This document shows, one piece after another, positions 1 through 64,000 of a stretch of DNA of 64,000 nt (positions within the stretch are counted from its first letter, which is position 1; each line of letters begins with the position of its first letter). A model generated the notes under the pieces. It made no database searches and was not told where the DNA came from. It worked only from the letters and a program-made list of their open reading frames with translations. The DNA is from Dehalococcoidia bacterium. Its GTDB lineage: Bacteria; Chloroflexota; Dehalococcoidia; Lucifugimonadales; UBA3495. The translations under genes and the position numbers were made by a program. Location: contig CBDCEX010000018.1 of the NCBI GenBank assembly GCA_965216025.1, positions 7,808 to 71,807 of the forward strand, written 5' to 3'.

Positions 1-99
1 CTGTTGCCCGGTGATGACCCCCTGCTGTTCCGCGATAACCGCCAGCAGGGTTTCCCGGCTCGCCAGGTCCAGTCCTTTTTCCATTGTTCCTTTTTCCAT
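1..99 (-). CDS. hypothetical protein, N-terminal fragment running off the window edge
   Basis: Minus-strand ATG at 99 (or 84) gives MEKGTMEKGLDLASRETLLAVIAEQQGVITGQQ, open to position 1. A 15-bp tandem duplication (about 76-105) duplicates the MEKG start. Too short to assign. Confidence 0.3.
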   Translation of the reverse strand, partial: MEKGTMEKGLDLASRETLLAVIAEQQGVITGQQ

Positions 100-248
100 T
101 GTTCCTTTATGCCACAACTCCGCCCCGGTCGCCAGCGCTTTTCAGCCCGGCGGCGGGCTTCGCCAAATTCGCCTCACCAAGTCTGAACAGTTACGCAACC
201 GCCCGCCCCTTGACTGGGCCGGGACGAGGACGTAAAATTGTCATAGAG

Positions 249-261
249 GATACTCTGTATC
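249..261. promoter_or_regulatory. palindrome GATAC-N3-GTATC upstream of the fur-family gene (candidate Zur/Fur box)
   Basis: gatactctgtatc lies 30 bp upstream of the ATG at 291. The same architecture recurs at 762-776 and 54287-54299. Confidence 0.45.
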
Positions 262-290
262 AGTTTCGAGAGACACTGTCAAACACTGTT

Positions 291-743
291 ATGGTATTAC
301 CAAAGCGCAATACTTCCACAGCCGACCAGATCCTGGAGACGCTGGAGGAATGGGGCTACCGTTCCACCGGCCCCCGGCGCGTGGTTGCCATGACCGTTGC
401 CCAGCAGGACCGGCACTTCACCGCCGAGGGCCTGCGGCGGCAGTTGCCTCCCGCCATCGGCAGGGCCACCGTCTACCGGACTCTCAAGATACTGGTCGAG
501 TCCGGTGCCCTGTGCCGGGTGTTGCTGGAAGACGGAGACCTGCATTACCTGTTGAGCCACCGCGGCCATCATCATCACCTGCTCTGCGTTCAGTGCGGCT
601 CATCCCAGGACCTTACCGGCTGCGACATCGAGGATGTTCTCACCGCAACTTCGTCCCAACATGGCTTCGAACTGAGCGGTCATTGGCTGGAGGTCTACGG
701 CCGCTGCCGCGACTGCGTTCTTAACACACCCGTCAGCGGTTAG
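291..743 (+). CDS. zur: Fur-family metalloregulator (Zur-like)
   Basis: Internal ATG at 291 of ORF 84..743. Winged-helix GRATVYRTLKILVESG, His cluster HRGHHHH, and CxxC pairs CVQCG and CRDC. Sits directly upstream of the znuACB-like operon. Confidence 0.85.
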   Translation: MVLPKRNTSTADQILETLEEWGYRSTGPRRVVAMTVAQQDRHFTAEGLRRQLPPAIGRATVYRTLKILVESGALCRVLLEDGDLHYLLSHRGHHHHLLCVQCGSSQDLTGCDIEDVLTATSSQHGFELSGHWLEVYGRCRDCVLNTPVSG

Positions 744-761
744 TCTCCTTTTTGGCCTAAT

Positions 762-776
762 TGATACTCAATATCA
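762..776. promoter_or_regulatory. palindrome TGATAC-N3-ATATCA upstream of znuA (candidate Zur box)
   Basis: tgatactcaatatca lies in the AT-rich zur-znuA intergenic region. A related half-site tgatacttagtc follows about 30 bp later. Confidence 0.45.
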
Positions 777-847
777 GCGTTGGCATTTAGCATTTTGATA
801 CTTAGTCTTAAATAAACGAATTGTTGAGACAAAGAAGGAGTTAATTC

Positions 848-1945
848 ATGCACCTAAAAACGTTGAAAGGAAGAAGGTCTCGACTCATGGCACGAAACGT
901 TTTCAAGCCATTTTGCCTTATCTTGACTCCAATCGTTCTGCTGTTCACCCTGGCTTGTAGCGCCGCCCCCGCAGACCCGGCGGTTGGCGCCGGCCAGACC
1001 GGAGGCCAACCGCCGGACAAGCTGAGCATCGTCACCACCAGCAACATCATCGCCGACTGGGTGAGAGCCGTCGGACAGGACCGGGTGGAAGTTTTCCCGA
1101 TGCTGCCGGTGAACACCGACCCGCATACCTTCCAGCCCGGCGCCCGTGACGTGGCGCAGGTCGCCGACGCCGTCCTGGTGTTCAGCGTCGGCCTTTCCCT
1201 GGAGGGGGGTTGGCTGGATGACCTGGTAAAGAACGCGGCGGGGGACCCGGACAAAATCGTCCCGCTGGGCAACCAGGTCGCCCCCATTGACTTCGTGGAA
1301 ATATTCGAAGAACACGCCGGCGAGGAACCGGGCGGGAATGAAGGGAATGAAGGAGCCGAGGAACCGGGCCACGCGGGAGAAGACGGGGAAGACCACGGGG
1401 ACGAAGACGGCCACGGCTCCCTTGACCCTCACTTCTGGTTCGACCCATTGCGGGTGAAACAGGCGGTCAACAGCATAGCGGACCAACTTTCCACGGCGGA
1501 CCCGGCCGGGCAGACCATATACCGGGACAACGCCGCCGCCTACAACCGGGAACTCGACGCCCTGCACGCCTGGATTCAGGAAGAAGTGGAGCAACTACCG
1601 GAAGAACGCCGGATGCTGGTAACGTCCCATGACACCTTCCAGTATTTCGCCCAACGGTACAGTTTCAAGGTGGTCGGCGCGATTTTCCCCGTCACCACCG
1701 AGCGGGAACCCACCGGGCAGGAGTTGGCCGAAATCGTCGAGACGATAAAGCGCGAAGGCGTCCCCGCCGTGTTCGCCGAGAAGTCGCACAGCGACCGGCT
1801 GGGCAGGCGCATCGCCGAGGATACCGGCGCAACCCTCATCGGCGGCCTTTACACCGGCTCCCTGGGCCCGCCGGGGGGCGAGGCCGGCTCCTACCTGGAC
1901 CTGATGCGCTACAACGTCAATACCATTGTGGAGGCCCTGCAATAG
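848..1945 (+). CDS. znuA: zinc ABC transporter substrate-binding lipoprotein (ZnuA/TroA family)
   Basis: Signal peptide with lipobox LTLACS. DPHTFQP and DPHFW metal-site motifs. Long His/Asp/Glu-rich loop HAGEEPGGNEGNEGAEEPGHAGEDGEDHGDEDGHG, typical of Zn-specific ZnuA. Confidence 0.85.
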   Translation: MHLKTLKGRRSRLMARNVFKPFCLILTPIVLLFTLACSAAPADPAVGAGQTGGQPPDKLSIVTTSNIIADWVRAVGQDRVEVFPMLPVNTDPHTFQPGARDVAQVADAVLVFSVGLSLEGGWLDDLVKNAAGDPDKIVPLGNQVAPIDFVEIFEEHAGEEPGGNEGNEGAEEPGHAGEDGEDHGDEDGHGSLDPHFWFDPLRVKQAVNSIADQLSTADPAGQTIYRDNAAAYNRELDALHAWIQEEVEQLPEERRMLVTSHDTFQYFAQRYSFKVVGAIFPVTTEREPTGQELAEIVETIKREGVPAVFAEKSHSDRLGRRIAEDTGATLIGGLYTGSLGPPGGEAGSYLDLMRYNVNTIVEALQ

Positions 1946-1947
1946 CC

Positions 1948-2748
1948 ATGCCAGCGGCCAATTCAACCTCTCCGCCACCGCTGGCCGCCGAGGAACTGAC
2001 CGTGGAGCGCGGCGGGGTGCGGGTGCTTGACCAGGTGTCCTTCACCGCCGGACCCGGCTGTCTCATGGGTGTAGTCGGACCCAACGGCGCTGGCAAGAGC
2101 ACCCTGTTCAACGTCATCGTTTCCCTGCTGCCGGCCACCGCCGGGCGGGTGCTGATCCACGGCAAGTCCATTGACGGAACCCGGGGACTGGTGGCCTACG
2201 TCCCCCAGCACGAGCAGGTGAACTGGCGGCTTCCCATGAGCGCGTGGGAAGTGACTATGCTGGGCCGGACCCGGCGGATTGGCTGGTTCCGGCGTCCGGG
2301 GCGGGAAGACCGCGCCGCCGCCGAGGACGCGTTGCGCCAAGTGGGTATGTGGGACCGGCGCCGTTCCCTGATTGGCGAACTGTCGGGCGGGCAGCGGCAG
2401 CGGGTGTTCGTCGCCCGCGCCCTAGCCCAGGGAGCCGACATCCTGCTGCTGGACGAGGCTTTCAGCGGCGTGGACATCGCCTCGCAGGAGTCGCTGGTGT
2501 CGGTGCTGACCGAGCTTCGGGACCAGGGACGGACGATTCTGCTTTCCTCTCACGACATCAATCACCTGGCCCACTACTGCGATGAATGCCTGTGCCTCAA
2601 CTGCCACGTCTGCGCCTGCGGTTCCCCGTCCGACGTGCTGACTGCGGACGTTATGACCGAGATGTACGGGCCTTTCGGAGGCGTACCGACCCACGGTCAC
2701 GGGCTGGCCCACGGGCTGACAGGAGACGAACATGGACATCATCACTGA
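1948..2748 (+). CDS. znuC: zinc ABC transporter ATP-binding protein
   Basis: Walker A GPNGAGKST, ABC signature LSGGQRQR, Walker B ILLLDEAF. Unusual His-rich C-terminal tail HGHGLAHGLTGDEHGHHH. Confidence 0.9.
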   Translation: MPAANSTSPPPLAAEELTVERGGVRVLDQVSFTAGPGCLMGVVGPNGAGKSTLFNVIVSLLPATAGRVLIHGKSIDGTRGLVAYVPQHEQVNWRLPMSAWEVTMLGRTRRIGWFRRPGREDRAAAEDALRQVGMWDRRRSLIGELSGGQRQRVFVARALAQGADILLLDEAFSGVDIASQESLVSVLTELRDQGRTILLSSHDINHLAHYCDECLCLNCHVCACGSPSDVLTADVMTEMYGPFGGVPTHGHGLAHGLTGDEHGHHH

Positions 2749-3580
2749 CGCGCTGATTGGGCCGTTCCAGTACGGCTTCATGGTGCGGGCGATGATTGTT
2801 TCGATTCTGGTGGGAATAATGTGCCCGGTGCTGGGGACTTACGTGGTCATCCGCGGGCTGGGATTCATGGGCGACGCCCTGGCCCACTCGGTCCTGCCCG
2901 GCATGGTGGGGGCGGCGCTGCTGGGAATCAACTTCTTCTTCGGGGCCATCCCCATGGCCCTGGCCGCGGCCCTGCTGATTGGCTACCTGATTAAACGCAC
3001 CGGGGTCATGGAAGACACCTCGGTGGGCATCGTCTTCGTCGGCCTCTTTGCCCTGGGGCTGGTGATGGCAACCGCCGCCGGCGGAGTTTCGGTAAACCTG
3101 GAGGACATTTTGCTGGGGCATGTGCTGGCCGTATCTTCGGGCGACCTGTTCATAACCGTCGCCTTGGCCGTGGTGGTCCTGGGGCTGACGCTGGGCTTGC
3201 ACAAGGAACTGGTATTCTCCAGCTTCGACCCGTCGGGAGCGGCGGTCATCGGGTTGCCCACGGAGAAGCTGGAATACTTGCTGCTGGCGCTGCTGTCGGT
3301 GGTGGTGGTGCTGGCGTTGAAGGCTGTGGGCGTCATTCTGGTAATTTCCATGCTCATCACCCCGGCGGCCACAGCGCTGCTGCTGGTGCAAAACTTCGGT
3401 CGGGCAATGGCCGTCGCGGTACTAATTGGGGTGTCGTCAGCCGTATCCGGGCTGTATCTGTCGTGGCATTTCAACCTGCCGTCCGGCCCGCTGATGGCCC
3501 TGGTCGCCACCGGCTTCTTCGTTCTGGCCGTCCTCTACAAGAAACAAGCAACAGGACTCCTGCGCCGCCGATCGGCTTAG
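2732..3580 (+). CDS. znuB: zinc ABC transporter permease (ABC-3 family)
   Basis: Polytopic hydrophobic protein overlapping znuC by 17 nt, in the usual ZnuB position. Confidence 0.85.
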   Translation: MDIITDALIGPFQYGFMVRAMIVSILVGIMCPVLGTYVVIRGLGFMGDALAHSVLPGMVGAALLGINFFFGAIPMALAAALLIGYLIKRTGVMEDTSVGIVFVGLFALGLVMATAAGGVSVNLEDILLGHVLAVSSGDLFITVALAVVVLGLTLGLHKELVFSSFDPSGAAVIGLPTEKLEYLLLALLSVVVVLALKAVGVILVISMLITPAATALLLVQNFGRAMAVAVLIGVSSAVSGLYLSWHFNLPSGPLMALVATGFFVLAVLYKKQATGLLRRRSA

Positions 3581-3600
3581 CCAGAGCCAACCCGGCCATA

Positions 3601-3632
3601 CTATGCAGTTGTCCATCATGGCAACTGCATAG
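3601..3632 (+). terminator. perfect 11-bp stem hairpin downstream of znuB
   Basis: ctatgcagttg / caactgcatag arms with a 10-nt loop, 20 bp after the znuB stop. No U-tract follows, so terminator function is uncertain. Confidence 0.35.
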
Positions 3633-3642
3633 CCCTCCACCC

Positions 3643-4873
3643 CAGGGCAATCGCGTCTTAACCAAGGAGCACCTTGAGTAGGTAATCCTCAACCCAGCCG
3701 GCTTTCAGCCGTTTACCTTGAAGTCCCCGTTTAAGGCTGGTCTCCTGCTTCAGCAAATTGAGGGCTATCTGGCGCAGGACTGCCAGGTTTTGAGGCCCAC
3801 TATCCTTACGTACCCGGCTGTGATCTTCTCGAAAGGTAACATCCAAAGACCAGTGCAAGCTGTTTTCTATGCCCCAGTGTCGGCGGGTGACCTCCAACAA
3901 AATCTGGGCAGGCCTGGCCAGACTGCTGATATAGTAGCGAGAGTGGACCGTGGTCCCGGTTGCCGTCTCCCGCTGAGCCGTGACCTTAACCACGGCGTTG
4001 AGGTTGGCCCACTGCTGCCGGTTTTGCAGATAGTCCAGGCAGTCCGGGTCCGTGATGACCCAGCATTGACGGGTTTCCAGGCGGCCGTGGCCCTTGTTCA
4101 GCGTGCGGGCGAAGTCATAGGGGACGCCCTCGAAGTCGTATTCCTCGGCGCCCTCGAAAAGGTCGCGAACGTCATCGTACAGCCGGCCTTGATTCTCCTT
4201 CACCGCCAGCAGATAGTCGGCCTGGGCCTCAATGATCTCCCGGGCTATCTCCCTCTGGCAGCCCATGGCGTCGATGGTGATGATGCAACCGGCGAGCTCC
4301 AGCAGCTGTAGCAACTTGGGGATGGCGGTGATTTCATTGGACTTCTCGTCCACCTTGGTCTGGCCCAGCGCCAAGCCATGGGACGAGGCCCACACGTTGA
4401 CCATGTGAATGGCCTTTTTGCCCAGGGTACGGTCGTGGGAGCGCCGTACCGTCTTGCCGTCGATGGCCACCACTTCGCCTTGGGTGACTTGGGCTACGGC
4501 TTGGACCCACTCCATGAAACAGCGTTGAAACTGCTCTGGGTCCTGGCGGGCGAAGACCTCGCCGAAGGTATCATGGGAAGGGATACCGTTGGGCAACTCC
4601 AGAAAGGACTTGAACCCCTCCTCTTTACAGTTGCCGAAGAGCTCGATATCCACCCAAGAATCAGCGCCGCAGATGGTGGCACAAAGGGCAATGGTGACGA
4701 TATCCAAAAGTTTGTGCCGCTTGGTACGATCAATCCTCGGGTCGTCCAACGCCGCGAAGTATTCGGCGATGGGTGCGCCTGTTGCCTGAACCATCACTAC
4801 CCCTCCCTAGTTTCGTCATGATGATTACTATTTTAAATAAATTTAAGAAAGATAATAAAACGCGATTGCCCTG
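3643..4873 (-). mobile_element. ISAs1-family insertion sequence
   Basis: 18-bp terminal inverted repeats: cagggcaatcgcgtctta (3643-3660) and taaaacgcgattgccctg (4856-4873). They enclose the transposase gene. No target-site duplication is visible. Confidence 0.8.
3658..4797 (-). CDS. ISAs1-family transposase (H-repeat associated type)
   Basis: N-terminus FAALDDPRIDRTKRHKLLDIVTIALCATICGADSWVDIELFG and DDE core ITIDAMGCQREIA are characteristic of ISAs1 transposases. Confidence 0.85.
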   Translation of the reverse strand: MMVQATGAPIAEYFAALDDPRIDRTKRHKLLDIVTIALCATICGADSWVDIELFGNCKEEGFKSFLELPNGIPSHDTFGEVFARQDPEQFQRCFMEWVQAVAQVTQGEVVAIDGKTVRRSHDRTLGKKAIHMVNVWASSHGLALGQTKVDEKSNEITAIPKLLQLLELAGCIITIDAMGCQREIAREIIEAQADYLLAVKENQGRLYDDVRDLFEGAEEYDFEGVPYDFARTLNKGHGRLETRQCWVITDPDCLDYLQNRQQWANLNAVVKVTAQRETATGTTVHSRYYISSLARPAQILLEVTRRHWGIENSLHWSLDVTFREDHSRVRKDSGPQNLAVLRQIALNLLKQETSLKRGLQGKRLKAGWVEDYLLKVLLG

Positions 4874-4879
4874 GGGAAG

Positions 4880-5288
4880 GTTTGCCCGTTTTGTCGGTGA
4901 GGAAACCGACGATGTAGACCGCAAGATCCAGCAGATCCGGCAAGGCTTGGAGGCCGAGCGGGATGGGGACCTGGACTTCTACGCCGATGACGTCGTAGGG
5001 TTATGGCGGAACAGTCCGCCCCCTGCAGGCGGGCCTTGGGACCGGTTTGTCAGAAAGGCCCAGGCGTATGTGGGCACGGGCCTTCTGGAAATCGAGGAGA
5101 TCGACTACAAGCTCGCCATCGGCGAGAAGCTCGCGGAAGCGAGGGAGGCCGTGCTTGGGAATGCCGGCGACTGGGCCGATCTGGCCAAACGCGGCATCGG
5201 CGGCAATCTCGTCTTCAGCATAGCCCAGGCGAAATTCCGGGTCTTTACCTATGCTAGTTTTCTACGCGACTCTTGCCGTCTTTACTAA
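4880..5288 (+). pseudogene. gene fragment, 5' end removed by the ISAs1 element; resembles N-terminal regions of McrB-like AAA ATPases
   Basis: The reading frame begins inside the IS. The segment EIDYKLAIGEKLAEAREAVLGNAGDWADLAKRG is recalled from N-termini of McrB/MoxR-like proteins. No ATPase domain follows. Confidence 0.3.
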
Positions 5289-5380
5289 ACTCCGGGATGA
5301 CTCATGTTAGGCAATTCCATCCCTGAGGGTTGAGGTAGAATTAACGCCGCGACTTAAAACTCCAAAACGAACCTAATCAC

Positions 5381-5467
5381 GAAGGTTCTTGATTTTGTCC
5401 AGTTAGGTGGGCCGAAGTGGATAGTAGGTGGTACCGTCTTCGAGATGTGGCTGGGAAGCCTGTGAGC
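5381..5467 (+). repeat. 87-bp repeat unit, left copy of an inverted pair
   Basis: gaaggttcttgattttgtccagttaggtgggcc...tcttcgagatgtggctgg...ctgtgagc. The reverse complement recurs at 15058-15144. Confidence 0.7.
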
Positions 5468-5539
5468 CAGCCGAGGCTACGGCCGATGACCATGGAGCAG
5501 TCACTAGTCCCCGCGGTGGCTGCACGGCCTGAAGGCAGG

Positions 5540-7015
5540 CTAGCCTGCACGTCTCCATGTGCCATTGGGATCTCGCTCAGGCATGCGGCTAGGATGGCGA
5601 AGCAGCCCCTGAGCGACTTCGGCAAACCACCCAAGCCAACGCTCAATGAAGTCGCTCTCGTCTCCTTGGTCAATCGGGGCGAACGGCCAAGCAACTTGGT
5701 ACTCTCCCATGACGGGAGCAAGCGCGACATAGGCATCCCGGCCGGGGCCTAAAGCAAATGGGTCAAGACGACCTCTTTTGGGAATCAGGGGCATTATCAT
5801 GAACGCCGTCTCGTACCAGCGGAACACTCCGTCCTTTTGGGCATCACAGTACCACAACGAATGAGACCGTCCCTCAAATCCATGTTGGTCAGGTTTGATC
5901 TGGAGCGTGATGCCTGAGTAAGCCACGACTTCAAACGGCGGGCCGTAGGTGTCTGTCTCCAATCGTTGCTCCGCCATCCGGGATGGTGCCACGCTCAGGT
6001 TCGCCTCATTCAAGGACCATGACCATTGCGGAGTCGGGCCGGGTCGTTTGGACGCGGGAGCGTTTGACAGGACTTGATCGTTCATCAGGCTCACAACACG
6101 TGCCAACGACCGATCCGCAGCCTCACACAGTTCGTGCCGGCGCTCAGCCTCTGACTTGGCCACAGACTCTTGCCGAGCTGCTTCTGCTCGCTGCTGCACT
6201 ACAATTGCATTGGCGTGTTGCAGGCGACTTGCCGCTTCGGAGGCTGCCCCGACACTCTCTTGCAGGCGTGCCAACAGGTTCTGGGGTCTCGGTCGTGCTT
6301 CGGGGCCCTTGTAAAGGCACTCGTCTATCAAAGATTGAAGCTTCGGAGGGACACCTGAGATTGATTCTGGAGTCTCTTCTAGGTGCTGCCGTCGGTAGTC
6401 ATGCATTTCGGGGCCTACAAATGGCAATTGCCCGGCAAGCAATTCATAGGCTACGACTCCTATGGCATACACGTCAGTGGCAATGGTAGCTCGATCGCCG
6501 CGCCACTGCTCCGGTGCTGCATAAGGGGGAGTCATAGCGAACTTGCGCGTGTCGGGGGCCGTCGTGGCTTCCGCATATCTAGAGATCCCAAAGTCTGCGA
6601 GACACCACCGCCCGCCCAATAGAAGTATGTTGTCGGGCTTGATGTCCCGATGAACAATTCGGCCCTCCATTGCTGCCAAGGCTTGAGTGACATCAGAGAG
6701 CACCTGGACGGTGTTATCAATAGAGAGGTGTTCAACGTTCTCAGTTAGGTAATCCCTCAGCGACTTATCGGCCTTTGGCATTACAAGAACCCAGAAGTTC
6801 TTCCACTCCCCTCGGTCAAGGATAGGCACAACATTTGGAACTCCGTCCAAGTCTTCGAATAGAATCTCCCGGTCGGCTCCAGGAGCTTTTGGAACGAGCT
6901 TTATGACAGCCGCTTCACCGTCCCCGGCCTGAGCTAGGTAGACGCGTCCAAAGCCGCCTTCACGCAACTGCTCTCCGATATACCATTCTTGGCTTAGGTG
7001 GACAACTTCAGCCAT
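5540..7015 (-). CDS. Hanks-type serine/threonine protein kinase with coiled-coil and uncharacterised C-terminal domain
   Basis: Gly-rich loop GGFGRVY, VIK lysine, HRDIKPDNILL, DFG, and PPYAAPE. The ~200-aa C-terminal region has no motif I recognise. Confidence 0.85.
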   Translation of the reverse strand: MAEVVHLSQEWYIGEQLREGGFGRVYLAQAGDGEAAVIKLVPKAPGADREILFEDLDGVPNVVPILDRGEWKNFWVLVMPKADKSLRDYLTENVEHLSIDNTVQVLSDVTQALAAMEGRIVHRDIKPDNILLLGGRWCLADFGISRYAEATTAPDTRKFAMTPPYAAPEQWRGDRATIATDVYAIGVVAYELLAGQLPFVGPEMHDYRRQHLEETPESISGVPPKLQSLIDECLYKGPEARPRPQNLLARLQESVGAASEAASRLQHANAIVVQQRAEAARQESVAKSEAERRHELCEAADRSLARVVSLMNDQVLSNAPASKRPGPTPQWSWSLNEANLSVAPSRMAEQRLETDTYGPPFEVVAYSGITLQIKPDQHGFEGRSHSLWYCDAQKDGVFRWYETAFMIMPLIPKRGRLDPFALGPGRDAYVALAPVMGEYQVAWPFAPIDQGDESDFIERWLGWFAEVAQGLLRHPSRMPERDPNGTWRRAG

Positions 7016-7151
7016 CCAATCTCCTCTCGATGGCGCAAGCGGCTCGTTACGGCTCTCTGCTCTCGTCGTCTGGGATGCCCGTCAACCCGGGACGCAACAC
7101 CCGGGGACTACTTGGAGTGCCGGTCACGTCCCGCCTCCACGTGGTATCATA

Positions 7152-7181
7152 ATGTGGTAGTACAACATGTGGTAGTACAAC
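7152..7181. promoter_or_regulatory. tandem 15-bp direct repeat in the kinase/HTH divergent intergenic region
   Basis: atgtggtagtacaac occurs twice back to back. Related GGTGGTA motifs occur at about 7141, 7505 and 7585. Confidence 0.4.
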
Positions 7182-7201
7182 AATTATACTAGGCTTGACC
7201 T

Positions 7202-7399
7202 ATGTTTGAGAACTACGTCGACGTCATAGAGGCTTCGAAGATTCTGGATGTTCACCCCGAGACGGTGAAGCGCCTGATACGAGAAGGCAAGCTCACTGCC
7301 ACCAAGTTCGGGAACAAGTGGATCATGGAGCGCGACCGGCTCCAAATGTTTGCCAACACCTATGACGGGAGCCGAGGGAGGGCGAGGAGGCTGCTGTGA
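7202..7399 (+). CDS. excisionase-family helix-turn-helix DNA-binding protein
   Basis: IEASKILDVHPETVKRLIREGKLTATKFGNKWIMERDRL matches the Xis/MerR-type HTH_17 pattern. Confidence 0.7.
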   Translation: MFENYVDVIEASKILDVHPETVKRLIREGKLTATKFGNKWIMERDRLQMFANTYDGSRGRARRLL

Positions 7400-7792
7400 T
7401 CACATTCAGGGGCGTAGAGAGGAAAAGTGGCTAACAGACGGGGACTTCACGAAGCACAGCAAGCCGCTTGGAGCAGGACCATCTGCTTGCCGGAATAACG
7501 TAGCGGGTGGTACAAACATCGGAGGCAGATCACTCGCAGACGGGTGATGCAAGTGACAACGTGTATTATGACCTTCCGGTGTTCAATACGTGGCAGGTGG
7601 TATTCACATGGACGTAAACATTAAGGGTCCTGCGCTGGAAAAACTGTTGGACTATGCGGCTAGCGGCATTGGCAGCGTCGCAGGTCCCATGCTAGAAACT
7701 CGGACGGAAACCCCGATTCTCCCCAAGTCGTCGTTTTTTCAGCGACGATTGTCGATGTAACAGTGGGTTCTTGAACCGTATTACAGGCACTA

Positions 7793-8281
7793 TCATGCCA
7801 CATAAGAATATAATACGTCTGTCTGGCGTAGCGCGAAACCCGGCCAATGGCTTTCCGGCCAGACTTCTAGCCGGTCCGCCGCCGGATTGTAGGCTGTGTA
7901 GAAGTCCTCGTAAACCGCCTTGAGGAACTGCTGCTTCTCGGCGTAGTCGGCGATCTCGTCGGCGGCCCGCCCGATGACTCCATAGTAGGCCCGCAATCGC
8001 TCGATGGCCTCCCGTCGCACGTCGCCGGTGAAGAAGGTTCGCTCCAGCCTGTCCAGCTGGCGGGCAACGTTGTTCTCCTGATGGAACTGGTCCTCCTTGA
8101 ATATGCTGAGGAAGATGTCCTTGGTGAGGATGTGCTGTAGCAGCATCTCCCGCACGTCCGCCGGAGAGACGGCGGGGCCGATGGTCTTGCGGCACAGGTC
8201 TAGGAAGGACGCCGCGGCCTCTTGGTAGCCCGGGTTGTCCGCCTCGGCCTCGGCGACCGTGGCCCGCAGGTTCTCCAGCAC
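7793..8281 (-). pseudogene. internal fragment of a type ISP/IIG restriction-modification (N6-adenine methyltransferase) enzyme
   Basis: REMLLQHILTKDIFLSIF...ADYAEKQQFLKAVYEDFYTAYNP matches the conserved region preceding the methylase domain of type ISP/IIG enzymes. No helicase or methylase core is present, and the IS630 element abuts it. Confidence 0.5.
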
Positions 8282-8428
8282 CGTGGGCAGGTCGGTTTTA
8301 AACTGGCTCTGGGCGTGCCGGAACTCCTGGATCTCCGGAAGCTCATAGTCGAGGAAGACCCGGATAGGACGGGCAAGACGACACCCGACGGCAAGCCCGA
8401 CCCCAGCATATTCTCCACGCCGGGCGAC

Positions 8429-9478
8429 CTAAACCAAAGCCAAGGTGGGAACTACATTTTGCAACGATGGCAAAGGCACGGCAGGTGTAAACATCAATGC
8501 GTCGGCTCTGGCCTGTAACAGGGTTCGGCAGCGATGTCTCACTTCATCGTTACGGTGTGTTAGCCCGTCGAAGAATGCGTTCATCTTCTCTTGGACTTGG
8601 GCTTTTGTTCCCAGGCATTCGTTGGCCGTGACCTCTGCCCTGGCCCAATCCCAGATGGCTTCGTCAGCATTGAAGTCTGGGCTGTAGGCTGGCAAGGCTA
8701 CCAACCTCAGATGCAAGTCAGGAGTGGCCAGATAGCTGCGAATCGCTTCTCCTCGGTGGGCTGGACCATTGTCCCAAATCACTACCAGAAGTCCAGGATG
8801 GTTTTCTCGTAGCTGCTGTAAAAAGGCGGTGGAGGTCTCGGCATTGCTGTTTCCAGCTATTTCCATGGCTTCCACCTCCCCACTCTCCAGACAAACTCCC
8901 GAGTAATAGCAGGCCTTCTCTCCCCACCGGGGACTGGTGGAGTCCACCAAAGCAGGCTGACCTCGCAACACCCATTTCCCCCTCAGGTCGGCATCGGCCC
9001 GAAAGTGGGCTTCGTCCACGAAGAAGATCTTGGCCCCACTCTCTTGGGCCTCCTCTCGGATTTGGCGGTACTGGATAATAAAGGCTTTCCGCTCTTCATC
9101 CTTAGCCTTCAAGAGGCGTTTCTTGGGCCGCTTCAGCACAAAGCCCAGCCGGTGTAGGTAGTTCAAGCAGCTGCTCCGACTGAGCCCCAGATCAAAACTC
9201 CTCTTGAGAAATTGCCTCACTACTTTCCAATTCCAGTTGGACAATTCAATTCCCGCCTCCCCAGGCGGATTTAGCACCGCGGACTTCAGTTGGTCCTGTT
9301 GCCCGGCGTTCAGGGCGGGGGGGGGGAGGACATCCAGTGTGTTCAAAGACCAAACCCTGGGCCCCGGCTCGGCGAAAGTTGGCCAGCCAGTTTCCAATGG
9401 TATGAGGCTCTCTCTCCAAAGCCCCGCAGCAGGTCGCCCAAGGCGTTGTTTGCATTCGGGTTCCGTCTGGCGCGGCAT
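8429..9478 (-). CDS. IS630-family transposase; N-terminal HTH lies in other frames
   Basis: DDE_3 core FFVDEAHF...VIWDNGPAHRG...LPAYSPDFNADEAIW. The HTH part (IGNWLANFRRAGAQGL) is in another frame across a G10 run at 9317-9326. The element is about 8432-9560, with the end aaccaaagccaaggtgg preceded by TA. Confidence 0.85.
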   Translation of the reverse strand: MPRQTEPECKQRLGRPAAGLWRESLIPLETGWPTFAEPGPRVWSLNTLDVLPPPALNAGQQDQLKSAVLNPPGEAGIELSNWNWKVVRQFLKRSFDLGLSRSSCLNYLHRLGFVLKRPKKRLLKAKDEERKAFIIQYRQIREEAQESGAKIFFVDEAHFRADADLRGKWVLRGQPALVDSTSPRWGEKACYYSGVCLESGEVEAMEIAGNSNAETSTAFLQQLRENHPGLLVVIWDNGPAHRGEAIRSYLATPDLHLRLVALPAYSPDFNADEAIWDWARAEVTANECLGTKAQVQEKMNAFFDGLTHRNDEVRHRCRTLLQARADALMFTPAVPLPSLQNVVPTLALV

Positions 9479-9579
9479 ACTTTCCCAATCAACCTTTCAG
9501 GCCGCCGTGGAATGGCAGTGCGTAAGTCCTGCCCCACAGACTAACGTTGGGCTTCTTTTGCTCACTGGCTGAACCAAGG

Positions 9580-9894
9580 CTATCTCGCAGCGTGGGTCGT
9601 CACAGCGTCCAGCCGTTGCGCCAAACGGTCCTCGGCCACTTCAAGGTCGTATTGGCTCTGCAACCCCATCCAGAACGCGGCGGAGTTTCCGAAGAAGCGC
9701 GAAAATAGCAGTGCCGTCTCTGCTGTGATAGATCGCTCCCCGTGGACGATGGAGTGAATCCGGCGCGGGTCCACGCCTATGGCCTTGGCCAGACGGTACT
9801 GGGTGACCTTCATCGGGAGCAGAAACTCTTCGTGGAGAATCTCTCCAGGATGAATGGGGGGCATTTTCTCTGCTATTTCGTTCCTGTCTTCCAT
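9580..9894 (-). CDS. higA: HigA-family antitoxin (XRE HTH)
   Basis: PIHPGEILHEEFLLPMKVTQYRLAKAIGVDPRRIHSIVHGERSITAETALLFSRFFG is the classic HigA pattern. Confidence 0.85.
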   Translation of the reverse strand: MEDRNEIAEKMPPIHPGEILHEEFLLPMKVTQYRLAKAIGVDPRRIHSIVHGERSITAETALLFSRFFGNSAAFWMGLQSQYDLEVAEDRLAQRLDAVTTHAAR

Positions 9895-9906
9895 GGCAAC
9901 CCCTTC

Positions 9907-10188
9907 TCAGTGGTAGTCCACTATCTCGACCTGATAGGCGTTTCCCTCGCTCCAGACAAAGCAGATGCGCCATCGGTCGTTGATACGGATACTGTGCTGC
10001 CCGATTCTTTCTCCCGAAAGAAGCTCCAGCCGGTTCCCCGGAGGCGTTCTCAAGTCATTGATGCTGCTGGCGTTGTTTAGAATCATCAGCTTTCTCTGCG
10101 CCCGGCGCTGAATGTTGTGGGGGAACTTGTTGACCCGGCGACGCTCGGCGACTGCTAGGGTGTCCCTGTCCCGGTAGCTCCGGATCAC
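9907..10188 (-). CDS. higB: HigB/RelE-family toxin (plasmid maintenance system killer)
   Basis: GTG start at 10188 gives MIRSYRDRDT...LRTPPGNRLELLSGERIGQHSIRINDRWRICFVWSEGNAYQVEIVDYH. This is the C-terminal part of ORF 9907..10530. Confidence 0.8.
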   Translation of the reverse strand: MIRSYRDRDTLAVAERRRVNKFPHNIQRRAQRKLMILNNASSINDLRTPPGNRLELLSGERIGQHSIRINDRWRICFVWSEGNAYQVEIVDYH

Positions 10189-10197
10189 AATTATATG

Positions 10198-10214
10198 ATA
10201 GTGCGATGCACTAT
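10198..10214. promoter_or_regulatory. 7-bp-arm palindrome in the higB / DUF262-gene divergent intergenic region (candidate HigA operator)
   Basis: atagtgc-gat-gcactat lies 10 bp upstream of the higB start. Confidence 0.4.
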
Positions 10215-10281
10215 TAGTGTCAATCGCCAACAGAGTCGCTAAACTATCAGCGTACGTCCTTGGGCAAATTGGAGGAGTAAA

Positions 10282-12075
10282 GTGACTATTCCCCGTTACT
10301 CGGTAAACCAGTACCAAGTCGATACCCTCCTGACTTGGATAAAGACCGACCACCTTGCTATCCCCGAGATTCAGCGTCCCTTCGTCTGGAACGGTGCAAA
10401 GGTGCGGGATTTCATCGATTCCCTGTACAGGGGTTATCCCGTTGGGTATCTCATCGCCTGGCAAAATCCTGCCGTTCGGCTGAAGGATGGGACTCTTTCC
10501 GCAGGCAAGCGCATCTTGATCGACGGCCAACAGCGGGTAACTGCCCTGCTGACCGCCTTGCTTGGGAACCAGGTGATAACCAGAGACTATAGGCGAGCGC
10601 GTATCTCAATAGCCTTTCATCCCGGAGAGGAACGTTTCGAGGTGACGAATGCTGCTATCCAGCGGGATAGGGGATGGATTACGGATATTGCAAGCGTCTT
10701 TGCACCGGAAGCCTGGATGACCAAGATTGTAGAGGAGTACTGCGACGCAAATCCCGATTATTCCAAACGCGAAATTGACGAGCGTATGCGAAAACTTTCC
10801 GGAATCCGGCAGAATACCCTCGGTCTCATCGAGTTGAACGCCGAACTAGATGTCGATGCGGTCGCAGAGATATTCGTGCGCATCAACTCCCAGGGCGTAA
10901 CCTTGAATGAGGCGGACTTTGCAATGTCCAAGATGGCCGCCAGTGAACAGTACGACGGGCACTTGCTACGAAAGTGCGTCGACTACTTCTGCCATCTGGC
11001 AGTAGCTCCTGAGGCATATGGCGACCTTGCTCGAGATCATGACTTTGTCTCGACAGACTACTTTCGCGCCATGGAGTGGCTGAAAGACGAAAAGGATGAC
11101 CTCTACAACCCCTCATACGTTGACATGCTTCGCGTGGCATTCATATCGAAGTTCAAGCGCGGGCGCATGGCAGACTTGGTCGCTCTACTATCAGGCCGCA
11201 ATTTCGCTGCACGCACGTTTGAAGAGAGCATAGCGGAGGAGTCTTTCAAGAAGCTCGACGGCGGCATCCGGAGCTTTATGAATGAAACCAACTTCAAACG
11301 GTTCGTCATGGTCCTGCGTTCCGCAGGGTTCGTGGATTCATCGCTGATCAGGTCTCAGAACACCGTCAATTTCGCCTACGTCCTCTTCTTGACACTTCGC
11401 GCACAAGGGGAGTCACCACAGCTGATCGAGACGCTGGTGCGCCGGTGGTTCGTGATGTCAGTCCTGACGAGTAGATACACCAACTCGCCGGAAACAGCCT
11501 TTGGTGTCGATATTGCGAACCTCGATAGTCATGGTGCAGCAAAGTATCTCGACAGCATTGAACGAGCGGACCTATCGGACGCCTTTTGGGGAGTGGGATT
11601 GCCACAGCAGATGGACACCTCGGTGGCCAGTAGCCCCTATTTCAACGTCTTTCTCGCAAGTCAGGTTAAGGCGAACAACAAGGGGTTCCTGTCGCGCGAC
11701 CTTACCGTGCGCGATCTTCTTGAAGGCCAGTGGAATGTGCACCATGTTTTTCCGAGAAGTTATTTGCAAAAAAATGGCCTCCAGCGTGGCCGCTACAATC
11801 AGATTGCCAACTATGTAATCATGCAGAGCGAGATCAACATCGCAATCGGGGCGCAGCCGCCCGCAACCTACTTTTCCAACCTGCTGGAGCAATGCAGAAC
11901 CGGAGTGACTCGCTACGGAGGAATAATCGATTCCGACCAATTGCAGGAGAATCTTGCTGTTCACTGCATCCCTGGCGGCATGGAATCGGCAAGCGTCGAA
12001 GGTTACGATGAGTTTCTCCAGGAACGTAGGAAACTGATGGCAACCAAGATAAGAAGATACTACAGCACGCTGTGA
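10282..12075 (+). CDS. GmrSD-like DUF262/DUF1524 protein (type IV restriction-type nuclease)
   Basis: N-terminal DUF262 motifs IPEIQRPFVW and DGQQRVTAL. C-terminal DUF1524 His-Me motif HHVFPRS...NYVIMQSEINIAIG. GGAGGAG RBS before the GTG start. Confidence 0.8.
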   Translation: MTIPRYSVNQYQVDTLLTWIKTDHLAIPEIQRPFVWNGAKVRDFIDSLYRGYPVGYLIAWQNPAVRLKDGTLSAGKRILIDGQQRVTALLTALLGNQVITRDYRRARISIAFHPGEERFEVTNAAIQRDRGWITDIASVFAPEAWMTKIVEEYCDANPDYSKREIDERMRKLSGIRQNTLGLIELNAELDVDAVAEIFVRINSQGVTLNEADFAMSKMAASEQYDGHLLRKCVDYFCHLAVAPEAYGDLARDHDFVSTDYFRAMEWLKDEKDDLYNPSYVDMLRVAFISKFKRGRMADLVALLSGRNFAARTFEESIAEESFKKLDGGIRSFMNETNFKRFVMVLRSAGFVDSSLIRSQNTVNFAYVLFLTLRAQGESPQLIETLVRRWFVMSVLTSRYTNSPETAFGVDIANLDSHGAAKYLDSIERADLSDAFWGVGLPQQMDTSVASSPYFNVFLASQVKANNKGFLSRDLTVRDLLEGQWNVHHVFPRSYLQKNGLQRGRYNQIANYVIMQSEINIAIGAQPPATYFSNLLEQCRTGVTRYGGIIDSDQLQENLAVHCIPGGMESASVEGYDEFLQERRKLMATKIRRYYSTL

Positions 12076-12225
12076 GAATCCGTTCCCAGGGTGGCTTCCG
12101 CGTGTCCTCTACTACGGTGACAGTCGAAACCTCAATGTGGGCGTGCTCCCTCCCTGATAGCTTCTTTCCAGGGAGAGAGCTTTGAGGCGCTGAACGCCCA
12201 CCTGGAGCGTCGCTGCCTGGCGCGA

Positions 12226-12903
12226 ATGGATGCCAGGTTGAGGGGCCACTCAGAGAGCATAGGTCAACGGATGGAACGGGACCTGGAGGCCCTGCTGCCT
12301 CTGCCCGAGGCACCCTATGACGCCTGCGAGAAGCAGGCGGGCCGGGTGAGTTCGCTGTCACTGGTCCGGTACAGGACCAACGATTACTCGACGCCGGTGG
12401 TCTACGGGCACCGAGCCGTTCTGGTAAAAGGCTACGTGGACCGGGTGGTCATCAGTTGCGGGTCCGAGGTCATCGCCCGCCATCACCGCTCCTACCAGCG
12501 GGATGATTTTGTGTTCGACCCCGTCCACTACCTGCCCCTGCTCGAGCAGAAGACGGCGGCCCTGGACCAGGCCGCTCCCCTCCGGGGATGGGATATTCCC
12601 GAGGAGTTTGCCACGCTGCGGCGCCTGCTGGAGTCCCGCATGGGACGAAGGGGCAAGCGGGAGTTCGTCCAGGTGCTCCGGCTATTCGAGCATTTTTCGC
12701 CTGGGGAGGTCCACGCCGCGGTTCGGGATGCCCTCCGGCTGGGGGCTTTGAGCTTCGACGCGGTGAAGCATCTGGTGCTCTGCCGGCTGGAGGGCCGGCC
12801 GCCCCGCCTCGACCTGGAACTCTATCCCTACCTGCCCCGGGTACGGGTCAGCATCACTTCCGCCGGGGATTACATGACATTGCTGTCGGGGAGGGCGGCA
12901 TGA
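12226..12903 (+). pseudogene. istA: IS21 IstA transposase, C-terminal fragment
   Basis: SFEALNAHLERRCLARMDARLRGH...LVRYRTNDYSTPV...FVFDPVHYLPLLEQKTAALDQAAPL matches IstA C-termini. The HTH and DDE parts are absent. Confidence 0.8.
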
Positions 12904-13455
12904 ACAGCCGGTCCACGCTGCTGCTGGAACACCATCTGAAGGAACTGAAGCTGCCCAGCTTCTTCCGGGAATACGGGAAGATGGCGGCCCAGTGCGCCGC
13001 CGAGGGAGTGGACCACCCCCAGTACCTGCTCAGGCTCGCCGAGTTGGAACTCATTGATCGCCACCAGCGCATGGTGGAGCGGCGGATCCGGTCCGCCCGC
13101 TTCCCCGCCGTCAAGACCTTCGACACCTTCGACTTTACGGCCATCCCGTCGGTGAACAAGGCGCTGGTGATGGAACTGGCACGTTGCGAATACGTACAGC
13201 GCCGGGAGAATATCATCGCCGTCGGCAACAGCGGCACCGGCAAGACCCACATCGCCCTGGGACTGGGCCTGGCCGCCTGCCAGCGCGGGATGTCGGTGGG
13301 CTTCACCACCGCCGCCGCCCTGGTCCACGAGCTGATGGAGGCCCGGGATGAAAGACGCCTGCTCAACCTCCAGAGACAACTTTCCCGCCTCAGCCTGCTG
13401 ATCATCGACGAGTTGGGCTTCGTCCCCCTGTCCCCCACCGGGGCGGAACTGCTCT
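12900..13455 (+). pseudogene. istB: IS21 IstB helper ATPase, 3'-truncated
   Basis: ATG at 12900 overlaps the istA stop. LKLPSF..., Walker A GNSGTGKTH, and Walker B LLIIDELGF. Homology ends after PTGAELLF. Confidence 0.8.
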
Positions 13456-13916
13456 TCGCCCATCTTTGGCACATGGACGTGGCCAAGCGCTTGTGCCAGG
13501 CCGATCCCGGATTGTTCCAAGCTACCAGGCATCAGGTAGTAGACCTCAACGCCCCGGACGAGCTTGAGGCCATACGCTGGTGGGACGAACTGACGGGCAA
13601 GGGCGGAGAGGGTATGGTAGTGAAGCCTATGGACTTTATCGCCACCGGGAAGCGGGGCATGGTGCAGCCCGCCATGAAGTGCCGGGGCCCCGAGTACCTG
13701 CGCATCATCTACGGGCCGGAGTACACTCTGCGGGAGAACATAGAACGCCTGCGGAATCGCGGCCTCTCCACGAAGCGGTCGCTGGCACTTCGGGAGTTTG
13801 CATTGGGTGTAGAAGGGCTCAGGCGTTTTGTCGAGGGAGAGCCTCTCTACCGGGTACATGAGTGCGCCTTCGCTGTGCTTGCCCTGGAAAGCGAGCCGGT
13901 TGACTCCAGGCTATGA
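13456..13916 (+). pseudogene. pnkp: C-terminal fragment of a polynucleotide kinase-phosphatase (Pnkp) ligase-like domain, fused in frame to truncated istB
   Basis: GEGMVVKP...KCRGPEYLRIIYGPEYT...RSLALREFALGVEGLRRFVEGEPLYRVHECAFAVLALESEPVDSRL matches my recollection of bacterial Pnkp C-termini. No Hen1 gene follows. Confidence 0.55.
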
Positions 13917-15057
13917 GAGCCAGCACGGCGAGTGGGCCGCCAAGACGCTCCATGGACACCGGAGGGGAAAGCGCCACAACCCCCGCAACCCAGACAGACC
14001 ATGACATATTGGAATCCGAGCTGGCTTGTTTCCGTGCGGTTTTCTGTTCCAAAACCATTATCCCAGATTCAGAGGAGCACCCTCTGGCTTCTTCAAGGAC
14101 TGTTCCCAAGGCCGTCCCTCGGTGGATTCGGACTAAGCCGCCCCCGCGAGCTTGGCGTTACTCCGTGGATGGCCAATGCGTACACCCTCAGGCCGTAGCG
14201 GCCCAACACTGGTGAGACGGCGGTAGAGCATAAGTTCAAGGAGTCGGTAGAGTGAGCTGGGCATCTAGTGAAGTTGTTACTGTTATAAACTTTCTCCTCC
14301 CAGGTCTTGTAGCCGCGGTCATCTTTGCCTCACTAACTTCTAGCTGCGGATACGCGGGAAATTCCTGCTCTGATGGCAGGAGCCTCCGTCGATGCCTTAC
14401 CCGGTCCTTTCGGTTTCTGCTATTCTCTGAACTCGGTCTACCAGAATGATGGAGATAGGGAAGTTCGCTTGACCCTCGAAACGCACTCCCATTAGTGAGG
14501 GAACCAGCATCCGCCGTCGTCAGCCAAAGAACAGAGGATAAGGAATAGGGAGATTTGCATGGACGAGATGAGCATCCAGGAGGGCATAGACTATATTCGT
14601 GGGAAGTTCAAAGGGGCTGGAGGCTATGCTCGCCATTACAATCAGCACGTTTGATCATGCTGACAAGGAATTCCTTAGAGAACGATTCAATGATTTAGTG
14701 AACACAGCCACCCGATTCAACATCGAGGCTAACGTATTGGACAAATCAACTCCGCATACCGAGCTGTTTTATCGCGGAGTCACAGACGCCGTAGAGGGCG
14801 TCACGAACTACTTCAATAAAGGCTCTGAAGAAGAAAGTTCTTAAGCAGACAACTCCGGCATCTTAGAGCCGTGGATGGACAGGTCACTGGCCAATAACGT
14901 CCTCAACCTTGCGACAGCATCCTCGCCTAAACCGAACAAATCTTGCACAATTACTGGCAGAAGTGCCGGGACTCTCACTTAACTCCGCCTTGATTCTGTC
15001 CAACTAACCGGGTCAACCTCAGTCGTGTCACAATCGTGGGACAGCGAGGCTAAGTAA

Positions 15058-15144
15058 GCTCACAGAGCCCCCAGCCACATCTCGAAGATGGTTCTGTCTA
15101 TCGTCAAAATAGGCCCACCTAACTGGACGAAATCAAGAACCTTC
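15058..15144 (-). repeat. 87-bp repeat unit, right copy of the inverted pair
   Basis: Reverse complement of 5381-5467. The outer 33 bp has 1 mismatch, the central ~23 bp is diverged, and the inner part is again conserved. Confidence 0.7.
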
Positions 15145-15342
15145 ATTCGCAAGACACAATAGCAACGGAAAACTGAGGTACTCATGGACGGTCGATTTGG
15201 AGGCAGGTGGTAGGTAAAACAGATCGACAATAGCTGACCGGTCCGATTCTTCTCAGTTGGACCGTGCGGTGCGAATGTTGGTTTCTACGGTTCTCTCTGG
15301 GTTGATCCTCATGGCCAATCCATCCGCCACGGTGTTTAACCG

Positions 15343-16803
15343 TCAAGGAATAACCAATGCGCTGGTTCCGCGTTCGCCCAGGGACCGGTACTCTTGGAAT
15401 TCATCGTTTTTCCCGTCCCTGAAGTGGCTCCTCACTTCCCACGCCCAACCCAATCTCATTCCGAACATTTGCGAGCATCTCTCGATTACGTTTCGCGGTG
15501 CTGTCAGAACCCATCCGGTAGCTGGTGGAAGTCCCATGATGGACGTAGCGGATAGACCGTCCGACCAGTCACTCCATGTGGCTATGAGCCCATCCGCGCT
15601 CTCATAGTCTACGGAATATTGGCGGCAAACCGCGTGGATCCGCTGATTAGATAGAGCATCTGATGGGCATTGGATTTCCCTAATGCCTCGCCAAGCTTGC
15701 CACGACATCAATGCCACCGGATGCGCCGTGCCTGAACACGAGAATATTGACCAGTCACCAATCTGTGCGAACCTGTTGTCGACTGAAACCACGCCTTCAA
15801 ACCGCAGAGGAGATGCCCGCTGATTTACCCTAGCGCGACTCCGGCGAATGGCGTCCAACACCTCTTCAGTGCTGGGCCGTAGTGGTCCGTTGGCTTGCTG
15901 GAAAAAGGAACGAACCTCCAAGTCGTGTTGCGTTTGGCCGGACTGAAAAATGCATCCGCTCGCTGCAATGACCACCTTCGTGCGTGAGTCCCATGCATTC
16001 GCCGCATCATTCGCTTTTTGGATAGCGGCGGCAATTTGGGTGTCTATTGAGTCTGGATCCCCCTCTGTTTCTAGGTTCGGCCACCATTCCGGCTTGGCAG
16101 CAGATTTGACCTGCCATAAACCTAAATCGACGGGGGAGACGAAGGCGGCCATGTGCTGTATTAGCTCCCCTGGAATGCCGTGGATTGATTCGGCCGACGC
16201 GAGAGTACGCAGGTAAGCGGATGCCGTAATCTCGTCTGACCGTGTGTACCAGCCGGGATGAAAACCTTCCTGGAGTGTCCCTGCGAGTCTTGAGGCGCGG
16301 GTCGGCGACTCGCCGTGCAACTCGCGCAGTTTCGCGCGTTCAAACTCGAACTGTCGGGTAAGGGACGAATGGAAATCGTTATCATATAGCCTTAGAGTCT
16401 GTACCAAGCCTTGTCGTAATCCTCTTGCTGTCGTCTCGCGATCTTCGTCAGGAGGGTGCCAATGTGCTGGCGGCAAGCCGAAGTACCGTGCCGAAGTCGT
16501 GGCATCGGCATACGATGGATCGTAGTGGCTCATAAACAGATCAGACAGTACCGACCTCGCACGACATGTCTCGGCCAACTCCTGCGTGTCTACCGGCAGT
16601 ACATTTGTCAACTCCTTCACTCTCAGGAAAGGGAGGATGCCCGTACAGGCTCGGCTCTCAAGTTCTTGGCGGCCTATCCATGCCAGAAGCGCTTTGCAAA
16701 CACCCTGACGTCCTTCGCCGATAAGTTCCGCAATTTGAGCCGCCGTCCGTTCTCGGACCAAAGCGGCCGGCCAACGCAGGCGGTCCACCAACAGATCTAT
16801 CAT
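15343..16803 (-). CDS. hypothetical protein, translationally coupled partner of the STAND NTPase
   Basis: 486-aa ORF whose ATG overlaps the upstream stop (ATGA at 16800-16803). Balanced coding-like composition. No motif recognised. Confidence 0.7.
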   Translation of the reverse strand: MIDLLVDRLRWPAALVRERTAAQIAELIGEGRQGVCKALLAWIGRQELESRACTGILPFLRVKELTNVLPVDTQELAETCRARSVLSDLFMSHYDPSYADATTSARYFGLPPAHWHPPDEDRETTARGLRQGLVQTLRLYDNDFHSSLTRQFEFERAKLRELHGESPTRASRLAGTLQEGFHPGWYTRSDEITASAYLRTLASAESIHGIPGELIQHMAAFVSPVDLGLWQVKSAAKPEWWPNLETEGDPDSIDTQIAAAIQKANDAANAWDSRTKVVIAASGCIFQSGQTQHDLEVRSFFQQANGPLRPSTEEVLDAIRRSRARVNQRASPLRFEGVVSVDNRFAQIGDWSIFSCSGTAHPVALMSWQAWRGIREIQCPSDALSNQRIHAVCRQYSVDYESADGLIATWSDWSDGLSATSIMGLPPATGWVLTAPRNVIERCSQMFGMRLGWAWEVRSHFRDGKNDEFQEYRSLGERGTSALVIP

Positions 16804-19800
16804 TGGTCTTCCCTATCCGGGACGATCCATGAAGGCATCGCCAGTAGTTGGCCATTCGTCAATCCAACCACTGTGTCGACGAGTTGCCGTGCGACGGCGC
16901 ACGAGTCTTCCCAATGGTCGAAGTACCCCAGGTATTCGGCCAAACGAGCCACCGTCATACCGAAGTGCCAAGAGAAGCCGGCGTCCGGTGGGAACGAGGC
17001 AATAAGAAATTCTTGCCAACGGTTGGGAAAATCATGCTTCAGCCAACACCACCGTTCTCTAGCTTCCCCAATGTCCGTCCAATGCTCGTACCACCCACGG
17101 TTAGACCGGTTTGCTTTTACCAGCCAACCAAAACTTTGAGTCCTGCCGACGATTTGTTTCACGGCAATGACTGCATCGTTACTGATCCGGAGCTGGTTGT
17201 CATCTAGCAAGTAGGGTCGTACAGCCTCCACCGCATCCCTGGCACGATCGGTTTCGGACCACCAGCACAGCCACGTGCATAGTGACTCGGACAACCTGTA
17301 TGGGACGTCGCCGCCCTCTCGTTGGATAAACTCACCGAGATCTTCTGGCGGGTACTTCAGACACTTTTCTCGGCTGATGCCATCTCTCATCGTCCAGCTG
17401 TGAGTATCCTCCTCGGAAGAACTGCGCATCGAACGTTCCACGTTCCCTAGTGAAAGCTTTGATGAGTACCGCGGCGTGAGCGCTACGACCTCTGCTGCTG
17501 GTTCGTATGATTGCCCGGCCCTTCGCTCGAGGAGTTCGATGGCGTCAGGGTCTATACAGGTGCTCACTAGAGCCCTAACATCCTGGTCGGTCAGGTTTCC
17601 GGTCGACACCAATTCTTTAAGCACCTGTTGGATGTCCGAGTATTGCTCGTTGTCCATCAGGAAGGTCAGGTAAGCGACTGCGAGGCCGGGGTCCAAGTGG
17701 AATATCCGGCTGCCGAGCTTGGAGGCTAGGTGGTTCGTCTCATCCCCGTCGGTGAACTCTCGCACTGCTCCAATTACGGGAGCCAGTCGGGCCCAGACCG
17801 TTCGCCTTGAATCCAAATGTTCACCGACGACCTCTATTACGTTCAGCGCGGTATCGAGGAGAATATCCTTGTGATAGCCGTAGGCGAGAAGGTTTTCGGA
17901 TGCTTGACGAAGATAGTCGAGCGCTCTCGCTGGCTGCTGGCGCCGAGCACAGATTGTGGCCAGCATTGCCAACGCGGCCGCCCGGTCACCGAACGGTTCG
18001 GTTGTGGTGGCAAATTCGTCGTCAAGCAGATCGCAAATCTTGATGGTCACTTCGTCGTCGACGGCAAGTGTGCCCTCGGCAATCCACTCGATCATGGGCC
18101 GTGAACCAGCAAATGGGTGGGATATTAACGATTGCACCTCCTCCCAGCTCAGCGTGGAACTACCACCGGTGGCACGCCGGGAGACCAGAAGATCCTCGGA
18201 GATTGTGCACAGTGCCCTCTTGAGTCCGTCAGCGCACTGGTAGTCGGCGAGTGGCGTTCGGAAAGGTGGAAAATCGAGGGAGTGGGTCGCGTCGTAGCCA
18301 GCGGTTACGGCGACTGTACCATTTAGGCGCCACTGTGCAACTATTTCCTCAGTGCCCAGCGCCAAGGATTCTAGACTAGATTTCAACCACGTTCGCATGT
18401 CTGCTGGCGCGGGCCATTGCTTGGCTTGGCCTGGGGACTGGAGTTCTTGGACCAACCAACAGAAGAACAGGTCGTGTACGTAATGCCCGACGTCCTGTTT
18501 ATACTCGTCGATGGCGAGCCTCCATTCGTCAACTGGAGGATCAGGGTTTGCTGGGACTGGCACGGCTGCATTCGGGTCTCGGAGTATCTGGTATACGGAA
18601 GGGTAAGGTGACACCATGGATTTGGTTTCCGCCTCGTCCAAGCGTATATCCTCGGAAATGCTGTCTACCGCGAGGTATCTTGACAGACACCGCTTGGATA
18701 AAGGTGCTGTTGGCCCCCTGAGCGCTTCGATCGCTGACTGTCTCCTGCCGGAATATCGCAGACCCCCTATCCAAGAGTCGACCAAAGAGGCCTGTGCAGT
18801 CTCCGAGGGAAGCTGGTTGATGAACTCTATGAACGACCTTGAGTCGTACCCGATCAAGCCTGCCAGTTCCGACAGGATCCCTGGCCGGTCCCTGTTTCCT
18901 TCCGATGTCTGAAAATTGTCCGATTCCCAATTGAGCCGACGACGTATTTGGTCGAAGCAATTCCCAGTATCGAATGAATTGCCTATTCCGTAGGAATAAA
19001 TCCCTAATGACGCAACTGCAGAATCGTTGAGTTCGGACAACCGCGTAATCTCTCGGGCGGCCAGTGCTTCTCGGCCTTCCATGGAAAGTTGCGCTTCGAA
19101 CATCCATCGCAAGGCATCGTACTGAATGGGAACCGTATGCTCCACGACGTCTGCCAAAATCCCGCGGTCTACGTATTTCGGGAAATCCTGGGCCTTGATG
19201 GACTCGTAAGCAGCCTCTTGCAGCATATTTGCAATTTCTGTCAATGAATCGCCGGCGGCAATGGCTTCGACCACCCACTGGCGGTCGGTGCCTTCCATGA
19301 GTGGTTTTGGGTCTCCCGCTTCGCGTTGCAGCAGCCACAAATTCGACCTGCGGAGGTAGGCCGGAGCCTTCTCTTCGAGCCACCTGATGGCGGCCTTCCG
19401 CAGTGCATCCCGACGCGACTCGAACTCGGGTTGTTCGAGGGCGAAGAGGAGTACGCTGTTGTGAAATGGCTGCCAGCCTATTCGGTTGTTCCATAACAGG
19501 TGCTGGACGGCGTCTACGCCGGCCGCACCGGTGGCCTGGTCGTACCCGGCTATTCGAAGGGTTTCGTGCAGGCCACTCAAGGGCCAATTAAACCTCGCGA
19601 TTGCAAGAAGGAACATCACGTCCCTAGCGTGTAGAGGGAGGTCGGCCCACAACGACCGGTAGTACTCCTCTACAGAGCTCGCTGGAGGTTCGGGAATCGC
19701 TTCAACTTCAGACGAGGTTAGATACTTACCTGCTCCCGCTATTCTTTCCACGATGTACCGAATCAGAAGGGGATGCCCCCCGGTGCGTTCGTGCAAGCTC

Positions 19801-21194
19801 TCAGCCAATTGAACGAGGTGCCATTCTTGGTTGCCCGCGAGCCACGTCGATGGCATCAGGTTATGGTGATGGTCGAGCCATTCCTTGATCGCTAACTTGT
19901 CCAGTGGTGGAAGCACAATCCAGCTGTTTCTCGGCGCGTACTTGATGAGGGATGCCGGGAGCTGTTTGTCCTGTACCGGTTGGGTGCCCACCACCAGGAC
20001 AATGCCTGGAGGTGCGGGTAGCAACTGGTCGAAGAGCTTGGTCAATTCATCCCGGGAGTCCTTGGCCCGCCAAACGTGATCGAGGCCGTCTACCACTATG
20101 ACCAAATGTTTACTCTCTGCTGACAGCCTTTCACCGATCTCTTCGAGCCAAATCCGAAGGTCCTGGGCAGGGTTTGGGTTCTGGGTGTCCAGCGCGGATA
20201 GATAAGGTCGCAGTTCAATTTGTAGGTCGGCCATGAGTGATTCGGCGATTCTGTGAGATTCCACTCTTTCCAAACGGTCCCGGCCGGGACCTAAAGAGTA
20301 ATGGTGTCTCACGACGTGGCAATCTGATTGGTGAAGTGAATTAACCAGATAACTGAGATACGTGCTTTTTCCTATACCTGGGCCTGCCGTCAAGACGATG
20401 ACGGGGTCGTTGCCGTCTATAACCCGCTGAAGTAAATCTTGATGACAATCTTTGTCCGCGAGTACGTAATCCGCCGGAACCTCCAGATCTTGGTTCAGCG
20501 GCGACAGTTGGGTCCATCCACAAGCGAGCCGGAGGTTCGAGATCCGGAGCTCGCCGTTTGGCGGGAGGTTTTCACACCTGATCCATGACCTAATTGCATC
20601 CATGAAACCCAGCCAGTTCGTCTCCGGCAGCCCCAGAGATTGGAAGTCTCGCTGCAGTCGTTCTTTCAGGTCGGTTAGTCCTTGCTCGGTGATCTCAAAG
20701 CAGAATCGCTCGATGAAATCATCCGCATCGTCCCCTAATATCGCCGTTATTTGATTCAAGACGTCGGGGCTGGTCTTGTCGACATCGATCCGTCCGGTGG
20801 CGGTAAGGAACAGGTCGTCACCAGCCTTGCGGTTGGAGAACAATCTAGGCTCGGTTCTGCCGTACTCCTGGTCAAGGGCCATGACAGAATCCCACCACTG
20901 TTGAATCAGCGTTGGGCTCTTTCCTTGGTTGCCACCGCGCAGCAGAGTCTTCCAAGTCAACGGATCGCCAGCCCGCAAGACGTCTGTGGAAAATTTCACC
21001 TGGGTCGCTTCCACAGTACCATCGATCCGGAGGACGACTACATCGTCCAGTTTACCGGCCTCTCGCGCCTCCAGCTTGATCCATTGATAAAGCGATGGAT
21101 TCTTCAGGAAGGTCAACATCGTTTTGGCGGCAACTAAATCTTGGTAATCGTCGCCGGACCTTCGCGTCGCTGTCCTGGTTCTACTCAGTGCCAT
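16800..21194 (-). CDS. STAND-class P-loop NTPase with N-terminal Cap4/DUF4297-like PD-(D/E)xK nuclease domain and long helical C-terminal region (Avs-like)
   Basis: N-terminus SGDDYQDLVA...KLDDVVVLRIDGTVEATQVKFS (a D...QxK pattern). Walker A LTAGPGIGKST (nt 20362-20391). Walker B HLVIVVDGLDHVW. About 1000 aa of helical-repeat-like sequence follows. Confidence 0.8.
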   Translation of the reverse strand: MALSRTRTATRRSGDDYQDLVAAKTMLTFLKNPSLYQWIKLEAREAGKLDDVVVLRIDGTVEATQVKFSTDVLRAGDPLTWKTLLRGGNQGKSPTLIQQWWDSVMALDQEYGRTEPRLFSNRKAGDDLFLTATGRIDVDKTSPDVLNQITAILGDDADDFIERFCFEITEQGLTDLKERLQRDFQSLGLPETNWLGFMDAIRSWIRCENLPPNGELRISNLRLACGWTQLSPLNQDLEVPADYVLADKDCHQDLLQRVIDGNDPVIVLTAGPGIGKSTYLSYLVNSLHQSDCHVVRHHYSLGPGRDRLERVESHRIAESLMADLQIELRPYLSALDTQNPNPAQDLRIWLEEIGERLSAESKHLVIVVDGLDHVWRAKDSRDELTKLFDQLLPAPPGIVLVVGTQPVQDKQLPASLIKYAPRNSWIVLPPLDKLAIKEWLDHHHNLMPSTWLAGNQEWHLVQLAESLHERTGGHPLLIRYIVERIAGAGKYLTSSEVEAIPEPPASSVEEYYRSLWADLPLHARDVMFLLAIARFNWPLSGLHETLRIAGYDQATGAAGVDAVQHLLWNNRIGWQPFHNSVLLFALEQPEFESRRDALRKAAIRWLEEKAPAYLRRSNLWLLQREAGDPKPLMEGTDRQWVVEAIAAGDSLTEIANMLQEAAYESIKAQDFPKYVDRGILADVVEHTVPIQYDALRWMFEAQLSMEGREALAAREITRLSELNDSAVASLGIYSYGIGNSFDTGNCFDQIRRRLNWESDNFQTSEGNRDRPGILSELAGLIGYDSRSFIEFINQLPSETAQASLVDSWIGGLRYSGRRQSAIEALRGPTAPLSKRCLSRYLAVDSISEDIRLDEAETKSMVSPYPSVYQILRDPNAAVPVPANPDPPVDEWRLAIDEYKQDVGHYVHDLFFCWLVQELQSPGQAKQWPAPADMRTWLKSSLESLALGTEEIVAQWRLNGTVAVTAGYDATHSLDFPPFRTPLADYQCADGLKRALCTISEDLLVSRRATGGSSTLSWEEVQSLISHPFAGSRPMIEWIAEGTLAVDDEVTIKICDLLDDEFATTTEPFGDRAAALAMLATICARRQQPARALDYLRQASENLLAYGYHKDILLDTALNVIEVVGEHLDSRRTVWARLAPVIGAVREFTDGDETNHLASKLGSRIFHLDPGLAVAYLTFLMDNEQYSDIQQVLKELVSTGNLTDQDVRALVSTCIDPDAIELLERRAGQSYEPAAEVVALTPRYSSKLSLGNVERSMRSSSEEDTHSWTMRDGISREKCLKYPPEDLGEFIQREGGDVPYRLSESLCTWLCWWSETDRARDAVEAVRPYLLDDNQLRISNDAVIAVKQIVGRTQSFGWLVKANRSNRGWYEHWTDIGEARERWCWLKHDFPNRWQEFLIASFPPDAGFSWHFGMTVARLAEYLGYFDHWEDSCAVARQLVDTVVGLTNGQLLAMPSWIVPDREDQ

Positions 21195-21339
21195 CTGACG
21201 ATAATCCCCGCAGCCATTTGGGATTGGTTACAGCTTCCTTTTCTGTGTTCATTCGGGTGACCGAGCTGGACCGGCCCACCCAGAAAGTGCTTATCATCAA
21301 AAATGAATGGTGAAAGCTAACAGGCTCAAGCGCAATTAG

Positions 21340-21969
21340 GTGAACCCCCGCTACCAAAGTAGCAGACGATCCCGACGACGAATAGGCCGTACCGTTAACG
21401 CTGTCTGTTCCTTATACTGTAACGGCGCCACTCTGCCTGATTATCTGCCGTCAGTCATCACGTCAGTGGCACACGATCACACCGCCCCAGTGGTCCAATA
21501 TCTCGGCGCCATTGACAGTAGCGAGTGTCCGAGACTGACAACATGGAAAATAGGAGCACAAACGACAATTGAGAGGTCTCCAAGCCTCGGTTCGATGTTC
21601 GGCTGCGTTGACAGCTTGCACAACTTGTCAACGGCACTTCAAGAAATTCTGGGGTATTTGCCGGACGATTCTGAATGGCCTACGATTCAGGAATCTGCAC
21701 CTTTTTCTGCATACGCAGAATGGGGACAGCGCAATAGCGTTACTGAGAAAGCCGAGAGAGGGGCAGTATGGATACATGCCACACCTGAAGGCGTCAAAAT
21801 GAACACTGATTTCCGCCCCAATTGGCCTGAATGTGGAGCGTCCGATTTTGATGCCAAGATAGCGGCTGGATGGCTGCTGGAACTGACCAAGAATTGGAAG
21901 TGGGATGCGAGTCGTAGTTCGGACGGCATAACCCGTTCGTCGCTATCGCGTCCAGGCAGTGACGGTTAG
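21340..21969 (+). CDS. hypothetical protein
   Basis: ORF only, in a lower-GC patch between the STAND gene and IS1380. The start is uncertain. Confidence 0.3.
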   Translation: MNPRYQSSRRSRRRIGRTVNAVCSLYCNGATLPDYLPSVITSVAHDHTAPVVQYLGAIDSSECPRLTTWKIGAQTTIERSPSLGSMFGCVDSLHNLSTALQEILGYLPDDSEWPTIQESAPFSAYAEWGQRNSVTEKAERGAVWIHATPEGVKMNTDFRPNWPECGASDFDAKIAAGWLLELTKNWKWDASRSSDGITRSSLSRPGSDG

Positions 21970-22288
21970 CCATAGCACAGAGAAAGGAACAGCGAGCCCG
22001 CACTGCCATTTGGGACATCCTGAATAACTTCTCAGTCGGGATTGCCCAGATCAAACTGATTCCTCCAACCATGTGACCCTGTGGGATGGCTCGAACTATA
22101 AAAGGGCAGCCTGAGGGCGTCAACTGCATCCGATTCACTCAACTGACCCACTCCCATAGGGTAACCACCCCCCTGACGAGCGTAAAAGTCTAGAATTGCC
22201 TGCCCCTGCCCAAGCGTCTCCCTCGGGGTGGTCTATTTACCCCGGACTACCCCATAACTGTCCGAAATACCTGTGCTCTCAAAGCAGG

Positions 22289-23221
22289 CTAGCCAGGTGC
22301 CAGCCGAAGCCGGCTGATCCGTTCTAGTATCCCGGTCAGCATTTCCCTGGTTACCAGCACCTCGGCAAGCTGAAACACCAGCCTCCTTGCGTGGCGTACC
22401 AGTCGCCCACCCGTCTTGATCAGCCTGGTCTGAAGACTGGTCAGAGTCCAGTGCTTCATATCCTCCGGCAACACCAGCCTTCTCATAAAGTTGCCCAGGT
22501 TGTAAGTCAGGACGAACAGCCATAGTCTCACCTGGTTGGCCACGAACTTGTGGCAGGAAAGCCGGGTCCAGTTCAGGGCGTACTTGCCCTCCTTGATCCA
22601 CTGCTCCGCCGTGCCACGGCCATTGTAAAAGCGGACTATTCCTTTGGGTGGATAGCTCAGGTTGGTCACGATGAAACCAACCCTGGGAAATAGCTCCCCC
22701 TGATGCCACTCTACTTTAGCCACCACTCGCCTGGGCAAGTGCCAACTCTGGGCCTGATAGGCAAAGTCATGGTAGGAGACGATAGGCTCCCGGGATGGCC
22801 ATTCGGTAGGACGCTCCAGCAAGGGTTGGATCTGCTCCTGAATTACCTGATTGGCGGGAAGCCGGATGGCGTACCCGATCTTTCCTTGTTCCAGATACTC
22901 GTATAGCTCCGGCTTGGCAAAAGCAGCGTCACCCCGGAACAGCAACCGCAGTCCTTTCTTCTGGTATCCTTTCACCACCGGCTCAAGGAGTTCCTGCCAG
23001 CCATCGGCACTATGCACGTTTCCGGGTCGTAGCGTCGCTCCTTCGCAATCCCCAAACTGGTTGAACAGAAAGAGGGGATGATAGCAGACACACTCGAAGT
23101 GCCCGTTGTAGGCGGCTCCTTCCTGCTGACCATGCACTGGACTCTCCGAACTGTCCATGTCCAGAATCACTCGCCGGTGTGGAGTGTGAGCCATGGCCAG
23201 CTCCACCCACTGGGGATTCAT
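22289..23221 (-). pseudogene. IS1380-family transposase, C-terminal part (separated from its N-terminal part by a MITE)
   Basis: VILDMDSSESPVHGQQEGAAYNGHFECVCYHPLF...FRGDAAFA...YNGRGTAEQWIKEGK is typical of IS1380 DDE transposases. Confidence 0.8.
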
Positions 23222-23232
23222 CAGGGCCAGCC

Positions 23233-23418
23233 CAGGGCAATCGCGTCTTAATCGCCCCCAGGTTTGGGACAGTGGCTCTTTGGGGTCTGACGAGTCCCGG
23301 AAGTCTTTCGATCTTTACGTGTTATAGTCAAAATAGCTGGGAAAGCATCGGAATATCTACCATTCGCTAGCCTTCTGTACCGAAGTTCGAAAAGGCAGTT
23401 TTAGACGCGATTGCCCTG
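23233..23418. mobile_element. 186-bp MITE with ISAs1-type terminal inverted repeats
   Basis: TIRs cagggcaatcgcgtctta and ttagacgcgattgccctg match the ISAs1 ends at 3643/4873. A perfect 10-bp target duplication agggccagcc lies at 23223-23232 and 23419-23428. No ORF inside. Confidence 0.8.
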
Positions 23419-23816
23419 AGGGCCAGCCCCTTTAGGTTGTCCTCTTGAGTCAGAGTCTCCGTCTCAAAACGGCTCATGGTGTTGGTTCTGGCGGCGTTGC
23501 GGTCTGAGCCTTGCCAGCCCACGACAACTCTCATGGCTGGGTCTTGGGAAAGACGTTCTGCATCGTTGGTATCATCGTAGCCGGCCAAGCGGCTGTAGAT
23601 GGACTGGCGGAGCAGAGGGACCAGGTGCTGGCGGATGTTGCGGCCGGTACGGCTTTCCTGGAGATAGTCGGAGGCTATGGGGGTAAGGTCCAGGGCGTCA
23701 TCCAGTTCTCGGAATGCCAGCAGTCCGGCGTCGGAGGTGATGGTGGCACCATGTAACTCCAGCCGGATTTGGGGATTGAATTGGAGCCGAAGAGAGGCCT
23801 TTTCGCGGTCACCCAT
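23419..23816 (-). pseudogene. IS1380-family transposase, N-terminal part
   Basis: LQFNPQIRLELHGATITSDAGLLAFRELDDALDL...RLAGYDDTNDAERL. It joins in frame to 22289..23221 when the MITE and one duplication copy are removed. Confidence 0.8.
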
Positions 23817-24209
23817 CGGGTGCCTCCAATGTCGGTACGCAAGTTATCTGAAATAGCCAACTTATTGCATGTATTATATCTGAAATACGGCTAAGAGATT
23901 CATGTAACGACTAGAAAAGCAAGAAAGTTGCCTATTTACCGCATCACTTGTTTGAGCCAAATGGGGAATACGGGCTTTAACTTCTTCCGGCAGCGCGGTG
24001 TTCATTATGGCTTCTTTCAATTTTGGAGATATTTCTCTTCGGAACCTACGCCGGGGGATAACTTCAGAAGCACCCTTGGCAGAAGACCAGCATTTTTCAG
24101 TCCATCCGACCTCCCGAAGAACCCCCGGTCGACCATGCCCGTCGTGACAAACAATGGGGTGCAAGTTCCAGTCCACAATATGGGCACCACATTTTTGAGG
24201 AGGTGTCCC

Positions 24210-25541
24210 ATGACGGACAACCCGAAGGAATATCCCTATCCCATCGGTCCGTTGGCGGAGTCGTTCCCACCGTTGTCCCCGGCGCGGCATGCCGCCCTGG
24301 TGGTCCGGATTGCCCAGCATAGTTTCCGTCCTGCCGTCATCGTCTGGAGGGAGGAGATCATTTTCGGAGTGGCACTCCTGAAGGCCTACAAAGAGGCTGG
24401 CGTGGAGCCCCGGTTCGAACAATTGGCCGACGATGCGGACCCGACCGAGGCTCTTGCCGCAGCGGCTATTCCTTTCCTGGAAATGGACAACAACGCGCGG
24501 GGGCGGGCAGCCTGGATGGCCTCAGAGTGGTCCACCCGGGGGAGGCCCCGGGATGAGGACCAAAATTCTGCAAATTTGCAGAATAAAACCCGGGCCGCCA
24601 TGGCCGAACGGTTCGGAGTAAGCGTCAGGCTCATCAACTATTTCGCCCAGGTCCTGTCAGAGAACAGCAAGGCCGTGCCGGCGTTGCAGCAGGCGGTGAG
24701 GGAGTGGAAGATCAAGGGGACGGACGCCGCCCGGGTGATATCCCGCCCGGCCGTGGTGCAGGAGAGGGCGGTGGAGCTGGTGATGAGCAAGGAAGTCCGG
24801 ACCGTCAGCCGGGCGGTGGAGCGGGTTGAGCGGGAGATGGCCGAGGCGGTGGAGGCGGCGGTCCTGGCGGACATGCTGGCGCAGCCATTGGATGAGACCA
24901 TGACCCTGCACGTGGCGCAGATCGCCGACATACTCCGGCTGGTCCCGGCCAACACCGTCGACGCCATCATCACCCATCCTCCTCAGGCCGAGGACAAGCT
25001 GTTCATGTACTCCGACCTGGCGGCTCTCGCAGCCCACGCCCTGAAGCCCTCCGGCTTCATGGCAGTGCTGGGTAACGGCATGCTTCTGCCCCGGATGCTG
25101 GCGCATCTGGAGCACGAGGGGATCAGGTGGATTATGGAGCAGGACGTCCTCTCCCAGGGGCCGCCGGATCGTTCCGGGCGCCCGTACTTCCTGGGCCTCC
25201 GCCGCAAGCCCCTGCTCGTCTACGGCAAGCCCGCCTTCCAGCCCGCCGGTGGGGACGACCTGATCACAGTTCCCCCGCCGGAGGAGTTGCCCGCAGGCCT
25301 CGACCGGAACGAGACCACCATGGACTTGATCGTCAAGAAGTTGTGCCGGTCCGGACAGACGGTCTGCGACCCGATAATGCTGGATCGGGCCGGCACGGCG
25401 CTGGGGGCGAGGAAGCAGGGCTGCACCTTCATCGGCGCCACGGAGCATCAGTCCTCTCGGGACCGCATCCGGAAGCGGATGATGGAAGCAGAAGTAGGCT
25501 GCGGTGGACAATCCGAAACCGGTTCACCCAGCGAAGGATGA
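24210..25541 (+). CDS. ParB-like N-terminal domain / beta-class DNA methyltransferase-like protein with degenerate catalytic motifs
   Basis: ATG at 24210 is preceded by GAGGAGG. The ParB-like segment is SPARHAALVVRIAQHSFRPAVIVW. Motif IV position reads DAIITHPPQ (expected DPPY). Motif I position reads DPIMLDRAGTALGARKQGCTFIGATEH (expected DPFxGSGTT...GRxxIGxE). Confidence 0.65.
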   Translation: MTDNPKEYPYPIGPLAESFPPLSPARHAALVVRIAQHSFRPAVIVWREEIIFGVALLKAYKEAGVEPRFEQLADDADPTEALAAAAIPFLEMDNNARGRAAWMASEWSTRGRPRDEDQNSANLQNKTRAAMAERFGVSVRLINYFAQVLSENSKAVPALQQAVREWKIKGTDAARVISRPAVVQERAVELVMSKEVRTVSRAVERVEREMAEAVEAAVLADMLAQPLDETMTLHVAQIADILRLVPANTVDAIITHPPQAEDKLFMYSDLAALAAHALKPSGFMAVLGNGMLLPRMLAHLEHEGIRWIMEQDVLSQGPPDRSGRPYFLGLRRKPLLVYGKPAFQPAGGDDLITVPPPEELPAGLDRNETTMDLIVKKLCRSGQTVCDPIMLDRAGTALGARKQGCTFIGATEHQSSRDRIRKRMMEAEVGCGGQSETGSPSEG

Positions 25542-25658
25542 GGGATATCGGGTCAGGCTGACTGGCAGAGATGATCTGGAATAGAGGTAGTTGAAGTCTT
25601 ACAATCACCCAACTACATGGTTACCTTGGGTTGAGGGTTACTAGTTGAGGGTTACTAA

Positions 25659-25931
25659 TTGATTAGAAACCAGAAGCGAGTTGCGCTGTCTAGAAAGACT
25701 AAAAGGAAACTACTTGAACCGGGTTACTGGGGTTCTCTGGAAGATGAGGAACTGGAGAGCATCCAAAGGGCCTTGGAAAACAATCCCAAGCTATCATTTG
25801 CTTGGGGCTTTCAACCGGTACAGAAAAGCAGAGCTCCCGATGCTATTCGGAGAGTGGCCATGTGGGGAGACCCTAAAGATAGGGAAATCAATACCAAGGT
25901 GATTCGTAGTAGCCTGATGCGGGTGTCATGA
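25659..25931 (+). CDS. hypothetical protein
   Basis: ORF only, in a lower-GC region. Preceded by a tandem repeat ttgagggttacta x2 (25631-25657). Confidence 0.3.
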   Translation: MIRNQKRVALSRKTKRKLLEPGYWGSLEDEELESIQRALENNPKLSFAWGFQPVQKSRAPDAIRRVAMWGDPKDREINTKVIRSSLMRVS

Positions 25932-26086
25932 AGAAGATTCCGATGGCTATGTTAGGATGGTGTTGGGATTACGGCAAATTGCTGGAGACTAAGTCAAAGC
26001 ATAGGAGCACGTCTCGGAGAGCCACTACTGGACTTCCACGGATGGCCCTTGCATTCTGAACAGAACTTTGAACAAAAGAGGATCGT

Positions 26087-26401
26087 ATGCCCACATTTGA
26101 CCAGGTGTCACTCCAAGAAGCCATGCTAAAGACCGCTACGGGTAAGACAGCTCAGACCACCCAAAAATATCTGGGCTACATCGGGCAGCTGACCGAGGGC
26201 CAGGCAGGGAGACTCCAACCAGAAGAGGATGAGAGCGTGACCAGCGTTCGGCGGCGGCTCGGTGTTGCAGCTAAGTTATCGGGCAAAGATATTACCATTA
26301 AACGGCAAGGGAACGAAGTGTACTTTTGGGTTCAAGAGGAGCCGAGGCCCCGGGGACAGCGGGGACAGCGTAGAGGATCCCAAAGTGTTCCGGAAGCTTA
26401 G
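26087..26401 (+). CDS. hypothetical protein
   Basis: ORF with an AAGAGGA RBS-like sequence upstream. No motif recognised. Confidence 0.35.
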   Translation: MPTFDQVSLQEAMLKTATGKTAQTTQKYLGYIGQLTEGQAGRLQPEEDESVTSVRRRLGVAAKLSGKDITIKRQGNEVYFWVQEEPRPRGQRGQRRGSQSVPEA

Positions 26402-26506
26402 GTAGTACATTGCAATTATTGGAAGAGTAACGAAAACGAGGGTTTCCCCGAGCGGGCTTTATATTGCAAAACGTTTTCCTACTCCTCGTTGGTCATGGTG
26501 CTGCTC

Positions 26507-26953
26507 CTAGTCAGTCCCCATCCCCAAGAGGCATTGGGCAGCGAAGACCGCCCCGGCTATAGCGAGGGCAAGGGGATAGTAGAGGTACACTGACGGGGAC
26601 CGCAGGCACTTCATCAATATGCCGATGGAGAAATCCACTGGAACAATTTGATAGACGTCTCCTAGCCCGTAAGTACCACTCCGTAGCTTCTCTAGCATGC
26701 ACTCATACGAGCCTCTGAATCGTCGCTCAAGGGATAAATAGTAGACGTCCAGTAGGAAGAACAGGGACAGCGGCACCAGGGCAATCAACGTGTACCACGG
26801 GACTCCGGTTCTAGCGGCTAAGAACAGCACGGCGGATAACGCCGTAATGCTCCACAATTTACAGGAACGGCTGTTCTCCGCCATGCGCTGGATAACTCCC
26901 TGCAACATCTCCAGATGGGACTGGACGGCGGATGCCCCGGCGGCAAAAGTCAC
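26507..26953 (-). CDS. small 3-TM membrane protein (SLATT/PycTM-like candidate effector)
   Basis: N-terminal amphipathic helix, then TM segments LWSITALSAVLFLAA, WYTLIALVPLSLFFLLDVYYL and VYLYYPLALAIAGAVFAAQCLL. The start overlaps the upstream stop by 4 nt. Confidence 0.65.
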   Translation of the reverse strand: MTFAAGASAVQSHLEMLQGVIQRMAENSRSCKLWSITALSAVLFLAARTGVPWYTLIALVPLSLFFLLDVYYLSLERRFRGSYECMLEKLRSGTYGLGDVYQIVPVDFSIGILMKCLRSPSVYLYYPLALAIAGAVFAAQCLLGMGTD

Positions 26954-27684
26954 AACAGGCCAACTTCGCCAAGTTCTCTTTGTAAGATCGACCGCCAGTT
27001 AGCTAACGGTTCCGTTATTAGGCTGGAGTAATCAGACGGCATCTCCACCTTGTCCTCCTTTAGCACACACACCAACTTCGGATCCCTGTCGAGTACCCGG
27101 CCCATCTCTATCATTGCATTGGGACGGGGGCGGAACACGCCCGTCGTTAGCTCCTCGTCGGCGGTAAGCACCACAATATAATAGTCCGCCTCGTTAATGG
27201 TGCTGCTCACCTTGTCGTTAACGAAGCGACCAGAATTGGGGAGATCAGCCGCCTTGTAAGCATCCACGCCGTGCTCAAAGCACCAGATCCGGATATCCTC
27301 CACGACTTGAGGCACGCGCCCCTCGCTACTACCGTGGATCACCATTATCATAGGTCGGGACTGCCGTATCTGATTGCCGCTGGGTTCGGCCTCATTGGCA
27401 ACTGATGAGTTCCATGCGTCTAGAGCCGTCCTGCCATCCTCGGTTAGGTCGAAGGCATAAATACCCTCGGACGACCAGGTGTTAGTGACGTCTGAGAACC
27501 CTCTGCTAGATCGAATCCAACCCATGTAGGACAACGTTATAGCGTCGGTGTGCTCCTGACCATTGAAGTCCAGCGTTCTAGACATCAATGTCATCAGGTC
27601 GGGGATAGATTCTCCCGCTTCCCGCGCAGCCAACTTACCAAGCAGTTCCATCAAGCGTCGTTCCTGTTCCTTACCCATCGACAT
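26950..27684 (-). CDS. protein with unknown N-terminal domain and C-terminal Cap12/PycTIR-type TIR-like domain
   Basis: The C-terminal half has IMVIHGSSEG, YYIVVLTADEEL, RPNAMIEMG and VCVLKEDKVEMPSDYS. This matches the COG4271 TIR-like nucleotide-binding family pattern (vFIVHGhd...LLTpDD...aRqNVifElG). Confidence 0.7.
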   Translation of the reverse strand: MSMGKEQERRLMELLGKLAAREAGESIPDLMTLMSRTLDFNGQEHTDAITLSYMGWIRSSRGFSDVTNTWSSEGIYAFDLTEDGRTALDAWNSSVANEAEPSGNQIRQSRPMIMVIHGSSEGRVPQVVEDIRIWCFEHGVDAYKAADLPNSGRFVNDKVSSTINEADYYIVVLTADEELTTGVFRPRPNAMIEMGRVLDRDPKLVCVLKEDKVEMPSDYSSLITEPLANWRSILQRELGEVGLL

Positions 27685-27720
27685 ATGACGGCCTCCAGTT
27701 TTCCCCGCAGCATCGGTATT

Positions 27721-28245
27721 CTACTGACGGCGATTCTTTATGGCATCTTCGACCCATCCCTCAAGGTGGTCCTTGATATAGCCGTACACGTCCTTGCTGT
27801 CCGTGTAGGGAGAGTCGTAAGCAACCACACGTTGGTTTAGAGTCTGACCGTTCTGTACTTGAACGCTCGCGAAGGGATTAGTGCCCTTGCTGGAAGATTT
27901 GCTGTCTTGGTTCAGGAGCCTGTAAATATAGATGCCCAATAGCCCCTTCTTGTCGTTCCATGCTTTCCTAATCTCATAGTCTACCCACTTTCGGCCCGCC
28001 GTCTGCGAGCCAATTAGGACTATTACGCAAGATCGGGTGCTCATCTGCTCATTGATCCATTTCTGGATAGCGGCATCGCCGCCACGCTTAACTTCCTCCC
28101 ACGCATTGCTCGAAACGGGCTCGTCGTGCTCGGTAACGCCGATGTTGCGGACTTGCCCGGCTCTCCAAGCATCATTGTCAAAGTGGAAGCTGTAGAATGT
28201 CCGTCTCTTGGGGTGATTGGTAGTCAATTCATTCTCCTTGTTCAC
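27721..28245 (-). CDS. thsB: ThsB-type TIR domain protein (Thoeris ThsB / DUF1863 family)
   Basis: RRTFYSFHFDNDAWRAGQVRN, SCVIVLIGSQTAGRKWVDYEIRKA and KGTNPF align by eye with Bacillus ThsB along most of its length, including the conserved Glu. Confidence 0.85.
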   Translation of the reverse strand: MNKENELTTNHPKRRTFYSFHFDNDAWRAGQVRNIGVTEHDEPVSSNAWEEVKRGGDAAIQKWINEQMSTRSCVIVLIGSQTAGRKWVDYEIRKAWNDKKGLLGIYIYRLLNQDSKSSSKGTNPFASVQVQNGQTLNQRVVAYDSPYTDSKDVYGYIKDHLEGWVEDAIKNRRQ

Positions 28246-28838
28246 TATTCAAGACTTGACAGGTCTTGACGTGTGTTTTCGTAGGGGAGTGCCGCTCCTT
28301 CCCGCTGCAGTGCCCTCCGGACGGTGTTGGGGGAACACTCGAAGGTCTCGGCGATACGCCGCAGGCTAGCCCCTGCTTCCCGCATCTTCCGGACCACCTC
28401 CAGCTGCCCCTGATTGAATTTCCTCGGTGGGCCCAAGGTCTTGCCCTGCTGCCGGGCCCGCTCAAGCCCCTCCCTGGTGCGCCGCCTGATGGACGCCAGC
28501 TCCTGGTCGGCGACCCAGGCGGCAAACATCATAAGAACCTGGCCGAAGAAGGCCTCTGGGTTGCCCTCGTCGGCCTCCAGGTACTTCGTCCACTGGGCCT
28601 CAGTCTCGGCCAGGGAGCGAACCTTCACGCCCCGGTCACGCAGTTCACCGATGGACCGGATGGTGTCAGGCCAGCGCCGGCCGATGCGGGCGATGGCCAC
28701 CACCGCCAGGGTGTCGCCGCCGGCCAGGCGGGCGTTCAGGCGGTGCCAGCCCCGGCGCTCCTGGGAAGCGGGGTCCATGCCCGGGGCCCCCTCCTGGAGC
28801 TGCCGGCTGGTGCGGATGTAACCGTAAATCTGTGCCAT
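28245..28838 (-). CDS. small serine recombinase (resolvase/invertase family)
   Basis: N-terminal YGYIRTSRQLQ (catalytic Ser region), GDTLAVVAIARIGR, and C-terminal HTH ASLRRIAETFECSPNTVRRAL. Its stop overlaps the thsB start by 1 nt. Confidence 0.8.
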   Translation of the reverse strand: MAQIYGYIRTSRQLQEGAPGMDPASQERRGWHRLNARLAGGDTLAVVAIARIGRRWPDTIRSIGELRDRGVKVRSLAETEAQWTKYLEADEGNPEAFFGQVLMMFAAWVADQELASIRRRTREGLERARQQGKTLGPPRKFNQGQLEVVRKMREAGASLRRIAETFECSPNTVRRALQREGAALPYENTRQDLSSLE

Positions 28839-29085
28839 GCCGGGAGTATGCGTTTATTGCACGGCTCCCGCAATGGGGAAATGCCAGTGTTTGGGGGGTG
28901 TGCAATACTCCCCTTTTAGGGAACACTGGAAGGACAGGACAGTCCCGACAGTCCGCTGCACCGGCGCGGGTGGGCATCGCATCGCTGGCTCCGTCCGAGT
29001 CCTGGATCCACACCCTCAGCGCCCCCTACCGAAGTCGCGCAAATGGTGGACGAGATTGTGCTGCGGGTGAGGGACTGCTGGGCGG

Positions 29086-29358
29086 CGCAGGCGGAAAGGT
29101 GCGGGACCTGACCGACGGCTGCGTGGACTACCCCCCCTCGAGGCCATCGGCCTCAAGACCACCGCCGAGCAGTGCTACCAGATGCTGCGGGCCGGCGGCA
29201 CCGCCACCATCATCGACATAATTCCCGAAGGCACCAAAATCGAGTGGCTGAAGCTGGATGAACTGGTATCGCAGCACATGAAGGTGGAGCAGATGAAAGA
29301 AGCCCCCGCCGACATGAAGGCCGGGAACGTGGCGCGGAGCATGATTATGTTTGAGTAG
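29086..29358 (+). pseudogene. remnant of a zinc-type (MDR) alcohol dehydrogenase C-terminus
   Basis: The frame ending at 29358 reads KVRDLTDGCVDY..EAIGLKTTAEQCYQMLRAGGTATIID...ADMKAGNVARSMIMFE, with an internal deletion and no N-terminal part. Confidence 0.45.
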
Positions 29359-29468
29359 GGGGAGTCCTTCCGGCCGAAAGGCCGGTTAGGATTCGTCATT
29401 GAGCGGGCGGACGTTCCAAACGAGCGGTTCGTCCGTTTCTGCGTCTAGGGTTCAGTTGGAGGGGTTGT

Positions 29469-30059
29469 TCACAGGTTGATGAGCGGACCCTGACCGATCA
29501 CAGCTAGAATCCGGTTCTTTAATCTCTCTCGCAAATCTTGATGAGTTTCCCAGTCTATGTGGCTGTAATGGGAAGTGTCGAAGTGCAAGGTTTTCATTGA
29601 CTTCTTGGCGCACATGAATATGACGGGGATGTTGAGCCCGTGGGCGAATCCAGCTTCGTAGTAGACGCTGCCCCTAGCCCCGTCAGTTCCATGGGTAAAG
29701 TCGGCAACCAAAAATCTGGATTTCCGAATTTCGGCTATGATTTCATCTTCGATCCTATTGATGTGATCCTTCCGGTTGAGTATTAGGGGTTTGAATCCAG
29801 CGTCTTTGATCCCTAGCTCTATCCCATGCTCGTAAACTTCAGTCATGCTGTCGTGGAACCACATCGCTACGAAGGCTTGGGTTAAGTCGGTATTGGCTGC
29901 TTGGTCGGCGATATGTGCATGCCCCGCTACTGTGACGTACACGTTCCCTTGGCCGCCCGACATGAAATCACCGGTTATCCAACCCCTTTCTCTTAGAACC
30001 TGTTTACGATCTCTGAAATATGATAAGTTGAGACGATTACCGGAGGGAGGGGTAATCAT
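29469..30059 (-). pseudogene. C-terminal half of a wH-like / nucleoside 2-deoxyribosyltransferase(TIR)-fold protein split by IS5
   Basis: AFVAMWFHDSM...IIAEIRKSRFLVADFTHG...SVYYEAGFAHGLNIPVIFMC fits the NDT/TIR-like Rossmannoid pattern. The apparent N-terminus (MITPPSG) is read out of the IS5 end. Confidence 0.6.
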
Positions 30060-30861
30060 GTCTCATTCCTATCCCAGCGACATCAGCCGGGAGCAATTTG
30101 CCCGGATTCTGCCGGATTTGGAGTCGGCCCGACGCCGGACCAAGCCCCGCACCGTGGACTTGTACGACGTTTTCTGCGGGGTGCTCTATCTTTTAAAAAG
30201 CGGGTGCCAGTGGCGGATGCTCCCTGCGGACTTCCCCAATTGGGGCACCTGCTACAAGTATTTCCAGCAATGGAGCCAGCGGCCTGACCCAGAGCAAGAG
30301 TCTATTCTGGAGCAGGTCTTAAAAAAAATTGGTTGGCGCGGCCCGGAGAAGCAATGGTCGGAAAGAGCAGACCAGCTTCTGCATCGTGGACTCCCAGAGC
30401 GTCAAGAACACGGACAGCGCCGAGCAGAAGGGCTATGACGCGGGCAAGAAGGTGTCGGGAATCAAGCGTCACATCGCGGTGGATACTCAGGGATTGCCCC
30501 ATGCGATCCACGTGACTACCGCGAACGTCACCGACCGGGCTGGGGCTTTGGCGATGTTTGACCAGCGGCGGGACGGCCTCAGCTTGGTGCAGAACGTGCT
30601 GGTGGACGGGGGTACACTGGGGATCCCTTTGCCGCTGGGGTGCAGAGCCTGCTGGGAGCGTCGGTGGAGGTGGTGAAACGCAATGAGATGCACACCTTCG
30701 TAGTGCTGCCGAAGCGATGGGTGGTGGAGCGGTCTTTTGCCTGGCTGGAAAAGTGCCGCCGACTCTGGAAGAACTGCGAAAGAAAGCTAAATACCAGCCT
30801 GCAAATGGTGGTGCTTGCCTTCGCGGCGCTAATCCTGAAGAGATTGCAAACAGGCTCTTAG
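30058..30861 (+). mobile_element. IS5-family element; transposase in three frames (A8 slippery run plus a second frameshift)
   Basis: MSHSYPSDISREQFARILPDL...CQWRMLP | VDSQSVKNTDSAEQKGYDAGKKVSGIKRHIAVDTQGLPHAI | [28 protein letters not shown]. The first shift is at the A8 run (30321-30328). The second is about 30610-30620, where GGYTG reads GGTLG. Confidence 0.8.
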
Positions 30862-31293
30862 GTACTCTAGGAAGTAATCGACTTCGTCCCATTTGGTCGA
30901 CTCACTCCAGGCAAAGGCACCATATTCACCTTCATCGATCCAAACTCGATTTGCGACGGTTTGTGATTGTCGGGCGATGAATCGAAGGAGTCGGGTCGCT
31001 CGCTCGTGTACTTGGAGGGGCTGTCTCGCTTTGACTGACTCTACCACAGCGTCAGTTATTGAGGGCATATGTACTCCCTGCGATCTTTGGTCAACCAACC
31101 AAGTAGTGAGCTTGGCCCTCTGCTCTACCGATAACTCATTAAGTGAGACGTCCATTGCAAGGTGGTAACCCCCACCGGTACGAGGAGAGTCATAACTGCC
31201 CCACGTGATGCTGGATCGGGATTCGATCAATTGGGTTGTCGCCCCTTCCAAAGGGGTGCCCCAAATGGGGCAAGTTTGTAAATTAGATCTCAT
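30829..31293 (-). pseudogene. N-terminal half of the gene split by IS5
   Basis: The ORF ends ...WDEVDYFLEYL, followed by residues read from the IS5 end. It has the same strand and order as 29469..30059. Confidence 0.5.
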
Positions 31294-31611
31294 CTAAAAA
31301 CCCCCGATTGTTCTCGTCGGTGTATAGGTATGTACGAGAAAGCTGATATTCGCTCACCTTACCCACAAGCTGCAGGCCTCCACCAGTTTGGCCAGCCCCC
31401 CGGCCGCAGGCCCGTGGATTGAGCGGCTTCAGAATTCCCACGGGGGTTGGATGGAATCGCCCCATTCCCCGATGAGCATGGGGTCCAGCCTGTTTATCCC
31501 GGGCAGGCGGTCGAAGTATTCCGGGGTGTCGTCGAACCGGCACCCTGGGGGGCCGAAGGGGAGCTCCCCGTCCTGGGAGAGGGCGTCCAGGTTATTGCTG
31601 CTGGCCATTGC

Positions 31612-31968
31612 TCAGAGCCGCTCCGCTTCTACCGGCACCAGTAGTTGTCCCACTGGGTCCACTGCCAGCAGGGCGTCCTCCAGCGTGACCACTCCCAGCA
31701 GGCTGGGTTCATTTTCCTCTGCGAATATCACCTGTGTTGCGAAGGTCTGGTCCTCCAGCCTGACCACTGTCCAGCCTATGTCCACTGGGACCGAGCTTCC
31801 GTCGGCCAGCCGGGACCGGGCTGAGCGTCTCACTGGCACTCCCAGCCTCTGCAGTAGCGCTCTGGGCACGGCCGTGAAGGTTGACCCGGTGTCCACAGTC
31901 ACCTCGAGGTCCTCGAACTGCCTGCCCTGCTGGTCTCCGACACCTATGGTTACAACCAGTTTTCCCAC
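31612..31968 (-). CDS. retropepsin-like (clan AA) aspartic protease
   Basis: VTVDTGSTFTAVPRALLQRLGV contains the DTG(S/T) active-site motif in a ~120-aa protein. Confidence 0.7.
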   Translation of the reverse strand: MGKLVVTIGVGDQQGRQFEDLEVTVDTGSTFTAVPRALLQRLGVPVRRSARSRLADGSSVPVDIGWTVVRLEDQTFATQVIFAEENEPSLLGVVTLEDALLAVDPVGQLLVPVEAERL

Positions 31969-32074
31969 TGTGGCCTCTCCTTGAAATCGAGTCGAGTTCC
32001 GCCTTGGGTGCTCGCCGTTTTGTTGCTCGTTATTGAGACTGGAGAATGCTAAACCAAAGCCAAGGCGGGGGACT

Positions 32075-32497
32075 TCAGCCGTGCTGTTGTTGGCTGAAGG
32101 GGTTGATGACTCTCAGTCCCCCGTAGTCCTGCTGGTCGTTCATGTCCTCGGAGTAGACCGCCTCGCACCTGATGACGCCTGCTGCCGCGAGTATCGCGGC
32201 GTCCCAGTAGGATATGCCGAAGCGGTCGCTGAGTTCCGTCGCCCTCCGGAAGACCTCGGTTGTGACCGGTTGCACGGGCACTTCCGCCAGCCCTTCTATG
32301 AACCTCATGGCCTCATCGTGGCTCAGCCTGTTGGGCCGGGACCGCCGGGTGGCCTGGTAGTAAAACTCCTGCAGGACCTGGACCGAGAGGGCCAGCGAGT
32401 CCTCTCCCAGGACCTCGATGGCCCTGGCGCGCTTGCCGGCCTCCGCCGGGTCCGCGCTGACGGCGTAGAGGAGGATGTTGGAGTCAACGAGGCGCAT
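32075..32497 (-). CDS. vapC: PIN-domain toxin VapC
   Basis: MRLVDSNILLYAV... has the conserved acidic residues, and ...SYWDAAILAAA. It overlaps the upstream RHH gene by 14 nt. Confidence 0.85.
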   Translation of the reverse strand: MRLVDSNILLYAVSADPAEAGKRARAIEVLGEDSLALSVQVLQEFYYQATRRSRPNRLSHDEAMRFIEGLAEVPVQPVTTEVFRRATELSDRFGISYWDAAILAAAGVIRCEAVYSEDMNDQQDYGGLRVINPFSQQQHG

Positions 32498-32774
32498 TGC
32501 GTTGGTACATCTCCTCTCTGGTCAGGTTGCCGGTCATGGAGATCCCGACCCCCTTGTGGTGGAATTCTTCCGTTATCTCGGCCAGTCTGCGGCGGCGTCT
32601 TTCGGGCTCCGTTTCCCCCGTGTTCCCTTGAGCCCCGTTGTTTATGACGCCCAGCATGTGGTCCCTGATCATTGCCGATACGGAGGTTCCCTGCTCGGCC
32701 GCCATGATCCGCAGTCGCCGGTGGGTCTCGTCGTCCATGCTGACGCTGACGTTCTTCATCTCTTCCGCTGCCAC
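32484..32774 (-). CDS. vapB: ribbon-helix-helix antitoxin (VapB/CopG type)
   Basis: MKNVSVSMDDETHRRLRIMAAEQGTSVSAMIRDHM is an RHH pattern. The start may be at 32759. Confidence 0.75.
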   Translation of the reverse strand: MAAEEMKNVSVSMDDETHRRLRIMAAEQGTSVSAMIRDHMLGVINNGAQGNTGETEPERRRRRLAEITEEFHHKGVGISMTGNLTREEMYQRNAPR

Positions 32775-32878
32775 TATTTTAGTGAATCACTAATATCCTT
32801 GCAGGAGTTTACCTGCTTTCCCTCCCCGCTGCCAACTTGGCTTCTGTGGTTCCCTGGCTCTTCTCAGCATTTCTGCAG

Positions 32879-33480
32879 CTACAGTACCGTCTCCATCTGA
32901 GATGGCCTGCCAGGCAACTCCTGTCGTCCTGGCTGAGAGCGGCTCTGCAATCGTCCTGCAAGGTTTTGGTTGCGTCCTATTTTTTGTGCAAAGCCGGTTC
33001 GCCTTGTCTCTTTATCCGCGGCCCTCCGCTCGGCATAGCTGCGCCCGGGGGACTGCCGGTGTTGCTCGGCGCAGCTGAAGCAGCGCGTCTGGCCCGGTAT
33101 GGCCGGCTTGCTACAGTTCTGGCACTTGCCAAGCAGCTTGGCCTTCTGTCTCTGTTCCTCACCCGACCCCGCGATGTCCCGTCCCCGGTCCTCGCCGTCG
33201 ATGCGGGAGAACTTCCTGAACAGGTGCGGTAGGCGCTCGGCGGGCACGCCCACGCCGTCGTCGGCGACCGAGAGGGCGACGGACGCCATCGCGCACGGCG
33301 GCGACCCGGATGGCGGACAGCTCGTTCGAGTGCCGGGCCGCATTGGACAGCAGGTTGTTCAGCACCTGGACGATGCGCCGCCGGTCCGCCAGGACCCGGG
33401 GCAGGTCGGGCGGAATATCAATAACCAGGTTACTCCTGCCGCCCCTGCTCTGGAACCTGCTCCTAGCCTCGTCCACCAGG
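32879..33480 (-). pseudogene. histidine kinase remnant (HATPase_c only, frameshifted, truncated)
   Basis: N-box IVQVLNNLLSNAARHS sits in one frame and G1 box VADDGVGVP...LFRKFSRIDGED in another. The HisKA/sensor parts are absent, and homology ends after GSG. Confidence 0.6.
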
Positions 33481-33608
33481 ACACCTTCACCATTCCGGTG
33501 GCTCAGGACGCCGGTATCGGGGCCGCCAATCTCCCGGTGCGCTCCAGGCGGTCGGAGAGGGAGCGGACGCGCATTCTCGCGGTGGACGACGACCCGCAGA
33601 CGCTTAGG

Positions 33609-34900
33609 GATTGTCACGAAATAATTAGTTCAATTGAGCAGCGCAACGCGGGGTAGCAGCGAATAATTCCATTCACCATGGAAAGAGTCTCTACGCAAAT
33701 AGATGGCTTCGAGTTCGTCGTCCGATACGGTGCGCCCGGCCGGGTATCGGTTGGTGTCCAGTTGGCTCTGAACCCGCAGCCCCGTCCGGGTCGTGGTCGC
33801 CCCGATCAAGTTCACCACCACCTCGTGGCTCACCAGCGGCTTTCCGCGCCAGTTCTGACTGATCGCGGAGAACAAGCGGTGTTCGATCTTGTTCCACTTG
33901 CTGGTCCCTGGTGGGAGGTGGCACACGTCGATTTCAAGGCCCGTCTCATCCGCCAATTTCTGCAACTCCAGCTTCCACAAGCGGAGCCGATACCCATTGC
34001 TGCCGCCCGCGTCGGCCGTTATCAGCAGCCGAGTGGCGCTCGGGTAGAGCGCCTGCCCCATGCCGCGCCACCAACGCCGGATGCTCTCGACGGCAAAAGC
34101 AGCCGTATCGTGGTCCGTCCCCACACTGACCCAGGCCTCGTTCTGGGCGATATCGTACACCCCATAAGGACTGACCCGGCCCAGATCCGGAATCAGGAAG
34201 TCATGCACCAGCACTTGCTCCGGCGCTCCCTTGGGACGCAACTCCCGCCCACCGTTCTTGAAGGGCCCCACCAGTTCCTTCTTCTTCGTGTCCACGGAGA
34301 TCACCGGCTCTCCCAGGGAGAGTTGCAGTTGCACCGCCCGGTCCAAGTGCTCAAACTGGGCGTTGCGGTCCGGGTGTTCCGTCCCCGCCAGGGTCTTGCG
34401 ATTGGCTTGCAAGCTATAGCCCATGTCGTGGAGCAGTTCGGCGACCATGCGATGGCTGACTTGGTGCCCTTGGCGCTTCAATGCCACCGCCAGTTGACGC
34501 ACGCTCTTGCAGGTCCAGCGCAGCGGGGACTCGGGATCCCCACGGCTGGTCGGCTCCACCAGCCGGTCCAAGTCCTCGCGCAAGCTCGGGTCATGCTCGA
34601 CGGTGCGCTTCCGGCCGCCTCCAGGATGGCGGATGCGGCCCTTCGCGGCCCCTACGGCCGGCTGGCCCAACTCCCGTATGCCGCGGCGAATCGTCCCGCG
34701 AGAAGCTCCGGTGGCCCTTGCAACCGCTGCCTGGCCACCACGCCCGGCCGCCGACGCCTCAGCGGCAAGCACCAGCCGCCGCACCCGCTCGTCCACAACG
34801 GGGGCAATCGCTTGGTAACGAGCTTGAATCGCTCCTTCAACTATCACCCATTAAGTATAGCTGAGCATGTAGTAAAGGTCAAGTTATTTCGTGACAGTGC
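33609..34900 (-). mobile_element. ISAzo13-family insertion sequence
   Basis: Ends gattgtcacgaaataa and ttatttcgtgacagtgc are inverted. A direct repeat cttagg lies at 33603-33608 and 34901-34906. Confidence 0.8.
33630..34847 (-). CDS. ISAzo13-family transposase
   Basis: ISVDTKKKELVGPFKNGG...LLITADAGGSNGYRLRLWK...CHLPPGTSKWNKIEHRLFS is the characteristic pattern. Confidence 0.85.
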   Translation of the reverse strand: MIVEGAIQARYQAIAPVVDERVRRLVLAAEASAAGRGGQAAVARATGASRGTIRRGIRELGQPAVGAAKGRIRHPGGGRKRTVEHDPSLREDLDRLVEPTSRGDPESPLRWTCKSVRQLAVALKRQGHQVSHRMVAELLHDMGYSLQANRKTLAGTEHPDRNAQFEHLDRAVQLQLSLGEPVISVDTKKKELVGPFKNGGRELRPKGAPEQVLVHDFLIPDLGRVSPYGVYDIAQNEAWVSVGTDHDTAAFAVESIRRWWRGMGQALYPSATRLLITADAGGSNGYRLRLWKLELQKLADETGLEIDVCHLPPGTSKWNKIEHRLFSAISQNWRGKPLVSHEVVVNLIGATTTRTGLRVQSQLDTNRYPAGRTVSDDELEAIYLRRDSFHGEWNYSLLPRVALLN

Positions 34901-35164
34901 CTTAGGCACGTCCGGGACGCGCTCACGAATGCTGGCTACGCCCCTGTTGTAACCGGAGACCGGGAGGAGGCGCTCAGCCTGGTGGAGGCGAACGACCCCC
35001 ACCTGGTGCTGCTGGACCTGATGCTGCCTGGGACCGACGGAATCGAGCTGATGCGGGGCATCCTCGACATGGCGGACGTTCCGGTCATCTTCCTGTCAGC
35101 CTACGGCCAGGAAGAGACCATCGCCAGGGCCCTGCCCAGGAAGGCGAAGGCCGAGACGTGGCCG

Positions 35165-35685
35165 TCCAGGACAAGCCTCGGCGGTCTCGGCCGGGTAGGC
35201 CTTGACGAAGCATCCGTCGCTGTGGGGCAGGTCCAGGACGAAGTAGTGGGCCTTCCGCTCCACCCCGCCGATGATCACCAGGGCCACGCCCAGTGCGACT
35301 TTGGCGAGGCCCGGCGGATGAGACAGAGGGACGAACATCTCCTGCGACCGGCGGCGATGCTCCCTTACGTAGTCCTTGACTATGGTGTACTGGCCGCCGA
35401 ACCCATGCTCGTCCCTGAGCCGCTGGAAGATCCGCTGGGCTGTGTGGCGCTGCTTCCTGGGACGCCTGAGGTCGTCTAGCAGGATTTGGTCGATGACGGC
35501 GGTGAAGGGCTCCAGCTTAGGACGCCGGGGCGGAGTCTGCCGCCGGTAGCCCGGCGCGCTGAGTAGGCCAGAATCTTGCGCACCGTGTCCCGGTGCAGGC
35601 CGAACACCCGGGAGACCTCCCGGATGCTCATCCCATCCACCATCACCGCCCGTCGGATCCGTAGATACACGTCCACCTGGTACAT
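35165..35685 (-). pseudogene. istA: IS21 IstA transposase, N-terminal fragment with frameshift
   Basis: MYQVDVYLRIRRAVMVDGMSIREVSRVFGLHRDTVRKIL (HTH), then in another frame PKLEPFTAVIDQILLDD...YTIVKDYVREHRRR...HYFVLDLPHSDGCFVKAYPAETAEA. Confidence 0.7.
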
Positions 35686-35889
35686 CCATCCCACCACCCA
35701 TAAGCACGACTTCGAACCTATGGATGGCAGAGGACGGTACATTTTTCAACCGCCACAATGTCAGGCAGTCAATCCGTCCAGGTGGTCCACTTTACCTCCG
35801 CCTTTTACACGTGCTGTCTGAAGCATGGGAGGCCGAGCAAGACTCTCATATTCCTCGCGCGCCTACACCGCTAGCTTGAACCTCAAGGT

Positions 35890-35914
35890 GAAGGTTCTTG
35901 ATTTTTGTCAAGTT
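35890..35914 (+). repeat. partial third copy of the outer end of the 87-bp repeat, upstream of the IS21 istA remnant
   Basis: gaaggttcttgatttttgtcaagtt versus gaaggttcttgattttgtccagtt at 5381. About 205 bp upstream of the istA start on the minus strand. Confidence 0.6.
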
Positions 35915-36105
35915 CTGATCTTTCGTCGTCCTCGGTGAAGATGCCAAGCCGTACCAGCTCGCTGTCATCGCCGGTAAGGCCGAACAGCCCGCAGGCGTTG
36001 TGGACGTCCACCTGGCGCTGCTGCGCCTCCGTCAGCCTGCCGGGAGGCCCTCTGAGCCGTCCGGAAACAACAGAGTCCCGTCTGGTCGCTCGATGATGGG
36101 CTCTA

Positions 36106-36251
36106 AACTAAAGCCAAGGTGAGATGTGCATTTCTGGATGTTCAGAGACTTGGCAGAGTCTTCCTCCAACTAAAGAATATGGATCTTACCGGGATACCTA
36201 AGCCCCATTTCTCAGTGTCCACAAAATGTAGATTCCACCTTGGCTTTAGTT
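36106..36251. mobile_element. 146-bp MITE with IS630-type terminal inverted repeats and TA duplication
   Basis: aactaaagccaaggtg (36106-36121) and caccttggctttagtt (36236-36251), flanked by TA at 36104-05 and 36252-53. The TIR matches the IS630 end at 8432. Confidence 0.7.
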
Positions 36252-37379
36252 TAGGGGCTCGCCGAGGGGGCTCTGTTCATTGTCCGGCTCGCGCAGCGCC
36301 AAATGACCATTTGCCATTTCCCAAACGACTTTCACTTGCCGCACTACGTCATCCAAGACGCGCCCGTATTCCGCTCCGGGCGTCAGGTAGATTGGTACGT
36401 CGTAAGGCCCACTACCCCCCAACTCGACCAGTGAGGGTACATTGTCCCGAGGTTGGGTCGGGCTGATTGGCACGTCGCTGCCAATCCACAGCCACAAGGG
36501 GGTATCGCCACTGGTTGCCCACAGGCGGTAATTCACACACAGGAACAAGTCGCCGGGGATCACTTCTCCCTGATCATTCCTGAACCTGAAATATCGCCCA
36601 TAGCCGTCCCTTTGCGCAGTGGCTCTAAAGCCTTTGACAGACATCCAGCCTTCCTTGCTGCCACGACTGTCAATCACATCATCGATAAGGCGATTGAGCC
36701 ACCGAAGCCTACGGGGTACTGAGAGGCTGAATTCGGCTGTCTTGATGGGTTGGAAAGCCTCGTCGTCCTCCCGTTGCGCCAGCCCACGAAGTTGCCGGAT
36801 GTCCGCGGCAACCAGAGAATCGGGAGGTACAGCGGCGGCCAAGTGGTCCAGGAGTAGAGGCCAGCTAACCAGCATCAGTCGCTTGTCCTGGCAGTCTGGC
36901 CCCATCACCCTGGCTCTGTGCATCTGATTGGATGTTTCGACTGCCTCCAGCTTAACCCCATCCGTCCCGCTCTCCATCTGGCGTGTGATCTCCCCCCACA
37001 GTATCTCCAGCCTCGTGGTGGGAGCGATGAACAACAGCACACCCGGCCCTGCGTCCTCCAGTTGGTCGAAGTAGCCGCTGGCCTGGCCCTCAAGCAGGGT
37101 GGCCCAGAACTTCGACTCGACCAGCAGCCGCTTCCCACCCACTTGGTCATAGCCCACCATGTCCGGGCGAGACCCGTCTTTGTACGTCACCTGTGTGTCG
37201 AAGCTGGCCAAGGCGTCCAGGTGATAGGCTCTCTCTCCCTCCCTCAGCAGGAGACCCAGCGCATCACGGCAGACAGGGGATTTATTCAGGATGAAGGCCA
37301 GAGCGTCGGTGGCCGTGTCCTCCACTCTATTGGTCAAGCGGGGCACCAGGTAGGCGAGCAGGGTGAGTTCTTGAGGCAT
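36246..37379 (-). CDS. PD-(D/E)xK-motif hypothetical protein, C-terminus altered by MITE insertion
   Basis: RPDMVGYD...KRLLVESKFWA fits a D...ExK nuclease core. The stop codon lies inside the MITE TIR. Without the MITE the frame runs 24 aa further, to a TGA at 36032. Confidence 0.55.
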   Translation of the reverse strand: MPQELTLLAYLVPRLTNRVEDTATDALAFILNKSPVCRDALGLLLREGERAYHLDALASFDTQVTYKDGSRPDMVGYDQVGGKRLLVESKFWATLLEGQASGYFDQLEDAGPGVLLFIAPTTRLEILWGEITRQMESGTDGVKLEAVETSNQMHRARVMGPDCQDKRLMLVSWPLLLDHLAAAVPPDSLVAADIRQLRGLAQREDDEAFQPIKTAEFSLSVPRRLRWLNRLIDDVIDSRGSKEGWMSVKGFRATAQRDGYGRYFRFRNDQGEVIPGDLFLCVNYRLWATSGDTPLWLWIGSDVPISPTQPRDNVPSLVELGGSGPYDVPIYLTPGAEYGRVLDDVVRQVKVVWEMANGHLALREPDNEQSPLGEPLN

Positions 37380-37390
37380 GGCGATTTTCC

Positions 37391-37768
37391 TCAGTAGTCC
37401 GCGTCTGGGTTCTGATGGGCTGGGTTGGTCGGATAGTCCTCCGGCTTCCCCGTGTCGCCGGGCTGAATCACGAAGTCCCGGCGGTCCCGATACAGGCGGG
37501 CGCGATTTATCACGTTCTCACCATCGGGGTCGAAGCCGTCCCACTGGCTGTTGAACCAGTATTTGAAGTCACCGATGAAGAGGTACTTGTTGCTCACGCG
37601 GAAGAAGCGGCAGGCTACGCCCTCGCCGTCCTGGAAGCGGGCGTAGAGGGCGTTCAGCAGTTCTCGCTGCCCGTCCTTCTCGCTGAGGACGTATCCATGG
37701 GGCCAAGTGTCCCGGTAGGTGACCGCCTCCCGCCAGGGGGCGCGAGCGATTAGTTCCGTCAGTTTCAT
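37391..37768 (-). CDS. hypothetical protein (conserved small protein, function unknown)
   Basis: 125-aa ORF ending 11 nt upstream of the start of the next gene. APWREAVTYRDTWPHGYVLSEKDG...YLFIGDFKYW is recalled from uncharacterised conserved proteins. Confidence 0.6.
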   Translation of the reverse strand: MKLTELIARAPWREAVTYRDTWPHGYVLSEKDGQRELLNALYARFQDGEGVACRFFRVSNKYLFIGDFKYWFNSQWDGFDPDGENVINRARLYRDRRDFVIQPGDTGKPEDYPTNPAHQNPDADY

Positions 37769-37857
37769 TCTTTATCCATATTCTTCACGTGCGGCAGCAT
37801 CAACTCGATTATAGCGGATACCAGAGATATGACTGGGTATTTGGGGACGGCTTGGGT

Positions 37858-37900
37858 AGGTGAGGCAGGGAAGTGGATGCTGCGGCTTTCGAGCAGGTGT
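37858..37900 (+). repeat. diverged remnant of an IS701-type left end
   Basis: aggtgaggcagggaagtggatgctgcggctttcgagcaggtgt versus 48561-48603 of the complete IS701 (5 mismatches). It explains the spurious ORF beginning MDAAAFEQV. Confidence 0.55.
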
Positions 37901-38138
37901 TCCTTTTCGGGCCTGAAAACGAAAGGATGGGCGTCTCCCGCCGACACCCCCGGATCACGCGGATTGAAAAAGGGTCAACACCTTCTCTCAGATTCCGGAG
38001 GTTGGTGGTCGGGCTTGGCGGATTCTTTATTTCAAACCGCAACAGGTGTGGCAGTTCTACCCCCTCGGTGGCACATTATTATTCCGCCGTTTACGGTCAT
38101 CAGCGTGTAAAATTGCATGAATATTCCTGATACCTTTA

Positions 38139-38399
38139 TCAAGATGACATGTCGTCTTTGTGGTCCAGGTGGTGCTTTTCTGCGGCGGTCTTGAGCCGGG
38201 GCAGGATGGCATCAAGACAAAAATCCTGTACGGTAGTGCGTTCCAGTGCGGCGACGGCCTTAAGCTGATCGGCTAAAGCTTCCGGCATCCGGATAATCAT
38301 CGCCTTGCGCGGACCCTGGGAGTCGCTGCGACGGGCTTTGGCTCCTGGGCCGCTGCCCCGTGCATCAGTCTGTTTCTTTTTGCCTGGTCGTATTTGCAT
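38139..38399 (-). CDS. ribbon-helix-helix partition/regulatory protein (ParG/CopG-like)
   Basis: An internal ATG at 38399 gives a basic N-tail followed by [36 protein letters not shown]. It overlaps the parA 3' end. Confidence 0.5.
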
Positions 38400-39051
38400 A
38401 CCGTACCTCATGGTCTGAAAACGCGAGATCGTAAAGCTGGTCCATTTCCTCCGATGCCTTGGCATCGCTCGGGCGGTACTCACTGACGGTCAATCCTCGC
38501 GGCGCGGCGCGTTTGATAGCCACACGCTCACGGATCACCACATCGCCAATCTGCAGGGAACTACAATCGGCGATGGCAGCCTGGGCCTCCTGCGTGTCAT
38601 TATCCCGTGGGTTGGTCGAGGCCCGGTTGATAACCACCACGGCGGCAAGATCGGGATTGCCTGCTTTGGCGCTTCCAATACGGTCGTCAAGATGGCCGAG
38701 GGTCCATATATCCAGGCCGGCGGGCTGCACGGGAATGATCACACGGTCAGCCACGCGCAGCGCCCCGTCGATCTCTGCGCTATCACCGGCGGCGACGTCG
38801 ATCACCACATCATCATAGCGACGGGCCATGTCCTGCACTGTGCGGGCCAGGCCCGTACCGAATTTCTGTGCGCAACTGACAGACGAGAGGCTTTGCGCCT
38901 CTCGCGCTTCTGCCCAATAGCTGGCGCTGCCCTGGCGGTCGGCGTCGATAATGAGCACGTCCTTGCCGACGCTGGCCCGCATGCCTGCGAGATTGGTGGC
39001 AAAGGTGGTCTTACCGGTTCCACCTTTCTCTCCGAGTATGGCAACAATCAT
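38365..39051 (-). CDS. parA: ParA/Soj-family partition ATPase
   Basis: Deviant Walker [13 protein letters not shown], and [10 protein letters not shown]. Start chosen at [11 protein letters not shown]. Confidence 0.85.
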
Positions 39052-39399
39052 CACGATGACCCATGTTGTGGATTGATAACTTGCTATCAAGCTAGCTAGT
39101 TATCTTTCTGCTGCTGTTATACTTCAACCCCCGCGGTAGTGTCCAGGAAAATGTTGGCGTTTTTATGGGGGAATGAATGACCTATCATGTCCCGGTATGG
39201 TGCTGAGGAGATCAGTCATACATAAACGTTAGCTGGACCAATCTTCAGAGGAAGAGAGGTTGCTGGATATCTTGAACTATAAACTGTGCCTTAAGCGCGT
39301 CAATTGTCCTCCGCATCCTAAGCAGTAAGGAAATTCGTTCCACCTCCCGCAGTAATAGCGTACCGTTCGCATTATTTTACTACTTCCCCTTGCTATTAT

Positions 39400-39421
39400 G
39401 CTATCTTGATATCAAGATAGC
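39400..39421. promoter_or_regulatory. perfect 22-bp palindrome upstream of parA (operator / centromere-like)
   Basis: gctatcttgatatcaagatagc. Related gctatc-containing repeats lie at 39075-39104 (gataac...gttatc arms) and about 39389-39400. Confidence 0.5.
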
Positions 39422-39559
39422 ACGTTATCAAAAGGGGTGCGGAGACACGCACAAGCTGCTGTTTTTGCAACTGGTCGTCGTTGCTGGGCTACGGCGTCTA
39501 TATTCAATTGTTGATGGCTGGAATAATTTCGACCATGGGCTTTGCTGCTTAGGTTCAAT

Positions 39560-39980
39560 TTATTGTTGCTCGTTTTCTTCGTTGCTAGCATCATCGTTCG
39601 ATTCTTCTTCCCCCTCAGGTACGACACCTCCGCCTCTGCCACCCGTGGGACCTCCCGTCGCCGGCGGTTGTCGGCCGGCTGTCCTTAGGCCTCTCCCCAA
39701 TAGCTTGGTCAGCAGTTCGTTTTCCGTTTCTAGCTGGGCCAATGCGGCGACTATAGGCAAGGCGCTCTTTTCGCTCTACCACGCCCCGATCCTTCGCTTG
39801 CAAGAGCAGATTCTCTTTTACCCTATTATCCAGCTCCAAGAACCAAATCTTGATTCCCTCGTAGAAAGGCCTATCTGAGATGAGCGCTTGGGGAATGTGT
39901 CTTGTGGGGAGGAGGCCCTGGACTACTGGCTGGTGACTGCCCCTGGGTCTGCGTTGAGGACCAGCGTAGTCCCGTCGCAT
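39560..39980 (-). pseudogene. IS3-type OrfA-like (HTH_Tnp_1) remnant followed by a coiled-coil/acidic tail in another frame
   Basis: MRRDYAGPQRR...ISDRPFYEGIKIW..LELDNRVKENLLL resembles RRxYSxEFK...ISxxTLYxWxK...LExEN of IS3 OrfA. A frameshift leads to ...AALAQLETENELLTKLL...EEESNDDASNEENEQQ. Confidence 0.3.
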
Positions 39981-40030
39981 TACACTTTTGGTGACTCACA
40001 GTGCCCAATGGTGACCGGGGAGCAACTCCC

Positions 40031-41723
40031 TCATGGGGTCGCCACCGCAGGTACTGTCTCGGCCAACCCTTGAGCCGCCTTCTCCATCTCCACCAAGCGA
40101 GCACGGACCATGCGCTTGATGTTGCAGGCCATCGCTTTGAGGTAGACGGTCAGCCGCACCCTGGGGCCCCCACGGACCCGCAGCCGTCCCAGCCCATGAG
40201 CACGCTTCAGCTCGGAGTTGGTGCCTTCGATCCCAGCGCGCACCCCGTACCGCTGAGCGAACTCCCAACTGGCCTGGGCTCGCCGCCGGCGCTGGATGTT
40301 CTCCTTGACCAGGTCCGCCTTGAGCACATACACCCCGATGTTCCGCTTCAGCCGCACTGGGCAGCGCCAACGCAACGGGCAGCACTCACAGGTTTCCCGG
40401 GCAAAGTGGATCTCCACCTTCTCTGGTGCGTCGCAATCCTCGTACTCATCAATGGAGCTATGCCCTGCCGGACAGATGGTGGCCCTGGCGCCGGTGGCGT
40501 CGATGGCGAAGTCAGCGGCGGTGAGCCACTCCCCAGTCTGCTCCACCACCCCTTTTGGGGGCTGGCCCTGCCACCGGACTCACTAGCTCCGTTCCCCCGC
40601 GCCAGGCTTCGAAGGCATTGCGCCCAGAGCCGAAGGTGGTGTCGGCGATGAGCTCCTCCGGCGGAATCCCCCGCTCCGAGAGGGCGTCGATGAGGGGCAC
40701 CGTCACCGTCGCGTCGCTGCCGCTGGATGGGGTCACCTCCACGTGGGTGATGATCTGGGTGGCGTTCTCCTCATGACAGCTCTCCGCCACCTGTACCTCG
40801 TAACCCTTGCCTTTGTGCCCGCTGTAGGTGGCATCCGGGTCGTGGGGCGACTGCAGGGAGTCGGCGGGCACCTCCTTAGGCTCCTTCAGGGCGATGGGCA
40901 CCTTCCCCTCCCCCGCATCGTCGTCATCGTCCCCAGGCCGTCCATCTCCATGCCTGCTCACATGGCACTGCTCCCGCAGCAGCCGCTGCAGCAGCCGGTA
41001 TTCCTCCAGCCGGCCGGCAGCCGTGCCACCAAAGCGGTCCACCAGCCGGTAGAGGTCCCGGGCACACACGGCCAGCCGCCGGCGACCCTCCGCCGAGGGG
41101 GCGTCCTCGTAATGGGTCGCCTGCTCTTCTTCCTTCAAGTAGCGCCCCGCAAGGCCCTCGGGTACCACGCGGCGAAGCTCTGGGTGCTCCTGGCCCACGG
41201 CCCGAAGGAACAACCGCATGGTCTCACAGAACAGACCCAGCCGCGTCAGGGTGGCGATGTTGCTCATGATGTGGGTGGAATCCAGCCGCTGCCTGCCGGT
41301 GCCTATCCCCAGGGCCTGGATCATCCGGTCCGTGGTCTCCTCAAAAGCCAGCCGCCCACCGTCGTGCCGCATCAGGCGAACTCGGAAGTTGTGCAGCGTC
41401 TTCTGGGGCAGGTGGGTCTCATCCATGTCCAGCCCCAAGGCGTGGTGCCACAGCAGGTTGAACTCCAGTTGCTCCAAGGCTTCCTGGTCGGTGAGGTTGA
41501 ACATCTCTTTAAGGATGTGGACTCCCAGGACGGTCTGCACTGCCCGATTGGGGCGCCCGTTGTCGGCGCAGTACATCGGAGCGAATCGCTTCTCGTCAAT
41601 GAGGGGGAGCGCCTGATTCCTGAAGACCTCGGCCCAACTCCCCTTCAGGCGCTCAGCCTTCTTCGGCGTCACCAGGAACTGGGACTGCCAGAGGCTCTCT
41701 TGCTGGTCTCGCATTCGGAACAT
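40031..41723 (-). pseudogene. IS1182-like (InsH-N/DDE_Tnp_1_6 type) transposase, split by a frameshift near 40550
   Basis: FAPMYCADNGRPNRAVQTVLGVHILKEMFNLTDQEA...DPDATYSGHKGKGYEVQV in ORF 40512..41723. This continues as ...CPLRWRCP...RYGVRAGIEGTNSELKRAHGL in ORF 40031..40549. Confidence 0.75.
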
Positions 41724-41836
41724 GCTCCCCTCCCTCGCCCTTTCCTTACTTTATACCCACCTTACATTATGTCCACCTTGCCCCCGGCTAACGAGGGGTT
41801 TTTACTAAGGCGTGTGTACATTCAGAACACACATAA

Positions 41837-43108
41837 TCAGGTTTGTCCTTCCCTGAGGTTGGACGGTGCTGTTCTCCGATCATTCGGGTCGGTTTCACCA
41901 CCCCTTGCTGGGGTGGCCAGAGCCGGCCCGTCACGGAGCATCGGCCCCCTGCCTGGAGGCTTGATCAGGTTTCTCAGGTTCAGTGCGGCATTCACATTCC
42001 GGTCATGCCTGGTCCCGCAATTCCCGCACGTCCAGTTCCGTTCCCGCTTGAGTTTCGCGTTCACGGTCCCGCAGGTGCTGCAGGTCTTGCTGCTGGGATA
42101 CCAGACTGATGCCATCGTTACCCGGGTAGATCTCCAGTTGCTCTTGTAGAGCAGTTGCCGCTTGATTTCCCCCATGCCGGCGTCGGCCTGGGCCTTGGGG
42201 GTTGGTCCCTGCATCATCCCGGCTACGTTCAGGTTTTCTATGACCAGTTCTTTGAATTTTCTGGTGACCTTGCTGGTCATCTGGTGCTGGGCGTTGTGCC
42301 GGAGTCCATGGATCCTCCGGTGGCATCGTTCGATCCTCCGCTGGGCTTCCCACCAGCCCCGGGAGCCTCTTTGTCTCCGGGCCTGGGCCCTCTGCCATCT
42401 GCGAAGTTTCTTCTCCACTTGGTAGGTTGCCTTGGGGTTCTCGTATTCCTGGCCGTCGGAGTCGGTGCCCAGGGGGTTGATCCCAGTGTCGATGGCGCCG
42501 GCCCTCCGGTTGTCGTTCTCCGGCCTGGGCTCGGGCTCTCTCCATAGTTTGAGGCATAGATACCATTGGCCGTTCTCGTGCTTGATGTGGGCATCATGAT
42601 AGATACCCTTGGGCAGGGTGCAGTCCAGCTTGATGGACCCCAGACCGGGGAGTTGGATCCTGCGCTTGCCGTTGTATCTGATCTGTTTGACTCCGCTGGC
42701 GGCCCGGAATGAGCCGGTGCCGGTGAACTTCCGGCGCTTGAACCTGGGGGCTCTGGTCTTGAGCTTTGGGTTTCTCCAGTTTTCGATGGCCTTGCCGAAG
42801 TCCATGAAAGCCCCCTCGGCGACACGGCTAACAACTTCCGTAACGAAGGGGTAGTCCTCGTGCTTGCAGTCGTTGAAGGCCTTGTAGATATCCTGCCAGG
42901 ACGGCCATCTGAGCCGGTTTACCCGGTGGAACCGGTGGGTGGCCACGGCCAGGTTGTAGCAGAACCGGCTGATCCCCATGGCCCGGCGGCAGTACTGTTC
43001 CTGCCTGACCGTCAGTCGGACTGGGACTCTGGTGCCGGCGGGCATCCATCCCTCCGGGCGGGTGCTTCTCCGCTGGGACTTCGGCGTGATCTTTCTTTGC
43101 GTAGTCAT
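41837..43108 (-). CDS. tnpB: TnpB (IS200/IS605-family RNA-guided nuclease, OrfB)
   Basis: RuvC-I AIDTGINPLG, zinc ribbon CSTCGTVNAKLKRERNWTCGNCGTRHDRNVNAALNL, and an N-terminal OrfB HTH region. No tnpA is present. Confidence 0.85.
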   Translation of the reverse strand: MTTQRKITPKSQRRSTRPEGWMPAGTRVPVRLTVRQEQYCRRAMGISRFCYNLAVATHRFHRVNRLRWPSWQDIYKAFNDCKHEDYPFVTEVVSRVAEGAFMDFGKAIENWRNPKLKTRAPRFKRRKFTGTGSFRAASGVKQIRYNGKRRIQLPGLGSIKLDCTLPKGIYHDAHIKHENGQWYLCLKLWREPEPRPENDNRRAGAIDTGINPLGTDSDGQEYENPKATYQVEKKLRRWQRAQARRQRGSRGWWEAQRRIERCHRRIHGLRHNAQHQMTSKVTRKFKELVIENLNVAGMMQGPTPKAQADAGMGEIKRQLLYKSNWRSTRVTMASVWYPSSKTCSTCGTVNAKLKRERNWTCGNCGTRHDRNVNAALNLRNLIKPPGRGPMLRDGPALATPARGGETDPNDRRTAPSNLREGQT

Positions 43109-43681
43109 GGCTATTGCCTTCGGTGTTGAATGTACACAGACTCTAGGGAATCAATCTTGTCATCCAGATCTTTGACCCTTTGAATCATCAGTTTTTGCTT
43201 GCCTATCCCTGGTGAGTGACGGACTATTATCCTTGCCGGGTCCTGGCGCCAGCTTGCTACCTCCATAATCCTCATCCGGATCGACAATGCGGTCCAGTTT
43301 CCCGTTCTTTCAGTACCGTTCCATGGAGCGCTGGCTACGGGGTCTTGCTTGCTCTAACAATCGGGCTGCTTCCCGGGAAGTAAGGGTGTGTTCTTCATTG
43401 AGCTCGCCCGACAGTGTCGGACCACGTCCGACATCGTCATCGTCCGCCATAGTCCGACCATGTCCGCCATTGTCGCGAACGGTCGTGGGTTCTAATGATT
43501 CCCTGCTCTGGTTCCATTCATTCAAGGTAATCTAGCGGCTGATACTGCGAGAAAGTTATCCACATTTACAGGTTATGTGAGTAATAGGATAATTAAGCAA
43601 TGGTAACGCGTAATCCTGATATGAGAGTAAGGTCGGTAGAGCTGACGGCGATAGGGGAATTACAAGGAGCGGAACATCCTT

Positions 43682-43833
43682 CTAATATTACAACGACGCT
43701 TCCTCAATTTGGTCAGTTTTTGACCGGAAATCGCTTCGCGGAAGGCAAGGCCACAAAGCTGTCGAGCGCGTGGGCAGGTTGCTATGAAGGGTACTCAAGA
43801 TCCCTTTCTTGCGATCCGTCGTTGTAATACTAG
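43682..43833. mobile_element. 152-bp MITE with IS701-type TIRs, copy 1
   Basis: ctaatattacaacgacg...cgtcgttgtaatactag. Near-identical to 45731-45882. The TIR matches the IS701 ends at 48502 and 49965. Confidence 0.75.
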
Positions 43834-45730
43834 AGGATCGGCCGAAAAGCACCCTGATCCAGGCTAGTCCGATATAATGGGTAGGAGAATTTAATGGGTG
43901 TGGGAGGCAGGGGATGCTGGGAAAACGCTCTAAACAGCTGGGGTTCCTGGAAGCGGACCATCTCTACCTGGACTATGTGGGTCGCGGCTCCTTCTACGGC
44001 TTCCTGGCCTCCCTGCGGGGTCAGCTATTTCGAGACGAAGACTTCGCCGAACTGTATTGCCCAGACAATGGCCGGGACAGCGTGCCGCCCAGTCTGGTGG
44101 CCACCGCGCTGTTGCTGCAAGCCTACGACAAAGTTAGCGACCTGGAAGCCAAGCAGAGGGCGGATTTCGATATCCGGTGGAAGGTGGCGTTGGGGATTGA
44201 GGTGGAGGACCGGCCATTTGCCAAGAGCACCCTGCAACTGTTTCGAGCCCAGCTGATCCTCCACGACCAGGTGCGGTCCGTCTTTCAGCGCAGCCTCCAA
44301 TTCGCCCGGCAGACCGGCTGCCTGAAAGGACGGCGGATGAAGGTGGCGGTGGACACTACCTACATTCTGGGTCGGGGAGCGGTCAAGGACACCTACAACC
44401 TGCTGGCCGACGGCATAGTCCAGGTGGTCAGGGCATTGGCCCAACTGGATGGGACCCGGGCCGAGGAGTGGGCCTTGAGACACGGCCTGGAGCTTTACTT
44501 TGGCTCCAGTGTGAAGGGAGAGGCGGGGATTGACTGGGACAACAAGAAAGAGCGGCAAGCCTTACTGCAGAAGATAGTAGCCGATGCTGACCTGGTATTG
44601 GAACTGGCCCGTCAGGCCCAAGGTAGATTTCCCGCAGATAGTCCTGAGCGCCAGGCTATTGGAGAAGCAGCGGAACTCTTGGGGCAACTCCTCTTGCAAG
44701 ATGTGGAACGGCAGGAGGATGGTCCGGCCCGGAAGGATGGCGTAAGCCGGGACCGGGTCCCTTCGGCGCACGACCCGGAGATGCGCCATGGGCGCAAAAG
44801 CAGCAGCAAACGCTTCGACGGACATAAGGCTGCCGTGGTGGTGGATACCGATTCCCAACTGGTGACCGCGGTAGACATTCTGCCCGGCAATGCCGGTGAC
44901 AACACCGGAGTCTTGGAATTGGTGGAGCAGAGTGAAGAGAACACGGGCATAGCGGTGGAGGAGACTATCGGGGATGCGGCCTATGGGGATGGCGGGACGC
45001 GGCAGGCCTTTGCCGATGCCGACCGGACGCTAATAGCCAAGGTGCCGGGTCGTCCTAACAAGGCCCGCTTCCCCAAGGAAGACTTCCAGATCGACCTGAC
45101 GGCTGGCGCCTGCACCTGCCCGGCCGGGCAGGTCACCCACACGCTACGTACCATGGGCAACCGGACCAACCGGTTGGGTCAGACCTACCCGGCCCAGAGT
45201 TTTAAATTCGACCCGGCGGTCTGTGGCGTATGCCCGCTGCGAGACCAATGCATTGCCAGCAGCAAGGGCAAAGGCCGTTCGGTGACTCTCCACCCTCAGG
45301 AAGCGCTCCTGCAACAAGCCCGGGCCTTCCAGCAGAGTGAGGATTTTGCCGAATACCCTAGTCGGCGACAGGTGGTCGAGCATCGCCTGGCTCGGCTGGT
45401 TCAACTGGGAGTCCGCCAATCTCGCTACTTTGGCCGGACCAAGACCCTTTATCAGCTACTCCTGGCAGCCACGGTGGCCAACCTGACCCTGGTGGCTACC
45501 AAGACGGGGATGATGTCCCATGGTCCAGGCTCCTCCCCCAATAAACCAGAGAATAGACCGGACCGGCCCGCCGCCGGAGCCTGCCCTGAGTTCGCCACCG
45601 GGTCGCCCATCGTTACCGCCCAATTCATATTGGTCGCTGCCAGCTGGGCCGCCCTTAGTCTCAGACCTGGCCCAGTCCACTGGTTAACCTCCGCCTCATC
45701 TCGTCACAGCAGGGCTTTTCAGCCGGGCTT
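43834..45730 (+). mobile_element. IS1182-family insertion sequence lying exactly between two MITE copies
   Basis: Imperfect IRs ggatcggccgaaaagcaccctg (left) and cagcagggcttttcagccgggcttc (right) enclose the transposase. Confidence 0.75.
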
Positions 45731-45734
45731 CTAG
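43914..45734 (+). CDS. IS1182-family transposase
   Basis: FAELYCPDNGRDSVPPSLVATALLLQAYDKVSDLEA...DPEMRHGRKSSSKRFDGHKAAVVVD...GDAAYGDG...CPLRDQC...VEHRLARLVQLGVRQSRYFG. The stop codon TAG falls in the first bases of the flanking MITE. Confidence 0.85.
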   Translation: MLGKRSKQLGFLEADHLYLDYVGRGSFYGFLASLRGQLFRDEDFAELYCPDNGRDSVPPSLVATALLLQAYDKVSDLEAKQRADFDIRWKVALGIEVEDRPFAKSTLQLFRAQLILHDQVRSVFQRSLQFARQTGCLKGRRMKVAVDTTYILGRGAVKDTYNLLADGIVQVVRALAQLDGTRAEEWALRHGLELYFGSSVKGEAGIDWDNKKERQALLQKIVADADLVLELARQAQGRFPADSPERQAIGEAAELLGQLLLQDVERQEDGPARKDGVSRDRVPSAHDPEMRHGRKSSSKRFDGHKAAVVVDTDSQLVTAVDILPGNAGDNTGVLELVEQSEENTGIAVEETIGDAAYGDGGTRQAFADADRTLIAKVPGRPNKARFPKEDFQIDLTAGACTCPAGQVTHTLRTMGNRTNRLGQTYPAQSFKFDPAVCGVCPLRDQCIASSKGKGRSVTLHPQEALLQQARAFQQSEDFAEYPSRRQVVEHRLARLVQLGVRQSRYFGRTKTLYQLLLAATVANLTLVATKTGMMSHGPGSSPNKPENRPDRPAAGACPEFATGSPIVTAQFILVAASWAALSLRPGPVHWLTSASSRHSRAFQPGF

Positions 45735-45882
45735 TATTACAACGACGCTTCCTCAATTTGGTCAGTTTTTGACCGGAAATCGCTTCGCGGAAGGCAAGGC
45801 CACAAAGCTGTCGAGCGCGTGGGCAGGTTGCTATGAAGGGTACTCAAGATCCCTTTCTTGCGATCCGTCGTTGTAATACTAG
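45731..45882. mobile_element. 152-bp MITE with IS701-type TIRs, copy 2
   Basis: Differs from copy 1 at one position (g/a at 45734 versus 43685). Confidence 0.75.
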
Positions 45883-46071
45883 GGGGCCGCTTTCCCAAAC
45901 GGCGTCCTCTACGAACAGCTCGGCTATTTTGTCCGGGTTGTAGTTATCGTCGCAGTATGCTGCGTACCTTGCTTTCAGGTTTCTGATAGCGTCTGTGTCC
46001 TCCAGAACGCGGACCCTATTCTCAAGCTCTTCCAGCCTCAGGATTAGATCTGTGGTTTGATCGGATGCCAT
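45883..46071 (-). pseudogene. N-terminal fragment of a SnoaL/NTF2-like protein truncated by the MITE
   Basis: LEDTDAIRNLKARYAAYCDDNYNPDKIAELFVEDAVWESGP is a typical SnoaL-like N-terminus. The ORF then reads into the MITE. Confidence 0.4.
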
Positions 46072-46168
46072 TATTCCCTCCCTGCTATTGCTTTGGCACA
46101 GGTCCCAACAGCTTTAGATTCACTCATCTGTAGATTTCCAGCTACTCACAGGTTAGGGCAATGAACGG

Positions 46169-47869
46169 CTAACCAAAGCTAAGGTGCTCTCGTATCCTGC
46201 CCAATAGCGAATCAACTTCGGCGGAGTCGACCCCGCACTGATTCAGGGAATGGCGAAGAATTTCCAAGCCCGCTTCCATCTCCGGCCAAACCACCTCCTT
46301 CACGCCAATCTGCTGAAACTGGTCTCCCTCCTCGCGCCAATGGACCCGCGCCACCACATCTAATTCGGGATTGAGTTGCAGCGCGTTCTGGGCGGTGACT
46401 AGGCTGGATACCGGATCACCGGTGCTGATCACCATCAGGCGGGCCGATTTCACCTGGGCAGCCTCCAAAACCGGCTGACTATCGCTAGATCCGTGGATGA
46501 CGTAGTGCCCTAGCTGTTGGCACCGACTTACTACCCGCGGGTCAAGGTCAACGACGATAATTGGAACATGGTGTTCCTTTAAAACCCGGGCCACCAGTGA
46601 CCCAACCCTTCCCAAGCCGCAGATGACGACGTGGCCTTCCAGTGGGGGGATCCGCCCTTCTGACCTTCCGTTGTCAAGACGGTAGGGGCTGAGCCAGCCG
46701 AAGCGGCGGTTGATCACGCCCGTCGCCCGGCTGGCACCGGCGATGGCCCATGGGGTGAAAGCCATGCTCAATACCGCTGAGACCACAGCCAGGGAGAAGA
46801 ATTCTGGCCCCACGATGCCCAGGGTAGTAGCCGAATCCGCCAGGATGAAGCTGAACTCCCCCACCTGAATCAGGCCGACGCCCGTGAGCAAGGCGGTATG
46901 AGGCAGGTACCCAAGGGAGCGCACAATTCCGGCGGTAATGGTGAATTTTAGGAAGGCGGCCAGGGCCACTACGCCTAACACCAACAGTAAGTTGTCCATG
47001 ACAAAGTTAGGGTCGATAAGCATGCCGAGGGACACGAAAAACAAAGCGGAAAAGGTGTCCTTCAGCGGCGCGATTTCGGCGAAAGCCCGATGGCCAAAAG
47101 CCGACTGGCTGACCAGCAACCCGGCTACAAACGCGCCCATGGCAGCAGAAAGCCCGGCCATGTGAGTGATTCCGGCCGTGGCGAAGGTGATGGCGACGAC
47201 AGCCAATATGAAGACTTCCCGGCTGCCCAGGCGGGCGACGTAGTTAAGCACCCAGGGAATTGCCTTGTAACCTAGCAAGGCCATCAGTCCCAGCACGACG
47301 GCGGCCTTCAACAATCCCATTCCCAGGTCCGGCAAGAACGCTGCGCTTTGGCCCCCCAGAGCCGGCAGCATGGCGATCATGGGGATAAACGCCAAGTCTT
47401 GAATCAGCAGCAATCCGGTAAGGATACGCCCGTGGAGGGCGTGCAATTCTCCCCGATCTATCAAGCTTTTCAGGACCACCATAGTGCTGCTGAGAGATAG
47501 CACCAATCCCAGGAGAATCGACTGAGAAGCAGTCCACCCCCAAAGGATGCCAATGAGGCTCGCCAAGCCGGCGGTGGCTACTACCTGAATAATGCCACCT
47601 AGAATAACCACTTTCCCCAGCTGGCGAATGCTTTCGAAGGAAATTTCAATGCCGACGGCGAACAGAAGGAAGATTACGCCGAACTCAGCCAGTATTCGCA
47701 CGGTCTCAACGTCATTCACCAGCTGGAGGGCATGGGGCCCCAGCAGTAGTCCCACTACCAGATACCCCAAAATCACTGGAGAATGCAACACCCGAGCGAT
47801 CAGTCCGCCCAAAAACGCCGCGGCAAAGATGACAATGATGTCGAAAAACAGCCCACTCTCCACCGACAC
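46169..47869 (-). CDS. CPA2-family cation:proton antiporter with C-terminal RCK/TrkA-N domain (Kef-type)
   Basis: About 12 TM segments, then the Rossmann motif HVVICGLGRVGSLVARVL. The last 5 codons and the stop coincide with an IS630-type TIR-like sequence (46172-46186). Confidence 0.85.
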   Translation of the reverse strand: MSVESGLFFDIIVIFAAAFLGGLIARVLHSPVILGYLVVGLLLGPHALQLVNDVETVRILAEFGVIFLLFAVGIEISFESIRQLGKVVILGGIIQVVATAGLASLIGILWGWTASQSILLGLVLSLSSTMVVLKSLIDRGELHALHGRILTGLLLIQDLAFIPMIAMLPALGGQSAAFLPDLGMGLLKAAVVLGLMALLGYKAIPWVLNYVARLGSREVFILAVVAITFATAGITHMAGLSAAMGAFVAGLLVSQSAFGHRAFAEIAPLKDTFSALFFVSLGMLIDPNFVMDNLLLVLGVVALAAFLKFTITAGIVRSLGYLPHTALLTGVGLIQVGEFSFILADSATTLGIVGPEFFSLAVVSAVLSMAFTPWAIAGASRATGVINRRFGWLSPYRLDNGRSEGRIPPLEGHVVICGLGRVGSLVARVLKEHHVPIIVVDLDPRVVSRCQQLGHYVIHGSSDSQPVLEAAQVKSARLMVISTGDPVSSLVTAQNALQLNPELDVVARVHWREEGDQFQQIGVKEVVWPEMEAGLEILRHSLNQCGVDSAEVDSLLGRIREHLSFG

Positions 47870-48067
47870 GCTTACCCCCTACCTTCGGAAAAGTCCAGGG
47901 ACACGAGATTGTTTCTCATCACTTTCCCCTGGGGTCGATGCTCAACAACTATAGCCGGCCATGAAATCAGGGACTGAGAGGATATACTGATGATTGTAGG
48001 TGTTCCAAAAGATCTTGGCGCCTGCCTGGACCGCCCCATTTAGGAAGGGATCTCTTCACAGGACTCT

Positions 48068-48535
48068 TTGGAGGATGAATTGAAAGCAATCTCGACCATC
48101 GCCCGATTCTTTCGCCAGAATGGAGAGGGTGAACAAACGCAGGCCAAAGACATAATGAGCACGCCGGTGTTAACTATTTCTCCCGATGCCACCGTCGGTG
48201 AAGCCGCCGGCCTCATGCTGGAGAAACATGTCAGCTGTTTGCCGGTGGTGGATGAACAGGAACAGTTGGTGGGTATGCTCACGCACAGTGATTTTGAGTT
48301 GCACCGCAAATTGATCGGAATGGTAGACGACCTCTACGAGCTGCTAGGGACCTGGGCCACCCCGCATTCCCTGGAGGACGCAGCCAGGCAGGCCGCGAGC
48401 AAACAGGTAAAGGACGTCATGCATCGAAATCTGGCTACCATCACTGAAGGAGCATCAATAGCGGAATTGTCCGAACAGATGCTGCGTAGGAAGCAGGCCA
48501 CTAGTATTACAACGTCAGTTAGTTTGATAGGATGA
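48068..48535 (+). CDS. CBS-domain pair protein, 3' end replaced by the IS701 terminus
   Basis: IMSTPVLTISPDATVGEAAGLMLEKHVSCLPVVDEQEQLVGMLTHSDF and VMHRNLATITEGASIAELSEQMLRRK. The final residues TSITTSVSLIG are read from the IS TIR. Confidence 0.7.
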   Translation: MEDELKAISTIARFFRQNGEGEQTQAKDIMSTPVLTISPDATVGEAAGLMLEKHVSCLPVVDEQEQLVGMLTHSDFELHRKLIGMVDDLYELLGTWATPHSLEDAARQAASKQVKDVMHRNLATITEGASIAELSEQMLRRKQATSITTSVSLIG

Positions 48536-49965
48536 CTGTGTAGCTGGAGAGGGAATAGGCAGGTGAGGTGGGGATGTGGATGCGGCAGCTTTCGAGCAGG
48601 TGTACGGGTCATTTCGGGATTTTCACGCTTACTTCGCGCCGCTGTTTGGCCGCCGGGAGACGCGGGAGCACAGCGGTCATTATCTCCAGGCCCTGCTGGT
48701 ACAGTCTGGGGAGCGGCGCAACGCTGAGAACCTGTCGGAGACGGTTCCGGGGTCAGCCCGAGGGATGCAGCGGTTTCTCACCGATTCTCCCTGGGACGAT
48801 GAGGTGATTATAGGACGGCTGCAGGAGTACCTGGGAACCCGGCTGGAGCATCCGGAAGGGGTGTGGGTGCTGGACGGCAGCGACTTTCCCAAGCAGGGGA
48901 GGAAGTCGGTGGGAGTGGCCCGGCAGTACTGCGGGAGGCTGGGGAAGGTGGCCAACTGCCAGGCGGGGATGTTCCTGGCCTATGTCAGCCCGTTGGGACG
49001 GGCATTGGTGGACAAGGGGCTGTATCTGCCCGAGAGTTGGACCTCGGACAAAGACCGGTGTGAGGCGGCGGGTGTGCCGGAGGATAGGCAGGGCTACCGG
49101 TCCAAGACGGAGTTGGCCTTGGAGATGGTGGGGCGGGCACAGGAGCGGGGCCACCTGAAGGCTGGATGGGTCGCGGCGGACGACGCCTTCGGGATGTCGC
49201 CGTCCTTCCGGGAGGGCCTGGCGGCCTTGGGGATGTGGTACGTGCTGGACGTTCCGTCCGGCTTTACGGTGTGGCCGCCGGAGCCTGCCTGGACCAGTGC
49301 GGAGTATCAGGGATTCGGGCGTCCCCGCAAACCCAGGCTGCGAGACGGTCAGCGCCGGACCATGGAGCAGCGCAGCGACGAGTTGCCGGAGGAGGCCTGG
49401 CGTGAGATAACGGTGGCCGAGGGAAGCCAGGGGCCACGCAGCTACCTTTTCAGCGCCCAGAGGGTGCGACCGACCAGCAGGCGCAAGCCCGGCGAAATCC
49501 ACTGGGCCGTCTACCGCCGGAACCGGGACGGCAGCGAACCCCGCTACTACCTGTCCAATGCTCCGGAGGATACCCCGTTGGAGACCCTGGCATACGTGGG
49601 AGGCTCCCGTTGGCGTATAGAAACGGAGTTTGAGACCGAGAAAAGCGACGTAGGCCTGGACGAGTACGAGACCCGCACCTGGGCTGGCTGGCATCACCAC
49701 GTGGCCCTGTGCCTGCTGGGCGGAGCTTTTCTGCTGAGCCTGCAACAGGCTTGGGGGGAAAAAGATGCCCCGGATCACGAGGCCGCAGGTCTACCGGGTG
49801 GTGCGGGAAATGCTGCCCCGGGAACGGTTCGGGCCAACCGAGTTGCTGCGGTGGCTTGAGGATACGCAGGACAGTAACGAACGGGCCAAACGCTCCCATG
49901 CCAAGCGCCGCGCCGCCATGCGGGCATCACCCCACATCCCTCCCTGAACTGACGTTGTAATACTA
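48502..49965 (+). mobile_element. IS701-family insertion sequence
   Basis: 19-bp TIRs tagtattacaacgtcagtt (48502-48520) and aactgacgttgtaatacta (49947-49965). Confidence 0.8.
48576..49859 (+). CDS. IS701-family transposase (C-terminal frameshift at a G6A5 run)
   Basis: FGRRETREHSGHYLQALLVQSGERRNAENLSE...VLDGSDFPKQGRKSVGVARQYCGRLGKVANCQAG. The expected C-terminus (PRITRPQVYRVVREML...) is in ORF 49765..49947, after the run at 49753-49763. Confidence 0.85.
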   Translation: MDAAAFEQVYGSFRDFHAYFAPLFGRRETREHSGHYLQALLVQSGERRNAENLSETVPGSARGMQRFLTDSPWDDEVIIGRLQEYLGTRLEHPEGVWVLDGSDFPKQGRKSVGVARQYCGRLGKVANCQAGMFLAYVSPLGRALVDKGLYLPESWTSDKDRCEAAGVPEDRQGYRSKTELALEMVGRAQERGHLKAGWVAADDAFGMSPSFREGLAALGMWYVLDVPSGFTVWPPEPAWTSAEYQGFGRPRKPRLRDGQRRTMEQRSDELPEEAWREITVAEGSQGPRSYLFSAQRVRPTSRRKPGEIHWAVYRRNRDGSEPRYYLSNAPEDTPLETLAYVGGSRWRIETEFETEKSDVGLDEYETRTWAGWHHHVALCLLGGAFLLSLQQAWGEKDAPDHEAAGLPGGAGNAAPGTVRANRVAAVA

Positions 49966-50767
49966 ACAGGCTGCTGAAAACTATTGGGGCCGGTCGACAT
50001 CATCTTGGGGGCAGCGACAAGCGTAATAATCACCAAGAATATCGAAGTGGACGTGACTTAAGGACACGTTTTGGCCGGATATCGTCGTGCTCGGGCGACA
50101 ATTTACAGGGCAGTTTCACAGAGACCCCCTTTTTCCGCAGCCTGCTAAATGGCCGATACACTTTCGGCCAAGGGGTTTACTCAGGTCCCAAATCGCGTTG
50201 TACGAAGCTCGGATCTTCATCTGGAACCAAGCTAACTTACGCGATGCTTCTAAATAAACTACGCTTGGAACAACGAATGCAGCCAATAAAGAATACCAGA
50301 CGCCAGAGGCGCCGCACTTTTCCCGGGCCAGTTACCCCCAGTGAGGGTCTCACAGCAGCAGTCCAACGAGACTGATGACTACCGCCTACCGTCTGTGGTG
50401 TGTTAACATAAGCCGAATACTAGATAATGGGCTTTTAAACAAAAGAAAAAGCGGCCAGCTAGCCATCCGAGGATGAACATGCTACCCGCCCTTAACCTAC
50501 AATAAGAGCGTAGCAGAATCTCTGGTGGCAAGTCAAGTAAGCCGGCAGAGGTTTTTATCCCTGACCAACCTCACAATGGGGGGGACCCCCAACCCCCCCC
50601 TCGACAATTCGATACCGAACCCGAGCCCAATACCCTCATATTCGAAGACCAATCGCTCGGCCTCCGCTTTAAGCTCCCGAAAAAGATTCTCCGGGCTTCC
50701 AACTTTTTAGGGCCTGCCGAATTCTCTACGCCATTCTCCATGCTACGCCTGGCAAAAAACCGCTGTG

Positions 50768-50951
50768 TTTGTGGCAAATAATAAGTGTGGTTTGTGGCAA
50801 CACCCATGTCCTTTGTGGCAAATAATAAGTGTGGTTTGTGGCAACACCCATGTCCTTTGTGGCAAATAATAGTGTGGTTTGTGGCAACACCCATGTCCTT
50901 TGTGGCAAGTTATAGTGTCCTTTGAGGCAAGGAATAGTGTGGTTTGTGGCA
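50768..50951 (+). repeat. iteron array: nine copies of TTTGTGGCAA at 21-23 bp spacing
   Basis: Core starts at 50768, 50791, 50812, 50835, 50856, 50878, 50899, 50921 (tttgaggcaa variant) and 50942. The units alternate in a 44-bp super-repeat. An AT-rich tract follows. Confidence 0.8.
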
Positions 50952-51144
50952 ACGAAATCGGTCAAAAAAGTGAGGTTTTGAAGCTAGATTCTGGGGGTTT
51001 CTCTAGGGTCAAGGTATTTAAGGTATTTAACGTACGTAATTTAAGATATTAAGCAAACAACAACAGAGAAGATGTTGTTGTTGCTTAAAAAAATTTCTTC
51101 GCCATTTATGCGAACACAGTGATGAGACTGAGGGAGAGGGTAAG

Positions 51145-52908
51145 ATGACTCTTACGAAAAAGAAACGTGGTTCTTCAGGCGCACCACGTAGGGTTATGCT
51201 ACCGGACGATCAGAATGATTCAGCTACTCTGGGTCCAGGATCAGACGCAGAACTTCCCGCCACCGACGTCTTGCCCCCAGACATTATCCGTTCTGAGGTA
51301 AACTTTCTGGCCCTACCGTTCTTTGCCCTGTCCAGGCGTGACACCCATGGCAGGATGAAAACCGAGTACCACACAACAGTGCAGAGAGGGGATGAACGGC
51401 TTGAGGTATCCTGGAAAGTCTTGGCACATCAAGAGTATGGCTATCCTGGTCCCTTTGACCGCGAGGTCCACAAGGCCATAGAGCACATGGTCAGCGAGAT
51501 GCGGCCGCCCTTAGAGAACCCCATACGACTTGGCTCCCTGTACAACATTGCAAAGCTCATGGGCGTGAAGTTCTCAGGGAGAGCATCACAGGACATCAAG
51601 AAGGCCATCCAGAGAATTATTATGACGGGTATCGAATCCAAAGGCACCTTCTATCAGAAAGGCCAGGCAAAATGGGCCACAGATATATTTCACCTATACG
51701 AGCGAGTGGTGTTTCTTGGTGAGACGTTGCCCGATGGGGCCACCGCGGATACCAACCACCTGTTTTTCAGCAGCTGGTACCTAGACAACATCAATGCCCG
51801 TTATGTAAAGCCCTTAGACTATGCGTTTTTCCGCTCCCTGCACGGCCACGTCGCCTCCAGGCTCTACGAGCTCTTGGGTCTGAAGTTCTACGGCATGGGC
51901 TCTCACCCATTCATTCGCTATCGCTATTCCACCCTTTGCCAGCTCCTTCCCGTCACGAGACACAGGCACCCTTCCCAAGCCAAACGAAAGCTTGAGCCAG
52001 CGCACCAGGAGCTTATTAGTACGGCGTTCTTCAAGGACGTTGAGTGGGCCAAAATCCCTGGGGAAAGCAACGATTGGTACGTGACCTACTGGCCTGGGAC
52101 AAGGGCAAAAGAGGAGCTATGGCGCTTCCCTCGGCAGCAGGCGCTAACCCAAGAGCCAGTCCAGGGAACCTCGCAGGTTCCACCTACAAGTCCTCTAGAA
52201 GACGACGAGCCAGCACCGGTTGCTGGCAAAGACACGTCCCGGAAGCGCACGAAGAAAGCGCTCTTTGAGCTCACAGAAGCCCAACTGGAGGCCTTCAAAG
52301 CGCTTCAGGACCTGGGGGTGAGCAAAGGGACAGCTGAAGACCTGGCTAGGCAATTTGAAGCTAAAGCCGTCCATAATTGGATAAGCGTTGTCCGCAATGA
52401 CGAAGGGATCCAGGATCCGCCGGCGTACCTCGTGAAAGCCCTTCGTGAGGGCTGGCAGCTGCCAGAGAGCTTCCAACGGCGAGAAGCAGAGCGCAAGGAA
52501 GCTGAAGCCCTAGAAGAAGAACGAAAGCGCCTTGAGAGCTGCTCTATCTGCCAGGGCAGGGGAGTCTATTACATAGACAACAACAAGGTGGCCAGGTGTG
52601 ACCACACCGGTCGCAAGAAACGGAGATCCACCAAGGGCCGAAATCAAGAGCTGGATACTCAGGCAGTATGGGGCCAGACTTTGAAAGCACTGCGCGACCA
52701 GATCCCTGCTCATATCTACGAGACCCGTCTGAAAGACACGAGCTTCCTCGGGATGGATGGCAACACAGCCATTGTCGAGGTATCTAGCTATTACATGGTT
52801 GAGCAATTAGAGCGGTTCTACCGGAGCATAGCGGGGACCCTGGAGCAGGTGCTGGGTCAAAAGGTTGAAATAGAGTTTGTCTCTGCTGCTGCTCCAGAGA
52901 GGCAGTAA
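51145..52908 (+). CDS. replication initiator protein (RepA / RPA-family N-terminal domain) with extended C-terminal region
   Basis: VNFLALPFFALSRRD...YGYPGPFDREVHKAIEHMV...IKKAIQRIIMTGIES fits the Replication initiator protein A family. There is a Cys cluster CSICQGRG...CDH. The C-terminal ~80 aa resemble DnaA domain I. Confidence 0.7.
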   Translation: MTLTKKKRGSSGAPRRVMLPDDQNDSATLGPGSDAELPATDVLPPDIIRSEVNFLALPFFALSRRDTHGRMKTEYHTTVQRGDERLEVSWKVLAHQEYGYPGPFDREVHKAIEHMVSEMRPPLENPIRLGSLYNIAKLMGVKFSGRASQDIKKAIQRIIMTGIESKGTFYQKGQAKWATDIFHLYERVVFLGETLPDGATADTNHLFFSSWYLDNINARYVKPLDYAFFRSLHGHVASRLYELLGLKFYGMGSHPFIRYRYSTLCQLLPVTRHRHPSQAKRKLEPAHQELISTAFFKDVEWAKIPGESNDWYVTYWPGTRAKEELWRFPRQQALTQEPVQGTSQVPPTSPLEDDEPAPVAGKDTSRKRTKKALFELTEAQLEAFKALQDLGVSKGTAEDLARQFEAKAVHNWISVVRNDEGIQDPPAYLVKALREGWQLPESFQRREAERKEAEALEEERKRLESCSICQGRGVYYIDNNKVARCDHTGRKKRRSTKGRNQELDTQAVWGQTLKALRDQIPAHIYETRLKDTSFLGMDGNTAIVEVSSYYMVEQLERFYRSIAGTLEQVLGQKVEIEFVSAAAPERQ

Positions 52909-53299
52909 CAGGCGACGTTTTGATGGCCGGCAGGTAGTTTGGAGCGGCCGGGTCGCCCCTAGGACGGAGTCCTGGGAACCAGATGACATAAATTCTGTTG
53001 TACGGCCGCTGTGGATCGAGATGATAAGGTAGGAACGAGGTCACCCAAAGGGCAAAAAATAAAACTGGCTGGGGCCGACGTTCTCCACGACTCCTACTTC
53101 GTCAGCGGGTCTTCCACCGCCTGGTCGATTAGGCCTCGGCTATCCGTTCGTGATCGCACTCATCCCAATTCTTCTCCGATTACCAAAAACGCGGATGAAC
53201 CGCTTTTGGATTGACATTTACACTTCGGCAACTCCGCCTTTCCGATACCAGCCCACCCACCGTTGCACTGTCCGGTCATAGATTGCCATTATCTTGGAA

Positions 53300-53590
53300 A
53301 CTGTAAATGTCAATCCAAAAGCCACCCACCTCGATGGCCGAAAAGTCACCCACCCATGGGTGTAGTGATGATGAGTTGGTACTCCATCAAGAATTCTAGA
53401 GGGAGGCCTGCTGAGCCGTGGGTCACCGAAGACCTCAGTCCAGCTGGCGAAGTCCAGATTAGAGGTTATCAGCACCGAGCCCCGCTCGTAGAGGTCGGTA
53501 AGGAGACCAAATAGGAGCTCCGCACCCACCTTGGAAAAAGGGACAAATCCGACCTCATCCAGGACCGTATCCCAAACTTGATTCCCTCGT
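53300..53590 (-). pseudogene. istB: IS21 IstB C-terminal remnant (a different copy from 12900..13455)
   Basis: TVLDEVGFVPFSKVGAELLFGLLTDLYERGSVLITSNLDFASWTEVFGDPRL, then degenerate sequence. Confidence 0.6.
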
Positions 53591-53691
53591 AGAAAGGCCT
53601 ATCTGAGATTGGTGCATGGGGAAGGTGTCTGGCAGGGGAGGAGGCCCTGGGTCTGCGCTGAGGACCAGCGTAGTCCCGTCGCATTACACTT

Positions 53692-54153
53692 TTGGTGGCT
53701 CACAGTGACCAGTGGTGGCGCGTCCGCGTGAACGATACCGGGGGCGAGTTCAGTGAATTGGTGGCTGACACGGGCACAGCGGCGACCACCTACACCGACA
53801 ACACGGTAGCGGCCAGCACTCACTACACCTACCGCATCAAGGCCATCAACGAGTACGGGGTGAGCGAGCGGTCCCGCTGGTTCCACATCGAAACCCTGGA
53901 AGTGCCGGTACCGGCCAAGCCCACCGGCCTGAACGCCACGGCTACCCATGACCAGGTGGCGCTCACCTGGGACGACCCCGGCGACTACAGCATCACCGGG
54001 TACGTGATCCTCAGGCGCCACCGCTACGACGACCCCAAGGGCCACTTCGATGAGCTGGTGGCGGACACGGGAACGGCGGCGACCACCTACACCGACGATA
54101 CGGTAGAGGACATTACAGCCAGGCTATTGGAGATGCGTTCCGGCTCGGAATGA
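53692..54153 (+). pseudogene. fibronectin type III repeat protein fragment
   Basis: Two FN3-like units (ADTGTAATTYTDNTVAASTHYTYRIKAINEYGVSERS and PTGLNATATHDQVALTWDDP...), with no signal peptide and an abrupt end. Confidence 0.5.
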
Positions 54154-54286
54154 TACCATTTCCTTATGGAGAGTGCGTCTTTTGGGCATGGCAGGGGCGC
54201 ACGGCCGGGCGCCTTTACGGACCTAATCTTTCGGCAACCTACGCTGTTGACCGCCAAGGTCCCTTGTGTTAAATTGATCCTCTTTA

Positions 54287-54299
54287 GATACCAAGTATC
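54287..54299. promoter_or_regulatory. palindrome GATAC-N3-GTATC upstream of the second fur-family gene
   Basis: gataccaagtatc has the same arms as 249-261. Confidence 0.45.
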
Positions 54300-54316
54300 A
54301 TTTAAAAAGTGCCGGT

Positions 54317-54760
54317 TTGCGTAAGCGAGGATCCCCCCTGTCGGAGCAACTTATGGATGCCCTTGAGGAACGGGGCTATCGTGATACTGCCCCGCGTCGA
54401 ACTGTGGCGCGAGCCATCGCTGAGAAGGAGCGGCATTTTGCCGCCGAGGAATTGCGAGAGCAGCTACCGGGAATAGGCCGGGCCACTGTGTATCGGTCCT
54501 TGAAGATTCTGGTCGAGGCCGGTGCCCTGTGCCGGGTTTTGCTGGAGGACGGTAACCTGCACTACCAGTTGAGCCATCGAGGACACCATCATCATCTCCT
54601 TTGCGTCGAGTGCGGAGCATCCGAGGACTTGCTGGGCTGCGACATTGAAGACCGACTGGAAAGTGTCGCCGAAGCGCACCATTTCCAAGTCAGCGGTCAC
54701 TGGCTGGAGGTATACGGAAGGTGTCAGACCTGTACCGCAGAACTGAGGGCCCCAGCCTGA
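54317..54760 (+). CDS. zur: Fur-family metalloregulator (Zur-like), paralogue of 291..743
   Basis: GRATVYRSLKILVEAGALCRVLLEDGNLHYQLSHRGHHHHLLCVECG...SGHWLEVYGRCQTC is collinear with the first copy. Confidence 0.85.
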   Translation: MRKRGSPLSEQLMDALEERGYRDTAPRRTVARAIAEKERHFAAEELREQLPGIGRATVYRSLKILVEAGALCRVLLEDGNLHYQLSHRGHHHHLLCVECGASEDLLGCDIEDRLESVAEAHHFQVSGHWLEVYGRCQTCTAELRAPA

Positions 54761-54775
54761 TCTCTATTTTTACCC

Positions 54776-55831
54776 ATGTTTGAGACTATGTATCATAATG
54801 GCCAGGTAATGATACCCCAGGCGAGCAAGCACGGTATGCCTGGCATTTCGTCCAGCAGCGATTTTGAAACCCAGTTTGCGACTAGGGACTGGACCGGGGG
54901 CTGGAGGATTGGGGGATTCTTGGCGGCTCTGCTGACGGGAATCCTGCTACTGACGGCTTGTGGCGTGGCCGCCAGCGGCGCAGGGAAGGACTCCGATACC
55001 AGTGAGCAGCCTTCTGGATCAAGGGGAGGGAAAATCAGTGGGGGAAAAATCAATGTGGTGGCCACCAATTCTCTACTGGCGGATCTGGCCGGGCAGGTAG
55101 GGGGTAACCTGGTGGAAGTGACCACATTGGTTCCTCCTGGGATCGATGTGCACGCTTTCCAGCTTAAGCCGTCGAATAACCTGGCTATAGGACGGGCGGA
55201 TTTGCTTGTTTCCAACGGCGCTGGTCTGGACGACTTTCTGAACCCAGTCTTGCGGAATTCTTCACGGCCGGCAGCGAAATGGATTATCGTCGCCGATGGG
55301 TTGGAACCTAGCGCGCCATTGGACAATGGGGACCCCCATTTTTGGCTGGACCCCGGCTTGGCCATCGACTACGTAAATCAGATTCGGGATGGCCTGGCGG
55401 AGGTTGACCCGAAGCATGAGTTCGACTATACGGCCAGTGCCGAAACATATGTCGGCCAGATCTCTGCCCTGGACCAAGAAATAGAGGAACTCCTGGGTCG
55501 GGTAGCGAACGAGCGCCGTCATCTGGTCACCTATCACGATGCCTTTGGCCACCTGGCCCGCCGTTACAACTGGGAAGCAACCGCCCTGGCACCTCATGAC
55601 GGTATGGAGGTGGCTCCCGGAACCCTGGCCAAGCTGGTGATGCGAATAAGGCGGGACGGCCTGCCAGCGGTATTTGTGGAGCCCCAGTTCCGGCAGGGAA
55701 TGCTGACGCGGACGGCCCAGGAAGTTGGCATTCGGGTGGGAGTGATTTATTCCTTGCCCGGTCCGGGGGCGCTTACTTACCTGGACATGATGAGGTACAA
55801 CGCCGAGAGCATGGTGCGGGAGTTGAGGTAG
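54776..55831 (+). CDS. ZnuA/TroA-family substrate-binding lipoprotein lacking the His-rich loop
   Basis: Lipobox LLLTAC, plus DVHAFQ, DPHFW and HDAFGHLARRY motifs. No ABC ATPase or permease genes are adjacent. Confidence 0.8.
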   Translation: MFETMYHNGQVMIPQASKHGMPGISSSSDFETQFATRDWTGGWRIGGFLAALLTGILLLTACGVAASGAGKDSDTSEQPSGSRGGKISGGKINVVATNSLLADLAGQVGGNLVEVTTLVPPGIDVHAFQLKPSNNLAIGRADLLVSNGAGLDDFLNPVLRNSSRPAAKWIIVADGLEPSAPLDNGDPHFWLDPGLAIDYVNQIRDGLAEVDPKHEFDYTASAETYVGQISALDQEIEELLGRVANERRHLVTYHDAFGHLARRYNWEATALAPHDGMEVAPGTLAKLVMRIRRDGLPAVFVEPQFRQGMLTRTAQEVGIRVGVIYSLPGPGALTYLDMMRYNAESMVRELR

Positions 55832-55893
55832 GGCTGAAGCGATGGTGGAGATTTTTACCATGCCGCTTGGTGGGAGACTCCTGCCCGGTTTCT

Positions 55894-56460
55894 CTAGTTC
55901 CCCAGCAGATTCCGGATCTCGGAGCCCACATTCCCGATGGTCTCCTTGACCTCCCCGGTCTTGGCCTCAGCCTCGTTCAGCTTGTCCAGGCTCAGCCCGT
56001 TGACCGCCATCTCGCTGATGATGGGGTTCGATTCCTGGACCACCGGTGTCGTTCTGCCGAAAATGTCCCGGCCGGTGGTGCTCATGTTCACCCGGAAGGG
56101 CGCTTCGATCCGAAGCTCGAGCGGATGGTTCAGGGAGAAGGACAGGTTGCACCGTGCGTCCACGGCGGTTCCGGTATCGGCGGTGGCCTGGCAGTTGTAC
56201 GGGATGACCTGCTCCGCGATGGACTCAGCCACCTCCACGATGTTCTCCGTCCTTGGGGGGTTGTCCGTGAAGGCCGCGTGGGCCACGGCTTCGGCCACCG
56301 CGTCGTAGTGGTCCTCGATGTACCGTTCCGCGGCTTCGGCCGGGATGGGGGGCGTGGTCAGGACGTAGGCCAGCGCCACGATGACCGCTGTCGCTGCACA
56401 GCCGCCGGCGACCCAGAAGAGGACTGGCCTCTCGCCATTACCTTTCGTTGCTTGTCCCAC
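55894..56460 (-). CDS. membrane-anchored hypothetical protein
   Basis: GTG at 56460 is preceded by GGAGGA. One N-terminal TM segment (PVLFWVAGGCAATAVIVALAYVL) precedes a soluble domain. The longer ORF to 56937 has non-coding-like composition. Confidence 0.5.
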   Translation of the reverse strand: MGQATKGNGERPVLFWVAGGCAATAVIVALAYVLTTPPIPAEAAERYIEDHYDAVAEAVAHAAFTDNPPRTENIVEVAESIAEQVIPYNCQATADTGTAVDARCNLSFSLNHPLELRIEAPFRVNMSTTGRDIFGRTTPVVQESNPIISEMAVNGLSLDKLNEAEAKTGEVKETIGNVGSEIRNLLGN

Positions 56461-56984
56461 CTGGGTTCCTCCATTTCCCGGGTTCTTCCCATTTGCCGGC
56501 TGGGTTTGCGCTGCTGCATCCGGGTCACACCAGAGAGGATCCGCGATTGGTCGCCTTAACCCGGCACGGTTTTCAACCCCGACATTGCCTGGGTACGGAC
56601 TCCCACCTACCCACCCGGCCCGGAAACCGTAATCTCCAGCCGGTTGGACAGGGGTCTGCGGTCCCCGGTGCAGATGGCCCCAACGCCGGTGCAGTCCAAG
56701 TGGGCCACGACGCACCCGGTGTTGCTTGCCAGTTCCCACAACAGGGGAAGCTATTCCGCCGTCTGGACGGGTAGCGCTAAAGGAATAACCCAGTTCGAAC
56801 ATATCAGAAGGCAGGCTGCGGTGGAAAGGAAGGCGAGTTGGCCTGGGGCTGTGCCAACTCAACCCACCCACATGAGTGGAGGCGGAACACGCCTTTCTTG
56901 CGGTTTCCCGGTGCATAGGGCGGCTGTCGAATTGCACCGACGGTCGCCCCAGCGCACTATCTGGGTTTGACTTCCCGAACCGTT

Positions 56985-59900
56985 CTATTCGCTCGGCCCG
57001 CTGATGGTCAGTTCAACCCGGCTGGACAGTTTCCGTCCGTCACTTGTGCAGATGGCGCCCTGTGCGGTGCAGTCCGTGGTGATGGGCAACACGATGGTCA
57101 CGTCGGCGTTCGAGGAAGGCTGGACGGTGATCTCCCACTTGACGTTCTTGCCCGGCTCCAGCCGGCGTGCCTTGCTCACCGAGGCCCCGGTCACCGTGAA
57201 GGCATGTTCCTGGAGGGTGGTGTAGCTGAGGTCCTCGATGTTCTCGCTGAACCGCAGCTCGAAGGTGAATGCGGCGCTGCCGTCGTGGGACGAGGGCTTG
57301 TCGTGGACCGTGGCCGTCAGCGGCGTGGGGTTCACCGGCGTGGCCGCCGCTTCCGGTGAAGCCTCTCCCGCCCCCTCTGAGTTGACCGCCCGCACCTGTA
57401 CGTCATACTCAGTCCCGTCGGTCAGCCCGGTGATGGTGTGAGCCGTTCCGGTCACCGTCGTCTCCGACACGTCGGCCGGGGTGTCCCAACTGCCCGAGGA
57501 CTCCTTCCACTGCACCCGGTAGCCGGTGATCTCCGACCCGCCGTCGCTGCTGGGCGCGTCCCAGGAGACGGCCAGTTCCCCGCTGTTGCCGGTCGCGGCC
57601 CTCAGGTTCCGCGGGGCGCCCGGTACCTGGGTCTCTGTTTCCGGGGCCGTGACGGCGGCTGTAGCGGCGCTGGTCAGCGCTTCGTCATTGCCGGCGTCGT
57701 CCGTGAAGCTGACCCACACATTGATGGTCTTCCCCACATCGCCGTCGGACACGCTATAGGTGTTGCCCGTGGCGCCGCTGATGTCAGCGTCGTCGGCCAG
57801 CCACTGGTAGGAGAAGGATGCGCTGGCCAGGCCGTCGGTGTCGGAAATGTCCGTGGTCGACGCCGTTAGCGTCTCCCCCACCTGTGCCGTCCCGCTGATG
57901 GTCGGCGCGCCGGTGGCCGGGGTGTTGGGATGGGGAGCCACCGCGCCCGTCACCGCGCTGGTCAGCGACTCTTCGTTGCCCGCGTCATCGGTGAAGCTCA
58001 CCCGGACCTTGACTGCTTTGCCCTCGTCGTCTTCGGCCAGGATGTAGGTGTTGGCGGTTGCTCCGTTGATCTCAGCGTCTCCGGCGAGCCACTGGTAGGC
58101 GAAGGTCACGTCGTCAAGGCCGTCGTCGTCGGATATGCCGGTCGTCGAGGCGGTGAGGGTCTCCCCCACCTGGGCGGCGCCGGTGATGGTCGGCGCGCTG
58201 GTGGCCGGGGTGTTGGGAGGAGGAGCCGCCGCCGCCGTGGGATCGCTGGTCAGCGACTCCTCATGGCCCTCGTCGTCGGTGAAGGTAACCCGCACCCTGA
58301 TGGTCCTGCCCTCGTCGTCGGAGATCAGGGTGAAGGTCGAGCTGTTGGCCCCGGCGATAACCGCTCCGTCGGCCAGCCACTGGTACGAGAAGACGGCGCC
58401 TGTCCGGCCGTCGCCGTCCTGGATGCCGGACGTGGATGCCGTCAGGGTCTCTCCCACCTGTGCCGTGCCTGAGATCGTAGGAGCCCCCGTGGCCGGGCTG
58501 TTGGGCCTTGCCACCACCACCGCCGTTGCCGCGCTGGTCAGTGTCTTCCGGTGGCCCGCGTCGTCCTCAAAGGACACCCCCACCTTGACGGTCTTGTCCA
58601 CGTCGCCATCGGCCAGGGTGTAGCTGGAGCCGGTGGCCCCGGATATGTCCGTATCGGCGCCTCCGTCGCTGTGTATCCATTGGTAGCTGAACGTCGCGTT
58701 GGTCAGCCCGTCGGCGTCGGCGATGCCCGACGTGTCCGCCGTCAGGGTCTCTCCCACCTGCGCCGTGCCGCTGATGGTGGGCATGCCGGTGGCCGGTGAG
58801 TTCGCTGGGGTCTGCTGGGCTTCCCCTGGGCCGGCAACCGTCACCTCCAGCCGGTTGGAAAGGGGCCTGCGGTCCTGGGTGCAGATTGCCCCCTGGGCGG
58901 AGCAGTCCGTGGTCACGGGCAGCACGATGGTCACGGCGCCGTCCCCGTCCGGTCGTACGTGGATCTCCCACATGACGTTCTTGCCCTTCTCCAGCCGCCG
59001 TGCGTTGGTCACATCGCCCCCCGTCACCGTGAAGGCATGGTCCCGCAGGGTCTTGTAGCTCAGCAGGAACTCCTCGCTGAACTCCAGTTCGAAGGTGACA
59101 TGATCGTCGTGAGAGGTCGGCACACCGCTGGCGCTGGCGGTCAGGCGGTCAGCCGCCTGGGTGTTGTTGCTCACGTCCTGCCCGCTGAAGGATGCTGCGG
59201 CATTGCCCGCCAGGTCCTGCAGCCTGGCTGCGGACTGGTCGGTGGGAGCCGTGTAGTCCACCGTCACCGCGTCGCCCGCGAACACCGCCGTCACCAGGGT
59301 GATGGTCACGATGCTGCCCGACACCGAAACGGTATCCACCCCGCGATTATTGCCTGCCACCATCACCGCGAAGGCGGTCTTGTCCGGTCCTCCGTTGGTG
59401 TCCAGAGCCTCGTCGAAGGTCACGGTCAGCGTGGCCCCATCCACCACGGCCGACGACAGCGAGGGCGGGACCGTCTCCTGGGGCGTCTCGGTGACCTCCC
59501 CTGACGGGGCGCTGCGGCCGTCATCCTTGCGTGCGATAACCTGGACGGCGTACTCCACTCCGTCGGTCAGCCCCGTGATGATGTGAGATGTCCCCTTCGC
59601 ATTGGCCTCGGACACCTCGGCTGGCTCCGCCCAATCGTCCCCGGATCGCTTCCACTGGAGGGTGTAGCCGGTGGGGTCGTCGCCGGACTCCGGGGCGTTC
59701 CAGGACGCCCTGAGCTTGCCGCTCTCGTGCCAGACCACCTGCAGGCTGTCCGGGGAGCCGGGAGCTTGTACCGGCTCCGATCTGGCGGTTCCCGACGAGG
59801 CGGTATTGTTGGTGACTTCCCGCCCGCTGAAGGACACCGCCTTCCGGCCGTCGGAGTCCTGGATGGCGTCAGTCCCGTCGGGCGCGGTGTAGTCCACTGT

Positions 59901-62900
59901 CACCGTGTCTCCCGCTTCCACAGCCTGGGACAGCAACAGGAGGACATTGGATTCGCCGAACCCCACGCCGGTAACCGAACGTGGAGATCCGTTCACGTTC
60001 ACGGCGAAGGCAGTTGACGGCGGAAAGACGGAATTGTCTAGGGGCACGTTATAGGTCAGGGTCAGGGTGGCGCCGTTCACTGTGGCCGACTGAAGCTGCA
60101 GGCCCGCCGCCGTCACCACGGTGGGCGCGCTGGTCAGCGTCTCCTCGTTGCCCACGTCGTCGGTGAAGGAAACCCTCACACTGATGGCCTTGCCCACGTC
60201 TCCGGACACTACGTTAAAGGTCGCGCCGGTGGCGCCGGCGATATCCGCGTCATCTGCCAGCCACTGGTATTGGAAGACAACCTCTTCGAGGCCGTCGACG
60301 TCCACAATGGCCGTGGTGTCTACAGACAGCGTCTGACCCACCTCCGGAGTTCCGTCGATCCGCGGCTCGCCTTCGGCTGGGGTGTTTGAGAGGGCGAGCT
60401 GGCCGGAGGCAGGCTTCGTATAGGTAACTTCATTGGATGGTTCACTGTCGCCGACGCTGTCGGTCGCTATGACCCGGATGTTGTACTCGACCCCGGGGGT
60501 CAGCCCGTCCAGATAGTGGGACACGGGGCGTTGGGAGCTGGGGCCCCGGGTGGTCTCCGAAACGTCGGCGGACGTGTCCCAGCTGCCGGAGGACTGCTTC
60601 CACTGGATCTTGTAGCTGTCCACCGGCGGCACTCTGTCGTGCCTGGTCTGGGGTGTGAGCCATCGCAGCCACGTTTGGGTCGTGTTAACCTCGCCCTGGA
60701 CACTCAGGTACAGGGGCGGATTCAGCGGCTGCGGCGTCCGCTCCGACCTTGGGTCCTCCACCAGCCTGAGTTTGTAGAGTTGGTCCGTCTTCCAAGCGCG
60801 GCGCAGACCGTCGATGTCCCCGCCCGACCACCGCCACCAGGCTCCGGCCAATTTCCTGGCTTCGCTGAAGCGAAGCGTCGCGGTCAGCGTTTCGCCGTCG
60901 CTGACGGTGCCGACGTGCAGCGTCCAGTCCAGCCAGTCATTGTCCGGCGGATCGAACACCTGGTCGCTCGTGCCGCTCAGGTTGAAAAAATCAATCAGGA
61001 ATTCCGTCCGTTCGGGTATGCCGAAGGGCGGTACGACCTGGTTGTCGTCGCCGGAATCGTGACCGTTCTGGTGCATTTCAGTGGACCACAACTGGTAGTC
61101 CGCGCCGTTGTGGCTGAACTCCCTGTTGTCGACGTCAGTGGCTTGCAGATCGTACCTGCCCTCCCAATGCACCGTGGCGCCAAACGCCATGGTGGCGCAC
61201 CAGATGTCGACGTCCGCGCAGTCGTCGGAAATGCTGATTGTCGTCTGGCCCGTCGCCCCCGCGGTCACCCGAGTCGGCAGCGTCCCAAAGGTGAGCAGCA
61301 CTTTCTCCCCGTCCTCATCCTGCGTGTCATCCGTTGCGGAGAACGTGAACGACTTCGACTTTTGACCTGAGTTGAACGTCACGTCGTCGGGTACGCCGGA
61401 GTAGTCGTCCTCGGACACCCCGCCCTGGGGCGTCGCAGTAATGAGAATGACCACCTGGCGCTCCGGGTCCGCGCTCAGGGTGACCGTCACCTCCTGCGTC
61501 CCGCCTTCAGGAACGATGTAGGTCCCGGAAGCGAAAGAGACCTCCACCTCCGGGTCGTCGTCGTCGGTGATGCTGACGGTGGTCACGTCCATCGTTCCGA
61601 CGCTCACCTTGGACGGCAGGTTCGGGCCGAAGGTGAGCCTCACGCTCTCATCGTCGTCGTCCACGGTGTCCTGCGTCGCCATGAAGTCGAACGGCTTTGA
61701 CGTCTCACCGGAGCTGAAGGTCACGCTGGGGGGTATGGTATAGTCGCCGGACTGCGCCCCGTTCTGGCCGGTGGCCATGAGCGGGATGACGGTGGTTCGA
61801 AAGGGGTCCTCGCTAAGGACAACGGTGACCGTCTGGGTGCCGCCCTCCGCGACGGTGTATGGACCGCCTTCAAATTGGATCGTCACCTCCGGGTAGTCGG
61901 TGGTGGCGTTCGCGGTGTCGGAAGGTTCGGACGTGCCCTCGCCGTTGATGGCGGAGACCCGGTAGTAGCGGGTGGTATTGGGCATGAGGCCGGTGTGGGA
62001 GTGGGTGGTGTCGGTAGAGCTGGTATCCGCGTCGAGGTCGGCCCAGCCGGCGCTCCCGTCGGCGGAGGACTCGATCCGGTAGCCGGTGATGGCGGAGCCG
62101 CCGTCGTCGGTGTGGGCGGTCCAGGACAGGTCGATGCGGTCGAGGCCCACCGCGATGGCGGTGAGTTCGGTGGGCGCGAGGGAGGGGCCCACCTTCGCGA
62201 TTCCCCGGACGATGATCTGCAGCGCCTTGCCGTCCGAGTCCGCCTGCCAGCTGCCCCCGTTCTCGTAGTGGAAGGCGTCGGCGATGCTCCAGCCGTCCAG
62301 GCTTTCATCGTCCTCGCTGTCACTGGCGGTGGTATACAGGGTCAGGTCGGTGCCGGATGTGGCGTGCTGGACCACTAGGGCGTAGGTGGTGCCGGGGTCC
62401 AGGGTGGAGCCGGCCGGAGCGTTGAAGGCCTGGGTGTCGTTGGTGTAGGAATCTGGATTCGATAACGCAAAGAGCAGCGTATCGGGATGACCGTTCGTGT
62501 CGACGGAGTAAACCGAGACCTCAATGTGAATGGTTTCCAGATAATGTTTTCCAACCGCCACGCCCGAGAACTCGTAACCGTGCCGATTCGACCCAGTGGT
62601 GAACGCCTGCGACCTCCTGTCGGACCGCCGGTCATCGGTGTCTCTGGTTTGGTCTTCGTTGGTTGCGAGGGGCGGATGCACGACCATGAACACCGACGTT
62701 AAACTGAAAATAGGTTTCCTTGCGGTGTTGGCGGCAGTGGACCCGCTGTGGATGGGGCCTTCGCCGGCGGTGGTGGAGCCGGGAGCGCCGTAGCCCGCCG
62801 GGCTCTGGCCAAGAGCCCTGGAGGTCCCGCCATCCATGAGCTCCGTACCGTCTGCCGCGCTGCCGGTCCACACCCCGTTGGGCAACGGGACGAGTTCCCC

Positions 62901-64000
62901 GCTCGCATTCCTTGCGGACTCGTCGTCCCAGTCACCGTCGTAGAAGTCCTCGTAATCATCCGCGGCCTTGGCCCCTCCAACCCAGTGGATGGGCACTCCC
63001 TTGTCTTCGTTGGTGTATGTGGTGTTCGTGATGACTCGGGCGTCGATATGACGAGTGCTTACGAGAGGAAGGAAGAATTTCCAGTATTTTTGTAAGTCAT
63101 GGTTTGGATGCAAGGCAAGCGCTGGGACCAAAGCTTCGTCGGCGTAGTTCCCCATCTTAGTATCTCGCGCCTGGAGGGGTCGGGTCACGAGTAGGAGACG
63201 GAATCTGTCACCTGGTACGACCCCGTCGGGGATGATAGGATCGGAGGCCTCGACCTCTAAATCCAGGGTGTTGGTGGAGGTAAAGGACTCCGCAGACCAG
63301 GGGCTGCTGCCCTCGTCATTCTTGGCGCGGACTCGAACATGGTAGCTATCTCCATGCTCCAGGCCACTGATAATGGCTGATGTCACGGCGACGTTCTGCG
63401 GTCCGTCCTGCCAGATGCCGTCAAAACCCAGCTCGGTGTTGTACTGGATGTCGTAGCCGGTGATTTCCGGGCGGCCGGCATTGTCGGGGGGCGTCCAGCG
63501 GACGAAGATCTGGTCGTAGGTCCGTGGCACGGGGTACCCAACCACCTCCAGGGGCGCCCGCCGCGGCGGCTCGTCCACGTCGTTGACGTTGATGGTGACC
63601 GTGGCGTCGTCCGTGCCGCAACTGGAGTGGTAGGCCGTAACCGTGACGGTGTAGCTTGACCTGGCCTCGTGGTCGTAGGTGACGCCGGACCTGGTCCTGA
63701 TCTGGCCGGTGGAGGAGTCGATCCCGAAGGAGTCGGCGTCAGTGCCCCCGAGCCTGTGGATGAGTGTGCAGGTTCCGGTGTAGGTGGCGGTGACGGGGGC
63801 GCCGACGTTCCGGTTCGCGCCGGTGTTCTCGTTGATCTCCCGGGTGACCGAGTCGGGGTCGAAGGTCACATTGTCGTTGATGAAGGTCTTATTGACCGTG
63901 CCGCTGATGGCGATGGCAATCGCTCTGTCATAGCCCCGGTCTCGCCAGACGTTCGAGTCTTTGAACTGGGATTTGTTTCGAATTTCCCAGTCCGGAAGGG
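56985..64000 (-). CDS. giant repetitive surface protein (cadherin, FN3, Calx-beta and Ig-like repeats), 5' end outside the window
   Basis: The frame stays open to 64000. It has a cadherin-like unit (...VTVTAYHSSCGTDDATVTINVNDVDEPP), several FN3 units (ITGYRVQWK...), two Calx-beta-like units (GDYTIPPSVTFSSGETSKPFDFMATQDTVDDDDESVRLTFG), and tandem ~95-aa repeats. Confidence 0.85.
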   Translation of the reverse strand, partial: LPDWEIRNKSQFKDSNVWRDRGYDRAIAIAISGTVNKTFINDNVTFDPDSVTREINENTGANRNVGAPVTATYTGTCTLIHRLGGTDADSFGIDSSTGQIRTRSGVTYDHEARSSYTVTVTAYHSSCGTDDATVTINVNDVDEPPRRAPLEVVGYPVPRTYDQIFVRWTPPDNAGRPEITGYDIQYNTELGFDGIWQDGPQNVAVTSAIISGLEHGDSYHVRVRAKNDEGSSPWSAESFTSTNTLDLEVEASDPIIPDGVVPGDRFRLLLVTRPLQARDTKMGNYADEALVPALALHPNHDLQKYWKFFLPLVSTRHIDARVITNTTYTNEDKGVPIHWVGGAKAADDYEDFYDGDWDDESARNASGELVPLPNGVWTGSAADGTELMDGGTSRALGQSPAGYGAPGSTTAGEGPIHSGSTAANTARKPIFSLTSVFMVVHPPLATNEDQTRDTDDRRSDRRSQAFTTGSNRHGYEFSGVAVGKHYLETIHIEVSVYSVDTNGHPDTLLFALSNPDSYTNDTQAFNAPAGSTLDPGTTYALVVQHATSGTDLTLYTTASDSEDDESLDGWSIADAFHYENGGSWQADSDGKALQIIVRGIAKVGPSLAPTELTAIAVGLDRIDLSWTAHTDDGGSAITGYRIESSADGSAGWADLDADTSSTDTTHSHTGLMPNTTRYYRVSAINGEGTSEPSDTANATTDYPEVTIQFEGGPYTVAEGGTQTVTVVLSEDPFRTTVIPLMATGQNGAQSGDYTIPPSVTFSSGETSKPFDFMATQDTVDDDDESVRLTFGPNLPSKVSVGTMDVTTVSITDDDDPEVEVSFASGTYIVPEGGTQEVTVTLSADPERQVVILITATPQGGVSEDDYSGVPDDVTFNSGQKSKSFTFSATDDTQDEDGEKVLLTFGTLPTRVTAGATGQTTISISDDCADVDIWCATMAFGATVHWEGRYDLQATDVDNREFSHNGADYQLWSTEMHQNGHDSGDDNQVVPPFGIPERTEFLIDFFNLSGTSDQVFDPPDNDWLDWTLHVGTVSDGETLTATLRFSEARKLAGAWWRWSGGDIDGLRRAWKTDQLYKLRLVEDPRSERTPQPLNPPLYLSVQGEVNTTQTWLRWLTPQTRHDRVPPVDSYKIQWKQSSGSWDTSADVSETTRGPSSQRPVSHYLDGLTPGVEYNIRVIATDSVGDSEPSNEVTYTKPASGQLALSNTPAEGEPRIDGTPEVGQTLSVDTTAIVDVDGLEEVVFQYQWLADDADIAGATGATFNVVSGDVGKAISVRVSFTDDVGNEETLTSAPTVVTAAGLQLQSATVNGATLTLTYNVPLDNSVFPPSTAFAVNVNGSPRSVTGVGFGESNVLLLLSQAVEAGDTVTVDYTAPDGTDAIQDSDGRKAVSFSGREVTNNTASSGTARSEPVQAPGSPDSLQVVWHESGKLRASWNAPESGDDPTGYTLQWKRSGDDWAEPAEVSEANAKGTSHIITGLTDGVEYAVQVIARKDDGRSAPSGEVTETPQETVPPSLSSAVVDGATLTVTFDEALDTNGGPDKTAFAVMVAGNNRGVDTVSVSGSIVTITLVTAVFAGDAVTVDYTAPTDQSAARLQDLAGNAAASFSGQDVSNNTQAADRLTASASGVPTSHDDHVTFELEFSEEFLLSYKTLRDHAFTVTGGDVTNARRLEKGKNVMWEIHVRPDGDGAVTIVLPVTTDCSAQGAICTQDRRPLSNRLEVTVAGPGEAQQTPANSPATGMPTISGTAQVGETLTADTSGIADADGLTNATFSYQWIHSDGGADTDISGATGSSYTLADGDVDKTVKVGVSFEDDAGHRKTLTSAATAVVVARPNSPATGAPTISGTAQVGETLTASTSGIQDGDGRTGAVFSYQWLADGAVIAGANSSTFTLISDDEGRTIRVRVTFTDDEGHEESLTSDPTAAAAPPPNTPATSAPTITGAAQVGETLTASTTGISDDDGLDDVTFAYQWLAGDAEINGATANTYILAEDDEGKAVKVRVSFTDDAGNEESLTSAVTGAVAPHPNTPATGAPTISGTAQVGETLTASTTDISDTDGLASASFSYQWLADDADISGATGNTYSVSDGDVGKTINVWVSFTDDAGNDEALTSAATAAVTAPETETQVPGAPRNLRAATGNSGELAVSWDAPSSDGGSEITGYRVQWKESSGSWDTPADVSETTVTGTAHTITGLTDGTEYDVQVRAVNSEGAGEASPEAAATPVNPTPLTATVHDKPSSHDGSAAFTFELRFSENIEDLSYTTLQEHAFTVTGASVSKARRLEPGKNVKWEITVQPSSNADVTIVLPITTDCTAQGAICTSDGRKLSSRVELTISGPSE
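57648..58812 (-). repeat. four tandem ~95-aa coding repeats inside the surface protein gene
   Basis: The unit NSPATGAPTISGTAQVGETLTASTSGI.D.DGL....FSYQWLAD...G......V.VSFTDDAGNEESLTSA occurs 4 times in tandem. A fifth, diverged copy lies further upstream in the gene. Coordinates are approximate. Confidence 0.6.

Follow-up and report, generated by a model that had tools for sequence, protein, structure and literature searches.

Is the 486-residue protein encoded next to a candidate antiviral STAND gene a new accessory protein, or is it a part of the receptor itself? The question is raised by two overlapping genes in a 64,000-nucleotide stretch (hereafter the window) of contig CBDCEX010000018.1 from a Dehalococcoidia bacterium. 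An earlier note, made from the sequence alone, had taken the pair for a possible new variant of the Avs systems, in which the smaller protein (hereafter the partner) was considered to be of unknown fold and possibly to act as an accessory sensor, an inhibitor or a second effector. The observations described below make it likely that the partner belongs to the receptor as its C-terminal module, detached as a second gene, and that the pair encodes one split receptor.

Gene pair and domains of the large protein

The two ORFs, of 1464 and 486 amino acids, are on the minus strand and share the ATGA overlap that had been described (Table 1). The minus-strand junction reads ...gaccaATGAtag..., where the TGA stop of the large gene shares bases with the ATG of the partner gene, and a purine-rich AGGGAAG is located a few bases 5' of the overlap. 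A sigma-70 promoter scan, which is uninformative for a Chloroflexota genome, gave no match. The lower-GC patch in which the pair had been placed turned out to be a weak feature: the GC content of the pair (55.6%) is below that of the window (58.6%), but no lower than that of the whole 14-32 kb stretch (55.9%).

Table 1. Features of the gene pair, in window coordinates
Feature	Position	Strand	Basis
Large gene, 1464 aa	16800..21194	-	ORF list, translation, profile matches
Cap4/DUF4297/LmuA-like PD-(D/E)xK nuclease, residues ~5-205	20580..21182	-	PADLOC, motifs DDYQD, LDD, QVK
STAND NTPase module, residues ~243-571	19482..20468	-	Pfam, PADLOC, NCBIfam
Walker A GPGIGKST	20361-20384	-	sequence
Walker B VVDGLDH	20076-20096	-	sequence
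Predicted all-helical TPR-like sensor, N-terminal part, residues 573-1464	16803..19478	-	AlphaFold2, Foldseek
ATGA stop/start overlap, putative translational coupling	16800..16803	-	sequence
Partner gene, 486 aa, probable detached C-terminal sensor module	15343..16803	-	homologues, fusions, junction alignment
Partner N-terminal helical domain (predicted), residues 1-270	15994..16803	-	AlphaFold2, conservation, collinearity with fused proteins
Partner beta-rich C-terminal domain (predicted)	15370..15978	-	secondary structure of model

Profile searches (PADLOC 2.0.0, NCBIfam 20 and Pfam) and an AlphaFold model bore out the tripartite, Avs-like layout proposed for the large protein, with a nuclease, a STAND NTPase and a helical sensor. 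All motifs quoted before were found in the domains to which they had been assigned: SGDDYQD at residues 13-19, QVK within QVKFS (65-69), GPGIGKST at 271-278 and DGLDH within VVDGLDH (367-373), together with LDDVVV at 49-54. In a 33-sequence family alignment these motif columns are nearly invariant, and those of the nuclease are at least 90% conserved. The N-terminal D...QxK region, which had been likened to Cap4/DUF4297 nucleases, matched the PADLOC profiles SAVED_PDDEXK (E 2.3e-15), Effector endonuclease (4.7e-13) and LmuA (1.4e-7); the first two aligned on residues 5-126 and the third on residues 10-205, that is, on the nuclease part only. For several homologues of the large protein PF14130 is recorded. 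The P-loop NTPase was confirmed by the Pfam families AAA_16 (41.4 bits, cut-off 32.6) and NPHP3_N (37 bits, cut-off 24.8), with NACHT scoring slightly under its cut-off. More than 480 homologues of the large protein were found, most of them ~1450-1500 aa long and aligning over 98-100% of the query.

The only Avs-family profile that the NTPase matched at E<=1 in PADLOC and NCBIfam was Avs1b (3.2e-18 and 5.9e-16, respectively). These matches were confined to the NTPase region, and the NCBIfam equivalog NF041810 scored 56.9 bits over residues 240-570 only, against a cut-off of 1500. Avs3 profiles of the same two libraries gave no match at E<=1. PADLOC recognized the nuclease and, as Avs1b, the NTPase domain; the partner remained without a match. 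Taken as a whole, the pair has these features of the Avs superfamily: an NTPase, an N-terminal effector, a predicted TPR-like C-terminal sensor of at least 400 aa and a defence context.

The partner family, its neighbourhood and its fused relatives

As had been stated for the 486-aa ORF, no motif could be placed in the partner: Pfam, PADLOC and NCBIfam were all empty, and no catalytic motif or family match pointed to an enzyme. Searches against PDB sequences found no match, even with profiles built from 28 and 77 sequences; a weak match to the TRIM21 B-box (E ~0.1) was taken as chance. The BFVD viral fold library contained no significant match to the partner. The 72 homologues collected (26-100% identity, full-length proteins of ~470-510 aa) are all without a Pfam domain, and in a representative library the family comprises at least 638 clusters at 50% identity, including standalone proteins of ~500 aa and C-terminally fused forms of 1916-2006 aa. 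Two plasmid records call a member of the family "multidrug DMT transporter permease". The partner begins with a conserved LLxRLxWPSxxVRERA helix.

Co-occurrence of partner homologues with STAND genes, on which the idea of a conserved coupled partner depended, was observed in Chloroflexota and beyond. In all 11 Chloroflexota genome loci the large gene is immediately upstream of the partner, and ten of them have the geometry of the 4-base overlap (large gene end 10004, partner match start 10001), with partners 41-87% identical to that of the window. The eleventh, L010, is disrupted, and in locus L014 the partner is called at 300 aa only. Large-protein homologues of 24-30% identity, encoded in Paenibacillus, on four metagenome/MAG contigs and on Klebsiella/Cupriavidus plasmids, are likewise followed by an adjacent or overlapping 466-520-aa gene without a Pfam domain. 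No close copy of the Klebsiella version was found in E. coli genomes. Among the related loci no third gene is conserved, a search for one upstream being negative, and in the window only a transposase remnant lies upstream of the pair.

The placement of the pair between IS remnants and other defence genes agrees with the window neighbourhood, which contains GmrSD, TIR/ThsB-like genes, a kinase and IS elements. Related loci carry type I and type III R-M, GmrSD, OLD, CBASS, HKD-Snf2 and MADS genes as well as integrases; the large neighbouring ORFs are HKD-Snf2, type I restriction enzyme, type III methyltransferase, UvrD-like helicases and mad3. Many STAND clades are unrelated to defence (Lee et al. 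2026), and the large protein could in principle be a signalling protein of that sort, for example a regulator. This reading was rejected as very improbable in view of the N-terminal Cap4-type nuclease effector, the setting among defence islands and mobile elements, and the Avs3-like fold (see below).

In ~15-20% of the relatives the partner continues the large protein at its C-terminal end, giving one chain of 1916-2014 aa. The junction is collinear, and the junction alignment puts the break in a short variable linker flanked by two conserved motifs. A tree built from the partner domain shows 27 fused sequences scattered among 125 split ones, with at least 17 changes of state. The existence of fused versions, as well as the decay of some loci (L010 and L014), would fit a two-ORF state created by a frameshift or an assembly error in a single gene of ~1950 aa. 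Against such an origin, each of the 125 split clusters has its own start codon and a conserved N-terminus, the identical overlap recurs in Chloroflexota loci with widely differing partners (see above), the split form is present in finished Klebsiella and Paenibacillus replicons, and both ORFs of the window retain every family-invariant residue. The conserved overlap, the own starts and the splits in finished replicons led us to reject a frameshift pseudogene, for which we see hardly any probability.

The fusions also bear on whether the partner acts independently. That it is a separate gene in ~80% of the family members and has no recognizable domain could suggest an accessory factor outside the sensor, such as an inhibitor or antitoxin-like regulator, a second effector or an adaptor. 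In-frame fusions, however, recur at one collinear junction, the fold of the partner matches part of the single-chain Avs3 receptor, and the partner has neither an enzyme-like motif or family match nor viral homologues. An independent inhibitor or effector was rejected because of the recurrent fusions, the Avs3-like fold and the lack of enzyme signs, and an accessory factor of any kind appears quite improbable. In view of these fusions at a collinear site and of the SeAvs3-like fold, we do not regard the partner as a new accessory protein. The conservation of a coupled partner beside the STAND gene stood up, whereas its novelty did not; of the three roles suggested before, that of an accessory sensor came closest, the partner being probably the receptor's own sensor module.

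Sensor fold and relation to known receptors

The sensor of the large protein and the partner were modelled singly. The 892-aa sensor of the large protein was predicted with AlphaFold2 as all helices (pLDDT 85.6, pTM 0.85), and the partner model had a pLDDT of 87.5 and a pTM of 0.87. In Foldseek searches of the PDB both had the same only significant match, 8dgc, the structure of SeAvs3 in complex with phage terminase. The large-protein sensor matched it with E 2.3e-6, a probability of 1.0 and a TMq of 0.54 over 981 columns, the whole partner with E 4.8e-8, a probability of 1.0 and a TMq of 0.49-0.50 across 544-547 columns. The TM-scores are moderate (~0.5, with rmsd values of 10-11 A). Contrary to what had been supposed, the partner has a predicted fold with a PDB counterpart, and the predicted sensor fold appears equivalent to that of SeAvs3. 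Since the Foldseek output did not include the aligned SeAvs3 residues, it is the fusions and the beta-rich domain that make a placement of the partner on the C-terminus of SeAvs3 likely.

SeAvs3 (AVAST type 3) resembles the pair in having a Cap4-like nuclease, a STAND NTPase and a large helical sensor with a beta-rich C-terminal domain, and in its total length of ~1950-2000 aa: the parts of the pair add up to 572+892+486 = 1950 aa, compared with 2004-2028 residues in the SeAvs3 chains. The expected mechanism, in which target binding leads to tetramerisation and nuclease activation, would also be the same by analogy. In contrast to SeAvs3, which is one polypeptide, the last ~486 residues are encoded in the window by a separate coupled gene; the single chain of ~2000 aa is found in the fused relatives. 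Beyond the NTPase there is no link at the sequence level from the pair to Avs1b or Avs3, and Avs3 was absent from PDB sequence searches with a fused homologue, with the large-protein profile and with the partner profiles.

The NTPase kinship is with Avs1, which was reported to be structurally similar to Avs3 (PMC13601566). Canonical Avs1b has a trypsin-like protease that activates the upstream MBL-fold pro-nuclease Avs1a (PMC12799240). The pair differs from this three-gene system (AVAST type 1) in that it has a fused Cap4 nuclease in place of the protease and is without Avs1a. A split-TPR variant of Avs1 has already been mentioned in print (PMC13601566); the architecture of the pair fits it as far as a comparison by description goes, and Upx, which was sought as a tie to that variant, was not found beside the related loci examined. 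A Leptospira plasmid match from the search for canonical Avs1b proved to be a 1963-aa Cap4-STAND protein; its C-terminus showed no hhalign similarity to the partner family, a result that is uninformative.

In SeAvs7, too, a Cap4 nuclease is combined with a STAND NTPase and a TPR sensor (Lee et al. 2026). Its sensor is bilobed, and its tetramer assembles the nuclease (Lee et al. 2026). This sensor differs from that of the pair and recognises the major capsid protein, EF-Tu serving as cofactor (Lee et al. 2026). Neither the partner model nor the model of the large-protein sensor matched SeAvs7 significantly. Cap4, the CBASS effector, and LmuA, the Lamassu effector, have in common with the pair a homologous DUF4297-type PD-(D/E)xK nuclease domain. 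Unlike them, the pair has no SAVED domain, cyclase or LmuB/SMC partner, with no cyclase or SMC gene adjoining it in the window, and its nuclease would be under the control of the STAND NTPase.

Proposed mechanism and implications

We propose that the locus encodes one Avs receptor of the Avs1/Avs3 structural type by means of two translationally coupled genes. The 1464-aa chain has the Cap4-like nuclease as effector, the STAND NTPase as oligomerisation switch and the larger share of the helical sensor, and the 486-aa chain would provide the sensor end, a helical subdomain and the beta-rich C-terminal domain. If SeAvs3, Avs1 and Avs7 are a guide, the chains may join non-covalently and so restore a complete sensor pocket. 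A conserved phage protein would bind there, the large terminase subunit being the most likely one. The ATP-bound NTPase domains would then tetramerise and bring the Cap4 nuclease domains together, and the assembled nuclease would cut dsDNA indiscriminately and abort the infection.

That the terminase is the trigger is about as likely as not. The beta-rich C-terminal sensor common to Avs2 and Avs3 binds the terminase ATPase (PMC13601566), and both halves of the sensor match SeAvs3 significantly in structure, but no other solved structure. On the other hand, the receptor may be split as described and its sensor may have diverged to another phage protein, such as portal, capsid or a replication protein. 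TPR-like Avs sensors of different families recognise at least 14 core phage proteins (Lee et al. 2026), the sensor of the pair resembles neither Avs1b nor Avs3 in sequence, and the TM-scores reach just ~0.5. We consider such a divergence possible but doubtful.

It seems unlikely, though it would have consequences, that the split serves a function instead of being neutral, and that the partner, as a free subunit of 486 aa, is a separately dosed, exchangeable part of the sensor. If so, the partner could catch the phage protein before docking onto the nuclease-NTPase chain; alternatively, it could set the activation threshold. The pair would then be a genuine two-component prokaryotic NLR-like receptor, loosely like sensor/helper NLR pairs, and the recurrent fission and fusion would reflect selection on that property.

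If the partner is the detached C-terminal sensor of the receptor, the pair represents a known immune receptor spread over two genes, and no new type of immune system is revealed. What is now explained is an unannotated family of 486-aa proteins, missed by all three annotation libraries. The best reading of this family is that it forms the C-terminal sensor module in a widespread Cap4-STAND receptor with fold kinship to Avs3 and NTPase kinship to Avs1. Its recognition aids the annotation of defence islands in Chloroflexota, Bacillota and Pseudomonadota plasmids, and the naturally split and fused pairs are material for studying how Avs sensors are assembled.

Gene pair and surrounding island

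Read on the minus strand, the junction of the two genes is gaccaATGAtag: the TGA that ends the large gene shares bases with the ATG of the partner gene, and a few bases 5' of this start there is a purine-rich AGGGAAG. Both ORFs reported in the earlier note (1464 and 486 aa) and their stop/start overlap were confirmed, every motif quoted there was located in the large protein, and the IS remnants and defence genes said to surround the pair are present. Its 'lower-GC patch' is marginal: the difference holds for the pair (55.6%) against the window (58.6%) but not against the 14-32 kb stretch (55.9%).

Features of the gene pair, its neighbours and plasmid homologues
Feature	Location	Strand	Remark
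Large gene	16800-21194	-	1464-aa ORF
Partner gene	15343-16803	-	486-aa ORF
SGDDYQD	large-protein residues 13-19
LDDVVV	large-protein residues 49-54
QVKFS	large-protein residues 65-69
GPGIGKST	large-protein residues 271-278
VVDGLDH	large-protein residues 367-373
PD-T4-6/mad6-like Ser/Thr kinase	5540-7015	-	defence gene
DDE_3 transposase	8429-9478	-	IS element
GmrSD/HEC-05 (GmrSD_N)	10282-12075	+	defence gene; type IV restriction candidate
IS21 IstA fragment + IstB	12226-13916	+	IS element
Truncated DDE_Tnp_1_4	22289-23221	-	IS element
PDC-M50A	26507-26953	-	defence gene
TIR-like protein, CAP12/Pycsar-TIR-like, matching PDC-S35	26950-27684	-	candidate defence gene
ThsB-like/PDC-M50B	27721-28245	-	candidate defence gene; E 6.5e-71
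TIR effector-like protein	29469-30059	-	candidate defence gene
Partner homologue, Klebsiella pneumoniae plasmid pE16KP0218-1 (CP052287.1)	L016:11386-12828
Partner homologue, Cupriavidus metallidurans plasmid (NZ_CP026546.1)	L017:11455-12831

In a 33-sequence family alignment the columns of the five motifs were at least 90% conserved. Residues ~5-205 of the large protein matched Cap4/LmuA-type PD-(D/E)xK nucleases in PADLOC (SAVED_PDDEXK, E 2.3e-15; Effector endonuclease, 4.7e-13; LmuA, 1.4e-7). Residues ~243-571 are a STAND NTPase, for which the Pfam families AAA_16 and NPHP3_N scored above the cut-off and NACHT slightly under it. The sole named defence NTPase matching the protein was Avs1b (PADLOC 3.2e-18, NCBIfam 5.9e-16); this match is confined to the NTPase region, and its NCBIfam score, 56.9 bits, lies far under the 1500 required of an equivalog.

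The window is a defence island broken up by IS elements. TIR-type candidate defence genes cluster in the minus-strand segments 26507-28245 and 29469-30059, and the GmrSD candidate and the kinase flank the locus, with IS transposases (3658-4797 and DDE_3) between. One plus-strand ORF (12588-13916), directly after the C-terminal fragment of IS21 IstA (12226-12903, plus strand), encodes an IstB_IS21 ATPase (residues 116-291) that runs into the C-terminal portion of a PNKP ligase domain (291-437); either the ORF is chimeric, or, as its make-up suggests, an IS21 end here adjoins what is left of a PNKP/Hen1-type RNA-repair gene. A 2294-aa ORF (56985-63869, minus strand) without PADLOC match occupies a high-GC stretch (63-68%). 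A 537-aa ORF (23928-25541, plus strand) lacks Pfam and PADLOC matches and overlaps a 284-aa minus-strand ORF; it may be an unannotated island gene or spurious. Related loci elsewhere adjoin type I and type III R-M, GmrSD, OLD nuclease, CBASS, HKD-Snf2 and MADS genes, integrases and toxin-antitoxin genes.

Partner family and natural fusions

No match to the partner was found in Pfam, PADLOC, NCBIfam or by PDB sequence search. A word-indexed search returned 72 clusters of relatives (26-100% identity, full-length members ~470-510 aa) and an exhaustive profile search (E<=1e-3) 638 clusters at 50% identity; this is a well-conserved family. The AlphaFold2 model of the partner is confident (pLDDT 87.5, pTM 0.87); its N-terminal half (1-270) is helical, its C-terminal half (276-478) rich in beta strands. 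The two plasmid homologues are labelled 'multidrug DMT transporter permease' in GenBank/RefSeq, which looks like a propagated misannotation since the model is a soluble alpha+beta fold; the alignment of the Klebsiella copy with the family spans the whole protein (hhalign probability 99.8%, E 2e-27, 462 columns).

Some large-protein homologues reach 1969-2014 aa, and their extra ~490 C-terminal residues are the partner (for example P0139, ...LLSRLKWPSPIVRERAGD...). The exhaustive search yielded many more fused chains (1916-2006 aa), with the partner profile on the last ~485 residues. All fused chains scanned carried the Cap4 nuclease, and four of five the Avs1b-like NTPase match. The 164 full-length partner domains divided into 125 standalone, 27 fused and 12 that are probably fragments; fused and split states were interspersed on a neighbour-joining tree, parsimony requiring at least 17 changes. 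The junction alignment was collinear between the two forms: the ...P.W... segment at the C-terminus of the large protein is followed by a variable linker (a few to ~10 residues) and the partner helix L..LL.RL.WPS..VRERA, and the stop/start of the window falls exactly within the linker. Recurrent fusion and the collinear junction argue that the partner is a module of the same protein as the large chain and no separate accessory.

Linkage and spread

Scanning one genome per species gave 11 loci, all in Chloroflexota/Dehalococcoidia MAGs. A large-gene homologue was directly upstream of the partner in all 11, and in 10 it ended 4 bases beyond the start of the partner match. The eleventh, L010 (CBDANP010000006.1), is a decayed copy with the large gene in 781-aa and 711-aa pieces, a partner shortened to 389 aa and an opposite-strand 443-aa ORF just upstream of it. 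Another decayed copy (L014:10366-11895, Pyrinomonadaceae MAG) has a partner called at 300 aa after a 627-nt gap. In Paenibacillus, four metagenome/MAG contigs and the Klebsiella and Cupriavidus plasmids, a gene of 466-520 aa without Pfam domain adjoined or overlapped the 3' end of the gene for a large-protein homologue of only 24-30% identity. Because the linked pair recurs and no conserved third gene was found upstream, the conserved unit is exactly two genes; it spans at least four phyla, plus plasmids. At the loci examined, no Upx lay beside the pair.

Fold comparison and proposed action

In a Foldseek search of the PDB the partner model matched two chains of SeAvs3, a single-chain Avs3 receptor (E 4.8e-8 and 5.7e-8, probability 1.0, TMq 0.49-0.50 over 544-547 columns), all other targets having E > 0.06. 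Residues 573-1464 of the large protein were modelled as an all-helical solenoid (AlphaFold2, pLDDT 85.6, pTM 0.85), whose only match of significance was again SeAvs3 (E 2.3e-6, probability 1.0, TMq 0.54, 981 columns); the next-ranked targets were generic helical-repeat proteins (E ~1e-2, TMq <0.2). Like the large protein, SeAvs3 has its Cap4 nuclease at the N-terminus, and the summed length here (572+892+486 = 1950 residues) compares with 2004-2028 in SeAvs3 chains. Sequence similarity to Avs3 is absent even with family profiles, so the relationship is remote. From the fusions and the beta-rich domain we infer that the partner corresponds to the SeAvs3 C-terminus.

The pair is shown to have intact nuclease and NTPase motifs and, in the predicted models, an Avs3-like sensor fold; quite probably it is one receptor encoded in two coupled genes, the partner being its sensor C-terminus. 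By analogy with SeAvs3, Avs1 and Avs7, the two chains would associate into a complete sensor that binds a conserved phage protein, the ATP-bound NTPase domains would tetramerise, and the Cap4 domains, once assembled, would cut dsDNA and so abort infection; near-equimolar amounts of the chains would be secured by the ATGA overlap. Cap4 tetramerisation in SeAvs3 and SeAvs7 was described by Lee et al. 2026 (PMC13581612), who catalogued at least 90 defence STAND families. Avs1, Avs2 and Avs3 sense the large terminase of the phage (PMC13601566, Nat Commun, Aug 2026); this protein would by analogy be the leading candidate for the trigger, at about even chances, with another core phage protein as the main alternative. 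The effector differs from that of canonical Avs1, in which the trypsin-like protease Avs1b activates the MBL-fold pro-nuclease Avs1a (PMC12799240). A 1963-aa single-chain Cap4-nuclease STAND protein of Leptospira interrogans plasmid pGui1 (L021:3567-9458), annotated only as 'ATP-binding protein', has an NTPase distantly related to that of the window and a C-terminus without similarity to the partner family; it possibly belongs to a different Avs family.

The Avs-like reading of the earlier note (nuclease, STAND NTPase, helical sensor) stands, but its new coupled partner of unknown fold does not, given the fusions and the SeAvs3 match. The pair is most probably a Chloroflexota Avs1/Avs3-type STAND nuclease in split-sensor form. 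This form is widespread and already mentioned in print (PMC13601566), possibly for the same family; the interest that is left lies in the split form itself, in its many recurrent fissions and fusions, and in a partner that annotation libraries have missed or mislabelled.

What the first reader, a model, noticed from the sequence alone, without database searches (positions are those of the whole stretch)
26507..28838. ThsB-type TIR gene without any canonical ThsA: candidate non-canonical Thoeris-like operon (recombinase, ThsB, unknown-domain/Cap12-PycTIR-like TIR, 3-TM protein)
Four minus-strand genes are tightly packed: a 1-nt overlap at 28245, a 36-nt gap, and a 4-nt overlap at 26950-26953. 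Gene 27721..28245 aligns by eye with characterised Bacillus ThsB over most of its length (FYSFHFDNDAWRAGQVRN; VIVLIGSQTAGRKWVDYEIRKA with the conserved Glu; GTNPF). In known Thoeris systems ThsB makes a nucleotide signal that activates ThsA (SIR2-SLOG or TM-Macro). Neither ThsA type is present in this window. Instead, the next gene encodes a ~110-aa N-terminal domain of unknown function, possibly wH-like. This is fused to a TIR-like domain of the Cap12/PycTIR effector family (IMVIHGSS, YYIVVLTADE, RPNAMIEMG, with the Glu of the xElG motif retained). The last gene encodes a 3-TM protein with an N-terminal amphipathic helix, reminiscent of SLATT/PycTM membrane effectors. The cassette has visibly lower GC than its flanks and begins with a small serine recombinase. 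It also abuts a decayed alcohol-dehydrogenase remnant, consistent with a mobile defence cassette. Hypothesis: a TIR signal generator paired with a split effector, namely a TIR NADase/sensor plus a membrane-disrupting protein.
Basis: partly seen in the sequence, partly recalled or inferred. Interest (0 to 1): 0.8.

Follow-up and report, generated by a model that had tools for sequence, protein, structure and literature searches.

The report
Type V Thoeris with extra TIR
This is an anti-phage cassette whose ThsB sensor and small membrane protein match the recently described type V Thoeris system, so the "missing ThsA" is explained; the one new element is an extra, lineage-specific TIR protein between them that travels with the membrane effector even where ThsB is absent.

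Summary
The ThsB without a ThsA is no longer a puzzle. The 148-aa 3-TM protein is a homologue of ThsF, the validated effector of type V Thoeris in B. thuringiensis DAR 81934 (hhalign 98.9%, E 2e-17). The pair also matches the PADLOC candidate system PDC-M50 (A and B). In 80 metagenomic ThsF loci, 65 have an adjacent ThsB and none has the middle gene.

The middle 244-aa gene has a winged-helix-like N-domain of no recognised family, fused to a Cap12/PycTIR-class TIR with the catalytic Glu. It is a divergent PDC-S35-like protein, and its close family was found only in Dehalococcoidia. There it is linked to ThsF in three gene orders. Four of those loci have no ThsB and carry a small zinc-ribbon gene instead. 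It also occurs alone in two loci.

The best reading is a type V Thoeris core plus an accessory TIR protein that acts through ThsF. That protein is most likely a second TIR input; a NADase co-effector and an independent neighbour remain open.

The recombinase carries a 27-aa in-frame deletion and is not conserved with the cassette. No alcohol-dehydrogenase remnant was found.

This is a new variant of a known kind, of moderate interest.

The parts
27721..28245 (-). thsB: ThsB-type TIR protein (174 aa from GTG; probably 168 aa from the TTG at 28227). It is the inferred phage sensor and producer of the ADPR-derived signal. The catalytic Glu is E91.
   Evidence: Pfam PF08937 scores 6.7e-25. PADLOC ThsB scores 6.5e-71 and PDC-M50B 6.8e-59. 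It is 37% identical to B. cereus MSX-D12 ThsB with the Glu aligned. It is 48% identical to a TIR labelled 'DUF2270 - Type V' in Table S1 of Yirmiya et al..
27397..27684 (-). N-terminal domain (aa 1-96) of the 244-aa protein. Its topology is helix-helix-helix-strand-strand-helix, which is winged-helix-like. It belongs to no recognised family. It is the inferred sensor or oligomerisation module.
   Evidence: AF2 models give pLDDT of about 74. There is no Pfam hit even at E<=10. Foldseek found nothing significant in PDB or BFVD; the weak hits (E>=0.47) are mostly MarR, PadR and DtxR winged-helix proteins. Invariant residues include W56, W70, W91 and the GQEH-DA-TL motif.
26950..27351 (-). C-terminal Cap12/PycTIR-class TIR domain (aa 112-244) of the 244-aa protein, with its stop codon. 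The candidate catalytic Glu is E193 in RPRPNAMIEMG.
   Evidence: PF10137 scores 41.1 bits against a cut-off of 24.7. PADLOC PDC-S35 scores 3.9e-9. The top Foldseek hits are the TIR domain of SfSTING 7un8 (E 1e-6), TIR-STING 9lmq and SPARTA TIR-APAZ. PycTIR 8jsj is the closest solved sequence, with the Glu aligned. E193, R187 and N189 are invariant in 23 homologues.
26507..26953 (-). thsF-like gene: a 148-aa membrane protein with a conserved N-terminal helix (HLxxxQGVIQRMAENSRSCK) and three hydrophobic helices. It is the inferred signal-gated membrane effector.
   Evidence: PADLOC PDC-M50A scores 5.9e-24. It is homologous to the gene directly downstream of the validated type V ThsB of B. thuringiensis DAR 81934: blastp 30% identity with E 1e-14, and hhalign 98.9% with E 2.4e-17. 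That gene also hits PDC-M50A at 1.8e-48. Three hydrophobic segments were found. The profile family has 4535 representatives.
26437..26450 (-). Terminator-like hairpin with a T-run, about 60 nt after the thsF stop codon. It is the probable end of the operon.
   Evidence: Consensus scan only; sequence shown.
28245..28838 (-). Neighbouring small serine recombinase. This copy has an in-frame 27-aa deletion in the catalytic domain. It is not a conserved part of the defence unit.
   Evidence: The Resolvase Pfam match covers only profile positions 45-144 here, against 1-144 in the 224-aa version on contig L028. The alignment shows the deletion. No homologue was found next to the cassette in L001-L007. 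GC is 0.67, against 0.52-0.56 for the cassette.

Best explanation
The core of the locus is a type V Thoeris system. On phage infection the ThsB TIR protein converts NAD+ into an ADP-ribose-derived signal. By analogy with the validated type V system and with the closest ThsB relatives, which sit in type I systems, that signal is probably 3'cADPR. The signal activates the small 3-TM protein ThsF, which oligomerises in the membrane and stops growth or kills the cell before the phage completes.

A third gene lies between the two and overlaps thsF by 4 nt, which may couple their translation. It encodes a winged-helix-like N-domain fused to a Cap12/PycTIR-class TIR domain with an intact catalytic Glu.

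This protein is functionally tied to ThsF rather than to ThsB. Most likely it is a second TIR input: its N-domain senses a different infection cue, and its TIR domain then makes a product that also triggers ThsF. It may consume NAD+ at the same time.

Shown here: the homology of all three proteins, the gene linkage patterns and the catalytic motifs. Inferred: the identity of the signal, the direction of signalling for the third protein, and the membrane mechanism. The adjacent recombinase is a damaged passenger and not part of the system.
For: Core system:
- The 148-aa protein is homologous to validated ThsF.
- Both proteins hit PADLOC PDC-M50A, and ThsB hits PDC-M50B.
- ThsB falls in a TIR cluster that Table S1 of the preprint labels 'DUF2270 - Type V'.
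- Its nearest plasmid relatives (51-53% identity) sit in type I SIR2-ThsA Thoeris systems.
- ThsB-ThsF adjacency holds in 65 of 80 metagenomic loci, with ThsB upstream on the same strand in 62. It also holds on Firmicutes, Vibrio and E. coli plasmids.

Linkage of the third gene to ThsF:
- Order ThsB-244-ThsF in the window, in L001-L005 and in L028-L033.
- Order ThsB-ThsF-244 in L007, where the 244-aa protein comes from a different sublineage (56% identity, against 73-75% for its neighbours). This suggests a separate juxtaposition.
- 244-ThsF-ZnR in L023 and L024, and ZnR-244-ThsF in L026 and L027, with no ThsB within 4-5 kb. In those loci it is the only TIR available to feed ThsF.
- A close ThsF (76% identity) in L034 has two ThsB genes and no 244-aa gene. 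The TIR slot therefore varies while ThsF stays constant.
- Multi-TIR Thoeris operons are documented.
- The catalytic Glu is invariant.
Against: - Every characterised PF10137-class TIR (Cap12/TIR-STING, PycTIR) is an NAD+-depleting effector, not a signal maker. The best structural and sequence matches are to those proteins, and Table S1 files such TIRs under CBASS context.
- The 244-aa family also occurs without ThsF, next to DUF1156 genes (L022; L025 is cut by a contig end 107 nt upstream). A pure signal producer would be useless there.
- It matches the PADLOC single-gene candidate PDC-S35.
- The ThsF in L024 is frameshifted and the one in L026 is truncated, so some ThsB-less loci are decaying.
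- Neither the 148-aa protein nor validated ThsF reaches any Pfam PF10028 score. Type V membership therefore rests on homology to one validated protein from a preprint.
- No experiment was done. The signal identity is extrapolated, and one validated type V system did not respond to 3'cADPR.
Confidence: 0.5

Rival explanations
1. Dual-effector Thoeris. ThsB is the only signal producer. Its product activates two outputs in parallel: ThsF in the membrane, and the 244-aa protein. In the latter, the N-domain binds the signal and drives TIR oligomerisation and NAD+ depletion.
For: - The TIR domain belongs to the effector class: PF10137, with closest matches to TIR-STING and PycTIR.
- The architecture of a small N-domain plus a TIR domain mirrors sensor-TIR effectors.
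- The preprint reports Thoeris operons with two effectors that answer one signal (ThsH plus ThsI).
- It also reports islands that mix ThsF with the TIR-SLOG effector ThsJ, and both type V and type IX ThsBs make 3'cADPR.
- The gene sits inside the operon, between ThsB and ThsF.
Against: - Four loci keep the 244-aa gene with ThsF but have no ThsB.
- The N-domain matches no known nucleotide-sensor fold such as SLOG, STING, SAVED, Macro or CARF. It looks winged-helix-like.
- The gene is absent from 80 of 80 ThsB-ThsF loci outside Dehalococcoidia.
Confidence: 0.25
2. Independent neighbour. The 244-aa protein is a self-contained single-gene abortive-infection protein (PDC-S35-like, sensor plus NADase). 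It merely shares a defence-island slot and a transcript with a standard two-gene type V Thoeris system.
For: - It matches PADLOC PDC-S35 models, more strongly for the stand-alone homologues (E down to 2e-19).
- Stand-alone copies lie beside DUF1156 genes in L022 and L025.
- ThsB-ThsF works as a two-gene unit elsewhere.
- The window region is an IS-rich defence island that also holds a NACHT STAND ATPase.
Against: - ThsF adjacency recurs in three gene orders and in at least two sublineages.
- The stop and start codons of the 244-aa gene and thsF overlap.
- The 244-ThsF pair persists after ThsB is lost or replaced by ZnR. This is more linkage than island co-location usually gives.
Confidence: 0.17
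3. Regulator. The winged-helix-like N-domain binds DNA, and the TIR-like domain is a ligand sensor. The 244-aa protein would then control transcription of thsB and thsF, as wHTH regulators do in other defence islands.
For: The weak structural matches of the N-domain are almost all to MarR, PadR and DtxR-type DNA-binding domains. The gene is located within the operon.
Against: - None of those matches is significant (best E 0.47).
- The catalytic Glu and the surrounding motif are invariant, which points to an enzyme.
- No regulator of this architecture is known to me (from memory, not searched).
Confidence: 0.05

Closest known systems
Type V Thoeris (ThsB + ThsF, labelled 'DUF2270'; Yirmiya et al., bioRxiv 10.64898/2025.12.03.692087, Dec 2025)
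   Same: It has a ThsB-type TIR with the catalytic Glu. It has a roughly 140-150-aa 3-TM effector homologous to the validated B. thuringiensis ThsF. ThsB lies upstream in the same operon. The setting is a defence island.
   Different: An extra TIR-domain gene sits between thsB and thsF. The lineage is Dehalococcoidia. The signal and the defence phenotype are untested here. There is no PF10028 hit by hmmscan, but the same is true of validated ThsF.
PADLOC candidate systems PDC-M50 (A+B) and PDC-S35 (PADLOC-DB v2.0.0)
   Same: The 148-aa protein hits PDC-M50A at 5.9e-24. ThsB hits PDC-M50B at 6.8e-59. The 244-aa protein hits PDC-S35 at 3.9e-9.
   Different: PADLOC lists these as two unrelated candidates, one a two-gene system and one a single gene. 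(That naming convention is from my memory.) Here they are interleaved in one operon, and the S35-like gene follows the M50A gene across loci.
Type IX Thoeris (ThsB + ThsJ, a TIR-SLOG effector)
   Same: A Thoeris system in which a second TIR-domain protein accompanies ThsB. The preprint reports ThsJ together with ThsF in one island.
   Different: No SLOG domain was detected. The N-domain is about 96 aa and winged-helix-like. I could not retrieve a ThsJ sequence to compare the TIR domains (one search returned another type V locus).
Cap12 (TIR-STING) of CBASS and PycTIR of Pycsar
   Same: The TIR subclass is the same (PF10137). The catalytic Glu motif is aligned. These are the best structural and sequence matches.
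   Different: There is no STING, SAVED or cNMP-binding sensor domain. There is no cyclase partner in the operon. The partners are ThsB and ThsF.
Type I Thoeris (ThsB + SIR2-SLOG ThsA)
   Same: ThsB is 37% identical to B. cereus MSX-D12 ThsB. It is 51-53% identical to plasmid ThsBs that sit beside SIR2 ThsA genes.
   Different: No ThsA is present in the 64-kb window. The effector is ThsF.

Membership tests
Type V Thoeris | TIR-domain ThsB gene with an intact catalytic Glu | tested here: met
   PF08937 scores 6.7e-25. E91 aligns with the Glu of BcThsB 'YEI'. It is 48% identical to a Table S1 TIR labelled type V.
Type V Thoeris | Operonic effector homologous to experimentally validated ThsF | tested here: met
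   The gene downstream of the 100%-identical B. thuringiensis DAR 81934 ThsB (L020:3773-4198) was compared with the 148-aa protein. Blastp gives E 1e-14. Hhalign gives 98.9% and E 2.4e-17 over 123 columns.
Type V Thoeris | Effector with three membrane-spanning helices | tested here: met
   Kyte-Doolittle analysis finds hydrophobic segments centred near residues 38-44, 58-67 and 129-139. This is a crude method, not a dedicated TM predictor.
Type V Thoeris | Effector annotated as Pfam PF10028 (DUF2270) | tested here: inconclusive
   The 148-aa protein and 33 close relatives give no PF10028 hit, even at E<=10. Five of 141 distant relatives hit weakly, the best at 9e-4. Validated ThsF itself gives no PF10028 hit. 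The label must come from a more sensitive method.
Type V Thoeris | Two-gene unit with thsB directly adjacent to thsF | tested here: not met
   In the window a 735-nt gene separates them. They are adjacent in the related locus L007 and in 65 of 80 metagenomic loci.
Type V Thoeris | Phage-triggered 3'cADPR production, 3'cADPR-dependent ThsF toxicity, and phage defence | not testable with these tools
   This needs expression, LC-MS and plaque assays.
Type I / type II Thoeris | ThsA effector (SIR2-SLOG, or TM-Macro) next to ThsB | tested here: not met
   Two SIR2 ThsA proteins and one Macro protein were searched against the whole window by tblastn. There was no credible hit; the best was E 0.008 over 40 aa, inside a transposase region. 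The flanking genes show no SIR2 or Macro Pfam domains. Only selected ORFs were scanned with Pfam.
Type VII Thoeris (SLATT effector) | Effector with a SLATT domain | tested here: not met
   No SLATT family appears among the Pfam hits of the 148-aa protein or its relatives at E<=10.
Type IX Thoeris | Effector that combines TIR and SLOG domains | tested here: not met
   The 244-aa protein has only PF10137 on residues 114-224. The N-domain has no Pfam hit, and its weak structural matches are winged-helix proteins, not SLOG.
CAP12/PycTIR TIR family (PF10137) | Domain match above Pfam's gathering score, with a conserved catalytic Glu | tested here: met
   The match scores 41.1 bits against 24.7. E193 aligns with the Glu of PycTIR 'HLEFG' and is invariant. 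The fold matches the TIR domain of TIR-STING.
CBASS Cap12 / Pycsar PycTIR effectors (as systems) | Fused cyclic-nucleotide sensor (STING, SAVED or cNMP-binding) and a cognate cyclase in the operon | tested here: not met
   No such domain is present in the protein. The window cassette contains no cyclase.
PADLOC PDC-M50 | Adjacent genes matching the PDC-M50A and PDC-M50B models | tested here: met
   A scores 5.9e-24 and B scores 6.8e-59. The PADLOC system-level rules (maximum gene spacing) were not run.

The most novel reading that the evidence does not exclude
In Dehalococcoidia, a Cap12/PycTIR-class TIR protein with a new N-terminal sensor domain acts as the signal generator for the ThsF membrane effector. 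This TIR class is so far known only as an NAD+-depleting effector. ZnR-244-ThsF modules that lack any ThsB would then form a new Thoeris-like type. The window's operon would be a hybrid with two unrelated TIR inputs feeding one output. A stronger version is that the protein both depletes NAD+ and releases the cADPR isomer that opens ThsF, joining two kill mechanisms in one step.
Probability: 0.3. Interest if true: 0.65.

Novelty: new variant of a known kind. Interest (0 to 1): 0.4.

Why it matters
The main puzzle, a ThsB with no ThsA, is already solved by the type V Thoeris description. Taken alone, the finding extends a known system to Dehalococcoidia, a poorly studied and hard-to-culture lineage.

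What remains useful is the third gene. It gives a natural test of whether 'effector-class' TIR domains can serve as signal producers, or whether Thoeris systems can add a second, TIR-based output with a new sensor domain.

The ThsB-less ZnR-244-ThsF modules are a compact three-gene unit that could be synthesised and tested directly. The result would refine the rules that defence-annotation tools use to decide which TIR genes are sensors and which are effectors.

Tried and rejected
- **SLATT/PycTM resemblance of the 148-aa protein:** no SLATT Pfam hit. Replaced by direct homology to ThsF.
- **Pfam DUF2270 as a membership criterion:** dropped, because validated ThsF also fails it.
- **Getting ThsF from plasmid relatives of the B. 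thuringiensis ThsB:** the first two loci (L012, L013) had no adjacent small membrane gene. The C. botulinum, L. salivarius, Vibrio and E. coli plasmids did.
- **Retrieving a type IX ThsJ for comparison:** the look-up returned another type V locus.
- **Alcohol-dehydrogenase remnant:** six ORFs around 28.7-29.4 kb and 26.0-26.4 kb gave no ADH domain.
- **Recombinase as part of the system:** rejected. It is not conserved in L001-L007, its GC differs, and this copy is internally deleted.
- **Fold of the N-domain:** Foldseek against PDB and BFVD gave nothing significant. HMM search against PDB sequences gave only the TIR part.
- **Phage origin of the 244-aa gene:** no relative in IMG/VR.
- **Literature search for PDC-M50:** no paper in the held library.
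- **Table S1 of the preprint:** searched for the 244-aa TIR motifs and none found, but the stored file is truncated.
Full report
**1. The observation**

The four minus-strand ORFs exist at the stated coordinates.
- The ThsB stop is followed by a 36-nt spacer that carries GGAGG, and then by the ATG of the 244-aa gene.
- The 244-aa gene's stop overlaps the GTG start of the 148-aa gene (GTGA).
- A terminator-like hairpin follows the last gene.
- The 1-nt recombinase/ThsB overlap depends on a GTG start. A TTG start 18 nt downstream, preceded by AAGGAG, is likelier and is the one called on sister contigs.

- ThsB_TIR scores E 6.7e-25.
- CAP12-PCTIR_TIR scores 41.1 bits against a cut-off of 24.7, on residues 114-224 of the 244-aa protein.
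- Resolvase plus HTH_7 match the first gene.
- The 148-aa protein has no Pfam family.

The ThsB Glu (E91) aligns with that of B. cereus MSX-D12 ThsB. E193 of the 244-aa protein aligns with the Glu of PycTIR. No ThsA-like gene is detectable in the window.

Three side claims fare less well.
- No alcohol-dehydrogenase remnant was found.
- GC is 0.52-0.56 for the three genes, against 0.586 for the window, while the recombinase is 0.67.
- The recombinase is a 27-aa in-frame deletion variant of a 224-aa protein found on near-identical contigs. The deletion removes part of the catalytic domain.

**2. The 148-aa protein is ThsF**

PADLOC-DB already holds a two-gene candidate system, PDC-M50. Its A model matches the 148-aa protein (5.9e-24) and its B model matches this ThsB (6.8e-59).

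A December 2025 preprint from the Sorek laboratory (10.64898/2025.12.03.692087) defines type V Thoeris as ThsB plus ThsF, a 3-TM 'DUF2270' effector. It validates the system in B. thuringiensis DAR 81934 and identifies 3'cADPR as the signal.

I recovered that validated ThsB at 100% identity. I then read the gene directly downstream of it, a 141-aa ORF. The ORF's position matches the effector's IMG identifier, which is the ThsB identifier plus one.
- It is homologous to the window's 148-aa protein: blastp 30% identity over 132 residues with E 1e-14, and hhalign 98.9% with E 2.4e-17 against the family profile.
- It hits the same PDC-M50A models.
- Neither protein reaches a PF10028 score by hmmscan; only 5 of 141 distant relatives do so weakly. 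The 'DUF2270' label is therefore not a usable criterion. Homology to the validated protein is.

The family is large, with 4535 representative clusters at E<=1e-3.

**3. ThsB-ThsF is the widespread unit**

- Of 80 metagenomic loci fetched with the ThsF profile, 65 have an adjacent ThsB, and in 62 it lies directly upstream on the same strand.
- Nine more are cut by a contig end.
- None carries a relative of the 244-aa gene.
- The same pairing occurs on plasmids of Ligilactobacillus, Clostridium botulinum, Vibrio and E. coli.
- It also occurs inside type I restriction-modification loci.
- This ThsB belongs to a TIR cluster that the preprint's Table S1 labels 'DUF2270 - Type V' and 'HIT hydrolase - Type XI'. 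Its nearest plasmid relatives sit in type I SIR2-ThsA systems.

**4. The 244-aa protein**

Its close family comprises 73 clusters of about 245-aa proteins. In the species-representative genome set it occurs only in Dehalococcoidia MAGs.

The C-terminal domain is an effector-class TIR.
- The top Foldseek hits are the TIR domain of SfSTING (E 1e-6), TIR-STING and SPARTA TIR-APAZ.
- PycTIR is the closest solved sequence.

The N-terminal 96 residues fold as helix-helix-helix-strand-strand-helix.
- They have no Pfam or significant structural match.
- The weak matches are nearly all winged-helix proteins.
- PADLOC's single-gene candidate PDC-S35 matches the protein weakly (3.9e-9), and matches its stand-alone relatives better (2e-19).

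**5. Linkage pattern of the 244-aa gene**

| Architecture | Loci |
|---|---|
| ThsB-244-ThsF | window, L001-L005, and six near-identical contigs from five metagenome assemblies (L028-L033) |
| ThsB-ThsF-244 | L007 (the 244-aa protein is 56% identical to the window's; its neighbours are 73-75%) |
| 244-ThsF-ZnR | L023, L024 |
| ZnR-244-ThsF | L026, L027 |
| 244 alone beside DUF1156 | L022, L025 |
| 244 beside a transposase fragment | L006 |

- The identity pattern in L007 suggests a separate juxtaposition.
- ZnR is a 95-105-aa CxxC...CxxC protein. No ThsB lies within 4-5 kb in the four ZnR loci.
- The ThsF copy in L024 is frameshifted and the one in L026 is truncated.
- Conversely, a ThsF that is 76% identical (L034) has two ThsB genes and no 244-aa gene.

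Across these loci the TIR partners vary far more than ThsF does, and the 244-aa gene follows ThsF, not ThsB.

**6. Mechanism**

The core is best read as type V Thoeris: ThsB senses infection and makes an ADPR-derived signal, and that signal gates oligomeric ThsF in the membrane.

For the 244-aa protein, the ThsB-less loci favour a role upstream of ThsF, as a second sensor-TIR input. This would be analogous to the multiple thsB genes of many Thoeris loci.

Its TIR subclass and its stand-alone occurrences instead favour an NADase. That could be a signal-activated co-effector, which has precedents in ThsH plus ThsI operons and in ThsF plus ThsJ islands. It could also be an independent PDC-S35-like system.

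The readings are not exclusive. From memory, bacterial TIR NADases commonly release cADPR isomers. Sequence analysis cannot separate these readings. My estimates are 0.85 for the core, about 0.4 for the input role, 0.25 for the co-effector, 0.17 for the independent neighbour and 0.05 for a regulator.

**7. Novelty and verdict**

Two of the three genes are a described system: a preprint type, and before that a PADLOC candidate.

The three-gene Dehalococcoidia variant and the ZnR-244-ThsF modules are not described in the literature I could search. The preprint's tables are stored only in part.

I rate this a new variant of a known kind, with interest 0.4.

**8. Context**

- The cassette lies in an IS-rich defence island.
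- The island holds a 1464-aa NACHT/AAA_16 STAND ATPase and several transposases.
- It also holds a 319-aa gene with a nucleoside-deoxyribosyltransferase/TIR-like C-domain, which an IS4/5 insertion splits in this window.
- The block 22507-31737 recurs at 99-99.9% identity in several assemblies, with different outer flanks.

Noticed in passing
window 29469-30002 and 30856-31293 (-), with an insertion at about 30003-30855: A 319-aa gene that is intact on sister contig L028 (445-1404) is split here by an IS4/5-family element of about 850 bp (DUF4096 and DDE_Tnp_1 ORFs). The intact protein has a 150-aa N-domain of no recognised family. Its C-domain is nucleoside 2-deoxyribosyltransferase/TIR-like (PADLOC 'Effector TIR' 1.3e-8; Pfam Nuc_deoxyrib_tr 0.009). 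It may be another defence gene next to the Thoeris cassette.
   Followed up: partly
window 28754-28765, within the recombinase gene 28245-28838 (-): The serine recombinase lacks 27 codons (QELQLLGAGVPLDNIFRDVGISGTTGT) compared with the 224-aa version on L028. The two blastn segments overlap by about 12 nt at the junction, which suggests a deletion between short direct repeats. The enzyme is probably inactive in this genome.
   Followed up: yes
window 28249-28269: A 9-bp perfect inverted repeat (TCAAGACTT-GAC-AGGTCTTGA) sits exactly at the recombinase/thsB junction, where GC drops from 0.67 to 0.52. It could be a terminator for the recombinase gene or a recombination site.
   Followed up: no
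L023:6228-6539, L024:6205-6522, L026:3717-4004, L027:3717-4004: A small (95-105 aa) zinc-ribbon protein (CxxC...CxxC) accompanies the 244-aa gene and ThsF in loci that lack ThsB. It lies either upstream, overlapping the 244-aa start by 4 nt, or downstream of ThsF. The L024, L026 and L027 copies match one another at 25-49% identity. The L023 copy is grouped with them by position and cysteine motif only. No defence-family match was found.
   Followed up: partly
L004:5306-5959 (Dehalococcoidia chromosome OZ253464.1): The ThsB homologue appears to be interrupted by an in-frame stop near 5714-5716, giving two HMM hits on consecutive ORFs. The adjacent 244-aa and ThsF genes are intact. This could be a pseudogene or an assembly error.
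   Followed up: no
L017 (Clostridium botulinum p6CSt, NZ_CP063819.1 37691-43035): A TIR-ThsF (type V-like) pair on a phage-like plasmid is flanked on both sides by small serine recombinase genes. This echoes the recombinase next to the window's cassette. Such modules may ride on invertible or mobile cassettes.
   Followed up: no
L016 (Ligilactobacillus salivarius pIBB3154_2): A 13-kb plasmid carries ThsF (141 aa), a ThsB 54% identical to the window's, and on the opposite strand a second TIR protein related to the B. thuringiensis type V ThsB. This is a compact two-TIR type V locus beside a SinI restriction-modification system.
   Followed up: partly
window 16800-21194 (-): A 1464-aa ORF carries AAA_16, NACHT and NPHP3_N ATPase domains. 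It is a STAND NTPase and a possible Avs-like defence gene, about 5 kb from the cassette and separated from it by a DDE transposase (22289-23221).
   Followed up: no
window 24210-25541 (+), 25659-25931 (+), 26087-26401 (+): Three convergently oriented genes (443, 90 and 104 aa) are conserved with the cassette on all near-identical contigs. The 443-aa protein has only faint methyltransferase and PADLOC mad2 similarity. The other two match nothing. Their relation to the cassette is unknown.
   Followed up: partly
L020:3773-4198 (validated ThsF) and relatives: Validated ThsF and three relatives give weak hits to Pfam 8xMP, the 'octameric membrane protein family' PF24838 (E 0.001-0.012), rather than to DUF2270. 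This may reflect a shared oligomeric membrane-ring architecture.
   Followed up: no
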